DNA of 64,000 bases from positions 15,440,001-15,504,000 of the forward strand of contig NW_024704742.1 of the NCBI RefSeq assembly GCF_018977255.1, read 5' to 3'. The DNA is from Callorhinchus milii (lineage: Eukaryota). Both the position numbers and the translations under genes were made by a program. The notes under the pieces were generated by a model. The model saw only the letters and a list, made by a program, of their open reading frames with translations, ran no database searches and was not told where the DNA came from. This document shows positions 1 through 64,000 of this stretch, piece by piece (position 1 is the stretch's first letter; each line of letters begins with the position of its first letter).

Positions 1-559
1 ACTATTTCAAGCATGTGTGGAGTCAATAAAGAGCAACGCTGCTGGTTATAACAGCCATCGGATAATCTCTGGAAGGAATAATATGTTGCCTGGAAAATAC
101 AACACTTTACAGTATTCAATCTGTAAAATAATTCCTAACTTGCTTTTTCCAGATACTTTTTGCATTTAAAACTGAATTCAACAATTTTCCAAATTCTGCA
201 TGTTCTGAAATGCTACATTAATAAAAAAATCTACACGCGTAAAATTTCTACACAGCACACACAAAGTTCAGCATAATGTTAGGAATTTGAACTCACAGTC
301 CAGGTTGACACTGCAGTGCAGTGGAGGGTGGGGTGCACTGATTTATGTTGTCTCCCTGGGGAAAAGTGTGCATTAGTTTTTCTCTCCAACTCTCATTTTC
401 TCACTCATTTTCTCGTACTTACTCACTCTTTGCCTCACACAGTTACTTTCTCACACCCTCCAAGAAGTGTAATGCAAGGGATATTGTCTTGGAACTACAT
501 GTCCTGGCAAGTCTTGCACGACCCATGTTACCCCTTCATGATGCCCTCCGGATATAGTT

Positions 560-1010
560 ATTGTAGCTTGTGTGGGAGGAGCTAGGGAGTTCAGCGAGTA
601 GGGTGTTCCAATAATCAAGCCTGGATGCAATGAAGGTGTAAATGAGAAACTCGGTAGCCAAGTGGAGAGAGGTAGTGGCAGAGAAGGGGCGATGTTGCAG
701 AGATGAGGGAAAGCCGAACGAATGAGAATCTGGATGTAGGGTTTGGTTTGGCCCAAAGCCAACTCAAAAATGTGTTCACTGCCAGGAAATTTTGTGGTTA
801 GTGATGGTGGAGTGGTCGCCATTGCTGTTGAACAAGGAGGCCAATGCTGTTTCACAAGAAATCAGATTAAGACAGACTCTCCCAGTCCTGATACTGTTCC
901 CAACACATGTGGGAGGCTGATTAGAATTCCTATATGGTGGAATGTGTATCCTGGTGGATTGGCCTCAGTGAGCAGGAAGTTGTGATCAGATTCAGTGAGG
1001 CCTGGAACAT
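560..1010 (-). mobile_element. Ancient L2 ORF2 fragment
   Basis: PYIQILIRSAFPHLCNIA resembles PHIRTTTGTAFHHLRNIA of the young L2 copies. Confidence 0.6.
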
Positions 1011-2535
1011 TAACGTGCTAACCTTTAGTCAAAAGCCACAATCTGTGAACCGGAAGTCAAAAGCCTATCCAGCTTAGCATCTGTTGGCACCTTGTAGTGT
1101 TGGAGATAAAGGAGAAAGTATGTCTCTGCAATTTTTAATTTTAAACTGTATATTAGAACCCCAGACATGCAGAGGGCTACCAAAATAGGCTTCACGTTTA
1201 CAAATTAATATCAAACATAGCTTGCACAAAATGTAAATGTTTTTTCCCCTCTGACTAAATCACCAGCACCTGAGAACAAAATTTTATTTTATCAGTAACA
1301 ATATGAGATGGAGATCATCTCTCCTCCTACACGTTCTCCTGGATGTGCCTCTGTCAGCTGCAGGCCACAATGTTTTTCAGAAGTGTGACTTATTTTGGTT
1401 CAGTCTCATTTCCTGCTGCCACCCCAATTTTCAGCTTGTGGCACTTGCTGCACATGAATTTCGACTGTTTCTGCTAACCAGATAACCTCTTTTAATCATT
1501 CTGCCCCCGCTCTCTGGAATGGAACTCTTAACCCAGAGTCCCTCTGCCACATTCCTCCCGCCACACCCTTAAAACCCATTTTAAGAACTGTTTCACAAAA
1601 CACCCTTTTGGTCATCCTTCTCCCTATCCCCAACCCTTCTCACCTCCCCTGCCGTGCTTGGGTCCTCAGAAAGCTGTGTCAAGTGCTTTAAGATGAAAGT
1701 TTGCATTGTATTGTATTTGAATGCTTGGAATATGTAAAATACAACAATACAATTAATATTTATGCAGCAACTCACCACAAAAACAAATTATGTTTGTATA
1801 GCGCCTCACATTGGGAGGACATCTCAAAGTGGTTGACACTGCTTGCTGGGCACCCAAGCTGGTAATAGGAGCCAAGGGGTGGTGGGGGGGTGGGGGTGGG
1901 GGAGGGGTAGTTGGTGACTAATAGCATAGTTAAAGAATTGATATAGGACTTGATCAAGGGCCATCTCAAGATCAAGATTGATTTTGATGAAGAAGGCTCT
2001 TCAGTCATTTGATCTTATCCCATCAGAATATACATCCTACCATCTGCCCATCACAGCATCAAGCTGTTTTTTCTAAGTTGAACCCAGTGTCCTGGCCTCA
2101 ACCACACTTCCTGGTAACCTGTTCCAGTCATTATTTGTCCTCCAGATAAAGAAAAACTTTCTGGTGTCTGTCCTGAGTTTGCACTTTGCAATTCAAATAC
2201 TTGTCCTCTCGTTCAATTGAAAGCAATAATGAGACCAACTTTAAGAATGTATAATGTAGATGAACTAGAAGAGGGCTTTGAAACGTAATACATTTCATCC
2301 TATTACACTCCAACCAACCACCAAACTGTACACATACTGCATCATTATATTCTCATCTCATTTCCAACTAGTTTAACTGGTTTAGTTGGTGCAACCATAA
2401 CTAGGCCAGTTACAACACAAGATTTTTTCTTAAACTATGGCCCTAAGTAGAATTGGCCTGTCACTGTTTTACCATGAGCTTTGTGCTGACAATGCTATTC
2501 CAGGAACATGTGCTTACATGATTCCACATCACTCG

Positions 2536-3034
2536 CGACCACATCACTCCCATCCTCGCTCGCCTCCACTGGCTTCCCATCCCCCAGAGGATCGAATTCA
2601 AGATCCTCATCCTCACCTACAAGGTCATTCATGGCCTTGCTCCCTCCTACTCCGCGACCTACTATCCCCCTACCTACCTGCCTGTACCCTCCATTCCTCT
2701 GGCTCTGGTCTGCTCCACATCCCCTGCCCCAACCGCCCTACCATCGGTGGCCGGGCCTTCAGCCTCTCAGCCCCTAGGCTCTGGAACTCTATCCCCCAGT
2801 GCCTTCGCCTTGCCTCCTCCCTTTCCTCCTTCAAGGCCGGTCTCAAGACCTTTCTCTTTGACTGTGCCTTCAGCTCCCCTCTCGACTCTCTACCCCCTCC
2901 TTGCTCCCTCCCTTCCCTCCCCTCACCCTGACCATTTCCCCCCTGCTCGGGTCCTGACCCAACTGTCCAGCGCTTTGGGATGTCCTCCCGACGTGAAAGG
3001 CACTCTATAAATGGAATCTTGTTGTTGTTGTTGT
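2536..3034 (+). mobile_element. L2 3' fragment
   Basis: Encodes RPTIGGRAFSLSAPRLWNSIPQ; same 3'UTR and (TTG)n tail as the long copies. Confidence 0.93.
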
Positions 3035-3699
3035 AGCTGACTATTTGATCAAAGACCATCTGTCCACTATTAGTCTGAAGCAGTTCCTCACCACAATTCA
3101 ATAATTAACATTTAATGGGAGTGAAACTCTGATCACCAATAAATGTACTAATCCTGGCAGTAAGCTCAGAATGGAGAGTGCCAATGATAAGCTTACAATG
3201 GCAAGTTCTTTAAACTTACCAACCAACAGAGAATCAGGCATGTTCACTCTCTCTGATCAATACAGTTATCAACAGATGGAGAATTCACCCATTACCCACC
3301 CCCCACCACACTTCTATTGCGTTAATATGAAGTCTAATAATATTCTTGTGCTGCATACAGTCACAAATCTCACTCCCACCCCCCTCTGCTTTCCATCCCT
3401 CCTGACCCCAACTCCCAGCTTGGGTCCAAAAACCCCTGACTGCAGCGCCCTGCGATGTCTTTCTGACTTGAAGAGTGCTATACAAGTGTAATTTGTAGTT
3501 GTTCCTTGCAGTCAAGTAAAGTTGAGAAACAAATCAGAAATAGCATCCTGATAAATTACTGTTGGTTTGTTTTCAAACTTCTGCCTGATAAACCTACACA
3601 AAACCACAGATAGATATCAGTTCAAACGGTGGGTGAAAATTGTAGCCTTTTATGAGAAAGAACTTGTATGAAGCACTTAAAATTTCACCTCAACATGTG

Positions 3700-4149
3700 A
3701 TTCAAGATCCTCGAATTCAAGATCCTCATCCTCACCTACAAGGCCATTCACGGCCTTGCTCCCTCCTACCTCTCCAACCTACTATTCCCCTATCTATACC
3801 CTCCGTTCCTCTGGCTCCGATCTGCTCCACATTCCCCCGTCCCAACCGCCCTACCATCGCTGGCCGGGCCTTCAGCCTCTCAGCCCCGAGGTTCTGAAAC
3901 TCTATCCCCCAGTGCCTTCGCCTTGCCTCCTCCCTTTCCTCCTTCAAGGCCGGTCTCAAGACCTTTCTCTTTGACCGTGCCTTCAACTCCCCTCTCAACT
4001 CTCTACCCCCTCCTCACCCACTCCCTTCCCTCCCCTCACCCTGACCATTTCCCCCCTGCTCGGGTCCTGACCCAACTGTCCAGCACTTTGGGACGTCCTC
4101 CCGACGTGAAAGGTGCTCTATAAATGGAATCTTGTTGTTGTTGTTGTTG
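3700..4149 (+). mobile_element. L2 3' fragment
   Basis: Near-identical to the 2.5-3.0 kb copy; (TTG)n tail; short duplicated ttcaagatcctc at the 5' junction. Confidence 0.93.
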
Positions 4150-7100
4150 ATTGTTCTTAAGAATAAGACAGCCAGGACTAAGCAGGTATGTTTCTGAACC
4201 GTAGGGATTCGAAAACCTCTCTTGAAATCCATCAAAATCAATAATGTTATTAGCCCATAATGTAAAACTCTTTCAGTGTCTGTGAAACAGAAACAATATT
4301 CAGATGTACCCCAAAGGGAGAGGCAGATTGTGACTGAAACAATAATAGAATTACCAACCTTTTACATCTACATATCTGTTGCTGGTATATAATACTGCAA
4401 GGTTTGTCTCTCCTTAACCTGAAAGGGGGATTGAGCAGATGTGGCAATTCATTTTCCTGTGTGAGGTCAGGTAACTTAAATACTTGCATGAGGTGCATGA
4501 GTTTTGTATAAAAAACAAATGGTATCAAAGGCAACAGGTGCAGCTAAACAAGCAAACCCAAAACTAAGCAAAACCTAAAGGCAAAATACAAGAGTGACAA
4601 ACCAGAGGGTCAGCAGTGAGAGAGGCCTCACCACCCTTTACATGAAAGAGGGTTTCATCGCCAGCTTATTATTTATAAATCATTCACAACATTGCGATTA
4701 ATTTTACAGTCCTTTTGTTTTCAACTTTCTGCAAGCATATAGGTTTTCACTGACAATATTGAATGTCAAGCTTTCCTGCCCTCCTGCTGATACTCTTCAC
4801 AAGATTGCAAGAGAGGTTTGGGTGAATGAGATCCTTCAGCCCATTTGATCTCATCCTTCCAGAACACCTGCCCGACCGTCTTCCCATCACAGCATCAAGC
4901 TGTTTCTTTAATAAGTACTCTGTCTTGATCTCTGGTCCCTATCTTTTTCCTAGTTACCTATTCACTGACTCAATAAATCTGCTACAGATGAAAACTGTGG
5001 TGTATCTATTCAGTATGTCAAAAGAAAGTTTTTGTTCATATACTTGGGAGTTTGTAGAAGCTGCTGGAAAATGCCAATGTTTAATAGATCCTTGTGGAAA
5101 GTCATATCAAAGCTTAATAGATCAAATGAAACATTTTTAAGCAGTAATGCAATGGTGAAGTGTGTTGCATCAGATGTTATAATTAGGAGGCCCTAAAGCA
5201 CATCATCCACACACTTATAATATCATCTAGGCTGACATTCCAATACAGCTGTATTGTTGGAGGTGCTGTCCTTCGGATGTGATGTTAATACTGTGCTATC
5301 TTTTACCTGTTCAGGTGGATGTTGAAGATCCAATGGCACTATTCAAAAAGAGAACGTCTTTTTTCTCAGTGTCCTTGCCAAAAATTAAGTAAATAAAATT
5401 GGTTCATGGCTGTTTAACTCATTATTAATATTATTAACTTAAGGATTTCACGTTAGGCTCAGACGATGGCTTATCTCACACCATTTCCTTCATCTGTGAA
5501 TAACTACAGACTCTTCAGACAGCGTAACAAAGTGAACATCAACATACAAGTAAAACAGCCCATATTGAGAAGGCATGGATATATGTAAATGGACAAACAT
5601 GTTATTAAACAAATAATACATTTCCCAATTCTGCTTTGGTTTCCAGTAATATCCAGTAAATAGCCCGAATTGTGAAAAAAGCATCATTAATTACTTTGTA
5701 GTGCTGATTCAAAATGGACTATTATATCTTATGCTTCATATTGCCAATGTGTCTATGTGGGCTAATCAGGCTGCATTTATTTAGCTTCATAACATCTGCC
5801 TGTATGCTTATGAATTATACTTAGATTTGATACAGTGTCCACAAAATGAGCTACTTTGAAGTGTATTGATTGTTTTGTAGACATGTGTAGCAGCTAATAT
5901 GGACCAGCTACATCTCAGAGAAGCATTGAGATGAATGACTAATCAAGTCTTCAGTCATTACGCTTCCAGCCTTTGGAACTCCCTGCCTCTATCTTTTCAC
6001 CTACACCTCGCCCCCTCTCTACACTTCTTAAAAAACAACCATCACCTTTCAACTGTGGCTATAGGCCCCTCGCCCCCTTCCCCTTTCTCCTACTTCAGCA
6101 TCCAACCCTGGAAACATTATGTACTCTGAGACATTATCTTATATAAATGGTGCTATATAAATACAAGTTGTTTTCGTTAATCTGCTTTTGGCGCTTTTGG
6201 ATGAGGGAGGAATATTTGCCAGGATACCAGTTGGGTGAATTCCACCTGGGCCTAGATTTACTCTATTTATGTAATATTTCAGAGCACAAATTCCTAAATA
6301 CAACCATAATTTTGAAGCCAACTTTTTTAAGTTATTTTAGGAACAGCAGAAAAGCGACTTCAAAGTTAGGTCTGAATTCAACAAATTTCGGAACACTGAG
6401 AAATGTTACACAAATATAGTAAATCTAGACCAAGGCGGTCATACTCTCGTGTAGTTTGTAACTGGAATTCTCTTTCAGAATGTTGAACTGCTAAATATGT
6501 GCTGAGTGATGTTCTTCCCCTCCCCTCCCTTCCCCGCCCCTGACCCCAGCTCAGGTCTGAAATGCTGTACTCTGTCCAGCGCCTTGGGACGTCCTCCCGA
6601 CATGAAAGGCGCTACACAAATGTAATCTTGTTGTTGTTGTGTTTGACCAGAAAATAAAAAGCTCATTCTCCCATTAGTTTGCTATAGTAGATTGCTCAAA
6701 GTAGCTATCTAAATTTGTATGGAGTGAAATACATACCTTACTGCATGCATGATCTGCTCCCTGCTGCTTTGTTGTGGGCCCAGAAGTGTCATCAGGCCTC
6801 TGTTCCCATTCTTCAGCTGTTCACAAATTGACGAGAAAATAAATGTACTAGTCAAATATTGCATCAAACTGGGTTCAACTCCACAATACACAACCACTAC
6901 ACTTTACAGTAAATCCCGTGAAGTGCTTTGAGACGTCCTCCCAATGTAAAAGGCACGATATCAAGTGCAAGTAATATATGAATATATATATTAACAAGTT
7001 CATAAGCAAATCTTAGTTTAATAGATTTAATATTTGTTTGCATGTTCCATTATTTAGAACAATGTATTGTTATGTTATTCACAAACTGCGTAGAGCAGCA

Positions 7101-7221
7101 ACTTCTGGTTCGTGAATACTGCATTTTCAACTTCAATATCAAGCTGTAGAAGCTTAGCCTCGAGTATTTAAATTCTGTCGCAAAACACACACTTCCCCTT
7201 CCACTAGTTATCTAACTGGCC

Positions 7222-7546
7222 AATAATAATAATAATAATCCTTGCATTTGATATAACGCTTTTCATGTCGGGAGGACGTCCCAAAGCGCTTCACAGAACA
7301 CACTGTAAAGTGAATTGACTGTATATTTGTGGGCGAACACAGCAGCCAATTGCGCACAGCAATGTCCCACAAACAATCGTAGATTGAAAATGACCAATTT
7401 ATTATTGTTTTTGGTTTTGGAGGGATTATTATTAGGCTCTGTGTGGTGTAAGGAAACTTGCCCAAGGTTTCGCCCTCTGCCTGGAATTGAACTCAGGTCT
7501 CTTACTTGCAAAGTGAGTGCTCTCACCACTGAGCTACAGGACTCCA
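7222..7546 (-). mobile_element. tRNA-derived SINE (short subfamily)
   Basis: Reverse complement near-identical to the 50981 and 58758 copies. Confidence 0.92.
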
Positions 7547-9590
7547 ATAGTAAGTGTGTAAGAGCAATGTCCCTTCTAACTTATCTTCCCTCACTGTTAG
7601 GATGGAGTTTCGTTTCTAGATCTATCGACCTCCAAAACTATCCCATTTAAAGCAACATTATGAAGGTTTAAGTCCGCGTTTTACCAAAAAAAATACATAT
7701 TCCTTCGAAGACAAAGTCTCGCAGATTATGACTGATGATTCTATCTACTAACCAGAAAACCAAAATAAAGTAAATTATAAAGAAGTCATCTGTTTCAGGA
7801 AGAGCGAGTTGCCCTGAAACCAGTGTCAAGGCAGCACACACTCCCATAGTCTCAAATCTGGGTCTCAAAACACTAAAAGGCAATGCAGGACCAGTTTCCA
7901 CTTCCTCAAAGCTTTGTTGGACATTGCTATGCACAAATTAGCTGCCTGGCACATGTGCCTACAAATACTACTGAGTCACTGCACTTAACAATAATTACTG
8001 TAAAGTGCTTTGGAACGTTTTGACCCTGTAGTCGCTATATTAAACGAAAGTATTATTGTTATTTTATTATACCACATTTAGTACTGAGCATGCAAGCTGA
8101 TGAAAACAAGAAACTAGTCAAATACAGAGAATGAGAGACATACATTAAGACTAGCTATGCAGTGTTAAGCTTGTCTGCATACCATTATTACCACTGTGTG
8201 CAGAACTGAGTTCTGACTACTACCTTTATTGACTAAAAACATTCCTGTTACTGGAAAATGTAAGTGAAAAAAAGTGACATTTGAAAAAATGATTTCACAT
8301 ATTATCATCTGAAATTTACATTTCTTCCTCCTCACCGCAGTCTGTGTATTTATTCCTTTTTTTTCAGCTGTCACTTTCTAACCTTCTGACTCAAGACCTC
8401 TGAGTCTGAAGCCTTTTTTCCCATAACTAGCTCCCTCTGCTGGATTCATCATATATACAATACAATACCTTAAACAGGCCAACTGAGGCCCACGTTTCTC
8501 AAGCTGTTGGGTTAGGGCCATTTTTTAAAGATATTAAGGTAGAGCAGAATTTAGGAGCTGTTTTAGTTGATTTAAAATTAGAAACCATTTTCATAGTTCT
8601 TTTTAGACCATAAAGTTTTTTCCGCCTTTGGATAACGTGACCCCAAGAACATTTAAGGGATAATGTATAATGTTATTATGGATCATATTATGTCGTATTC
8701 AGGGCAGTCAATAGACCAGACAATTTTGCCCTTACCAATGATGTGCTCTCAATTAATTTAGGATTTTTAGTCATTACACTTGTTTCAAATGAAAATCACA
8801 GAAAAGTGGCCTGAATAGCTGGTTTCCCTTAATACTGAGATGCCCAGCAGGGGAGATCTGTTATATTAAAACACCAGTTGTTAATAACATTTAAAAAGCA
8901 ATACCCAATATCAGACAGTCAGTAATTATAACATGAATGACTGAATTATGAGCATGTAAACACCCACATAGGAATCACAAGATTAGTTTGGGTGAACAAA
9001 TGGGGAGGAAAATGAGCCAATGGGGAGATTGGAAGATCATTTATTTTACACACTAGTAGTTATGATATGGAATGCACTGCCAGAAGCAATAGTTGAGGCA
9101 GAATCAAAAGGAACTATATAAAAAATGAGTAATCTACAGTGATATGGGTTAAGGGCAGGTAAATGGGACTGAAATGATTGCTTTCAAGAGAGTCAGCACA
9201 GATCCAATTGGCCAAATGGCCTTTTTCTGTACAGTAAATTTCTATGGTTTAATGATTCTAAGAAGGCACTTTGGCCCACTTTAGCTCATCCTTCAAGAAT
9301 CCCCCCCTACCCAGCTTCCCATTACAGCATCAAGCAATTTCTTAGACAAACAACAGGAAGGGTAGTTGAGTCCGGCATCCTGACATGACCCACACTTCCT
9401 GGTAATCTCTTCCAGTCATTAATTACCCTTTGGGTAAAGGAATACTTCTTGGTATCTGTTCTGAAATTTCTGTTTGCAACACTAAACTTATGTCATCTTT
9501 TCCGGCTGTAACCTCTGACCTATGTAATTAGAAAATCTCCATGCTTTACTCATGCAGAATGCCAATTCTGTGATCTAGATCAGTATGGTC

Positions 9591-9810
9591 AAAGAGACGG
9601 AGGGAAAAGAAAGAGGGGGGAGTGAGAGGATGGGAGAGAGAGGGGCGAGAGAAAGGAGGGGAAAGAGAGAGAGATGAGGGGAAAGAGAAAGGAGGGGCGA
9701 GAGAAACAGAGGGGAGAAAGAGTGGGGGGAGAGAGAGAGAGTGGGAGAGAGAGAAAAGGGGAGAGAGAGAGAGAGAGATCGAGAGAGAGGGAGGAGAGAG
9801 AGGAAGGGGA
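9591..9810. repeat. GA-rich polypurine tract
   Basis: About 220 bp of almost pure A/G with (GA)n runs. Confidence 0.9.
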
Positions 9811-12127
9811 ATTCTAGTGTTTCATATCAAATGAGATATGATTAGGTCTGATATGAAAATGTTGCCAATTCCACCCCAAAAATAGAAATGCTAAAAATCC
9901 ACTGGAGGTCAAACAGAAAGAAAAAAATTGGTCAACTGTTTCAATAAAGGGTCAGATCCCGAAACGTGGTTAACTTATTGTTCTCTTTCACATGTTGTTG
10001 ATTTACGATATTTCTGTTTTTCTTTCAAGAAGTTTGAATGGTGATGTACTTTTTGCATCCACATTATTCACCCTACAAATCACTTGCAGTTTTGGCAAAT
10101 CAATATTTTGTTAAATTACATGTCCGAAAGATAAATAAAATTGTGTGTTTGCAGTGAGTGAGTGTGATGGATCATATTTTTGAAATTGCATTTTTGAAAA
10201 GAATTTCAGCATTACTCTGGAAAGAAACCAATTGTTCTTCACAGATGTAGCGGAGTGGGCAGAGGGGAATACCAAGCATTACCTTTCACACATCTATTGC
10301 TTTTTGAATCTCTGAATGAAATGAATGGACATTATTAGTCACCTTTTCTTGTTAAAAGTTAAATAACACTTTTCCCTCCTATGTGATTTCAGCTCTTGTG
10401 GGTTCACCAGCCCCTTAAAATTCCAGCCAACACAGAAAGCCCAAAAAACATAATTGTTTTTGCTACAAAACAATAGCTTCTGGCCCTGTAACTCTGCATT
10501 ACAGGGGTTCAATTAATTTTGACAGATGTGCCGAGTGTGCACATGGCTGGGACTGTGCAGCTACTGCATGGATGCTCCACACCATCATTTATTTAATGCA
10601 TTGGCTCAGATTTGTTTTGTTAATTTTGAAACTATGTAGATAATAACTGTGCTACCTTTTCCAACAGTAGGAAGTTACAGTTAACTCTCTTATCTTGGAT
10701 AATAGAATTGGTCTGTTTTCTCAAAAAAAACTAAAATATTTGTTAAATAATGGAATTGTTGATAATTCTTTGCATTTTATTGTATAAATAATGCGAGCCA
10801 TGGCTGATAATTGTCCTTCCTTTCTCCAGCTCAATATGAGCACAAAATACATCACAGGATCGTCAGTTAGCTTTATGCATTAACAATAATAATAATGATA
10901 ATCTTTGCATTTGATATAGTGCTTTGTCACATCAGAGCACTTCATAGGATTTACTGGGAAGTGAAGCAATTGTGTATTTGTAGGCAAATGCAGCAGCAGA
11001 ATTGTGCACACCAATGTCCCATAAACGCCATGAAATGAATGACCAATTTTATTTTGGGGATTGTTGATCAGGATACCAGGAGAAACTCCCTTCTTTTTTG
11101 AATAGGATCTTTAACGTCCACTTTAACATGCAGATGGGACCTCAATTTAATGTTTCATCTAAAGGATGGGTGAAGCAGATTGTGCCCCTCCTGGGAGAGA
11201 CTGAGCCATCCATTCCAGACACAGAGAAATTTCCGTGTGTAGGTGGCATATGTGTAACGCTCAATCTGGTTTGGGCATTCTTGTGCACAGTGATAGTTTG
11301 CTGCAAATGTCAGACACCCGACAAACCCAAAACAATATTTTCTGTTCCTAATCGCATTGGTAAGATGTTCAGATAAGTACATATTCAGAGCTTTGGTATT
11401 GATTACAGTTTTTAGATGATAATGAATCATTTATATGATTAATTTAGAAATGAGATTGCACAAACTCAACTCATACAATACTTTTTGTTATAAATGATTA
11501 AAAAAACACAATATAAACTAGGCTTACTTATGTATAAATGTAATACTTTCATGTGATCGAATCAGCTGCCATACTTAGATTTTATATTGGAATTTAGCAA
11601 TAAACATAGAATGTTTTAAATACATACATCAATACACTATATTCCAAACAACACATGTTGGTCCCTGTGTATACACCAGTCCCATTGTAATGAACAATCT
11701 TTTCTCAATCTAAAAACTCATTTTGTACTGCAGGTTCAATATTGTCATTGAGTGTCACTGTACATTTATTCTCTCTCTAAAATGCAGACCTAATGTCCTA
11801 ATGGCCGCTGATGTGCAAGCTGTTCACATGTCCTATCATACAACTGACAAACATTTTAACAAGCAAGTATTTGATGTCACAGTTTAAAATATATGTTAGA
11901 CCAAAAATATCACAACCATAATCCATATCATTTTTGGATAAACATTCAGTCAAAATGTAGTCAATGTGAACAAATCTACAAATGTTCTGGTTTACAGCTA
12001 AGAAATAGTTAAAATAAACAATGACAGTTAATTTACTAATCTCAAACTGTTATTATGTATTATAGGATAGAAAGGTCAAAGTACTTACTCTAATGGAATT
12101 CCCCCCTAACATGTATTTCTATTTACA

Positions 12128-15090
12128 ATAAGACCATAAGACGTAGGAGTAGGAGTAGACCATTCAGCCCCTTAAGCCTGCCCTGCCATTTAATAAGATC
12201 ATGGCTGATTTACTAACCTAAGTCCATTTACTCACCCTATCCCCATATCCCTTAATCCCTCTAACCTTTAGAAATCTAACAATCTCAGTTTTGAATATGT
12301 TCTGGGGTAGAGAGTTCCACAAATTCACTACCCTCTGAGTGATGAAATGTTTCCTCAACTCAGTTCGAAAAGGTTGACCCTTAATCTTGAGACTATGACC
12401 CCTAGTTTTAAATTCTCCAACCAGGGGAAACAGTCTCACAGCATCTATCCTGTCAAGGAATCTTATAGGTTTCTATAAGATCACCTCTAATTCTTCTATA
12501 TTCTAGAGAATATAGGCCTAGTTTACTCAACCTATCTTCATAGGTCAACTCCCTCATCCCAGGAACCAACCTAGTGAATCTACGCTGCACCCCCTCTAAG
12601 GCGAGTATGTCGTTTCTTAAATAAGGAAACCAAAACTGCACACAATATTCCAGGTGTGGTCTCACCAAGGCCTTATACAACTGCAGCAAGACTTCCCTAC
12701 TCTTGTACTCTAAACCTTTTGCAATGAACGCCAACATGGCATTAGCCTTCCTAATTGCTTGCCGTACCTGTATACTAACTTTTTGTGACTGATGTACAAG
12801 GACATCCAAATCCCTCTGAACACTAACACTGTCTAGTCTCTTCCCCTCTAGAAAATAATCTGCTTTTCTATTTTTACTTAGGTGAATAACTTCACACTTC
12901 CCCACGTTATACTACATCTGCCACCTTCTTGCCCACTCACTTAGCCTGTCTGTTTCCCTTTGCATTCTTTGTGTGTCATCCTCACAGCTTACACTCCCAC
13001 CTATTTTCGTAACATCCGAGAATTTAGATATGTTAAGTTCTATTTCCTCATCTGAATCATTGATATACACTGTAAATAATTGAGGCCCAAATACTGATCC
13101 TTGTGGCACTCCATTGTCAAATTCTGCCAATCTGACAAAGACCCGTTTTTCCCTACTCTCTGTTTTCTTCCTGTTAGCCGCTCTCCAATCCATACTAATA
13201 TATTGCCTTTAATTCCATGGGCTCTAATCTTATGCAACAGCCTTTTATGTGGCACCTTGTCGAATGCCTCCTGAAAATCCAAATACTACTGGTTCCCCAC
13301 TATTCAACCTGCTAGTTACATCCTCAAAAAACTCTAAAAAATTTGTTAAACATGATTTCCCTTTTGTAAAGCCATGTTGACTCTGCCTAATGTTATGTTA
13401 TGATTTTCTAAACACCCCAAGACAACTTCCCTAATTAAGGACTCTAGAATTTTTCATACCACCGATGTCAGACTAACTGGTCTATAGTTCCCTATTTTTT
13501 GTCTCCCACCCTTCTTAAATATCGGCATAACGTTTGCGACCTTCCAATCACTGGGAACCTTTCCAGAATCCAGGGAATTTTGGAAGATCAAAAATAAAGC
13601 ATCCAGTATCTCTGCAGCCACTTCTTTTAAAACCCTAGGATGCAGGCCATCAGGTCCAGGTGATATATCGTTTTTTAATCCTATCAATTTCTCTAGTTCT
13701 ATTGCTTTACTGATGTTCATTTTTTTAAGTTCCTCACTAACATTAGCCTCCAGGTTCCCCTCTATTTTCGGTAAATTTTCAGTGTCCTCTAACGTGAAGA
13801 CAGAAGCAAAATAATTGTTTATTGACTCTGCCATTTCTTTATTCCCCATTATAATTTCTCCTGTCGCTGCCTGCAATGGACCCACATTCACTTTTGATAG
13901 TCTCTTCCTCTTTATGTACTTGTAAAAACTCTTACAATCTGTCTTTATGTTCCTAGCTAGTTTACTCTCATCTTCTATTTTCTCCCTCTTAATCGGTTTC
14001 TTGGTTTTCCTTTGCAAATCTCTAAAGCCCTCCCAATCCTCAAGTTTACTGCTCTTTTTGGCAGTATTACAGGCTTCTTCTTTTAATTTTATACTTTCCT
14101 TAACTTCTCTAGTTAGCCAAGGTTGAACCACGTTTCCCGTGGTATTTTTATTTTTCAAGGGATTATGTGATCGCTGGAAATTATGTATTATGACTTTAAA
14201 CGTTTGCCATTGCTTTTCTACTGTCATATTTTTTAATTTCCCAGTCTATTTTAGCCAAATCTTCTCTCATACCTGCAAAGTTGGCTTTATTTAGATTTAA
14301 GACCCTTCCTGTGGATTCAACTATATCACTCTCTAACTTATGTTAAATTCTATCATGTTATGGTCACTCTGCCCTTGGGGAGCCTTAACTTCCAGATTGC
14401 TGATTAGCCCTATTTAATTACACAAAACAAGATCTTGGATAGCCTGTTCCCTGGTTGGTTCCTCACCATACTTTTTTATAAAACTCTCTCTGATGCATTC
14501 TGTAAACTCATCCTCTAATTTATCTTTGTCAATTTAGTTTTCCCAGTCTATATGGAGATTGAAATCATTCACTATTAGTGTATTCCCCTTGCTACATGCT
14601 CCTCTAATTTCCTGATTAATACCCTGGCCAATACTGAAACTGCTGTTTGGAGGTCTATAAACTACTCCCACTAGTGTTTTCCGCCCCTTGTTGTTTCTTA
14701 TCTCCACCAATACTGACTCTACATCCTGATTTTCTGATTTGAAATCCTTCCTCTGTACTGTTTTTATCTCACCTTTATTAGCAGGGCTACCACCTCCACC
14801 TACCACCACCACCCCACCACCCTCCCCCATCTCGTTTGCCACAATGCCTATCTTTTCTATACATCAAATACCCCGGAATGTTTAGCTCCCACCCTTGGTC
14901 TCCCTGTAACTACGCCTTAGTAATAACCACTAGATCATACCCATTTATCTCTATTTGTGCACTTAATTCATCTATCTTGTTACGAATGCTTCGTGCATTC
15001 AGATATAGCACCTTTAATTTTGACCTCTTACTATTTCACCTGCTTATTAATGCCCTATTTCCTTTGTTGAGCTTTTTGTCCCTACTTGAC
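12128..15090 (-). mobile_element. CR1-clade LINE (EN + RT), degraded
   Basis: LVGVVYRPPNS and DFNLHIDW (EN); [56 protein letters not shown] (RT); short-repeat tail near 12128-12145. Confidence 0.95.
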
Positions 15091-15745
15091 ACACTCTGTT
15101 TTTTGGCATGGTTTAAAGAGAAGGTGGATGAGTTTAGAGAATTCAATTATTCCTTAAGCACTTGCTGATGCTATTTTAATTCTCTATCCTTTTGTAATGC
15201 ATTGTCTCACTGTTGTAGTGGTACAATAGGGAGAACAATGTATCATGGAAACATTGGATAATCTTGATGCAGAGAACCCGCATTCCAGCTCCATTCCTGG
15301 AAAAAAGTGGGAGATCCGAGCGCAAATATTGTGGCAGTTTAGTTGCAGGAGATCAACATGCCAAGCCAAGCACTACACTCTCAGGGTTAAGGGAAAACTA
15401 TTTAGGACCAGAATATGAACTTGGGAACTTTCGCTGTCATTGCAGAATTCAGCCATCTTATTATGTTGGCAAAGGCTGATAGCCCCTGTGAAAGGATGCT
15501 TCATGCTTCTTTTATAATTACCCTTTTCAAATTCAAACAATACCAAAGAACTATTTTGCGAACTGCAAGACTTCCTATATTTTAGCAAAACATGAATTTC
15601 ATGGACATCTGAAATATTCTCTGTGCAAAAATGTCCCAATTTACAGGAGGCTTTTGGGATCGATATTCAACTCTGAAAATATTTAAGTGAAACTCCATTC
15701 AGACATATACAATAGAATTGAATTAATTAGGCAACAAATGGATCC

Positions 15746-16081
15746 ATAATAATAATAATCCTTGCATTTGATATAATGCCTTATCACATCTTTGAAACAT
15801 CTCAAAGCGCTTCACAGAATATACTGTTAAGAGAACTGACTGTATATTTTGTGGGTGAAACGTGGCAGCCAATTTCACACAGCAGTGTCCCAGAAACTAT
15901 CGTGGATTGAGTGACCTAATTTTTTTCAAGAGTTTATTAACCCCGGGAAAGAGATCTGCCAATTGTCTAACAATGGGGTTCCTACTTACTGCTAGGTAAA
16001 CAGAGGCGTGTGGAGTAAGGAAACCCAGATCCTCTCACTTGTGAGGCGAGTGCTCTAACTACTAAGGTACACAGGACTCCA
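15746..16081 (-). mobile_element. tRNA-derived SINE (long subfamily)
   Basis: Head, internal ctctgtttacctagcagtaagtagg segment, core and (TAA)n tail. Confidence 0.88.
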
Positions 16082-16464
16082 TGTGATATGACTTGTGTGA
16101 GGTATACTGTATACTTGTATACTGTGTTACAAAATTAGACAAATATTCAACACAGTTCAAGTACGGTGGGTGATAGTGAAAGAGTGTATCCTCTCCACAC
16201 AGACAACAACAACAACTTGCATTTACACAATGCCCCTCATCCAGAGTAGCGTTTCAGAGCGCTAATAACTAATAACTAATAATTCACAGATTGCCTAAGG
16301 AAATGTGTCTCACTTGTTAAAAAGGTCACCAGCCAACACTATGCAGGAATATAGCAAAAATTTCCATTTCATGCAGCATTCCACATTTCCCACAGTTGCT
16401 GTCAGATATTTTGCTGGATACACCAGGTAAATCATCATGCTTAGCACTGTAAGTCTGAATTCCT

Positions 16465-16985
16465 ACCTTGTCAAGGCATTGGAGAGGGTGCAAAGGAGAT
16501 TTACCAGGATGGTACCAGGAATGAGGGACTTCAGTTATCAGGTGAGGCTAGGGAATCTAGGATTATTCTCCTTGGAGCAGAGAAGGTTAAGAGGAGACTT
16601 AGACTTAATAGAAGTTTTTAAAATTATGAGGCAATTCAATAAGGTGAACAAGGAGGAATTATTTCCACTGGCGGGTGCGTCGGTAACCCGAGGACACCGA
16701 TTTTAAATGTCGTTAAAAGAAACAGAAGGGAGGTGAGGAGAAATTTTTTCACACAGCAACTTGTTTGGATCTGGAATGCGTTGCCTGTAAGGGTGGTGGA
16801 AACCGATTCGATTACAACTTTTAAGAGAGAAGTAGATAATTATTTGGGGAGGACAAGTTTACGGGGCTATGGGGAGAGAGCGGGGGAGTGGGATTAAATT
16901 GGATAATTCTTTTCAAAGAGCTGGCAAAGACATGATGGGCCAAATGGCCTCCTTCTGTGCTGTATAATTCTATGATTCTATGATT
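16465..16985 (+). mobile_element. CR1 3' fragment
   Basis: LERVQRRFTRMVPG...LFSLEQRRLRGDL; ends in the CR1-type (ATTCTATG)n octamer tail. Confidence 0.92.
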
Positions 16986-18481
16986 GTCTTAGCTTGCAAG
17001 GCAATTTTGGCCTAAAATGTAAAATCACTCACAATTCTAGAGGATTCCTAAATTCAGTCTCAATTTGATAAATGGTTCTTTTTAAGAGCTGAGGAAAATT
17101 GACTTCTATGGTTAAGAATGAGTGAATGAATTGTTCACAATTTCATGTGACCTTCCATTCTAAGATTACCAGATATAGTCAAAGTGTACTTTTGAGCCAC
17201 GTATTTGCTAAATTCATCCTCATGTTTCCGTTTTGTTGTCTTTCCCTCCTCTATCCATTCAATGTACTTCTCCACCCCCATTTTGAGTCTACTAAAAGGT
17301 CAGATCTGAAATGTCAATTCGCTCTTGCATTCTTTTTACCTGGTGTTAATTTCCAGCTTTTCTCTTTTTATTCCCAGCCTCAGTTAATACTTTTGATTCA
17401 ATCCTGTTTTGAAATGTCCCAATATGTTTTGCTCTCACTCGGTTCCAGTAAAATAAACATGCAATTCTTATCGTAACTGACATGTTGCGACATTCATCTG
17501 AGATGAGTTGATATAGCCACTGCATAATCAGAATATTTCCTTGGATTCTGCGTCACAGCTTAATCAAATGCAATGACTATTTTTATTACTGGAAGACTTC
17601 TTCCCTTGCCTCCTTTAAGGCCGGTCTCAAGACCCTCCTCTTCGATCGTGCCTTCAGTCGCCCTCCCACCACTTTGCCTTCCCTCACTGCTACCCCACCC
17701 CTCCTCCATGCTCAGGTCCTGACCCCTGACTGTCCAGCGCCTTGGGACGTCCTCCTGATATGAAAGGCGCTCTATAATTGTAATTTTGTTGTTGTATTAT
17801 AAAATGTTTTTAAATTGTATTTTCTACTTGAATTAATAACTGGATTTAGATTTGAAAATATTTCAAGCTGCCTGATGACTATAAAAATTCCATTTTCACC
17901 AGTTTAAACATTTCTAAAAAATATGCCTGCATTCTCCCATTACAATAAATGTCAATAGAAAAATCTGCAGCGAGCTAACTGAGAATACCAGAGGAATGGA
18001 AAGGGATTACTAATAGAAGAATCTAATCACTGGGATTTAGAAAACATCTGCAATCAACAGAGTGGTTTATTCATTGACATCCGAACAGGATTAAAGGCTC
18101 CAGTCCTCTGGTAGACATGGAATACAACAGAAATTAACATTTGGATTAGACATTAAACCGAGGTCCCATCTGCCTGCTCAGGTGATTATTAAAGATCCCT
18201 GGGAACTATTCAAAAAGAAAAAGAAGGAGCTGCTCCAAAATTGGTCACTCATTTCATGACTATTTGTAGGATATTGCTGTGTGCAAACTGGCTACCACAT
18301 TTTGCAAAATACACAGTTAATCCACTTAACAGCATATCCTATGAAGCGCTTTAATTTGTCTTGATGATGTGACAAGGCGCTATATCAAATGAAAGGATTA
18401 TTTTTATTATTGTTATTACGTTGGGATGATGTGACATCCAAGAGACATTTAATATTGCTTAGATTATGTGCATTTTATCAT

Positions 18482-18805
18482 AAGCGCTTTGGGACGTCCT
18501 CCCGACGTGAAAAGCGCTATATCAAATGCAAGGATTTAATATAGCGCCTTACCATGGTGCACAGCTATGTACCACAAACAGTCATGGATTAAAATGACCA
18601 ATTTATTATTCTTTTTTTTAAGGAATTATTGCCCCCGGAAAAGCGATCCGCCAATCGATAACAAGCAGGTTCCTACTTAACTGCTAGGTTAAACAGAGGC
18701 ATGTGGAGTAAGGAAACTTGCCTAACATTTTGCCCTGTTGAATATCGAACCCAGGTCTCTCACTTGCGTGCTGAATGCTCCAACCACTGAGTTATAGGAC
18801 TCCAT
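18482..18805 (-). mobile_element. SINE (long subfamily) abutting an opposite-strand SINE tail
   Basis: Head ends ggactcca at ~18803; + strand tail at 18482-18535. Confidence 0.8.
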
Positions 18806-19001
18806 TTTATTCTTTTATAAAATAATTTTACTGACAGTGACTTATATATGAGCTGCGATGTAGAGATCTTGTATTGCCTATGAAGACAATATTCTTTAGT
18901 TCAAAATGAAGATTCGTATTTCAGAATCTGCCAAAAACTGGATTCCCTGTAAGCATAATAATAATAATCCTTGCATTTAATATAGTCACGTTTTCAAGAT
19001 A

Positions 19002-19397
19002 ATAATAATAATAATCCTTGCATTTGATATAGCGCTTTTCACGTCGGGAGGATGTCCCAAAGCACTTCACAGAACACACTGTAAAGTGAATTGACTGTAT
19101 ATTTGTGGGCGAACGCGGCAGCCAATTGCGCACAGCAATGTCCCACAAACAGTCGTGGATTGAAGTGACCAATTTTTTTTAAGGAATTATTACTCTCGGA
19201 ACAATCCGAGTAGAAATAATAGTAATTTGGTCACTCAATCCACGACTGTTTGTGGGACACCACTGTGTACAATTGGCTGCTGCATTTCGCCCACAAAATA
19301 TACAGTCAATTCACTTTACAGTATATTCTGTGATGCGCTTTGAATCGTCTCAACAATGTGATAAGGCATTATATCAAATGCAGGGATTATTATTATT
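19002..19397. mobile_element. Two headless SINE 3' halves in inverted orientation
   Basis: 19002-19200 is a - strand copy and 19225-19397 a + strand copy of the same core and tail. Confidence 0.85.
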
Positions 19398-19567
19398 GTT
19401 ATCAAATCCAGTCTCAGGCAAAATGTTACCCCTCACATCCACACACAACATATATATACATACATACATGCATTGGCCGTATAGACACCCAAAGTGGGAG
19501 CACACTTTTACTTGAATCTCTTACCAGAATATGCATAATATTGAAGAAGTTCTAAAAAGTTACTTAC

Positions 19568-19700
19568 CATAATGTACTGTGCAGTTGACTCCACCAGGCA
19601 GCACTCCCTTCCCAAAGTGTACAAGTTAATATGCGCCTCCACAATAAGAAAAATATACAATCAGGAACACTGTGACTCCTAACGTAAAGAATGTGATCTG
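19568..19700 (-). other. Candidate first (mostly 5'UTR) exon of an unidentified minus-strand transcript, ending in ATG|GTAAGT
   Basis: On the - strand: strong donor GTAAGTA at 19567-19561, preceded by ATG (19570-19568); Inr-like TCACATT at 19696-19690; non-repetitive sequence. No downstream exon identified. Confidence 0.45.
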
Positions 19701-20310
19701 CGAGAAAACAAGGCTTCTCGAGTGTTTATACGAAAAGAAAAAAAATAGCCAGTCCCTTCTCTGAGGGAAATCCCTTAACTTTCTTACCACATCGTTATCG
19801 AAATGTTTCGACTGTTGTGCCCACTCATCCGCAGACTTCTCTTTAAAAGCGGATTAAAAAAAAGATCAGAGGGTTGTGTGATGTAGCAAAAGCACTGAGG
19901 ATTCCCTTGTTTGCCTCGCTGTGACGGAAAAAAGGGTAAACACCCTCCCACACTGCTAAAGGAAGCCCTGCAGGAAAGCCTTGGTGAAAGCTGCAGCCCC
20001 CACACGCACACACACAGTACAGTGGAAAACTTCATCACAGGCTCCCGGCAGCTTCTGTTACAATATCATAGAAACTTTCAGGCTGTAACTTACAGTAAGA
20101 ATCGGGCAGTTGCAGCCACCGATTTTGCATCAATCGTAAATGCTCCATATATTTTTAATAATCTGTGGGTTCGTTTTGAGGTTTCTTTTTAAGTGATGTG
20201 AAATTACCTGAAAAGAGTTACAAAAGTCATGCAGGGTGACGGCTATGACTAAATCAGTTAATGATTGCTTCCCTGAGCTTGAAGTGACCTCAGTTTCAGG
20301 ATGCGCTGGC
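19690..20310 (-). promoter_or_regulatory. Candidate NF-kB/TATA promoter
   Basis: TATAAA (- strand, 19730-19725) about 30-36 nt upstream of the Inr; consensus kB site GGGAAATCCC at 19765-19774; further kB-like motif near 19900; repeat-free and CpG-retaining. Confidence 0.5.
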
Positions 20311-21549
20311 TCTTCACTTAATAATTAATAATAATATTAATCCTTGTCTTCGATATAGCCTCTTATCATTTGAGACGTTTCGAAACAATTCACAGAACAT
20401 ACTGTAAAGTAAATTGATTGTATATTTTGTGGGCGAAATTTAAAACACCTTTTTGTCAAAGCAAATAAAGTGAATTTTAACTGGCTGCTACTTATAAAAG
20501 TATTGCTTCAGTTTTGATATATTTACTCTCATTGACATACCTATATATAGTATCAAATGTATTGATATTATTTAAGAGCTGTATTAAAATATTGTACAGT
20601 ATTTAAATCTATTGCAAGTATATTACTTCTCACGCCTCTGTTTATCTAGGACCAAGTAGGAAACCTGAAGTTAGTCGATTGACAGATCACTTTCCTGGGT
20701 GTAATAATTCCTTTAAAAAAATTGGTCAATTTAATATTATTGAATTAAATCCATGACTGTTTGTGGGACATTGCTGTGTGCAATTGGCTGCCACATTTCA
20801 CCCACAAAATATACAATCAATTCACTTGACAGTATATTCTATGAAGCGCTTTAACATGTCCCAAAGATGTGATAAATTGACCAATTTCGCTCCACCAGGT
20901 CTGGTCTCCTCCTTGTCCCCCAAATCCTCTGCTCCACCATCGGCAGCTGTGCTTTTAGCCACTACACCCCGAGGCTCTGGAAATCCCTTCCTTACTCCCT
21001 TCGCCTCGCCCCCTCTCTTCCTATTTTCAGGTCTCGGCTGAAGACCTTTATTTTCGACCGCACCTTTGGTCACCTTCCTTCCCTCTCCCCATGGCTCGGC
21101 CCCGGGATCCGTTACTGTGAAGCGCTCTGAAATGCCATCCGGCATGGAGGGCACTATATAAATCCAAGTTGTTGTTGTTGATAAGGCGTTATTCAAATGC
21201 GAGGATTTTTATAATGGTGAAATTACCTCTAGAAGAAAGCAGTAGGGACAGTGAAGTAATATAAGTATTTAAAATGGGAGAGTTTATTTTAAAGACATAT
21301 GAATTTTATAAAACCTTATCAAGGTTCAAAGTCCTTTACAAGTAATTACCGTTCATTTTTTTTCGTCAGTGTAGTGTCTGACATATGCGGAAACCAATCA
21401 TCATGTTTAAAAGCATCCAAACAAAACTAAGGTTTCCATGTATCCCACCTACACATGGAAATCTCACAGACAGATTGTTGGAATGGAAATGCACTCTCTC
21501 TCCCTGGAGGGACATATCCTGCTTACCTTATTCCGGAAAGTATTACAAA

Positions 21550-22790
21550 AATAATAACAAAATTACGTTTGTATGTTTAAGTGCCTTTCATGTCAGAAGG
21601 ACATCACAAGGCTCTGAACAGACAGAGTTATGGACCCAAGCTGGGGGTCGGGGTCGGGAAGGGTGGAGGTCCGGGGAGAAGCAGGGAGATCAAAAGCACG
21701 GTCGAAGAGGAGGGCATGAGATAGGTTTTGAAGGCGGCATGGGAGGGGGTGAGGTGGAGGGACTGCGGGATGGAGTTCCAGAGGGTGGGGGGAGAGTAGC
21801 GGAAGGCGCGCCTGCTAATAGTGGACCAGTGAGGCAGGGGACGTGATGAAGGCCGGAGCCCTCTAAGCAGATGGAGTGAGCAGGATGGTAGGGTATTAGG
21901 AGGTTACAGATGTAGGGGGCAGCAAGGAGGAGGGCTTTGAAGGTCAGGACCAGGATCTTGAACTGTATCCTCTGTGTATTCTCCACTAGAGTTGGGCAAG
22001 GATGGGAGTGATAGGGTCACTGAGCCTAGTGAGGGAGAGGATATGGGCTGCAGAGTTCTGGATGATCTGCAGTGTGAGACAGTGGCGGAGCCGGGTGACA
22101 TTGCGGAGGTGGGTGAAGGCCAAGCAGGTCATGGTGCAGTGTGGGGTAGAAACGATAGTTGAGGGTCAAACAAGACCCCAAGGTTCCGGACTGGCTTAGC
22201 AAGGTGGAGTGTGCAACCATGGATGGTGGTGCTGTCAGCTCCTGAGGTGAGGAAGCGCTGACAGGAGCGAATCAGGAGAGCCTCGGTCTTGTTGACGTTC
22301 AACTGAAGAAAGTTAGCTCTCATCTAGGACTTGATGTCTGACAGACATTCTGTCAGGACAGCTGTGGTCCTGGAGTCAAGGGTGGAGGCAGAGAGGTAGA
22401 GTTCGGTGTCATTCGCACACATGTGGAAGTTGACCCCATGTCTGCGGATAATGTCACCAAGAGGGAGCATATAAACATTGAAGAAGAGGGCGCCAAGGAC
22501 AGAGTTCTGAGGAACGCCACACCAGATGGTCCAGGGTATAGAGGAGAAGCCATTTGTACAGATGAAGGGCAGGTGGTGTGAGAAGTACGATCTGAACCAG
22601 TCAAGGACAGATACATGGAGATTGAGGTGAGAGGAGAGGTGGTGGATGAGGATAGAGTGGTCAACAGTAACGAAAGCTGCAGAAAGGTCAAGAGGACGAG
22701 GAGGCAGAGGGACCCCTGGTTGCAGATGGACAGAATGTCATTTGTCACTTTGACCAGGCTGTTTCTGTGCTGTGGAGGGGTTCGAGAAGA
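21550..22790 (-). mobile_element. Older, diverged L2 fragment (RT to 3' end)
   Basis: Decayed [48 protein letters not shown] in several frames. Confidence 0.88.
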
Positions 22791-22794
22791 GAGT

Positions 22795-23585
22795 GGCACA
22801 CAAGTTGACAAGAGTCAGGTCTTGGGCACCCCGAATGTCTGTTGGGGTACAGCTGGAACTTAACCAGCTAAAACCACATAGTTTACCATTGATATTGCTG
22901 TCTGGCAAGCTTTCCCGCTGCTTGTCCAGCTAAGATAATCCTTCCCTATCGGTTATCGCTTGGCTTGCAGGGTCAGCAAGAGCTGAGTGGGTTGACTGCC
23001 TGCCACAGGTGACTGGTCTACCCTTCCAGGTCCTGCCGACAAGCCAGGCTAGTTGTGCTGTCATCAGCAGTACACTGGATTACTGCAGACCTGCCTGGCT
23101 CAGGAAGCACCATCCGAAACACCACTTCAATAGCAACTGAAATCAGCAAGATCCCTCTGTAGTTATCGGTTTCACTAGGGTCACATTCTTGTGGATAGAC
23201 ACCACAATTACACTCTAGAACACTGATAGGGTGTGAGCTTCAGAGAATCTTGTTGACCAGCGCAAGGACGGCAGCTCCAAGGTGAGTTAGAGGTTCCTGG
23301 CTTGGATCTGTAATACCTTCACCGTTCTCCATCTCCTTCCTCAGAGCAACTTTTAGGAATTCAGCATTGATGCTGTCTGCACTAGCTGCCTTGTCATTGG
23401 CAAAGCGCCTCAGTGTGGAGGCCACCTCCTTCCAGCGGATTGGGCCATTAAGGCCTACATTCAGGTCTACATCTCCCACCAGCTCTTCTAGTTTCCTTAC
23501 TCCACACGCCTCTATTTACCTAGCAATAACCTGGTTGTTAGTTGATAGGCAGATTACTTTTCTGAGGCTACTAATCCCTTTAGAA
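22795..23585 (-). mobile_element. Internally deleted LINE of a third clade (RTE/RTE-X-like), RT N-terminal part fused to 3' part
   Basis: PIRWKEV...KAASADSINAEFLK, then IVVSIHK and DPSETDNYRGILLISVA across frameshifts; its 22.8-23.0 kb part is homologous to 42.6-42.9 kb and 56.6-56.8 kb. Clade assignment is tentative. Confidence 0.7.
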
Positions 23586-25559
23586 AAATAATAATTTGGT
23601 CACTCAATCCACAACTGTTTCTGGGATACTGCTGTGCGCAATTGGCTGTCAATTCACTTTACAGTATATTCTGTGAAGCACTTAGAGACGTCTAGAAGAT
23701 GTGCCATATAAAAAAATGCAAAGATTATCATAATCTGTCTATATTCCCCTGAAGTTGTTTACAAATTCTTCATTGCTAGCTACACTCCCTTTATTCATAA
23801 TACTTTCTTGTGATCTCAACAATTGTCCCCCAAAGAACCATGAGGTGAATGAAATATTAATCTGGAGATTTTTAGTTTGGATATATGTGAGTCACTCAAC
23901 ATTTGTATTTTTTTACGAAGGGACTTAAACAGTAATGAAACTGTTATTAAATTCTGCGTAATATTCAAAAGCGATTGAAAAGAAGTTTCAGTATGTAAAT
24001 CATGTGGAGAAATAGAATTAAATTATTAACATATTCATTTTCTGATGGTTCCATTTATCATCTTCGTTTATCATCCTCCTTACAAACACGTAATAATCCA
24101 CTTGAATAAAATTTTTCTTACAGAGCATTTTTCTCACAGGCTGAATAACTGGACCTTAATCTCCTCTTTGACATTTGAAGAAGCAATGATAACCTTTATT
24201 TTAGTTCTTGAAAGAAACAGTTTCTTTATTATTCTCACAAATTTAAGATCAGCAATTACCATTGACCTTGAATGTTAAAGGTTCATCTAGAACCTATAAT
24301 ATTCTTGGTCTCACCATCTTTTGGAGCTGATCAGAGAAGATTCAGAAGAATGTGATAGCAGTCTTTAAAATTCTGAAGGGACATGATAAGGTGAAGAAGG
24401 AATCTTATTTCTTTTAATTGGGGTAATCAGTGATGCAGGAGGTGGGGAGGTTAGTTGCATGATTCTTATGCATCCTGCTTATCTAATTCTGGAAAGTATT
24501 AGGCACAGGAGGCATCTATGGGAAGATCTTCTGTCCTGCAGTGGAATATGTGATACATCAGCTGCAGAGTTCAAGAGTTGAAACTTTAACCTATTCACTT
24601 CATACAGACAGGCAATTGGAGCCTGGGAATTTCCCATAAAATTGAATGCTTGGTGTTGAAACACAGGAAGTGAGGATACAGTGAGTGACATTGGCTTGTA
24701 GCACATTATACAATAAGCAGAACCCAGGAATATTAGAAGCTTCTTATCTACGGTCATGTATAGCCAAATACTGTCCTTCTATTCAGTGTCTGGACTTCAC
24801 TGCTCAAAGCTACATGGAAATATATGAAGGTCAATTTGGTGTGACTGAAGAAACATCCTCCAGTCTCACCGTGGCTGATGTACCATTTTTCACATAGACT
24901 AACAGTTCCTTCCACAGAATTAGTTTGAAATATTGTGATGGAATCCTATGTGGATTCTTTACAAAATATATCTCACCCAGCCCAGCAGGTTCAAGCTCTA
25001 CTTCGGAAATTGAACTCAAGGTTGAGAGTGACAGTGCAGTACTGGAAGAGTGGGATATTGTTGGAGGCGCTGTCTTTTGATAAGAGTTTAAACTGGAATC
25101 CCATCTGTTTATAAACACATCTTGTTTACCTAGCAGTAAGTAGGAACCCATTGTTAGTCGATTGGCAGATTGCTTTTCCAGGGGGTAATAATAATCCCTT
25201 CATAAATAATCATAATAATAATTTGGTCCCTCAATCCATGATTATTTGTGGAACACTGCTGTGCACAATTGGCTGCCCCATTTCACCCACAAAATACACA
25301 GTCACCACACCTTACATTATATTCTGTGAAGCACTTTGAGATATCTCAAAGACATGATAAGGTGCTATATCAAATGCAAGGATTATTATTATTATACAAG
25401 CAAAGGTTAGACTCCATTGCACTATTTGACAAGAGAAGGAATTTTCTCCTGATGTCCTGGCCAACAATATACCAAGTTAGTTGATCATTTACCTCATGGC
25501 TGTTTGAACAAGTGCTCCGGGATGCTACCACGCATGAAGGGCGCTAAATTGAGCTCCAC

Positions 25560-25900
25560 TAATCAAACAATCCAGCGCATTCAGAACTCTGCTGCCCATG
25601 TCCTTACCCAGAGCAAACTCTGTACCCCTATCTTACTCGTTCTGGCCAAGTTCCACTGGCTCCCCATCACTGAACAATGGACTTCAAGATCCTCAAAACT
25701 CATGTTCAAGTCCATTCACTCGCTGGCATCTCCCTACCGCTCCGACCTCCTCACTCCCCAATCCACCACCCGGCGCCTCCACTTGACTAGCACCGGCCTA
25801 CTGTTTGTCTCTCCCGCACTCTGCTCACAATTGGAGGTCTCGCATTCAGCCACTTCACCCTGAAACTCTGGAACACACTCCCTCAATCCCTCCTCTTTGC
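25560..25900 (+). mobile_element. Old L2 3' fragment
   Basis: IQRIQNSAAHVLTQ...LAKFHWLPI motif of the L2 ORF2 C-terminus. Confidence 0.8.
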
Positions 25901-25985
25901 CCCCATTCTTCCAAACAGTGTCTGAGAACCCAGTATTATAACAGGAGCAATGTTCTCTTATTTATGCGTTTACTGTATTTTACAG

Positions 25986-26101
25986 GAATATCTGCCTACG
26001 TTTCTGTGGAAAAAGAAATAACAGAAGGGGAAGCCCCACGTATGCAAAGAAGTTATGGCAGTACGCGATAGATACTATCTCAGCATTTGAAGGAAGTTAA
26101 G
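25986..26101 (+). other. Candidate non-coding exon (116 nt)
   Basis: Acceptor tttactgtattttacag| and donor AAG|GTAAGC bracket unique sequence; stop codons in all three frames. Confidence 0.3.
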
Positions 26102-27887
26102 GTAAGCATTGTTTTATAATATGACAAAATGATATTATATGCAAACATGGGAAAATTAAAGTAATAAATTATATGAAATTGTATAAAATCATAGAAAGTG
26201 CATCACGGATGCAGGCAATTTAGACTCCACACCCGTGCTGTACTTTCTTTTATTGCAGCTATCTACTCTAATTTTATTATCCTGCTCTTTTCCAAGTTTC
26301 TTTATAGCTTCAGTCTTTATCTTATTTCTTTTTGAATGTTGTTATTCACTCAGCTTTAATTACCACTTCTCGTATTGCTTCCAAATCTGAGTAAACCCTT
26401 TTGGTAAAACTATTCCTCTAAATTTACCTCTAAATCCCTTCATTCCCTACCAGCTCATTATCTCTCTGATCTCCTCCTGTCCCATTCCTCTGCTTGCCCC
26501 CTCTGCTCAGCTAACCCAGACTTGCTGTGCATCCCCCACCTTACCTGTCCCACCATTGGTGGCAAAGTTATTCAAAGTTATTCAATTCTGTGCCCCTATC
26601 CTTTAGAATGCACTGATTTGACCGCTCCATTTTAACCACTCTTTCTGTCTTCAAATCTTGCCTTAAAACCTTCCTCTTTGTCACGCCTATGGTCACCTTT
26701 CCCTCTCCTCTGCATGGCACCAATCCCTGAATTTCTAAAGCATTCTAAGGTGTGAAGGATGATAATTAAATGCAATCTGTGATTGTAAATTTCTCATATT
26801 AACATTCAGTTTGTGACCATCTGATGGAAGGAAGGAAGGAAGGAAGGTTGGTAGCATGGAAAGAAAGAATCTGACAAAAATAAGTGAAGGAAATGAAGAA
26901 ACGTTTTGTTTCAAATGAATGTCTATTGAAATGATTTAAACCATTCATCACATCATTTTTTTTCTGCAGAGGAAGTAGACTTTTGCTGTGGTACAGTTTC
27001 ATGGGTGCTAGCTATATACAGAGCAGACCTGTTATCACATGATCCTCAACTCATGTTCAAATTCATTCACTCCCTGGCACCTCCCTATCTCTCTGACATC
27101 CTCACTCCCCAATCCACCAACTGCGCCTCCGCTCGACTGGCACCGGCCTCCTGCATGTCCCTCGGATCCTCCGACCCACCATTGGAGGTCGCGTTTTCAG
27201 CCACTCCCCCTCTCGGAAGTGAGGAATGATACTAGTAGATTTGGGTTATTGGCTGCCATGCAGCGAGCACCAAGTTGTGCCTTTAATCACTGCAAAATCA
27301 GAGAACTGTTAACCTTTCAGTTCACTCACCTGAGAGCAGTGAGGTACTTATCTTTCAACTTATGTTTCAAAATAGAGTTACCGGACAAAAACATTTTTTT
27401 TGAAAACTGAGATGTAGAATGTCGTTACAACAATTATTTTGTTATAATACACATCAGTTCAAGAATTACCTCCTATCTTAGCGCAGGATGACATTTGGCT
27501 GTTACTCAACCTGTTCACCAAGTAAAGTACTGTATTTCAAGATATGACCTTTTCTAAGAGTTAGAAAAGTCATATATGAAATAGAAACTCTGGTTCCGTG
27601 ACATTTATCTTTGAACCTGCATATTCCAAGCCCCCGGATTTACAGACATCAGTGTTACTAAATTGTTCATGTTGAAGACTCTGTTTTGGATACAGGTCAT
27701 GATAACTGGGTCTAAATGTAGCTTTCACAAACCAGAGGCGTTGATGGCTCCAGTATCTTTCTTTTGCCAGAAAAGGGCCAAACATTTCAGAACGCAAAAT
27801 ACCAGCCACAAGATAGCCTTTGATGGCTTTTGGATTTGTAATTTCCTTTACCGGATTTTAATTGCACAATTCTAGGAGCAAAGGAGA

Positions 27888-30800
27888 CAACAACAGCAAC
27901 AACAACAAGATTCCATTTATGGAGCACCCTTCACGTTGGGAGGACGTCCCAAGGCAATGTACAGGTGGGTCAGGACCCGAGAAGGGGAGAAATGGTCAGG
28001 GTGAGGGGAGGGAAGGGAGGGAGCGAGGAGGGGGAAGAGAGTCGAGAGGGGAGCCGAAGGCTCGGTCAAAGAGAAAGGTCTTGAGACCGGCTTTGAAGGA
28101 GGAAAGGGAGGAGGCGGTGAAGGCACTGGGGGATAGAGTTCCAAAGCCTAGGGGTTAAGAGGCTGAAGGCCCGGCCACCGATGGTAGGACGGTTGGGGCG
28201 GGGGATGTGGAGCAGACCGGAGCCAGAGGAACGGAGGGTACGGGCAGGTAGGTAGGGGGATAGTAGGTCAGAGAGGTAGGAGGGAGCAAGACTGTGAATG
28301 GCCTTGTAGATGAGGATGATGATCTTGAAATCGATCCTCTGGGGGAAGGGGAGCCAATGGAGGCGAGTGAGGGTGGGACTGATGTGGTCCCGAAGCCTGG
28401 TGTGGGACAGTACACCAGCTGCAGAGTTCTGAATGACCTGCAGATTGTGGAGGGAGGTGCCGGGAAGGCCGACGAGGAGAGAGTTCCCATAGTCCAGCGT
28501 TGACGTGATAAAGGCGTGAACCAGAGTTTCAGCAGCGTGAGGGGTGAGGTAGTGCCGTAGTCTGGCGATATTCCAGAGGTGATGGAAGGCAGTGCCAGTT
28601 GTGGCGCGGATATGAGGGAGAAAGGACAGCTCAGGGTCGAACAGAACCCCGAGGTTCCTGACTGGCTATGAAAGGTGGAGAGTGCAGCCTTGGATGCTGA
28701 TGGTGTCAGTGCCTGAGGTGCGGAGGCGCTGACGTGAGCCAATCAGGAGGGCCTCAGTTTTGCGCACGTTGAGCTGAAGAAAGTTGTCTCTCGTCCAGGA
28801 CTCGATGTCGGACAGGCAGCTGTCAGGACATCGGTGGTCGTGGAGTTGAGGGTAGAGGAGGAAAGGTAGAGTTGGGTGTCATCCGCATACATGTGGAAGT
28901 TAACCCCATGTCTGCGGATGATGTCACCAAGGGGGAGCATATAGAGGGTGAAGAGGAGGGGACCGAGGACAGAGCCCTGAGGGACACCACACGAGACAGT
29001 GCGGGGGGTGGAGGAAAAGCCATTCGTGGAAACATAGTGAAGACGGTGGGAGAGGTACGACCTAAACCACTCAAGGACAGTGCCTTGAAGGTTGAGGTGG
29101 GAGGACAAGCTGTGGAGGAGGATAGCGTGGTCGACCATATCGAATGCTGCCGATAGGTCGAGGAGGACGAGGAGGCAGAGGGAGCCCTGGTCACAGATGG
29201 TCAGGATGTCATTGGTGACCTTGACCAGGGCAGTTTCTGTGCTATGGGCAGCACGGAAACCCGACTGAAGGGATTCGAATAGTGAATGGGTGGCCAGGAA
29301 AGAGCGCAGCTGGGAGGCGACAACTCGTTCCAGGACCTTGGACAGAAAGGGGAGGTTGGAGATGGGCCGGTAACTTGATAGCTGCGACGCATCAAGGGAG
29401 GGTTTTTTCAAGGTGGGAGTGATGGTGGCAGTTTTTAAGGGAATGGGAACAGAGCCAGAGGAGAGGGACAGGTTGACGTTGTCTGTGATATGTGGGGCAA
29501 GGAGGTGGAGCTGAGAGATAAGGAGTGGAGTGGGGATAGGGTCAAGGGAGCAGGTGGTGGGTTTCAGGGATAGGATGAGTTTGGTGACAGAGGGTGGGGA
29601 AACGGGTACGAAAGTGTGTAGGAGTAGGGTAGGAGTCGGAGTGTGGGAGGGAGTGGGGGGTGGGTGGATGTTGGAGGGGAAGTGACCGCGGAGCGAATTG
29701 CCTTGCATTCAAGGAAATCCAGCATCTCTTCGCGCAGTGCGGTTGGAGGAGATGACCTGCGCGGGGTGGTGGGGGGGACGGAGGAGTCGCGATGTGGTAG
29801 AAAACAGTAGCCTGGGGTTGTTTTTCGACTCCAGGATTATCCTGGAGTAGAAGGACGGCTTGGCCGAGGCTAGAGTGGAGCGGTAGATTTTGAGGAAGTC
29901 CAGCCAGATTTGTCTGTGGACCGTTAGGCCAGATTAGATGCAGGTGAGTTCAGCGGCCCGCACCTGGCTTTTCAGTGAGCGGAGGTGGGTGGTGAACCAG
30001 GGGGAGGAGCGAGAGTAGGAGACAGTACGGGAGGTGATGGGGGCAAGAGTGTCAAGTGTGGAGGAGAGGGTGTTGTGGAGGAGGGTGAGAGGAGAAGAGG
30101 GGTCAGTGAGGGTTGAAGGCCAGAGGGAGAGGAGTTCAGAGGACTCCAAGGCAGCGGTTAGGGATTGTGGGGGTAACTTCTTCCAGGGGCGGTAGAAGAT
30201 GGTGGTGGGTCTGGTGGAGGTGGGGAGGGGGTGGAGGTGGTGAAGGAGATGAAGTGGTGGTCGGAGACGGCCTTGTCGGTAATAGTGACATCCGAGACAC
30301 TGAGGCCCCGGGTGATCACCAAGTCGAGTGGGTGGCCGTGACTGTGAGTGGGAGAGTTGATGTGGAGGGAGAGGTTGAGCGAGGAGAGCAGGGAAGAGAA
30401 GTCCCAGGAGATGGAGCAGGAGGGGGTGAAGTGCAGGTTGAAGTCGCCCAGGATGATGAGGCGATCAGAGCAGAGGCAGAGAGATGTAAGGAGTATCGAT
30501 ATATCGGAGATGAAGGTGGGAGAGGTTTTAGGGGGCCGGTAGGGGAAGAGGATTTTGAGCGAGAGGAAGGAGGGGTGGGAGAGGGTGAGGTGCTCAAAAG
30601 CAGGGAAAGAGCCAGAGGAGTAGGGGGATAGGGCAAGTGGTGTCCTTGAGATAAGGGCTACACCACCGCCACGGCGGTTGGGGTGAGGGATGTGGTGGAA
30701 GGTGTAGCCGGGTGGTGTGGCTTCCGTGAGGGGGAAGGTGTCGCCTGGGGTGAGCCAGGATGAGTCAAGGATGAGATCGTTGATGACCAGGGCCTTGTTA

Positions 30801-31510
30801 TAGAGGAAGCGGACGTTTTGTAGTCCAATGCGGAGGGAGCGGTTGACAGAAGGGTTTGTGGGAGGGAGGGGGGTCCAGGTTGTGAAGCAGGGGTGGGGGA
30901 AATGGGGATGAGGGAGGAGAGGTTGGCTCCCCGGGTCTGTGTCCGGGGTGGCTGGCGAGTGTGGGACAGTCGGTGTGGCTGCTGCTGGACAGCCAACGCT
31001 GAGTGCCACGGTGAGCCCGGCGGAGGATTCCCAGGCTGGAACAGAGGGAGGTTGTGGGAGGGTCAAGTGGGGATAGAAGGCGAGAGGGACGGAGAGAGAG
31101 GAGGACAGAGCGGGAGAGATGCAGAGTGGGGAGGGTTTGGGTGTAGAGAGGAGGGACGAGGGAGGGAGGGGGTGAGGGGGCTCGGGTCAAAGCAGCAGCC
31201 ATAGTGCGCACGCGGGGACTGGGAGCGAGCGGTCAGGTGGATGGCATTATCCCGTAGGCTGGAGCAGCCAACCCAACAGGACCATGATGGGCTCTGAGCG
31301 CTGGGGGTGGGGGGCGCAGAGTTTTTTTTTTGTTGCGCGCGCACACTCCTGAAAACTAAACTATGACGTCAGTGGTTCCACCGCTCCGCCCCCACCCGAT
31401 CCCTCTCAGCCCCACACCCCCTGGCTGCACTCCCTGCCGCGTCGAGCTTAAGTACCTGGGTAGGTAGGCCCAGGCTCCTCCCCGCGCTGTCCTGCCGCCG
31501 CCCCCCTTTT
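27888..31510 (-). mobile_element. Near-full-length L2-clade LINE (APE endonuclease + RT), frameshifted
   Basis: EN motifs GLQNVR, RRGGGVA, LIILGDFNLH, PTHSHGHPLDLV, SDHH (ORF 30158-31066); RT motifs [35 protein letters not shown] (ORF 28743-29708); (TTG)n tail at ~27888-27908; GC/CpG-rich 5' region 31200-31510. Confidence 0.95.
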
Positions 31511-32122
31511 AAAGAAGCTTTTAAAAGAAGAAACATTTCTTCACCCAGAGGGTAGTGAATTTATGGAATTCTCAAAATTCAAGGTAGTTTAATGGTGCCT
31601 TTGAAAACGATAACATTGAAGAATGCAACAATTTTACATTTATATAGCAGCTTTCACCTCGGAAAGCATCTCAAAGAGCTTCACAGAGCCCATTGGGAGG
31701 GTAAGCTCGGAATGTGATACAAACCCCTTGTTAATAAAGGGCTTCAGTTTTATTGTCAATTGTGTGTCAGTGAACAGGTCTACTGATGAGAGATCTCCAA
31801 CTACTTTTTTTATAGTTATTTGCTTTTCATAAGAATTCTATGTTTTGAAAGTTTAAAAGTTATTATTTTTATTTTTACAATTTTCTCCCCACGAACACAA
31901 GCACCTGCTCTGGCCACCTCTTGCTGGGGTAGGGTTCTAATGCTGGTTACCCTATGAAATCCGACGTAGGGCAACCAAGAAGTTTCCATTACTCATGTGT
32001 GAGTCTTGAGTGAATGTTGGCAGGTCGGCAGGTCTCTCGATTGTGGAGAGCTTCACAGCCAGGTCTGACCTCTCCCCAATAGAGCTGCCACACAAAACTA
32101 GAGGCCACTGTATAGGGTACAG

Positions 32123-32482
32123 GTGGAGTTCTGTAGCTTAGTGGATAAAGCACTTCCCTCGCCTCGAGACCTGGGTTCAATTTCCGGGCAGGGTGAAACG
32201 GTGGGTGAGTTTCCTTACTCCAATAAATAGGAACCCAGTTCTTAATCGATTGGTAGATCGCTTTTCCGGAGGTAATAATCCCTCCAAAAGAATAAGTAAA
32301 TAAAAAATGATGGTAATTTTATCACTCAGTTCATGACTGCTGTGCACAATTGGTTGCCGCGTTTCGCCCACAAAATATACGGCGAATTCACTTTACAATA
32401 TATTCTGTGAAGTGCTTTGAAACATCTCGAAGATGTGATAAGGCGATATGTCAAATGAAAGGATCAAATGCAGGGATTATTA
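32123..32482 (+). mobile_element. tRNA-derived SINE (long subfamily)
   Basis: gtggagttctgtagcttagtgg head through caaatgcagggattatta tail. Confidence 0.88.
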
Positions 32483-34191
32483 CAGGAATAGGATATGTGG
32501 CTGGTTTTTCCCTCCCCTGGGAAGGCCGGTCCAATTTAATCTTCCTACCCAACCTCAGCTAAGACCAGGAAACTCAGCATCGTTTGCCGGGAATATGAAC
32601 CAGTGAGCCAATAATCTGTAAGCGGCATCTCTATCTTTAAACTACTGTGGCTGACTAAAAGGAATTCTTGATGGTAAACATTTCCCTTCTAAGGTGTATT
32701 AAAATAGCCTTGGAAGCCCCTTTTAGTCCTGCAGTTCGGGTTGGGCTTTTCCCAACCCATCGTCATGTGCTGCCACTACTAAAAATAATAATACTAATCC
32801 TTGGATTTGATTTAGCGCCTCATCACGTCTTTGAGACAACTCAAAGTACTTCAAAGAATATACTGTAAAGTGGAGTGACTGTATATTTGTGGGCTAAATG
32901 CAGCAGACAATTGCACACAGCAGTGTCCCACAGTCATGGATTGAGTGACCACATTTTGTTTAAGAATTAAAAAAAACAATCTACAGTGCTAACCACTGCA
33001 ATATATGACTCTATAGTGGAGGATGCCACTGTCTATAAGAGATAAAAAACAAAAAACTAAAAAACTAAATGACTTGGAGTGTCATAAGGCACAAGCAAGG
33101 TCAGGGAGTTTTATCAGATAGTGCAGAAGTCATCAGATTGTAATGTGTTTTGAGATTGCCTGAATGTTGGTGTTTCAAAATCCTATTTATACCTGAATTC
33201 AAACAAATTATTTTTTCACCAATGTTACCTCCGGAAAAGTGATCCACCACTCCACTAACAACCGGGTTTCTACTTATTCCTAAGTAAACAGAAGTGTGTA
33301 GTAAGGAAACTTGCCCAACGCTTCGCCCTGCCGGGATTCGAATCCAGATCTCTCGCTTGCGAGTGCTCTAACCACTAAACTACAAGACTCCACTGTACGG
33401 AAAGCACACCTTCAAAATTCAGGCAACTTAACCGATCCTTCAAAAATCTTTAGATCCCATGGATAGAAATTGCTGATTCTGAGGCTTCTTTATATGTCAG
33501 CTAACAGTACCAGTGTTGAGAGAATTAGTTGAATCTCAGCTGTTTTGTGGATTTTAATTTCTTTAAGAACAATATCCAGTAGAACTGTTCATGGGCAAAG
33601 AGGAAGTAACATAACTGTCACTAAATATGAGTACATTGAGATTTTAGACAAAGTAATGGTTCTACAAAGGGATTCGTAAGTATCTATAAAAATGTGATTT
33701 ATGTTGGTGGAAAAAGGATCAATGTAGCATTGACCTTTATCTTCTACTTTCAAATATCAGACACCTTCTGATATTGACAATATAAAGCCTCGCTCTGCTT
33801 CACTGAGAGAAACCGAAAAAACTTGGGTGAAACTGACTGCTCCCCTTTAACCTTTTTGAAATCCCCCAGTTTTGTTCATAGTTTCAGGGTCCAACAAAAC
33901 CTGGTGTTTTCTTTTGTGATTCATTTTTCTCCGTTTTGATGACTGTCCACAGAATATACCACTGTGTTTTTTTCTGGAATAAGTCATGAGTGAGAAAAGC
34001 CCACATAATCTATAATCGTTACCATCACAGCTGAGTTATATCTGGTTCTACACAGCTCGGAAACAAAGGTCTCTGATCGCTTTCCTTTTGTATATCCAAG
34101 CCTAGGGGCAACCTGCTTACTGGAAATATCAGGCTGCGTGGGAATGCTTCTGCTTGGCTCAATTAGTAGCACTCTTGCATCTTAGTTAGAA

Positions 34192-34635
34192 TAATAATAA
34201 TAATCCTTGCATTTGATGTAGCGCCTTATCATGTCGTTGTTGTAAAATGGATTGACTGTAATATGGAGGCAAAACGTAGCAGCCAATTGAATACAGTAAT
34301 GTACCACAAACAGTTGTGGATTGAGTGACCAAATTATTATTATTTTTATTATTATATTCCATATATACATCATATAATTTTTATTATTATTTTTATTATT
34401 ATATTATGTATTATATAATTATTATTATTTTTGAGTGACCAAATTATTAAAGTGATATTACCCCTCAAAAAGCAATCCGCCAATTAACTAACAACCGCGG
34501 TTCCTATTTACTTCTAAGTAAACAGAGGCTTGTGGAGTAAGGAAATTTACCTAACGGTTTGCCTTGCCCAAGAATCGAACCTGGGTCCTCTTGCTTGCGA
34601 GGCGAGTGGGCTAACCACTGTACTACAGGACTCCA
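34192..34635 (-). mobile_element. tRNA-derived SINE (long subfamily) with AT-rich internal expansion
   Basis: Head, core and tail present; ttgagtgaccaaattatta duplicated at 34321 and 34431 around AT-rich filler. Confidence 0.85.
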
Positions 34636-36622
34636 TTGAGAATATTAAATGGCCTTGGGTTCTAGCCTAGAGTTAATAATAATAATCATAATAATAATCT
34701 CTTCATTCAATATATCGCCTAATCACATTGTTGAGATGTCTCAAAGCACTTCACAGAATATATTGCAAAGTGGATTGAATGTGTATTTGTACATTGATTT
34801 CGCCCACAAAAGGCACAGTCAATCCACTTTGAGATTATGAGAATTGAACTCATAGATACAACAACATGCATTTATAAAATGCCCTTCATGCACGATACTG
34901 TCTTGGATCACTGTACAGCGGCAATGTTGGGCTTCAAGTGAGGGATGGAGTCAAGTAAGGGAGGAGAAGACAGAGGTACCCATAGGCATGATTGAAGGGG
35001 TATGTCTTAAAGTGGGATTTAAAGATAGATAAACAGTAGGTGAGGCAGAAGGATTAAAACAGAGAGTTCTCAGTGAATTCCTGTGGATGTGCTTCATTAT
35101 CAGAAATTTGGAGGGGACAAGGGCTTGTCTGAAGGCACAATGCTCATTCTCTCGTGGAATTGGTCTAATTAGATTAAAGGGAATAAGCAGGGCCTCACCA
35201 ATAAAAAAAATGGGCAACCAAGTTCCCATTTGCCTGATCAGGTGAGCAAGGCTTATTCATGACCCTATAGAAAAAAGGGAGGCTCTGGGGAAAATGTTGC
35301 CTCAACATCAGAAGAAACTCTCTTTTCGAAAGCTGCACTATGGGAACGAACTATGAAATTGCACAAATTTATGTATATGTATTTATGTATATATATTTGA
35401 CTGTATATATCTACATATTTGGGCATGTCTGTATGTACCTGTGTGACTGTAAAATATTGCCTTGACCCAACACACAGGAGCAGCTGCCATCAGTGGATCA
35501 GCCCCGGGCAGAACACCTGCATATGTCCCAGAACCTCGTGCCAGTGAGGATTTGAGTTACATAGAGTGATGCCTGTTATCCAGCAGTGTACCACGGATGG
35601 CATTGCTGCAGAGGAATCCACAAAGTTATTAACTCTGTATTTGTTGTTTGTGTGTGCATTTCAACAATTGGCCTTGTACTTTGGAAACAAGATTGAGGCT
35701 AGTTTTGTCAGAGACCCCGGCACAGACAAGTTAGGCCAAATGGCCTTGTTTCAGTACTCTATCTCTCTGTATTGATCTGTCAAACAGGAGGCTATCGTTC
35801 TGTCAGCACAATCTACAACAGCATCAGCAACTTACATTTCATCATGTGGGGCATCCTCTATATTTAAACGGCTCTTTCAAGCCATTTGGAAACCTCTTTG
35901 TTTCAACTAAAACATTTAAAACAAGTTTACTTGTTTTCTCCAAGAAACTTTCTTTTTAAACTATGCTCTCCTGGAAAAACTATTTTTTTTGAGAAAAGTG
36001 TATGGAATGAAAGAACCTTTATTTTCATATTGGAACACCTCAAATTGCGTCGCAGCAAGTAACTGCCAAGTGTAGTGTTTGTAGATAAACATGTGCAATG
36101 AGGTCCCACAACTGCCAAGAGAAGCATGATCAAATATGCTTACAAATACACAGTCATTGCTCATGACAGTAAATCCTGTTTTGAAACATTTCAACAACGT
36201 GATAAGGCATTAGACAAAAATGGGGAAATTATTATTATAATTTGTCTGGAGGATGAATAGTACTGCCAGATCTTTAATGTCTACCGCATCAAGCAGATGG
36301 GAGCTCAGTATGATGTCTCATCCGAGAGACAGCACATCTAGTATTTGTATGAATGCAGTGTTCCCCCAGAGTTGTACTGGAATATTAGCCTGAACCATGA
36401 GTTTAAACAGAGAGTAGTGAGAATATGGAACTCACTTTCATCCGAAAGGTGTGGCTGAAGCAAATAGCATTGATGTATTTAAGAGAAACCTTGATGTACA
36501 CAAGTGGAAGAAAGGAATAGAGTCGACTAGGAACGGCGGGGGCTCGTGTGGAGTATAAGCACCTGCATGGACTGGTTTCCATGCCACATCACTCTATGTA
36601 ACTCTATATGAGGTCAAACCCC

Positions 36623-37060
36623 AACAACAACAACAACAACAAGATTCCATTTTTAGAGCGCCTTTCACGTCGGGAGGATGTCCCAAGGTGCTGTACAGTT
36701 GAGTCAGGACCCGAGCAGGGGGGAAATGGTCAGGGTGAGGGGAGGGAAGGGAGGGAGCGAGGAGGGGATAAAGAGTCGAGAGGGGAGCTAAAGGCACGGT
36801 CAAAGAGAAAGGTCTTGAGACCGGCCTTGAAGGAGGAAAGGGAGGAAGCAAGGCGAAGGCACTGGGGGATAGAGTTCCAGAGCCTAGGGGCTGAGAGGCT
36901 GAAGGCCCGGCCACCGATGGTAGGGCGGTTGGGGCGGGGGATGTGGAGCAGACCGGAGCCAGAGGAACGGAGGGTACGGGCAGGTAGGTAGGGGGATAGT
37001 AGGTCGGAGAGGTAGGAGGGAGCAAGGCCGTGAATGGCCTTGTAGGTGAGGATGAGGATC
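36623..37060 (-). mobile_element. L2 3' fragment
   Basis: ORF 36730-37098 ILILTYKAIHGLAPSYLSDLL...; (CAA)n on the + strand is the tail. Confidence 0.93.
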
Positions 37061-37197
37061 AACAAGGAGTTGAACCCCACAACAACAACAACTTGCACTT
37101 ATATAGCGCCCTCCATGCAGGGTAGCATCTCAGAGCGCAGAGCACAAGCTTCTGCCTCACAAGCAGAAGTGCTACCAACTAAACCAAACCGGAACCT

Positions 37198-37520
37198 ATA
37201 ATAATAATAATAATCCTTGCATTTGATATAGCGCTTTTCACGTTTTATCGACATCTCAAAGCGCTTCACAGAATAGACTGTAAAGTGAATTGACTGTACA
37301 TTTGTGGGCGAAACGCGGCAGCCAATTGCACACAGCAATGTCCCACAAACAGTCATGGACTGAAAATGACCAATTTATTATTGTTTTTGTTTTTTTGGAG
37401 GGATTATTATTAGGCGTGTGGAGTAAGGAAACTTGCCCAAGGTTTCGCCCTGCCTGGAATTGAATCCAGGTGTCTCGCTTGCAAGGCGAGTGTTCTAACC
37501 ACTGAGCTACAGGACTCCAC
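37198..37520 (-). mobile_element. tRNA-derived SINE (short subfamily)
   Basis: Same structure as the 50981 copy. Confidence 0.9.
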
Positions 37521-39149
37521 AACCTACATTATTACCGTAGTGACACTGACTAATGACTGATTTCATATGAATTGGACTTGAGATTATTTGAGGATTGAGG
37601 CAACGTGCCTTGAGGCAAAGTGTAATCCCCCTTTCAATGAGAGATCAGTTACCCTACAACAGGTACTTTCCACATTTCCCCTTCAGTGGGTAAACCTATG
37701 TCTTTAGTGGGTGAAATTATATTGCCTGCATTTCCTCTGTGCAGTCACACTGGAAACTAGTGGAGGAGTTAGTTTCAACTTGTCTCATGTGTGGAGAGTA
37801 GACATGTGCAGTGCATACACCTTTAGGCAGTGTGTTTGTGTTTCAGAAAGTGTTCTGTGTAACAGCAAAGAAATCAATTGTGTTTCCACATCTTAAGGGC
37901 TTCATCCCTTTCATTAACCTACTCTGATGTACTCTGAAGGGACGCAAAGGAATAAATTAATTCCAATCCTACCCTTTTCTTGAACTTACTATTAATGATA
38001 ACAATAATCCTTGGATTTGATACAACACCTGTCACATCGGGTGGATGTCTCAAGTTGCTTAATATGATTTACTGAAAAGTGTAGTAACTGTGCATTTTGT
38101 AGGCGAATGTATCAGCTAATTTGTACATAACAATGGTACACATAACCATAATCAATTTTATTGTTGCCCAGGACACTAGGAGAAACTCCCTTCTTTTTTT
38201 GAAGGCAGGCACACTGGACCTCCGTTTAATGTCTCATCCGAAGGACAGTACCTCCAACAATGCAGCAAATGCACTGCACTGGAGTGTCAGCCAGTACCAT
38301 GAGTTCAATCTGGGGCTTTAACTCGGAACCTTGTGACTCAGAGCAGAGGCAACTGAGCCAGGCTGCCATCTCATTCCCTTTAAAGTAATATAAATTTAAC
38401 AAGTGCTGGCACAAGGTTATATTGAAGGACATTTTTAAATAATTACTGCTGTACTGCTAATCTTAGCAACATTTTCTCAGTATTACACAATAGTATCTGT
38501 GCAAATTTACTCACAAAACTAAAACTCATTAAGCCTCACTATTGTAATAACATGAGTAAGGTAATTGCATAATAATTAATGGTACGCCAGTATTTTTCCA
38601 GAAAAATATATGCTGGTTCCTCATCCGCATCAAACTCCAAATCCCAATCACTCCAGATTTGACAGGTTACATTTGCTCCCTATCACCGAACAGATCAATT
38701 TCAATATTCTGCACTCCTCTATCTATTCCCTTTGCTTGACTGGCTCAGGCCTTCTACATGTCCCCTTACATCTACACTCCACCATCAATGAGTGTGCTTT
38801 CAGCCACTATACTTCTGGAAATCCTTGACACAATAATTCCTCTGCCTTACCCATACTTTACCCATCTTCAATTCGCGTCTGAAGATGTGCCTATGGTCAT
38901 CTCCCCTTCTTCTCTGGCTTGGTCTCAAAGTCCAAAGTGGAACTAACAACCTTTGGAGATGTCGACTGCTTATTTCCCTTATTATAGTCGCACATCAACA
39001 AAGGTGCTAATATATAACCGCTGACCATTATGTCATCCCATTGGGAGGGAGATGAGCCCAATAACCCCTGCATCAATTTTGCCATAAAAATATTTTATCT
39101 CAGTGCATAATAATAACTTTTATTAGTCTTGAGATATCTTGGGATGCCA

Positions 39150-39513
39150 GTGAGTCCTGTATCTTAACAGTTAGAGCACTCGCCTCGCAAGCAAAAGGAC
39201 CTGGGTTCGTTTCCCAGGCAGAGCGAAACAATAGGTAAGTTTTCTTTTCACTCACGCCTCTTATTACCTAGCAGTAAGTAGGTACCTGGTTGTTAGACGA
39301 TTGGTGGAACCCTTTTCTGGGGGTAATAATCCTTTTAAAAAATGTGGTCACTCAATCCACGACTGTTTGTGGGACACTGCTATGCACAATTGGCTGTTGC
39401 ATTTTGCACACAAAATATATAGTGAATTCATTTTACAGTATACCCTGTGAAGCGCTTTGAGATGTCTTGAAGTCCTGATAAAACGCTATATCAAATGCAA
39501 GGATTATTATTAT
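39150..39513 (+). mobile_element. tRNA-derived SINE (long subfamily)
   Basis: Head gagtcctgta...ttagagcactcgcctcgcaagc, core and (TTA)n tail. Confidence 0.88.
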
Positions 39514-42500
39514 TGGGACATCATCCTGACGTGAAAGACACTATATAAATGCAATTTGCTGTTCTTGTTTTTCCACGATTACTGTCATGAAGTCACTTAC
39601 TTGTGAAAAATAAAATTGTTTTGTTAAATACTTTTTACTAGAAGATGGTAAATTTTTAGGAATAATGACCCAAATCAGAGGAGTAACATTATTTGAGGAA
39701 TAGTTTGAGGTTCTCTTGGTCCCAGACCACAAACGCTAACAGCACAGGAAAGGAAACCAGGCATGTTGTTTTATACTTTGAAGTGGAAGCTGCAGGACAG
39801 CTGTACAAACGCCACAGAAGCAGAGCTGTGCTGAGTCCACTAGCTGGAACCCACCCAATAACTTAATGGATAGTTCACAAGAGCGTACGAGTCATTTACT
39901 AGGGGAAAAACTGCCCCATTAACAGTCAATCTTACTGCTCGATTGGGTAAAACCCCGTGGGTGCGGAAGAGTAAAGAACTTAAATATGTACAAGGTAAAC
40001 AACATCCTGTGTGCAGGAAGTGATATCATTTACAGCAGAGATAACAGCACGAACACACACACTTTATCCAGTGGCTTTGTTGAATAAACATAAAATTGAT
40101 ACGAACAAGAGGCATTGAGCGTTTGGTCCCTCGGCAGCAAGTACAACTCCTTTTAGTAGCAGTCACTGCAGTAATTTTATATCAGGGAAATTCTGCAATC
40201 CATACTTTGTTCCTATGACACGCTATAATGTTCACTATTTAACTCCGTATTTCGTTCCTATGACACACGGTCTTGTATTTTGCTATCTTCCACGACGCTT
40301 CGTCTGACCTCATTAGTGACTCACTAAAACAGAAGAACCCCTGGTGTCAGTAAATTCTGGATTTGTTTTGTAAATGTGATGTTTCATAACATTACTAAGC
40401 ATCTAAGCATCAGAAGATAAACACCCACCATCGCAGCATTAACAGATCGAAGTCAGTAGAATGATGACAGGGAAGATAATGTAGGAGTTTAATGTTCTTT
40501 TTTGCACAGTGTATTTCTGCTGTAAAATATTTTGACTAATCCATTCACAGGATACTGGTTTTGCTAAGGGTTTCGCCTGCAGTTTAAATAATGCATTTTG
40601 CTTCTTGTTATTCTAAGAATGAAACTAATCCCATTGTGACTAGCAGAATGATGCTAAAAATATAGCTGCAGTATATAATATAAGAACCGCGAGAAGTTTA
40701 AATTATTTTAAGTTATACAACAAATGGCTGTACAGCAAATGCTAAAACAGATTTCATCTGAACATTAACCTTTGGATTAGACATTAAACTGAAGTCCCTT
40801 CTGCCTGTTTAGGTGGACACTAAAAATCCCATGACACTTTTTGAAAAGGGAAGGGAGTTTCTCCTGTGTCCTGACCAAAAACCCTCCCCCACCTCTCCCC
40901 ATCGAATAAAAGTAATCATTCATTTTATGGCTATTTGTGGGAAATTGCTGTACCCAAATTGGCAACCTTGTTTGCCTGCAAAATAGAGTCACTGCACTTT
41001 ACAGTAAAAATCCTCTGATGCGCTTTGAGACATTCCTCCTAATATGAAAGGCGCAAAATCAAATGCAAATAGTATTATTACTATTATTTAACCTGCCATT
41101 CTCTTTGATATGTTGGCCCAACCATGACACTGATAATAGCAGGTTCTGGCTGTTGAATTACATAATTTGACCAGAAGTGATATTATAACACATAACATAA
41201 AAGTGCAATGATATTCAGATATTCAATGAATAAAAGATCTGTCAGGATATAATAAACTGGTGGATGGGCTGAATATCCTCATCCTGTTTTCTTATGTTCC
41301 TATTCAATAATAAGATGCATTAGAACTATTTATCAACTTTTTACTTGAGGTACAAATATTTAGTCAAATTAACTGAATAACCAAGGCTGATGATAAATGC
41401 TTGTAGTTTGCATTAGGTATTTTCTACTTCTCTATGGCTTTTATTATAGCTGATTTTCTCTGATCGAAACTATCTGCAAAAGACTCTGGTAAAATACCTG
41501 GTACTAACCATATTTTTTTTATGACAGTCACCGTCATATCTCTTTCTGGCTCTCCAACAATAACTGGCAATGCAGTAGCTTTTTATTCTGTTAACTTGTT
41601 TCATGGAAATAATAATTTCCAGTTAAATCACTGTCGGAAAACAACCCTGTTCAGCATCATATTAAGCAGGAAACATTTAACCAAGCAACATTACACCTTA
41701 CAGTAGGGGCGTAAACAAAGACGCCTACATATTAGCTTAGAAAAAATGTGAGGATTTTAGAAGAAAGTGTTTCAAGTGGTAGTGACATTCAGACCTGTGC
41801 TGGTTTTGAAAAAGAAAATTGTAATTGTGTACATACCAAGTAATTTTGAAGGAAGTTCACAAGTTGTTTCAACCCAAGCTCCAGCAGGGGTGAGAATGTT
41901 CCTATTGAGTGGTTTAGCAACTTGCTTGAGCTATAACGTGTTACCACTACTGTTCATTACTCTGCAAGGTCAACCTCTTATTTTGTTCATGCTCTTCCCA
42001 ACCACCAGCTGACATGTTCCATTTGCAATCTGATTCAGTGAAGGCCCATCACCTGGTTGAAAAGAACAAGAGCAAAAGTTGGACCACGGATTAGTGAATT
42101 CAAATTACTTTTAAAAAGTGAATTGCAGAAAATATTTTTTTTTACTGGTGACATCGCAGTGTGTGTAGCACTATCCCAGTTTATCTTTCCTGAGCAATTC
42201 AAAGAACATACACTATTTGAAGGAGTAACAGCAGCATGTCCCACACAGAAATAGATCTGCTGAACTGCACTATTGCTCAGGACTTGTAGCTGCATTCAAT
42301 TTAAGTGTGGTCACTGACTAAGAAAGAGCAACTTGTACTATAATAATAATAGCCCTTGCATTTGATGTAACGCCTTATCACATCGGTGAGCCGTATTATA
42401 AGCCAAAATGATGCCCCTGTGTGTCAGCCTGGCTCAGTGGTAGCACTCTCATCTCTGAATCAGAAGATTGTTGGTTCAAGCTCCATGGAATCACATCATC

Positions 42501-42639
42501 TTAAGCTGACAATCCAATGCAGCATTGGGGACGTGTAGCATTGATGGAGGTGCCATCTTTCGAATGAGACGGTAAACCGAGGTCTCCTCATCAGTAAGAT
42601 CAGTCACTAGGAGCAGGGATTCTACCCATTCTTCTCCGG

Positions 42640-42860
42640 TTAACCCTGCAATCCAAACTTCTAGCGAGTAGGGTGGTCCTTGCTGGACAAGTGTTGGAAA
42701 GCTTACTCGACAGTGTTTTCAATGGTAAGTTATGTGGCTATACCTGGTTAAACTAAAGGGAAACCCTATGCACACTCCGCGGTCCCAAGCCTTCCCGTCT
42801 GCTAACCTGCACCTAATACTCTCCAGAATTAGGAAAGCAAGGAGCATTCCTCTGGTGAGA
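42640..42860 (+). mobile_element. Diverged fragment of the same third-clade LINE
   Basis: gctggacaag...tcaatggtaagttatgtg...ctggtta...ctaatactctccagaattag aligns by eye with 56630-56800. Confidence 0.6.
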
Positions 42861-44009
42861 GTGTGCACTCCATTTCCAGACTCAGAAATTTCCATGTGTT
42901 GGTGGCACACATGGAATTCTCAGTTTGATTTTAATAGTCTTAAGTGTGGTGGTGGTTTTCTGTACGACGAATCAAATAATTAGCTAACCCCACAAAATTG
43001 TTGAAACATACAGTTATTAGGAAATTTATCCAAGGAAATGAGTAGCAAAGTCAGCAAAATGAAATCCCTTTGAATATGATTATACTAAAGCTATTGATCA
43101 GATATGCAAATGCATTTTTACATAAAGCTAACGTGAACCGTTATTTTCAACAGATCCCCAGCAGTGAACAAATTAAAAGCAGCAATGACAGACTAGGGAA
43201 AAATTGGGGGATTTCCACAAACTGGAAATCTGTACCAATGCTCAAAACAGATGGCACAAAAATGTTTTTGCACAATTGATGGGAGGGGCCTATAAAAATG
43301 TAAGTTGCCAGTAACAGGATTTGTCTTATAGCTTCTGGCTTCCGAGGGAACACAGTGCACAAAATCTGTCAGTGAATTTGCCACATACTCTTTTGTTTTC
43401 CCAAAATATGTTTTGCACACAAAATATATAGTTTATTCTGTGAAGAGCTTTGAGACGTCTCGAAGACGTGATAAGGCGCTATATCAAATGCAAAGATTAT
43501 TATTATTATTACTGGAGAGATTGAATTAGTTTTAATAATAAAAATCCTTGGATTTGATATAGCATCTTATCAAATCATCAAGACATCTTAAAGTACTTCC
43601 TAGGATTTTATTTTGACTGTATAGCTGTAGTGAATTTGCATACAGCAATATCCCACAAATAGCTTTGAAGTTAATCCATTTTGTATCTGTTTTTCTAATA
43701 GGTTTCTAATAACAATAATTGTCATTATTTTATATATTCTGGAAAGTAACAGTCTCAAACAGCCTTTGCGCTGAACATTTTTTGTCTGCATTACAACTGA
43801 AGGAAAATTTCATTCTTTGCAGTTCTACATTAATAAATGAGGATAATGGTACTCTGATCTGAATATGAGTGATTCGGAATGATTGTCTGGATTTTCCTAA
43901 CTTCAGCCTTAGACTTTTTGATATCAAATTAAGGTAACAGTGGTTCAGACATAATGGTCCAAATGGATTTTAACATGCGGCCCAGAGGCTTAAGGCTTAC
44001 AACAAGATA

Positions 44010-44177
44010 CAACAACAAGATTGCATTTATAGAGCGCCTTTCACGTCGGGAGGACGTCCCAAGGCGCTGGACAGTTGGGTCGGGACCCGAGCAGGGGGGG
44101 AAATGGTCAGGGTGAGGGGTGGGAAGGGAGGGAGCGAGGAGGGGGTAGAGAGTCGAGAGGGGAGCTGAAGGTACGGC
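44010..44177 (-). mobile_element. L2 3'UTR fragment
   Basis: Reverse complement of the L2 3'UTR and stem-loop. Confidence 0.85.
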
Positions 44178-45212
44178 TTAGCCTGTTTGATTGGTAAAAC
44201 ATTCATTTTTGGCAATGTGGAGAACAAAGTTGGCCATTCCTCAGCAGATCACTACTTAAAAATAATTATTCAATTAAACAAAATGTAGATCTAGGGTCTA
44301 ACATTTACAAGAGAAAAAATTGTCTGCCTCAAATATAAATAGGTCGAGTACTGGCATCTGAAAGGAAGGAACCATTCACCTGAAGGAGCATATTGTCACT
44401 TGGTTGGCAATATTCTGGTGGAATTTAAGGAATGTCATATCCTTTACCCCAAGATCATTCAAATCCTAATGCAAATGTTTGGAAAATTGTCTTCAGTTAA
44501 TGATGCGCAAGGAAACTTGGATCGGAGAGATTCCCAAGGCTATATGAATATCTTGCTTGCTGCATGGTCATTGAACAATTATAGAAACTAGACCCTGAGC
44601 TCCCTAACGTTCTGGAAATTGGCTAATCTTGCTCGAATTATTTGGATAGATCTGTACTGGGTTGCTGCACTGGGCTGAGGGTCACATAAAAACTATCCTT
44701 AGAGGAAGGTGACTGCAATTTCAGCCCACCTGATTACACTGGGTCTTGGTGGTACTAACAGTATTTCTGGAGCAGTCTGTGACCCACAGCCACCTGCCTG
44801 CTGCTGGATGAGTATGTGTGATGTGGTTTGTGGACATCTGAGTTGGAAAGATAATAAGAGGAAAACATAATCATGACCAAAATGTGAGCAACCAGTAAAA
44901 ACACTGGGCTGAATATTAGCAACAATCACTTTCGAATAACTTTTTTTAAAAAATGTATTCAGGCAAACTTATCATTGGAACAGTCATAAGGCTGAAAGTC
45001 AGAGGAAACTGCCCTCCAAATATGAATATCTGCACGAGGAAGTGTACTTCTTGTTGGTCAGCCAGGAGTCTGCTCTGCTTCAGAGACGCTAAGGTCAGAA
45101 CATCTATTTCTGTTACAAACAGTATTTGTGTTAGGGAAATGAGCTGTGAGCTGAGCCAATAGAAAAGTGTGGAAATATTTGCCAAAAATTGCAGGGCATT
45201 TGACAAATTTTA

Positions 45213-45281
45213 TGGGAAGTTGCGGAGGGTTAATTGGGAAGTTGCGGAGGGTTAATTGGGAAGTTGCGGAGGGTTAATTGG
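45213..45281. repeat. Perfect 22-bp tandem repeat x3 (TGGGAAGTTGCGGAGGGTTAAT)
   Basis: Three identical adjacent units at 45213, 45235 and 45257, with no spacers. Confidence 0.95.
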
Positions 45282-45624
45282 TGCTATTGAAAGACACATT
45301 TTGTGAAACAACCCAGCTTAAAACTAAAGGCATATATTTCCTGTCTGCGATGTAGTTATGTTATGTAGTTATGTTTAAAATACTAAAAAAATATTTTGCA
45401 TATTACAGCATTTACCAAGAATTCGTCGCTGGAGCTCAGTTTAGGGCGGGCGCCGGGCAAAGCCGATTTCCCACTCTCGCTGCTTCCATGCTCCCAACAC
45501 TCCCTGTGCTGGGCATGGGCGACCGGAGCCGCCCTGCCCACAGTAACATCGTTGAGCAAATAGCACACAGAGGATCGGGACCGAGCGCACTGTGTTTACA
45601 GGTTTGTAGCGGAGGGAGCATTTG

Positions 45625-45930
45625 TAATAATAATAATAATAATACGTGCAATTAATATAGCGCTTTTCATGTCTTCTAGACGTCTCAAAGTATTTCACAG
45701 AATAGACTGTAAAAGTAAATTGACTGTATTTGTGAGCAAAACGTGGCAGCCAATTGTGCAGTTTCCCACAACCAGTCGTGGATTGAGCGATCAAATTATT
45801 CTTATTTTTTTTCTTGAGGGGTTATTACCAGGCGTGTGGAGTAAGGAAACTTGCCCTAGGTTTCACTCTTCCGGGAATCAAAGCCAGGTCTCTTGCTTGT
45901 GAGGCGAGTGCTCTAACCACTGAGCTACAG
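45625..45930 (-). mobile_element. tRNA-derived SINE (short subfamily)
   Basis: (TAA)n tail, core, head ending actgagctacag. Confidence 0.88.
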
Positions 45931-47619
45931 CGTTTTATAGCGGAGGAGGGTGTTTGGAGCTGATTCCGTGGAAAAAGTGCGGCCACACTCTTCTATTGGT
46001 CCAGGCTATGAGAAATGACTAGACAAATTAAGGCTCTTAAATCTTGAGAGGAAACGATTCAGCTGGGCCGAAGGGCCTTCTTTCTTTCAGACCAATCTCA
46101 TGAATTATGATCCTGTAGTTTATTAATGAGGAAATCAATTCCCTGTAGTCACTCAGTTCTCAGCAGTGTGGCTCAGCATGAGTGATGTATGAGTTAGACA
46201 CTCCAGACTTAGTCCCATTTTACAGCTATTAAGCCCCCTCACTGCTGTAATCCTGAGGCAACAGGCATTATGCATTGGCTCGCTCTTTCACAGACAAACC
46301 ACACTGTGGGCCACTTCTTTCTCTACCCAAATGCATTGCAACAGTGATCATTGATTAATACTTCATGTGATTAATCAGTACTCTGTGCGACCAGGGCTTA
46401 TGAAATTATATATCTAGTAGAGGGAAAAACAAGTGAAATATCTGAAACATGAGAAGTTGGGAGGGGAGCGGAGTATATTTCCTTGGCATTCACAAGCTAT
46501 TTGCGAGGACAACACATGTGCCATGCACAGAGATTTGCTTTACCCTAGTATATTCCTTTTGTTGTTCATTCTGGTGCCTGAAACTCACAGAAACCCTTAA
46601 GATGCTTAAGATAATCCAAAGCAAACTACTAAGAAGTCCACCTATGCATGGCAATTTTCATTTGGTATGGGAATACACTCTCTCCCTGAAGGGACACACT
46701 ATGTATCCCTAAGAGTTTAGGTGCAGGCTGGCAAGTTTTCAAGTATTACAAATCAAGTTCATTGGTTTTATCTATCATCGACAGTGCCCTGGAGTATTGC
46801 AAACCCACCTGGCTCAAACTACTGAGACTGCCACAGAAATTCAATGTCAGCTAAAACTGTGAGCTCATGTTGTCATGGGGCTTGAACTCCCAACTGAGTC
46901 AAGCTGATGATTTATCCCAGTGGATAAAAGTGGGAAGACAGGACGCTGCCAACTCACCCTCTTCTATTGGATTTACTGATGTCCGACTAGGACTTGCTTT
47001 AAAGATTTAAAGATAAAGTAGTTTCCATCAATTCCCATCAAACGAATATAATAAAATAGAATTATAGATCTTTGCAAAGCTGTGATATGTCCCTCAATGT
47101 GGCAGTTCTGTTACATACATACATGTTAGCAACAGCTCCCCCACCATGCAAGAGAAAGTACAACTGTAGGTACAATTGTCTTAGCATTGAGTCATTTACA
47201 CTGTTTCTTATGAAAAGCCCCTCTGTTTAGGACAGAGGAGCTCAGCACTCATTGCACAACACTATCTTTACCACCTGCAATCCTCTGACATTTACAGATT
47301 GAAGACCCAAGAGATTCAGCATTCATTTAATGAATCATCTTTTTTATTTATTCTGACTAATAACAATGTACACAGAACTGTAATCACAATTATGAGATTG
47401 AAATTTAAACTGAATACAAAATTAGTCAGCAACCTTATGCTATAGAATCCCCAATCAATTGGTGGGCATATAAATAATTTTGAATGTGACTTAGTGCAGT
47501 TAGTTTTGTTCAGTATGTGTTTTACAATAATGATATATTGGTTAATTTTGTGAAATTTGCATTGGTTCCCATATGCTTGAAAAACACAACAGCAGATAAA
47601 ATGGCCGTTAAGCACATAT

Positions 47620-47890
47620 GGTAACTGAAAATTTCACACATACAATAACATACATTCCCCTGACAATGACAAACTGTGACTCTAACTTTACACTGAGTAG
47701 TACAGACACTATAACATCACATTGACAGTATTGCAGACACTTAATGTCACACCGGCAACCACACAGCCAATGAAACATCACACTGTCAGTAATACAGCCA
47801 CTGCAACACTGATCGTGATGCTGGCAGTCACACACTGATACTGTGACACTGAACATAATAGACACTGTAATATCACAGTCCCTCAGACAA
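47620..47890. repeat. Degenerate CA-rich (acactg-like) low-complexity repeat
   Basis: Recurring acactg/atcacac units. Confidence 0.6.
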
Positions 47891-50221
47891 GTCAAACTGC
47901 TTCAAGTCCCCTGCCTTACCTGTCCCCACCATCATAGGTGGATTTTATGTGCCTGCACTGTAATCTATCTCCCATCTTTTAATTTTACGTTTTTCACTTT
48001 CGAGACCAGTCAAATGAAATTTAACGATCTACAATTCTGTATTTAATAGCATTTACGCACTTCCACTTGATTTAAAGTCTTTCACGTCAGGAGGCCATCT
48101 CAAAGCGCTTCACATGATATTTTGCAAAGTGTAGTTTCTGTCTCATTTGTATGCGAGTTCAATGTATAATGGTCAGCCTGGCTCAGTTGGTAGCACTCTT
48201 ACCTCTGAGTTGGAAGGTAATGGATATAGAACCATATAATCTATGCTGGGGAAGCATAGACTGTATGGTCCCAAGTCCCAATGCATCCATGGCACTACTT
48301 ATAAAGGGAAGTGAGTTTCTGCTGGGGTCTTGGGTCATGTCTAACATGTCGCAAAATAATATAACAAATCCCCCACTCACTCTATAGCTGCTTGCGGGAT
48401 ATTGCTGAGTGCAAATTGGCGGTCAAGTGTTCAGCTTTTCTGCACCCACTCTCTGGAACTCTATTCTGGAATCGCTCCAGCTCGCCCCCGCTCTTGCCTC
48501 CTTCAAGGCCTATCTCAAGACCTTCCTCTTTGACCGTGCCTTTGGCCACTCTCCCTACCCTCCACCTATCTTGATTCCAACTCCCAGCTCGGATACAAAC
48601 CCTTAACTATCCAGAACTGTGGGACGCTCTTCTGACGTGAAAGGTGCTAACTTGTTGTTGATGCACATCGTGAAGTGCGTTGAGACATCTTGAGGATATA
48701 AGGCATTATATAATTTACAAGGATCATTATTATTATGTAATCTTATTTAAATCTATTTTAAATACAGTGGATTCAAATTATTTTGGATACTTGCAGTATC
48801 TGACTTCTGTCGCTAGATGTCCTGTACACATTATAAATCTATTACGCTTGTAGAATTTATGTAAAGCCCAATGGACCTCTTGTGGAAGTTACTGGATACT
48901 GCAAGACCAGACTGCCAATGATTATTTCATCAGATGCGGTCAAACATGTTTTCAACAACAGCTCAGACGAATGGGCCAAAATGGCCTTTATATAGGGGTG
49001 GCCTTTGAATAAGGGTCTGTTTGGTGTCTGTAGAATTTCTAAGTGTTTAGAAAAATACAGTGCACAAACAACCCCCTTTACTAAATTAATTTTAATAAAT
49101 GAATATAAGAATATAACAATTTGCCAGGCGAAAGATGATCAAGGTCCACCTCGTTCGCATTCCACCATCCTGGCAGTTGCGTGACTTGTTGTTTCCCAAA
49201 CTATACACTGTATCCTGAGATATTATTTCCTAGCAGAAATCTATCTAACTTGTTCTTGAAACAAATGGCATTTTCTGCTTCCGCTGTCTCCCTAGGGAGC
49301 CTGTTCTGTAAGTTTACTACTCTCTCACTAAAATAGTGTTTCCGCAGATTTGATCTGAATTTACCCCCCTTCAGTTATAGGTCACGTCCTCTGGTTCTAC
49401 TGTTCAATACAAGATAAAACAACTTGTCATGGTCTATGTTACATGTTCCCTGCAGATAATGACTAAATTAAAGATTAAAAATAATTGGAAATAATAATTA
49501 AATTACAATCAAAAGTCATTACTGTTTGCTGAAGAAATCCATAATCATTTTCTGGTGGGTCTATTTTCTGACTGTGTTTTTCAGAAAGTTTGGCTTTCAT
49601 AAAAGGTGTCAGTGCAATACACAAGGTGTAAAAGGACTAAAAAATAAATGACTACTTGTTGCATTAGACAGGTGATTGCTGAATCCAAGGTGATTTATTA
49701 TGCCAAATGTGTCTGGACAGATCCAAGGAGGCTATTGACCGTATGTCTTCATTTAACAACACATTCCATTTATATAGTGCCTTTCACATCAGAAAGGACG
49801 TCCCAAGGCATTGGTTATTTTTTTCTATTATTTCTATATTTTTGTATATTTTTGATTTTTTTTCTATTAAATAGATTGCTGGACTGTTTCATTGAGAAAC
49901 CTGGTATTAATGCCACTGGGTGCAATATGGTTGGCTCAGTTAGATGCACTCTGATCTCTGGATCAAAAGATCTGGGTTCAAATCCTAGTCAGATGTCCTG
50001 GCTTTTGGATCAAATGTTAAAGCAAGCTCCCGTCTATCTGTTTTCAGTTGTTCATTGAAGATCTCATGATACTAGTCACACCAGGAGTGTGTACTGATAA
50101 ATAAGTCTTCAAATTTATTTGCCTACAAAAACAGTCCTTGTACCTGACATGATAGGAGATTATTAAATGCAAAATAAGGAGTCTCCACTCATTTTCCTTA
50201 TCAATAGAATTATTGGATATG

Positions 50222-50511
50222 AGATCCCAAGTGAGGCACAGTACTGTGAAGTTGATGGCATGTGTATAAGATCATTGCCCTTTCACAGAATTTAAATTTA
50301 AATGAATTAATTCAGATATATTTTTGTGCCTTTGTATGCATGTACAAATTAAAGGTTTCTGCATGGACTATTGTAACTTATGTAATATTTCTATGCTGAC
50401 AGCTCTGAGCGAATAAATCTGAATTTATTAATTGAATTTAAATTCTGCAAAAGGGCAATGATCTTCCATACATGCTATCAACTTCACAGTATTGGGCCTT
50501 ACTTAGGGTCT
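50222..50511. mobile_element. MITE-like palindromic element (~290 bp, ~100-bp inverted arms)
   Basis: tactgtgaagttgatggcatgtgtataagatcattgccctttcacagaatttaaatt (left) pairs with aatttaaattctgcaaaagggcaatgatcttccatacatgctatcaacttcacagta (right). Confidence 0.75.
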
Positions 50512-50980
50512 AATTTGCTCTGAGCGACACTGTTTGGCCATAGGAATTTGAAAGTTGTCACAAGCTTGTCGTTTTGTCTCACATTCTTAACTTTAAACTT
50601 TCTTAAACATGATATGATCGAGCATGATAGGCATATTTAGCCTTCAAACTTTCATAAAAAATAATTTGCAGTTCACAAAGTAATGAAACACAGCAGTTTT
50701 CAAGAAAGATTTTCTAGATATGAAGTCTTTGGAAATTTCTGATTGATGTTGATTATTCTCAGTGAATTGAAATCTTTAATCTGTGAGCTGCATTGCTGTG
50801 TTTCTTTATTTTCTTTCAACCCGTATAAAGGAGGTCTCGGTGTCCCTCCTCCAAGTTTCACATATTATCTTTGGTCTGTGATGAGACTACTTGTGCTTCT
50901 GTATCCAACAGAAGTTTAAAACTATCAGATCATCAAAGCAACTCCAAATAAAAGACACTCAAAGCAATGCTACAACTACA

Positions 50981-51299
50981 GTGGAGTCCTGTAGCTCAGT
51001 GGTTAGAGCACTCGCTTTGCAAGCGAGAGACCTGAGTTCAATTCCAGGCAGAGGGCGAAACCTTGGGCAAGTTTCCTTACTCCACACACCTAATAATAAT
51101 CTCTCCAAAACAAAACAATAATAAATTGGTCATTTTCAATCTACGACTGTTTGTGGGACATTGCTGTGCGCAATTGGCTGCCGCGTTCGACCACAAATTT
51201 ACAGTCAATTCACTTTACAGTATATTCTGTGAAGCGCTTTCGGACGTCTAGAAGACGTGAAAAGCGCTATATCAAATGCAAGGATTATTATTATTATTA
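50981..51299 (+). mobile_element. tRNA-Ala-derived SINE (short subfamily), complete
   Basis: A box TAGCTCAGTGG; anticodon arm CTCGC-TTTGCAA-GCGAG (TGC); B box GTTCAATTCC; Deu-like core tttgtgggacattgctgtgcgcaattggctgcc; L2-like tail; (TTA)n. Confidence 0.92.
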
Positions 51300-51914
51300 C
51301 AATAACAGCAAATGTCTTTTCTCATTTTTTTCTCACAGGGAATTCACAGCATTTCTCGGATGCTTTGGGTTGAAGCCCAGTATCACCAGTTTGGGCCTTA
51401 AGGAAGCTTACCCTGAGACTGGGCTGCTTTTTACACACAACGTGAACAACAGAAATACTTATTACTATGATAATTATAATGATTATTAATTATAATTATA
51501 AAGATTATTAATAATAATCCTTGCCTTTAATACAGGCTTCATCATATCGTTAAAATGTCTCAAAGCTCTTCACAGGAATTTTATGGGGAAATGAAGCAAA
51601 GTGATTGAATGCGGGAGCCAATTTGCATACAGCAATGTCCCATCAAACAGCAATGAAGTGAATGCACAATTTTATATCTGGGGATTATTGGCCAGGATAC
51701 TAGGAGAATCTCCCTTCTCTTGTCAAATAGTACTATGGGATCTTTAACGTCTCCCTGAACAGGTAGACAGGATCTCGGTTTAATATCTCATCCAAAAGAT
51801 AACACAAATGGCTTGAATATCAAAGACAAGGTTGGGTGCTCAATTGAAATTAACTCCAAGAACTCCTTCTTGGTAAGTCTGCTTTCAATAGAAATATCTA
51901 AAATACATTTTACT

Positions 51915-51985
51915 TGGTATTAATATTAATATTGATATATTATTAATATTATTGATATAATATTAATTAATATTAATATTGGTAT
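51915..51985. repeat. AT-rich (attaat)n low-complexity tract
   Basis: Direct reading of the sequence. Confidence 0.8.
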
Positions 51986-52611
51986 TTGGAGGGCTCATCC
52001 GAGATTGTTGATGTCACTGCAGGAAACACAAGGCACTGCTGTGGTCTTGGAGGAAAACATCGCAAGAGGAATCCCTGCATCTCATGGCCTATAGGATATG
52101 TGCATGTGTGCCAGCTTTTATATTTCATACATTTTTTATTTGCTGTGCTTTAGCAGACACACAGCAAGAAGCTAAAACAAAATTGTTCTTGGATGTCCAG
52201 CAATGATTTTTAAAAAGAAATCCATGGAGAGATGCCATAGGAATAAGCAGTTTTCAGATGAGTTACTATCTCCTTCATATACATATTTTGTGTCCAATAA
52301 AATATTATAAAATCATTGCACTTTACAGTAAATCTCGTGAATGACTTTGCGATGTCTTCCCTATCTGAAAGGCACTATATAAAATGAAAGCATTATTTAT
52401 TTATTATTTATTACAGTTCATTAGAATAGATACAGAGAGAAAATGTGCCATAGGTTATTGGGTCATCTTCAGTGATAATACCACATTTTGCACTTTTCAC
52501 CTAAAAAAATTTATACAGCTACTCGGTTATGAAAACATGTCCTTGTCTTCAAATTTTTAGGGAAAATCCACAAGCGATAAACTCAAATTTAGAATTATTT
52601 GTGATGTTTAA

Positions 52612-55231
52612 TGATCGCCTCATCATCCTGGGCGACTTCAACCTGCACTTCACCCCCTCCTGCTCCATCTCCTCGGACTTCTCTTCCCTACTTTCCTCGC
52701 TCAACCTCTCTCTCCACATCAACTCCGCCACGCACAGTCACGGCCACCCACTCGATTTGGTGATCACCCGGGGCCTCAGTGTCTCGGATGTCACCATTAC
52801 CGACAAGGCCATCTCCGATCACCACTTCATCTCCTTCACCACCTCCACCCCCCTCCCCACCTCCACCAGACCCACCACCATCTTCTTCCGCCCCTGGAAG
52901 AAGTTACCCCCACAATCCCTAACCGCTGCCTTGGAGTCCTTTGAACTCCTCTCCCTCTGGCCTTCAACCCTCACTCTCCTGCTCTCACCCTCCTCCACAA
53001 CACCCTCTCCTCCACACTCAACACTCTTGCCCCCATCACCTCCCGTAGTCTCCTACTCTCACTCCTCCCCCTGGTTCACCACCCACCTCCGCTCACTGAA
53101 GAGCCAGGTGCGGGCCGCTGAACGCACCTGTGTCAAATCTGGCCTAACGGTCCACCGACAAATCTGGCTGGACTTCCTCAAAATCTACCACTCCACTCTA
53201 GCTTCGGCCAAGTCGTCCTTCTACTCCAGGATAATCCTGGAGACGAAGAACAACCCCAGGCTTCTTTTTTCTACCACATCCCGACTCCTCCGTTCCCCCC
53301 ACCACCCCGCGTAGGTCATCTCCTCCAACCTTCACTGCGAGGGGATGCTGGATTTCCTTCAATCCAGAATCAAGGGAATCCGCTCCGCGGTGACTCCCCC
53401 TCCAACTTCCACCCACCCCCCATCCCTTCCCTCCCATACACCAACTCCTACCCATCCTCCCCTACACACCTTCAAACCCGTTTCCCCACCCTGTCACCAA
53501 ACTCATCCTGTCCCTGAAACCCACCACCTGCTCCCTTGACCCCATCTCCACTCCACTCCTTATCTCTCAGCTCCACCTCCTTGCCCCACCTATCACAGAC
53601 ATCATCAACCTGTCCTCTCCTCTGGCTCTGTTCCCATTCCCCTAAAAACTGCCATCATCACTCCCACTTTGAAAAAACCTTCCCTTGATGCGTCGCAGCT
53701 ATCAAGCTACCGGCCCATCTCCAACCTCCCCTTCCTGTCCAAGGTCCTTGAAAGAGTTGTTGCCTTCCAGCTGCGCTCTTTCCTCTCCACCCATGCATTA
53801 TTCAAACCCCTTCAGTCGGGTTTCCGTGCTGCCCATAACACAGAAACCGCCCTGGTCAAGGTCACCAATGACATCTTGGCCATCTGCGCCCAGGGCTCCC
53901 TCTGCCTCCTCGTCCTCCTCGACCTATCAGTAGCATTCGATACGGTCGACCACGCTATCCTCCTCCACCGCTTGACCTCCCACCTCAACCTTCAAGGCCC
54001 CGTCCTTGAGTGGTTTAGGTCGTACTTCTCCCACCGTCTTCATTTTGTTTCCGCAAACGGCTTTTCCTCCACCCCCCACACTGTCTCGTGTGGTGTCTCT
54101 CAGGGCTCTGTCCTCGGTCCCCTCCTCTTAACCCTCTATATGCTCCCCCTTGGTGACATCATCCACAGACATGGGGTTAACTTCCACATGTATGCGGATG
54201 ACACCCAACTCTACCTTTCCTCCTCTACCCTCAACTCCACGACCACCGATGTCCTGACAGCCCGCCTGTCCAACATCGAATCCTGGACGAAAGACAACTT
54301 TCTTCAGCTCAACGTGCACAAAACTGAGGCCCTCCTGATTGGCTCACGTCAGCGCCTCCACACCTCAGGCGCTGACAGCATCAGCATCCAAGGCTGCACT
54401 TTCCACCTCTCAAAGCCAGTCAGGAACCTCGGGGTTCTGTTTGACCCTGAGCTGTCCTTTCTTCCTCATATCCGCACCACAACTGGCACCGCCTTCCATC
54501 ACCTCCGAAACATTGCTAGACTACGGCATTACCTCAACCCTCACGCTTCTGAAACTCTGGTCCACGCCTTTATCACCTCAAGGCTGGACTATGGGAACTG
54601 TCTCCTCGCCGGCCTTCCCGGCACCTCCCTCCACAAGCTGCAGGTCATTCAGAACTCTGCAGCTCGTGTACTGTCCCGTACCAGGCTTTGGGGCCACATC
54701 ACTCCCACCCTCGCTCGCCTCCACTGGCTCCCCATCCCCCAGAGAATCGAATTCAAGATCCTCATCCTCACCTACAAGGCCATTCACGGCCTTGCTCCCT
54801 CCTACCTCTCCGACCTACTATCCCCCTACCTACCTGCCCGTACCTTCCGTCCTCTGGCTCCGGTCTGCTCCACATCTCCCGCCCCAACCGCCCTACCATC
54901 GGTGGCCGGGCGTTCAGCCTCTCAGCCCCTAGGCTCTGGAATTCTATCCCCCAGTGCCTTCGCCTTCCTTCCTACCTTTCCTCCTTCAAGGCCGGTCTCA
55001 AAACCTTTCTCTTTGACTGTGCCTTCAGCTCCCCTCTCGACTTCCTACTCCCTCCTCGCTCCCTCCTTTCCTCCCCTCACCCTGACCATTTCCCCCCTCC
55101 TCGCTCCCTCCCTTCCCTCCCTCACCCTGACCATTTCCCCTCTAATCGGGTCCTGACCCCACTGTCCAGTGCCTTATGACGTCCTCCCGACGTAAAAGGC
55201 GCTTTATAAATGGAATCTTGTTGTTGTTGTT
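52612..55231 (+). mobile_element. 5'-truncated young L2 LINE (C-terminal half of EN + RT)
   Basis: ORFs 52529-53314 (GDFNLH...SDHH) and 53669-55156 (YRPISNL, QGSVLGP, YADD); 3' stem-loop and (TTG)n tail; closely similar to the 28-31 kb copy. Confidence 0.95.
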
Positions 55232-56559
55232 TTATATAGAGCCTTAGCACATTGTCAAGACATCTCAAAGCATTTTCTCTTTGAAATGTATTGATGTGTA
55301 TTTGTAGGCATCAAATTTGCACACAGCAATGTCTCACAAATAGCCATGATCAATTTTATTTGGGGGATTGTTGGCCAGTGTACTGGGAGAAACTCCCTTC
55401 TGTTTTGAATAGTGTCATGGGATATTAACACCCACATGAACAGACAGATAGATCTTAGTTTAATGTTGTACTTGCAGGACAGCACCTGCAACAATACAGC
55501 ATTGCATTGGATTGTCAGCCTGGACCATGAGTTCAAAGTCCTCTATGTTTACAACAGAATGCCCATGTTGGTTCTCATTGATAAATCAACAGTAAATGAA
55601 GTGTTCCATCCAACATATTATGTTATGTGGAGGACATTACATAAATGCAATTTGTTGTTGAATATTGATTCCTTACCTGTATTTTGTCACTAATCAGTGC
55701 TGACATTAGGAGAACTTTGCATTGGTCAAAGTTTAATATCATAAACCTCAGTGATATATGAATTTTACCTGTGAAACCTAAACACTGAATTTCTGCATCA
55801 TATGTTCACCCATAATTTTGGTATTCTTGTACAGTGTTGATTTACTTCTTATAGGCACTGTTACTAGTTATCCACCCTCCACCATGATTTGGATGTCCAC
55901 CTCCAGTTTTTCCACTTAACATCCCAAAGTAATGATCACTTACATTGATAGCAAGTCTGGGCAGGAGCACTTTTCTATTTATACTCTAAAATGTAAGAAG
56001 TCAGGCCTAGATTTCTTAAAGAACTTTGCTCCTTTGAAAATAATTCTCTCCTGTTGTTTTATCATTTTAAAATCTTGTGCTGAACATGTCAGCCCAGGGG
56101 GTGAAAAGCTTTCTGATGTATTTATTATTTTCTTCATAAATGTTCTTTGTCGCTGCTAAATTATCCAACAGTTCAATTATATTTCTCTCCCTGTTCCAGG
56201 GAAACAGAGAACGGTAGCAGTAAACAAACAAAACACAAGCCATTATCATGCCATCTGACATTGTACCAGCAGATATCAAGGTAATTGATTAAGTGAAAGC
56301 AGGTTTGAGTTTATGGAAATAGTCTTTTTGTGACACTTGATGAAATCTGGTCCTGAAATGGCCTTGGATGAGGGAGATGGCCAGATAGCAGAACAAAGCA
56401 AATATGTTGCAGCACATTAAATAATCAGATCTGCAAAAATGCAGGATAAATCAGCGTTTAATTGGTATTCACTATATTCTGTTTTATGTACCACATTTAG
56501 GGGCTTTTTACCACTTGTACACAAATTTTAATTTTGGTAACAGATTGAGCAAACCAGTC

Positions 56560-56810
56560 ACTTGGACAGGGAGTCATCCGACACTGCTCCTGTTAACTCC
56601 GTAAGCCAAAGCTCTGACGGGTCGGGTGTTCCTAGCTGGACAAGCAGCGGGAAAGGTTGTCATACGGCTATATCAATGGCAAGCTGTGCAGTTTTAGCTG
56701 GTTAGACTGCAGTAGTACCCCAATGCACACTGTGGGGTCCCAAAGCCTTGGCTTTTGCCAACCTGTGCTTAATACTTTCCGGAATTAGATAAGCAGGATG
56801 AGTCCCTCCA
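56560..56810 (+). mobile_element. Diverged fragment of the same third-clade LINE, about 400 bp upstream of the chemokine ATG
   Basis: tagctggacaagcagcgggaaag...atatcaatgg...ttttagctggtta matches the reverse complement of 22800-22935. Confidence 0.7.
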
Positions 56811-57202
56811 TTCCAGCAATATATATATAAAAAAAATTGCAGCCATCACATTTAGTGCATAAATGTAAAACATGTAGCTTTTTATTGTTTCTGAATTGAG
56901 TTTGTAGGAATGTGGTCAGAATTCTTAAACAAGTAGACTGTTGTGAAGAACTGTGTGTCCTGGACTGAGCATCCATTGTGGGGAAAGGTAAGAGCTGAAA
57001 TCATTCCATCTATCGGCAATTGCTTGCAATTGTCTACATTTTCTCTGTTGTGTGTGATTGCTGGAGGAATGAGGCAGCTGGTCTGATAATGGAAAGATAC
57101 TTGATCAGCGATTATTAACACATGGATGTTTAGAGCAGCAGCGAGTACAGACCTTCTTTGCCAAATACACAGCTCAGAAGAATCAAGAGAACAATATCAA
57201 AG

Positions 57203-57260
57203 ATGAACCGGGAAGCCACTGTGATTATTCTCATGTTGCTTTTATGTGTAGCTGCGCAAG
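57203..57260 (+). CDS. CXC chemokine exon 1 (signal peptide MNREATVIILMLLLCVAAQ-G)
   Basis: ATG in aagATGa context; 19 codons with a hydrophobic core ending A-Q-G, typical of a signal peptidase site; phase-1 donor AAG|GTACGT at 57261. Confidence 0.9.
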
Positions 57261-57969
57261 GTACGTGCAAATTGTAATGTTTGCCAACCTGTGCTTAATA
57301 CTTTCCGGAATTGTGTAATTGTAATGAGGAACATAAGGTTTATTTTAAAGCTAATCTTTTTATATACATATCTTATGAAAGAGGAACTGTGAACTTGCAG
57401 AAGAGTATTTTTAACCTAATCATATACCAAAAATCTTGAGTATAAGTAATGTATGATAAAGCATTTGTTTGTGTATAGTGAACCACTCATTTGTCAGGTT
57501 GGGTCAATTAGTTAACACCCTTGACTTTAGATCACAAGCGTTTGAGTTCAAGGCTCATATCAGGTCTAAAGCTTTACAGTTACAATTGACAGTTTTCAAT
57601 TTTTAATATCTTTGACAGAAAATATTGTCAATAACAACAATTTACATTTATATAGCATGTTTCATGTTGGGAGGACGTCAGTTTCATCTAACTGACAGTT
57701 AGAACAACAGAGCTGACTGGGAGTGAACTAATGTTCATTTTGGATAAATAATTTTAGATTTTTATTGATGATCTTGACTTCAAAAATATCTGACTTCTGT
57801 TGTCAGGTTGCCACAGACATGAATTCCATTTTTGTAGTTAAAAGCATGCCTTAAAAGTCAATAGAAATAGATGTTTATCAATAGGAAATCATTTCCATGT
57901 AATTGTGGAAAAATGACGATTCGCAATATCTATAGATTTCTATAGAAAGTCTACTTATAATTAAGTAAG

Positions 57970-58256
57970 CCCATTTAGGCCATTTAAGAGTGAAATCAGG
58001 ATGCATTTTTTCACTCAAAAGGTGGTAGAAATCTGGAATTTTCTCTCCCAAAAGGCCATGGATGTTGGATCTATCCACACGTTCAAGAGTGAGGGTGATA
58101 GATTTTTGGTAGGTCGGGGTATTAAGGGATACGGGGAGAAAGCAGGAAATTGGAATTGAAAGGATTAGTTTAGGTACAGATCAGTTATGATCTAATTAAA
58201 GGCGGAACGGGCTTGAAGTGCTGAATGGCCTCCTCCTGTTCCCATGTTCCTATGTA
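57970..58256 (+). mobile_element. CR1 3' fragment in chemokine intron 1
   Basis: FFTQKVVEIWN-like terminus plus CR1 3'UTR (gaatggcctcctcctgttcc). Confidence 0.8.
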
Positions 58257-58434
58257 TAATCAAAAATGACATTCCTGTGAAGTTCTGGGGTATCACTCTA
58301 TTGTCAGAGATGGTTGTATTTGTGGTAGATATCAGTGGTTAGAATTTCTGAATTCACATACAATGGCATGTACAAGCATCTGCTAAATGCTGTGGTACTT
58401 GTCCAAGCTGGAATGGCATGTTTAGGGAATCATC

Positions 58435-59480
58435 CAGAATCATAGACTCTTTCAGCATAGAAGGAGGCAATTCAGCCCATCATGCTTGTGCCGGCTCTTT
58501 AGAAGAGTTACCCAATCAGTCCAACTCCCCCACTTTTACTCCATAGTCCTGAATTTTTTTCCTTTTCATTTACCTATCCAATTTCTTTTTGGAAGCTACT
58601 ATCGAATCTGCTTCCACCAGTCTTTCAGGTAGTGTATTCCAGATCGTAACCACTCTCTGGGTAAAAAGATTTCTCCTCATCTCCCCAATGATTCTTTTGC
58701 CAATTAACTTAAATCTGTTCTCTGGTTATCGACCCACCTGCCAGAGGAAATAGTTTTATAATAATAATAATAATCCTTGCATTTGATATAGCGCTTTTCA
58801 CGTCGGGAGGACGTCCCAAAGCGCTTCACAGAACACACTGTAAAGTGAATTGACTGTATATTTGTGGGCGAACGCGGCAGCCAATTGCGCACAGTAATGT
58901 CCCACAAACAGTCGTAGATTGAAAATGACCAATTTATTATTCTTTTTGGCTTTGGAGGGATTATTATTAGGCGTGTGGAGTAAGGAAACTTGCCCAAGGT
59001 TTCGCCCTGCCTGGAATTGAACTCAGGTCTCTCACTTGCAAAGCGAGTGCTCTAACCACTGAGCTACAGGACTCCACATTTACTATTTACTGTATCAAAA
59101 CCCCTCATAATTTTGAACACCTCAATGAAATCTCCTATTAATCTTCTCTTCTCTAAGGAGAACAATCACAGCCTCTCCAGTCTCTCCACATAATTGAAGT
59201 CCCTCATTCCCTGATACCATTCTGGTATATCTCCTTTGCACCCTCTCCAAGGCCCTGGCATACTTCCAAAAATGTGTGCACAGAATTGGACACAATACTT
59301 CAGCTGAGGCCTAATCAGTGACTTGTAAAGATTTGGCATAACCTCCATGCTTTTGTACTCTATGCCTCCATTTATAAAACCAAGGATCCAGTATGCTATT
59401 TTTAACAGCTTTGTCCACTTGTCCTGCCATCTTCAAAGATTTGTGGACGTGAGCCCTCAGGGCTCTGTGTTCCTGCACAG
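58435..59480 (-). mobile_element. CR1 3' fragment in chemokine intron 1, interrupted by a SINE
   Basis: LYKSLIRPQLKYCVQF motif (ORF 59166-59348); CR1 sequence continues on both sides of the SINE at 58758-59077. Confidence 0.88.
58758..59077 (-). mobile_element. tRNA-derived SINE (short subfamily) nested in CR1
   Basis: Near-identical to the 7222 copy; CR1 resumes on both sides. Confidence 0.93.
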
Positions 59481-60150
59481 TGTTCTCTCCTCCCACCCTT
59501 CCCCAAAGAGGATAGTTTTGGACATTGACTCCCCTAAAAGATGAAGAGCTGTGTATAGCAATATGTACCAGACAGTATCAAATTTGCAAACTAATCATTA
59601 TACTGTGAGTTATCAACATGTCTCATAACAGATAATCTAGACGACAGCAAATCCATTCTGTATATTAGGCAACCATGCTGATCTCTTGTGCTTTGAAGCT
59701 GGATGTAGATTCAATTCAGTCAATAATGTAATTACAACAATCCATTCATGTGTACAGAACCCTAGAACTCTGTCCTTCAAATAAACTAAATTATTTTCCC
59801 TTAAATAATCGGTCAAATCCAACGAACTCACTCAGAGGCATAAGCTCTTATGGCCATAATCTGTAGTGTGTTTAAATAAAACATTTCATTTTTTTTTCTA
59901 TTTCTTAATGAAGAATTGCTTTAGAATCTCCACTCCAGAAGTGAATGGAATTTCCTCAGTTTTGCATGGAGTACCTCTGATTATCGGAAGATGTCACTAA
60001 TTATATGATTCAGATTCCTTATTAAGAAACAGAAATATCACATTTACAACCCCGCTATTGCAATAGGGAATCCTGTTCTGACAGGTGGAGGGGAGGGATC
60101 AAAGCATATTGTTGGAAGTTTTGATCTGTATTCCAAATACAACTAACTTG

Positions 60151-61192
60151 GTATGCGGATGACACCCAACTCTACCTTTCCTCCTCTACTCTCAACTCCA
60201 CGAACACCGATGTCCTGACAGCCTGCCTGTCCGACATCGAGTCCTGGACGAGAGACAACTTTCTTCAGCTCAACGTGCGAAAAACCGAGGCCCTCCTGAT
60301 TGGCTCACGTCAGCGCTCCGCACCTCAGGCGCCGACACCATCAGCATCCAAGGCTGCACTCTCCACCTCTCAAAGCCAGTCAGGAACCTCGGCGTTTTGT
60401 TCGACCCTGAGCTGTCCTTTCTCCCTCACATCCGCACCACAACTGGCACCGCCTTCCATCACCTTCGCAACATCGCCAGACTACGGCACTACCTCACCCC
60501 TCACGCTGCTAAAACCCTGGTCCACGCCTTTGTCACCTCAAGGCTGGACTATGGGAACTCTCTCCTCGTCGGCCTTCCTGCCACCTCCCTCCACAAGCTG
60601 CAGGTCATTCAGAACTCTGCAGCTCGTGTACTGTCCCGCACCAGGCTTCGGGACCACATCACTCCCACCCTCGCTCGCCTCCACTGGCTCCCCATCCCCC
60701 AGAGGATCGAATTCAAGATCCTCATCCTCACCTACAAGGCCATTCACGGCCTTGCTCCCTCCTACCTCTCCAACCTACTATCCCCCTACCTACCTGCCCG
60801 TACCCTCCGTTCCTCCGGCTCCGGTCTGCTCCACGTCCCCCGCCCCAATCGCCCTACCATCGGTGGTCGGGCTTTCAGCCTCTCAGCCCCTAGGCTCTGG
60901 AACTCTATCCCCCAGTGCCTTCGCCGCCTCCTCCCTCTCCTCCTTCAAGGCCAGTCTCAAAACCTTTCTCTTTGACCGAGCCTTCAGCTCCCCTCTCGAC
61001 TCTCTTCCCCCTCCTCGCTCCCTCCCTTCCCTCCCTTCACCCTGACCATTTCCCCCCTCCTCGCTCCCTCCCTTCCCTCCCCTCACCCTGACCATTTCCC
61101 CCTGCTCGGGTCATGACCCAACTGTGCAGCGCCTTGGGACGTCCTCCTGACGTGAAAGGCGCTTTATAAATGGAATCTTGTTGTTGTTGTTG
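60151..61192 (+). mobile_element. 5'-truncated young L2 LINE inside chemokine intron 1
   Basis: Begins at the YADD-coding sequence (tatgcggatgac); ORF 60397-60975 is the L2 ORF2 C-terminus; ends in (TTG)n about 137 bp before exon 2. Confidence 0.95.
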
Positions 61193-61329
61193 GTAAATTT
61201 TGATAGTCATTGGTTTGAAAGCATTGGAGCATTTTTCAATTCTGCCTCTTCTGTCCCATTCCTTAGAAAACTGGCTCAGGAAACCAATGTCATCATGTGA
61301 TTAATACATGGATTCCATTTGCTGTGCAG

Positions 61330-61456
61330 GCTTCATTTTGAGACGCGAGGGACGTTGCCGGTGTCCTAGAGCTACCTTGGCCTACATCCCCGTGCAGTAC
61401 ATCAAGAATGTGAACTTTATTCCCAGAGGGTTTAATTGCTTTAAAGAGCAAGTGAT
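61330..61456 (+). CDS. CXC chemokine exon 2 (GFILRREGRCRCPRATLAYIPVQYIKNVNFIPRGFNCFKEQVI)
   Basis: Acceptor tttgctgtgcag|; 127 nt, phase 1 in and phase 2 out; CXC motif with third Cys 24 residues later; donor AT|GTAAGT at 61457. Matches the standard CXC chemokine exon 2 layout. Confidence 0.95.
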
Positions 61457-61756
61457 GTAAGTAATCAGGCCACACTTACTCTAAGCTGTATTTAATATGC
61501 TCTGATCTCTGTCTGAAATTGCCTTGGTTTTAAAAAAAGGTTAGTTCATTTCCAATGCCTCCTCAAGCTTGAGTCACAGATATCCAATCCATTATCAACA
61601 GCATTGCAATAAACCTGAGAACAGAAAACCTGGCTTAATTCCACCCTTTTTTGTTCGTTGTATGTTCACATTTCCTGTCAAATAGAGAAATTGAGATATT
61701 TCCCCAAGTGCATTCTAATAATATCACTTATAGTCTGTCATTGCTGTTCTTTCTAG

Positions 61757-61830
61757 TGTTTTTTTGAAAACTGGAGGTGAAATCTGTGTCAAACCTCGCG
61801 CAAAATGGTTGAAAGAAATCAAAAAGAAAG
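61757..61830 (+). CDS. CXC chemokine exon 3 (VFLKTGGEICVKPRAKWLKEIKKK)
   Basis: Acceptor ttgctgttctttctag| in phase 2; fourth Cys 15 residues after the third; CVxPxAxW chemokine helix motif; donor AAG|GTATGT at 61831. Confidence 0.93.
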
Positions 61831-61839
61831 GTATGTTTT

Positions 61840-62222
61840 ATAATAATAATAATCCTTGCATTTGATCTTGCGCCTTGTCACGTCTTTGAGGCATCTCAAA
61901 GCACTTCATATAATATACTGTAAAGTGAATTGACTGTATATTTTGTGGTGAAACGTGGTAGCCATTTGCGCACAGCAGTGTCCCACAAACAGTCGTGGAT
62001 TAAGTGATCAAATTATTGTTTTTTTTTTTAAATTTGGAAGGGATTATTACCACTGGAAAAGCGATCTGCCAATCGACTAACAATTGGGTTTCTACTTACA
62101 ACTAGGTGAACAGAGGCGTGTGGAGTAAGGAAACTTGCCCAGTGTTTTGCCCTGCTGGGAATCAAACCCACGTTCTATTACTTGCGAGGCAAGTACTCTA
62201 ATCACTGAGCTACAGGACTCCA
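61840..62222 (-). mobile_element. tRNA-derived SINE (long subfamily) immediately after chemokine exon 3
   Basis: (TAA)n tail starts about 9 bp after the exon 3 donor; complete head at ~62222. Confidence 0.9.
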
Positions 62223-62709
62223 TTATCACTAAGCTACAGAATTTCTGCAGAGCTTCTACAAGTAGAGTAGTAACTTTAAGTTAAAGCATGAGTGCTTTAA
62301 GAATGTCTACATATTATTGACAATGGAAAGCTATAAAGGCATACAGTAGTTCTACAGTCTGCAACTTCATCAAGGAAGGGCTGAGCTGTGGTCGAACAAA
62401 AATAATATAAGAAGAGTCAGAAGGGTTGTCAAACCGGTTCTATCTGTCTATCTCACTGTCATTCCAAAGCAATTATTATGTTATACAGTGGACTTGGAAG
62501 AGTGGAGGAATAGCAAGAGAATGTGAAAAACTGGAAGCATTATCTTTTTTCTTTTATTACGGTGCTCCGAGCAAGCTACAGATCAAAAGAAGAAATCAGT
62601 CACTAGGGAATGCTTCAGAACATGTTACCTCTGCAAATTAATAACATTCATATATTTTTTTATCCTGAGCACAATCTTCTCACAAAGTCAGCATTGATTT
62701 GTGTTTCAG

Positions 62710-63160
62710 CCTAGCTCAGTGTGTCAGCCTACCTTACTCTTGCCTCTGAGTCAGAAGCACACGTTGGGATTTGGAATCACATAGACTACACATAGACTAC
62801 ATTCCAATGCTGTGATGGGGTGTTGCATTATTGGAGGTGCTGTATTCTTAAACCTTATTTGTAGGTGAAAGCCAACTTGCACATAGAAATATCCCACAAA
62901 CCTCATGAAGTGAGTGACCAATTTTTACTTGGGGGATTGTTGGCCAGGACACTCCCTTCCTTTTTTGAATAGTGTAAAGGGATCTTTAACGTCCACCTGT
63001 ACAGGCACAGACAAGACCTCGGTTTAATGTCTCATGCAGAGGATGGTACCTCTGACAATGCAGCACATTCACTGCACTGGAGTGTCATCATAAACTATGT
63101 GAGTTCAAAGTCCCACAAACGTCTGACTCAGAGATGAGAGTGTTTCGACTGAGCTAGGTG
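62710..63160. mobile_element. Ancient Deu-type SINE remnants; similar ones near 5.2-5.4, 10.9-11.2, 18.1-18.4, 38.0-38.4, 40.8-41.1, 42.4-42.6, 51.5-51.8 and 55.3-55.5 kb
   Basis: Recurring diverged motifs gggatctttaacgtccacctg, ctcggtttaatgtctcatcc, ctgactcagag. Confidence 0.65.
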
Positions 63161-63400
63161 AACACATGAGCAAGTGAAAACAAGAGATTAAAAATAATTA
63201 ACAAGCAAAATACAGCCTGAACCAAACTAAACTTTCCACCTGTATATAAAATAAATGCCAACAGAAGTTTGAAACGAGCAGAGTTCCAATAATTCACGTA
63301 ATATAAACTGTGAGGAATACATTCTCAAGCAGGGATTGGTCCATCAACTGAAGACAGAAGCAAAGCTGCCTTTTCTGCTAAAGAGCCACTGAACAAGCTT

Positions 63401-63513
63401 TTCCTGGAATTCACGCAAGTTGCGTCACATGATCATATGCTTGAATGAACTTTTGAATGTGTGCAGCTTTGCAGAAACCTCCTTAGGCACTTCAAAAAGC
63501 AGAAACTGAAACT
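63401..63513. promoter_or_regulatory. GAS + ISRE motif pair 3' of chemokine exon 3
   Basis: TTCCTGGAA (GAS consensus) at 63401-63409 and GAAACTGAAACT (ISRE) at 63502-63513. Confidence 0.4.
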
Positions 63514-63599
63514 GTAAGATTGCAAGCAGACAGACAGAAATGGATACCGGCACAGACACAATGGGCAAATGACCTCCTTCTGTGCTGTATAATTCTATG

Positions 63600-63862
63600 A
63601 GATGCACACAGGCAGACACAGAGACAAACACATACAGACAAACACAAAGAGATGCAGAAAGATGCACAAGACAGAGATAGAGAGACAGATGCACACACAG
63701 TAACACAGAAATACACATTCAGGGAGATACAGAGGCAGTCACACACACAGAAACACACAGAGATGCAGAAATATACAGAGATAAAGAGACAGACACACAC
63801 ACACAGAAACGCACAGAAACACACAAATATGCAGAAATATACAGACAGCAGAGAGCAACAGA
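63600..63862. repeat. Degenerate CA/GA microsatellite
   Basis: Recurring acacagag/agatgcagaaa units; explains ORFs 63425-63872. Confidence 0.85.
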
Positions 63863-63910
63863 GGAAAGCCAATGACTTAAATCAGCTGCTACCCTCCTCT
63901 TTTGCCTCAG

Positions 63911-63993
63911 ACACTGATCTCAGTCGTCAGAAAGCATTTCAACATGGGGATTCCTTCAGGATATGCCAAGATTTTTGGGAGAGGAGCATTTGA
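63911..63993 (+). CDS. Probable CXC chemokine exon 4 (DTDLSRQKAFQHGDSFRICQDFWERSI*), giving a 113-aa precursor
   Basis: Strong pyrimidine-rich acceptor ccctcctcttttgcctcag|; open in phase 1 to TGA at 63991-63993. No homology support, and alternative C-termini exist (see findings). Confidence 0.5.
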
Positions 63994-64000
63994 AATCAGG

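Follow-up and report, generated by a model that had tools for sequence, protein, structure and literature searches.

A CXC chemokine gene beside tnip3 in the elephant shark is the orthologue of the shark AGR-type gene

Described cluster-B genes and the locus next to tnip3

Reconstructions of the immune signalling set that the first jawed vertebrates possessed draw on the chemokine repertoires of cartilaginous fish, a group for which the elephant shark (Callorhinchus milii) serves as the usual reference species. The closest described counterpart of the gene reported here is the AGR-type cxcl gene, which has been tabulated in only two of nine chondrichthyans, Scyliorhinus canicula (LOC119963154 / XP_038647751.1) and Rhincodon typus (LOC109932532) (Dataset S1, PMC10801876, 2024). 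In the white-spotted bamboo shark a pseudogene adjoins tnip3 (Dataset S1, PMC10801876), and both observations together imply that the gene is dispensable in some lineages. Cluster B, the cxcl cluster of cnot6l and tnip3, also holds the QGR/RAR-type genes, which form tandem arrays and are represented in the elephant shark by LOC103177361, LOC103177359 and LOC103177358. CXCL9 and CXCL11 are assigned to the same cluster (PMC10801876), and in human both are CXCR3 ligands.

The window analysed here is a stretch of 64,000 nucleotides from the elephant shark, and positions without a prefix refer to it. The first coding exon of TNIP3 lies at 6736-6831 on the minus strand and is identical to the named Callorhinchus protein at 32 of 32 positions, and a CC2-LZ exon is found on the same strand at C1:15424598-15424720. 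The coding part of the chemokine gene starts at 57203 on the plus strand, and the gene is oriented head-to-head with tnip3. Three cxcl genes are located at C1:15515407, 15524519 and 15532947, within the ranges given by PMC10801876; the listed cxcl genes start 12 kb downstream of the window gene, and the QGR/RAR-type genes occupy the interval of 12-30 kb. The synteny is therefore that of the shark AGR-type gene, which likewise adjoins tnip3 as the last cxcl gene of cluster B. In Dataset S1 (PMC10801876) nothing is listed between tnip3 and LOC103177361 in the elephant shark, and no entry of a 5.8-billion-protein set contains exon 2 (best of four matches 73%). The gene appears to be missing from the current elephant shark gene catalogues.

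Gene structure, chemokine domain and transcription

A previous reading of the sequence alone had proposed three exons that splice in frame, and reading and translating the DNA bore this out, with GT/AG borders, intron phases 1-2-1 and both junctions (57260/61330 and 61456/61757) in the proposed positions. The coding part of exon 1 (57203..57260, plus strand, 58 nt) holds the ATG and 19 1/3 codons of the signal peptide and is followed by the donor GTACGT. Conservation relative to the 5' ends of the orthologous shark sequences extends to about 40 nt upstream of the ATG; the tblastn match of one query (P0005) spans 57164-57262 with 64% identity (E 1.8e-7). Exon 2 (61330..61456, plus strand, 127 nt; acceptor ..TGCAG, donor GTAAGT) encodes the final residue of the signal peptide and an N-terminus of eight residues ending in EGR. 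These are followed by the CXC motif, which begins at nt 27 of this exon, by the N-loop and by the initial strands as far as the third cysteine. The third strand, the fourth cysteine and a basic C-terminal helix are encoded by exon 3 (61757..61830, plus strand, 74 nt; acceptor ..TCTAG, donor GTATGT in phase 1). Intron 2 (61457..61756, plus strand, GT..AG) is in phase 2 and has 300 nt; intron 1 (57261..61329, plus strand, GT..AG) is in phase 1. In the latter, about 60125-61100 is occupied by a LINE-type retroelement fragment from the 3' end (RVT_1 match at 60125-61042, E 4.8e-4); other repeats are also present, and these repeats reach a very high summed depth in the read-contig mapping.

Spliced together, the three exons give 86 residues with cysteines at 29, 31, 56 and 72, i.e., the proposed spacing C-X-C-24-C-15-C. 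That none of the exons appears in the list of open reading frames is true but trivial for exons of 58-127 nt; the sole stop-to-stop frame of at least 70 aa that overlaps one of them (57073..57318) is in another frame.

Exon 3 alone matched the Pfam IL8 family (PF00048) with E 3.9e-4 and 21.0 bits, just below the cut-off of 21.3 bits, which applies to the whole protein, and exon 2 alone hit no Pfam family at E<=1. Against the PDB, exon 2 matched two CXCL13 chains (E 8e-4, the best being human CXCL13), and the best match of exon 3 was mouse CXCL13 (E 0.047). Among proteins, exon 2 matched four shark chemokines with E 4e-9 to 7.5e-12, and the spliced product scored 126-131 bits against five shark proteins, which carry PF00048 as precomputed database annotation. 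When 154 chemokine queries were pooled, only these three exons matched within the window at E<1e-3. The 20 N-terminal residues are hydrophobic and represent a predicted signal peptide, for which the cleavage site was taken from the SignalP column for the orthologues (Dataset S1, PMC10801876). The remaining 66 residues of exons 2 and 3 are very basic (pI about 10.3), and the whole chemokine domain ends inside exon 3. For one orthologue (P0004, not the window protein) a structure model with a mean pLDDT of 67.7 was used, which shows strands at 44-50, 60-65 and 70-73 and a helix at 77-90. Foldseek returned 23 PDB matches for it at E<=1e-3, and among those listed all are chemokines. Judged from its sequence, the window gene encodes a CXC chemokine domain preceded by a signal peptide, and with EGR in front of the CXC motif the proposal of a cartilaginous-fish CXC chemokine gene of the non-ELR type is supported.

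Evidence for splicing came from read contigs. In one of four runs, none of which is recorded as RNA, a contig joins exons 2 and 3 (run X1, record 7; 242 nt, depth 3.2): it contains 61328-61456 without mismatch, directly followed by 61757-61829. The first 40 letters of this low-depth contig are unplaced, so that the junction 61456/61757 is seen and the removal of intron 1 (57260/61330) is only implied. Together with the domain and protein matches of exons 2 and 3, this junction takes the exon structure beyond chance. The elephant shark genome contains a single match to the orthologue (one of seven candidates at E<=1e-3) and no retrocopy; a retrocopy therefore does not explain the joined contig, and the exact junction indicates that the gene is transcribed and spliced. 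Within 1 kb before the ATG none of the six consensus motifs searched (ISRE, IRF, NF-kB, GAS) was found, and the promoter thus gives no hint of regulation.

Because the donor of exon 3 is in phase 1, the gene is incomplete after this exon and has to end either in a further exon or by read-through, neither of which had been proposed before. In a six-frame scan of the window for exon 4, one of 18 matches reached 7/13 identities. It marks an exon-4 remnant or candidate at 62562..62641 (plus strand), the frame of which agrees with the C-terminal tails encoded by the shark orthologues, where exon 4 has 38 coding nt; here this region has no covering contig. The two bases in front of it (62560-62561) are CG instead of AG, and the position of the orthologous stop is a sense codon, so that the ancestral frame continues to a stop at 62639-62641. 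A candidate for an alternative coding part, shown by no read, is 62572..62606 (plus strand), for which the acceptor would be the following AG (62570-62571) after the same pyrimidine tract. It would add 11 residues in a frame different from the ancestral one and stop at 62604-62606; its acceptor is among the 13 of 185 AGs preceded by a stretch with pyrimidines at 14 or more of 20 positions. Whichever 3' end is used (the AG 10 nt on, the donor read through, or the ancestral frame), the frame closes within 11-26 codons. From exon 3 to the end of the window AATAAA occurs only once, at 63250..63255 (plus strand), and is a candidate polyadenylation signal. The description of the gene as intact consequently holds for exons 1-3 but not for the 3' end, and nothing supports its extension to 63993, as the recognisable exon-4 remnant lies at 62562.

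Orthology and competing readings

Clear one-to-one orthologues are present in five sharks, including Scyliorhinus canicula, Rhincodon typus, Cetorhinus, Heterodontus and Chiloscyllium punctatum, and carry the NCBI label 'interleukin-8-like'. In a quick tree (116 rows, 100 columns) the window protein and the five shark proteins form one clade (SH-aLRT 98), with the window protein as sister to the five. It is 67-69% identical to them, compared with 41-43% to the QGR-type genes of rays, 32-33% to CXCL13-like and 26-29% to tetrapod CXCL9/10-like proteins. With the catshark gene LOC119963154 (Dataset S1) it shares exons of 58/127/74 nt, phases 1-2-1, CXC at nt 27, and E and WL; it is very basic like the shark AGR-type product. 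The differences are EGR instead of AGR in front of the CXC motif, RCRC instead of RCHC or RCLC, PRAKWL instead of PHSNWL or PHAKWL and, since exon-4 acceptor and stop are not conserved, probably the C-terminal tail; moreover, the host is a chimaera and not a shark, and its gene has no catalogued model. The window gene is the orthologue of the shark AGR-type gene beside tnip3. The earlier view that no clear one-to-one orthologue exists thus does not hold for sharks, and the novelty of the gene is partly removed, as the shark genes are annotated and two of them tabulated. Among bony-vertebrate chemokines, in agreement with that view, the tree and the AU tests below yielded no one-to-one orthologue.

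The nearest non-orthologous proteins are those of the QGR/RAR-type, which have the cluster, the phases 1-2-1 and a similar signal peptide in common with the window gene. They differ by an exon 2 of 130 nt with CXC at nt 30, an exon 3 of 77-80 nt and their multiple copies, and they diverge fast (48-57% between ray queries and elephant-shark exon 2). Human CXCL9 and CXCL11 share the xGR motif, as had been suggested from the basic GRCxC-type N-terminus (KGR and RGR vs EGR; Dataset S2, PMC10801876), CXC at nt 27 and a high pI (PMC10801876), whereas their phases are 1-2-0 (Dataset S2, PMC10801876). In the free tree the window protein was not joined to tetrapod CXCL9/10/11. AU tests rejected neither a constraint with CXCL9/10/11 (p-AU 0.787) nor one with a clade containing CXCL13-like proteins (p-AU 0.876), so that the phylogeny unites the gene with sharks and leaves both of these groupings standing.

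That the gene is instead the elephant-shark orthologue of CXCL13, the B-cell-zone chemokine acting on CXCR5, is improbable. The PDB matches of exons 2 and 3 and the second AU constraint agree with it, a lungfish 'CXCL13-like' protein is among the weak tree neighbours, CXCR5 is entered for the elephant shark in Table 2 of PMC3568907, and the three top Foldseek matches of the orthologue model are CXCL13 chains, with E 2.3e-4 barely different from the approx. 5e-4 of CXCL1/7/8. The CXCL13-like motifs noticed before are real in the window protein (RCRC, xIP, PRG, ICVxPRAKWL), but RCRC and PRAKWL are absent from the five orthologues, the profile of which ranks CXCL13 26th of 43 PDB matches (29.8 bits, compared with 45.3 for IL-8, 41.3 for CXCL9 and 32.0 for CXCL11). 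In human CXCL13 the phases are 1-2-2, the CXC motif is at nt 33 and the gene lies beside CNOT6L (PMC10801876), and in sharks these descriptors, with an exon 2 of 133 nt, sit on other genes beside cnot6l. In the elephant shark, cnot6l (34.76 Mb) and its cxcl neighbour (34.75 Mb) are on the same scaffold 19 Mb away from the window gene at 15.50 Mb (PMC10801876). Still more improbable is a neutrophil attractant of the interleukin-8 (CXCL8) type, which the NCBI names, the top rank of IL-8 in the profile search and the resemblance of E-G-R to E-L-R might suggest: EGR is no ELR-type motif as defined in PMC10801876 (ELR, SLR, DLR, NLR), and the five sharks carry AGR in its place. The CXCL8-like genes of all nine chondrichthyans form a separate cluster, cluster A, beside jchain and anxa5 with an exon 2 of 136 nt, phases 1-2-2 and CXC at nt 36; in the elephant shark this cluster occupies 0.08-0.14 Mb on the same scaffold.

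The altered 3' end raises the question of a still transcribed gene on its way to a pseudogene. The CG at the ancestral acceptor, the lost stop, the bamboo shark pseudogene, the lack of such a gene in seven of nine chondrichthyans (Dataset S1, PMC10801876) and the missing annotated model would fit such decay. However, in exons 1-3 the ATG, the five canonical splice sites and the four cysteines are all retained, as is the identity of 67-69% to sharks across a split dated to about 420 My (PMC6238376). In addition, the domain is complete before the altered region, each 3' end closes the frame soon, and a spliced contig exists, which makes decay unlikely. Overall, we favour, with a probability of about 0.8, the reading that this CXC chemokine gene has four exons, is transcribed and functional, stands head-to-head with tnip3 on the margin of the cnot6l-tnip3 cxcl cluster, is the holocephalan orthologue of the AGR-type gene, of which sharks have a single one at this position, and appears to be missing from the catalogues.

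Proposed function and meaning for the chemokine family

For this AGR-type orthologue, a signal peptide of 20 residues is predicted to be cut after Gly20. By analogy with the family, the mature protein would fold into three strands and a C-terminal helix, stabilised by the disulfides Cys29-Cys56 and Cys31-Cys72, its free N-terminus of eight residues ending in EGR would trigger a CXCR-type G-protein-coupled receptor, and the lysine-rich helix may bind glycosaminoglycans. The single copy and the conservation between chimaera and sharks, which exceeds that of the tandemly duplicated neighbours (67-69% vs 41-43%), argue for a conserved and probably constitutive function, as opposed to an inflammatory one that evolves fast. 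Regarding the receptor class, a CXCR3-like receptor is a tentative guess based on the xGR motif, the position of CXC and the location in cluster B; it is weakened by a 2012 survey of a fragmented assembly, which in its Table 2 gives no CXCR3 for the elephant shark (PMC3568907). CXCR5 would be a rather unlikely partner, and the chances are about even for another or an unknown receptor.

More speculatively, the gene may be the chondrichthyan representative of the lineage giving tetrapod CXCL9/10/11, or an old constitutive cartilaginous-fish chemokine whose receptor pairing has no parallel in mammals, in either case with a possible remodelling of the C-terminal tail via the lost exon-4 acceptor; as a whole this proposal is doubtful. 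If the CXCL9/10/11 version were true, a CXCR3-type ligand would have been present in the common ancestor of jawed vertebrates.

The gene is an additional family member and no new kind of molecule or mechanism, and its shark counterpart is already listed but has never been studied. It illustrates that automatic annotation continues to miss cytokine genes with short exons. It adds one member to the cnot6l-tnip3 cluster of the elephant shark and places the origin of the AGR-type gene before the chimaera-shark split. As this gene is unusually well conserved for a chemokine, it is a reasonable candidate for receptor de-orphanisation.

Exon structure, chemokine homology and splicing

The window gene comprises three exons on the plus strand at 57203-57260 (58 nt, starting with ATG, donor GTACGT), 61330-61456 (127 nt, acceptor ..TGCAG, donor GTAAGT) and 61757-61830 (74 nt, acceptor ..TCTAG, donor GTATGT), with intron phases 1, 2 and 1. 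These exons were found in the window as the sequence-only reading had described them, and their exon-by-exon translations give the same residues as the spliced peptide proposed there. Joined by coordinates they encode 86 residues with cysteines at positions 29, 31, 56 and 72, i.e., C-X-C-24-C-15-C. The gene had also been called intact. This holds for exons 1 to 3; however, the donor after exon 3 is in phase 1, so that the reading frame is not closed and the gene as first described is without its end. The end coordinate proposed for it, 63993, found no support. Upstream of the ATG, the 5' untranslated stretch 57164-57202 is conserved in frame with the annotated N-terminal extensions of the Scyliorhinus and Cetorhinus proteins (64% identity, 33 residues); it has no upstream in-frame ATG in the window, which fits the remark 'initiation codon corrected' on the catshark gene (PMC10801876).

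For Pfam, structure prediction and the large protein searches, the queries were individual exons or naturally occurring orthologue proteins. Exon 3 alone matched the Pfam family IL8 (E 3.9e-4, 21.0 bits, cut-off 21.3) and exon 2 alone retrieved no Pfam family at E<=1. In the PDB, exon 2 matched two CXCL13 chains (E 8e-4), and in the protein database all four candidates passed, these being four shark proteins (E 4e-9 to 7.5e-12, 68-73% identity). When 154 chemokine proteins were compared with the whole window by tblastn, significant matches fell on the three exons alone, so the window carries one chemokine gene and no tandem array.

The window holds no second chemokine gene: the weak recurrent tblastn matches (E 0.08-0.6) come from a dispersed repeat that, when translated, bears a faint resemblance to a chemokine N-loop, with copies at 15825-15890 (-), 19261-19320 (+), 20775-20828 (+), 25254-25301 (+) and 61919-61954 (-). 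The last copy sits in intron 3 beside a tRNA-like SINE stretch at about 62100-62240, and the repeat can mislead exon searches in this cxcl cluster. Pieces of LINE-type retroelements lie at 28746-31186 (-), 52505-55153 (+) and 60125-61042 (+) (reverse transcriptase, RVT_1, E 1.3e-30 and 7.9e-33; endonuclease, Exo_endo_phos, E 2.1e-8) and account for the strong GC skew that the window's composition profile shows. The piece at 60125-61042 is a 3' fragment within intron 1 of the chemokine gene. Both plus-strand pieces carry at their 3' ends C-rich tandem arrays (61007-61102 and 55050-55140) with a unit of 45-46 nt, two copies each and 93-98% matches.

Four sequencing runs (X1, X2, X3 and X9) were examined, none of which is recorded as RNA; all 12 small-share entries are 'RNA?' guesses. 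X1 was the only one with a contig on the exons. In this contig (242 letters, depth 3.2) letters 41-169 equal 61328-61456 and letters 170-242 equal 61757-61829 with 0 mismatches, corresponding to exact removal of intron 2. Its first 40 letters were not placed, and they do not continue into the intron, as expected from splicing to exon 1. A retrocopy in DNA could also yield such a joined contig; however, the elephant shark's own 0.99-Gb assembly has a single match to the orthologue, which lies in the window. We therefore take the window gene as transcribed and spliced, on the thin evidence of one contig in one run of presumed RNA. Exon 2 is without cover in X2, X3 and X9, and 62400-62623, the stretch in which exon 4 would be expected to begin, in all four runs, but absent cover is not evidence.

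Position beside tnip3 and orthology with the shark AGR-type gene

On the scaffold that carries the window (C1), a CC2-LZ exon is located at C1:15424598-15424720 (-), and its translation retrieves the C. milii TNFAIP3-interacting protein 3 with 98% identity. This is the UBAN exon of tnip3, 15 kb before the window start. Residues 2-33 of the same protein match window positions 6831-6736 (-) in 32/32 positions and represent the first coding exon of TNIP3. Dataset S1 of the 2024 cxcl catalogue places elephant-shark tnip3 at 15416194-15460114 on the complement strand (PMC10801876); by these coordinates the first ~20 kb of the window belong to tnip3. Downstream of the window we found three cxcl genes (C1:15515407, 15524519 and 15532947), and the same table lists elephant-shark cxcl genes at 15514848-15517762, 15523977-15525869 and 15532407-15533901. 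Dataset S1 has no elephant-shark entry from tnip3 up to the first of these cxcl genes (PMC10801876). The window gene, at C1:15497203-15502600, is thus arranged head-to-head with tnip3, 12 kb ahead of the first listed cxcl gene, and is missing from that catalogue. Neither was it found in a set of 5.8 billion proteins, where the best of four exon-2 matches was 73% identical. Calling the gene hidden is thus fair for the elephant shark.

Among the downstream genes, the first and the third translate identically in exon 2, with SAH ahead of the CXC (1407-1538 of the downstream stretch L003, i.e., C1:15515407-15515538, and 8947-9078 of the downstream stretch L004). Dataset S1 conflicts with the assembly here, since it has SAH for the third gene only and RAR for the first, LOC103177361. 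A slip in the table, a difference between mRNA record and assembly, or gene conversion may be the cause.

Vertebrate CXCL genes are assigned in PMC10801876 to cluster A (CXCL8-like, beside jchain in chondrichthyans), cluster B and a CXCL13 region, and the chondrichthyan cxcl genes described there with phases 1-2-1 are all in cluster B. In the shark cnot6l-tnip3 interval, Dataset S1 lists cnot6l-adjoining genes with a 133-nt exon 2, phases 1-2-2 and the CXC at nt 33, 'QGR' arrays with exons of 61/130/80 nt, phases 1-2-1 and the CXC at nt 30, and, in catshark and whale shark, one 'AGR' gene adjoining tnip3 on the opposite strand (PMC10801876). The catshark AGR gene has exons of 58/127/74/38 nt, phases 1-2-1, the CXC at nt 27, E, WL and a pI of 10.76 (Dataset S1, PMC10801876). 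The window gene is like it in the 58/127/74 nt, the phases, the CXC position, E and WL, as well as in position and orientation relative to tnip3; its product has a pI of 10.3.

Five shark proteins (Cetorhinus, Heterodontus, Scyliorhinus, Chiloscyllium and Rhincodon) share 67-69% identity with the window product. In the tree the six group together (SH-aLRT 98), and the window product is sister to the sharks, which is expected for a chimaera. An exhaustive profile search returned 199 proteins at E<=1e-3 and only one 50%-identity cluster at E<=1e-30, so the AGR type is narrow. We conclude that the window gene and the shark AGR-type gene are orthologues, the window gene being the holocephalan one.

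Relation to mammalian chemokines

The CXCL13-like motifs pointed out from the sequence are real, as human CXCL13 aligns over RCRC..xIP..PRG and mouse CXCL13 over ICVxPRAKWL. However, the shark orthologues have RCHC or RCLC instead of RCRC and PHSNWL or PHAKWL instead of PRAKWL, so these motifs are not ancestral to this gene type. Against the PDB, a profile of the five sharks scored higher for IL-8 (45.3 bits), CXCL9 (41.3) and CXCL11 (32.0) than for CXCL13 (29.8). According to Dataset S2, human CXCL13 has phases 1-2-2 and the CXC at nt 33, whereas human CXCL9 (KGR) and CXCL11 (RGR) have phases 1-2-0 and the CXC at nt 27 (PMC10801876). With EGR and nt 27 the window gene resembles the latter two in the xGR and the CXC position but differs in the third phase.

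A free quick tree nested the window/shark clade among lungfish 'CXCL13-like', salmonid CXCL8c and CXCd1, and snake and mammalian CXCL15, at support 64. Constraining it with the tetrapod CXCL9/10/11-like clade (p-AU 0.787) or with the clade of ray QGR genes and CXCL13-like proteins (p-AU 0.876) was not rejected in either case, both groups having been chosen after the tree had been seen. Both constrained searches beat the free search (+24.2 and +27.4 lnL), and with a gap of ~3 lnL between them neither grouping is preferred. The trees are undecided, and the earlier description of mixed features with no clear one-to-one orthologue in bony vertebrates stands. Orthology should not be read into the 'CXCL13-like' label.

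The 3' end and a candidate function

In the shark orthologues intron 3 splits a Gly codon, and about 12 further residues complete the protein. When the whole window was scanned in six frames for such tails, 18 matches had at least 6/13 identities and only one had 7/13; it lies at 62561 (+), 730 nt past exon 3, immediately follows a pyrimidine tract and has Gly first. Judged by this likeness, the stretch is the putative ancestral exon 4. The two bases before it are CG and not AG, the sharks' stop position is a sense codon in the window, and the frame closes 13 codons further. Past exon 3, 13 of 185 AGs have a good pyrimidine tract and are candidate acceptors; a strong-looking one at 63911 was discarded, as the sequence behind it resembles none of the orthologue tails and continues beyond the window end. 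Three 3' ends are possible. The next AG may be used, giving an exon from 62572 that adds 11 different residues before a stop at 62604-62606; the exon-3 donor may be read through, giving 11 residues and a stop; or the old acceptor may be in use, if an assembly or allelic variant explains base 62560. The chemokine domain ends in exon 3 and is untouched under all three.

A mode of action can be proposed from established chemokine biology and a model of P0004, one of the shark orthologue proteins. The model shows three strands and a C-terminal helix (mean pLDDT 67.7), and among the Foldseek matches listed at E<=1e-3 all are chemokines. The signal peptide would be cut after Gly20 and two disulfides would form, Cys29-Cys56 and Cys31-Cys72. 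The flexible N-terminus with EGR at its end would serve as receptor trigger, the N-loop would dock to the receptor and the Lys-rich helix would bind glycosaminoglycans.

Single-copy chemokines are usually conserved, whereas clustered ones evolve fast. In a search of its own genome the window gene is single-copy, and the ray QGR proteins are only 41-43% identical to its product and, in exon 2, reach only 48-57% against the neighbouring elephant-shark genes. By analogy, the single copy together with 67-69% identity across the chimaera-shark split, against 41-43% for ray QGR, would favour a constitutive role. In the 1 kb before the ATG none of six ISRE, IRF, NF-kB and GAS patterns was found. The xGR motif and cluster B may point to a CXCR3-like receptor. 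Table 2 of a 2012 survey of a fragmented elephant-shark assembly has CXCR5 as found and CXCR3 as not found (PMC3568907), and a CXCR3-like gene in little skate is reported in a review (PMC9252580).

This kind of gene is already known, as its shark orthologues are annotated and tabulated; for the shark AGR-type gene, full-text literature searches yielded its listing in PMC10801876 and no work on its function. New are the elephant-shark member, which both the Dataset S1 catalogue and the protein database lack, its altered exon-4 acceptor, and the inference that the AGR gene type predates the holocephalan-elasmobranch split. The relevance is modest and lies mainly with comparative immunologists and genome annotation.
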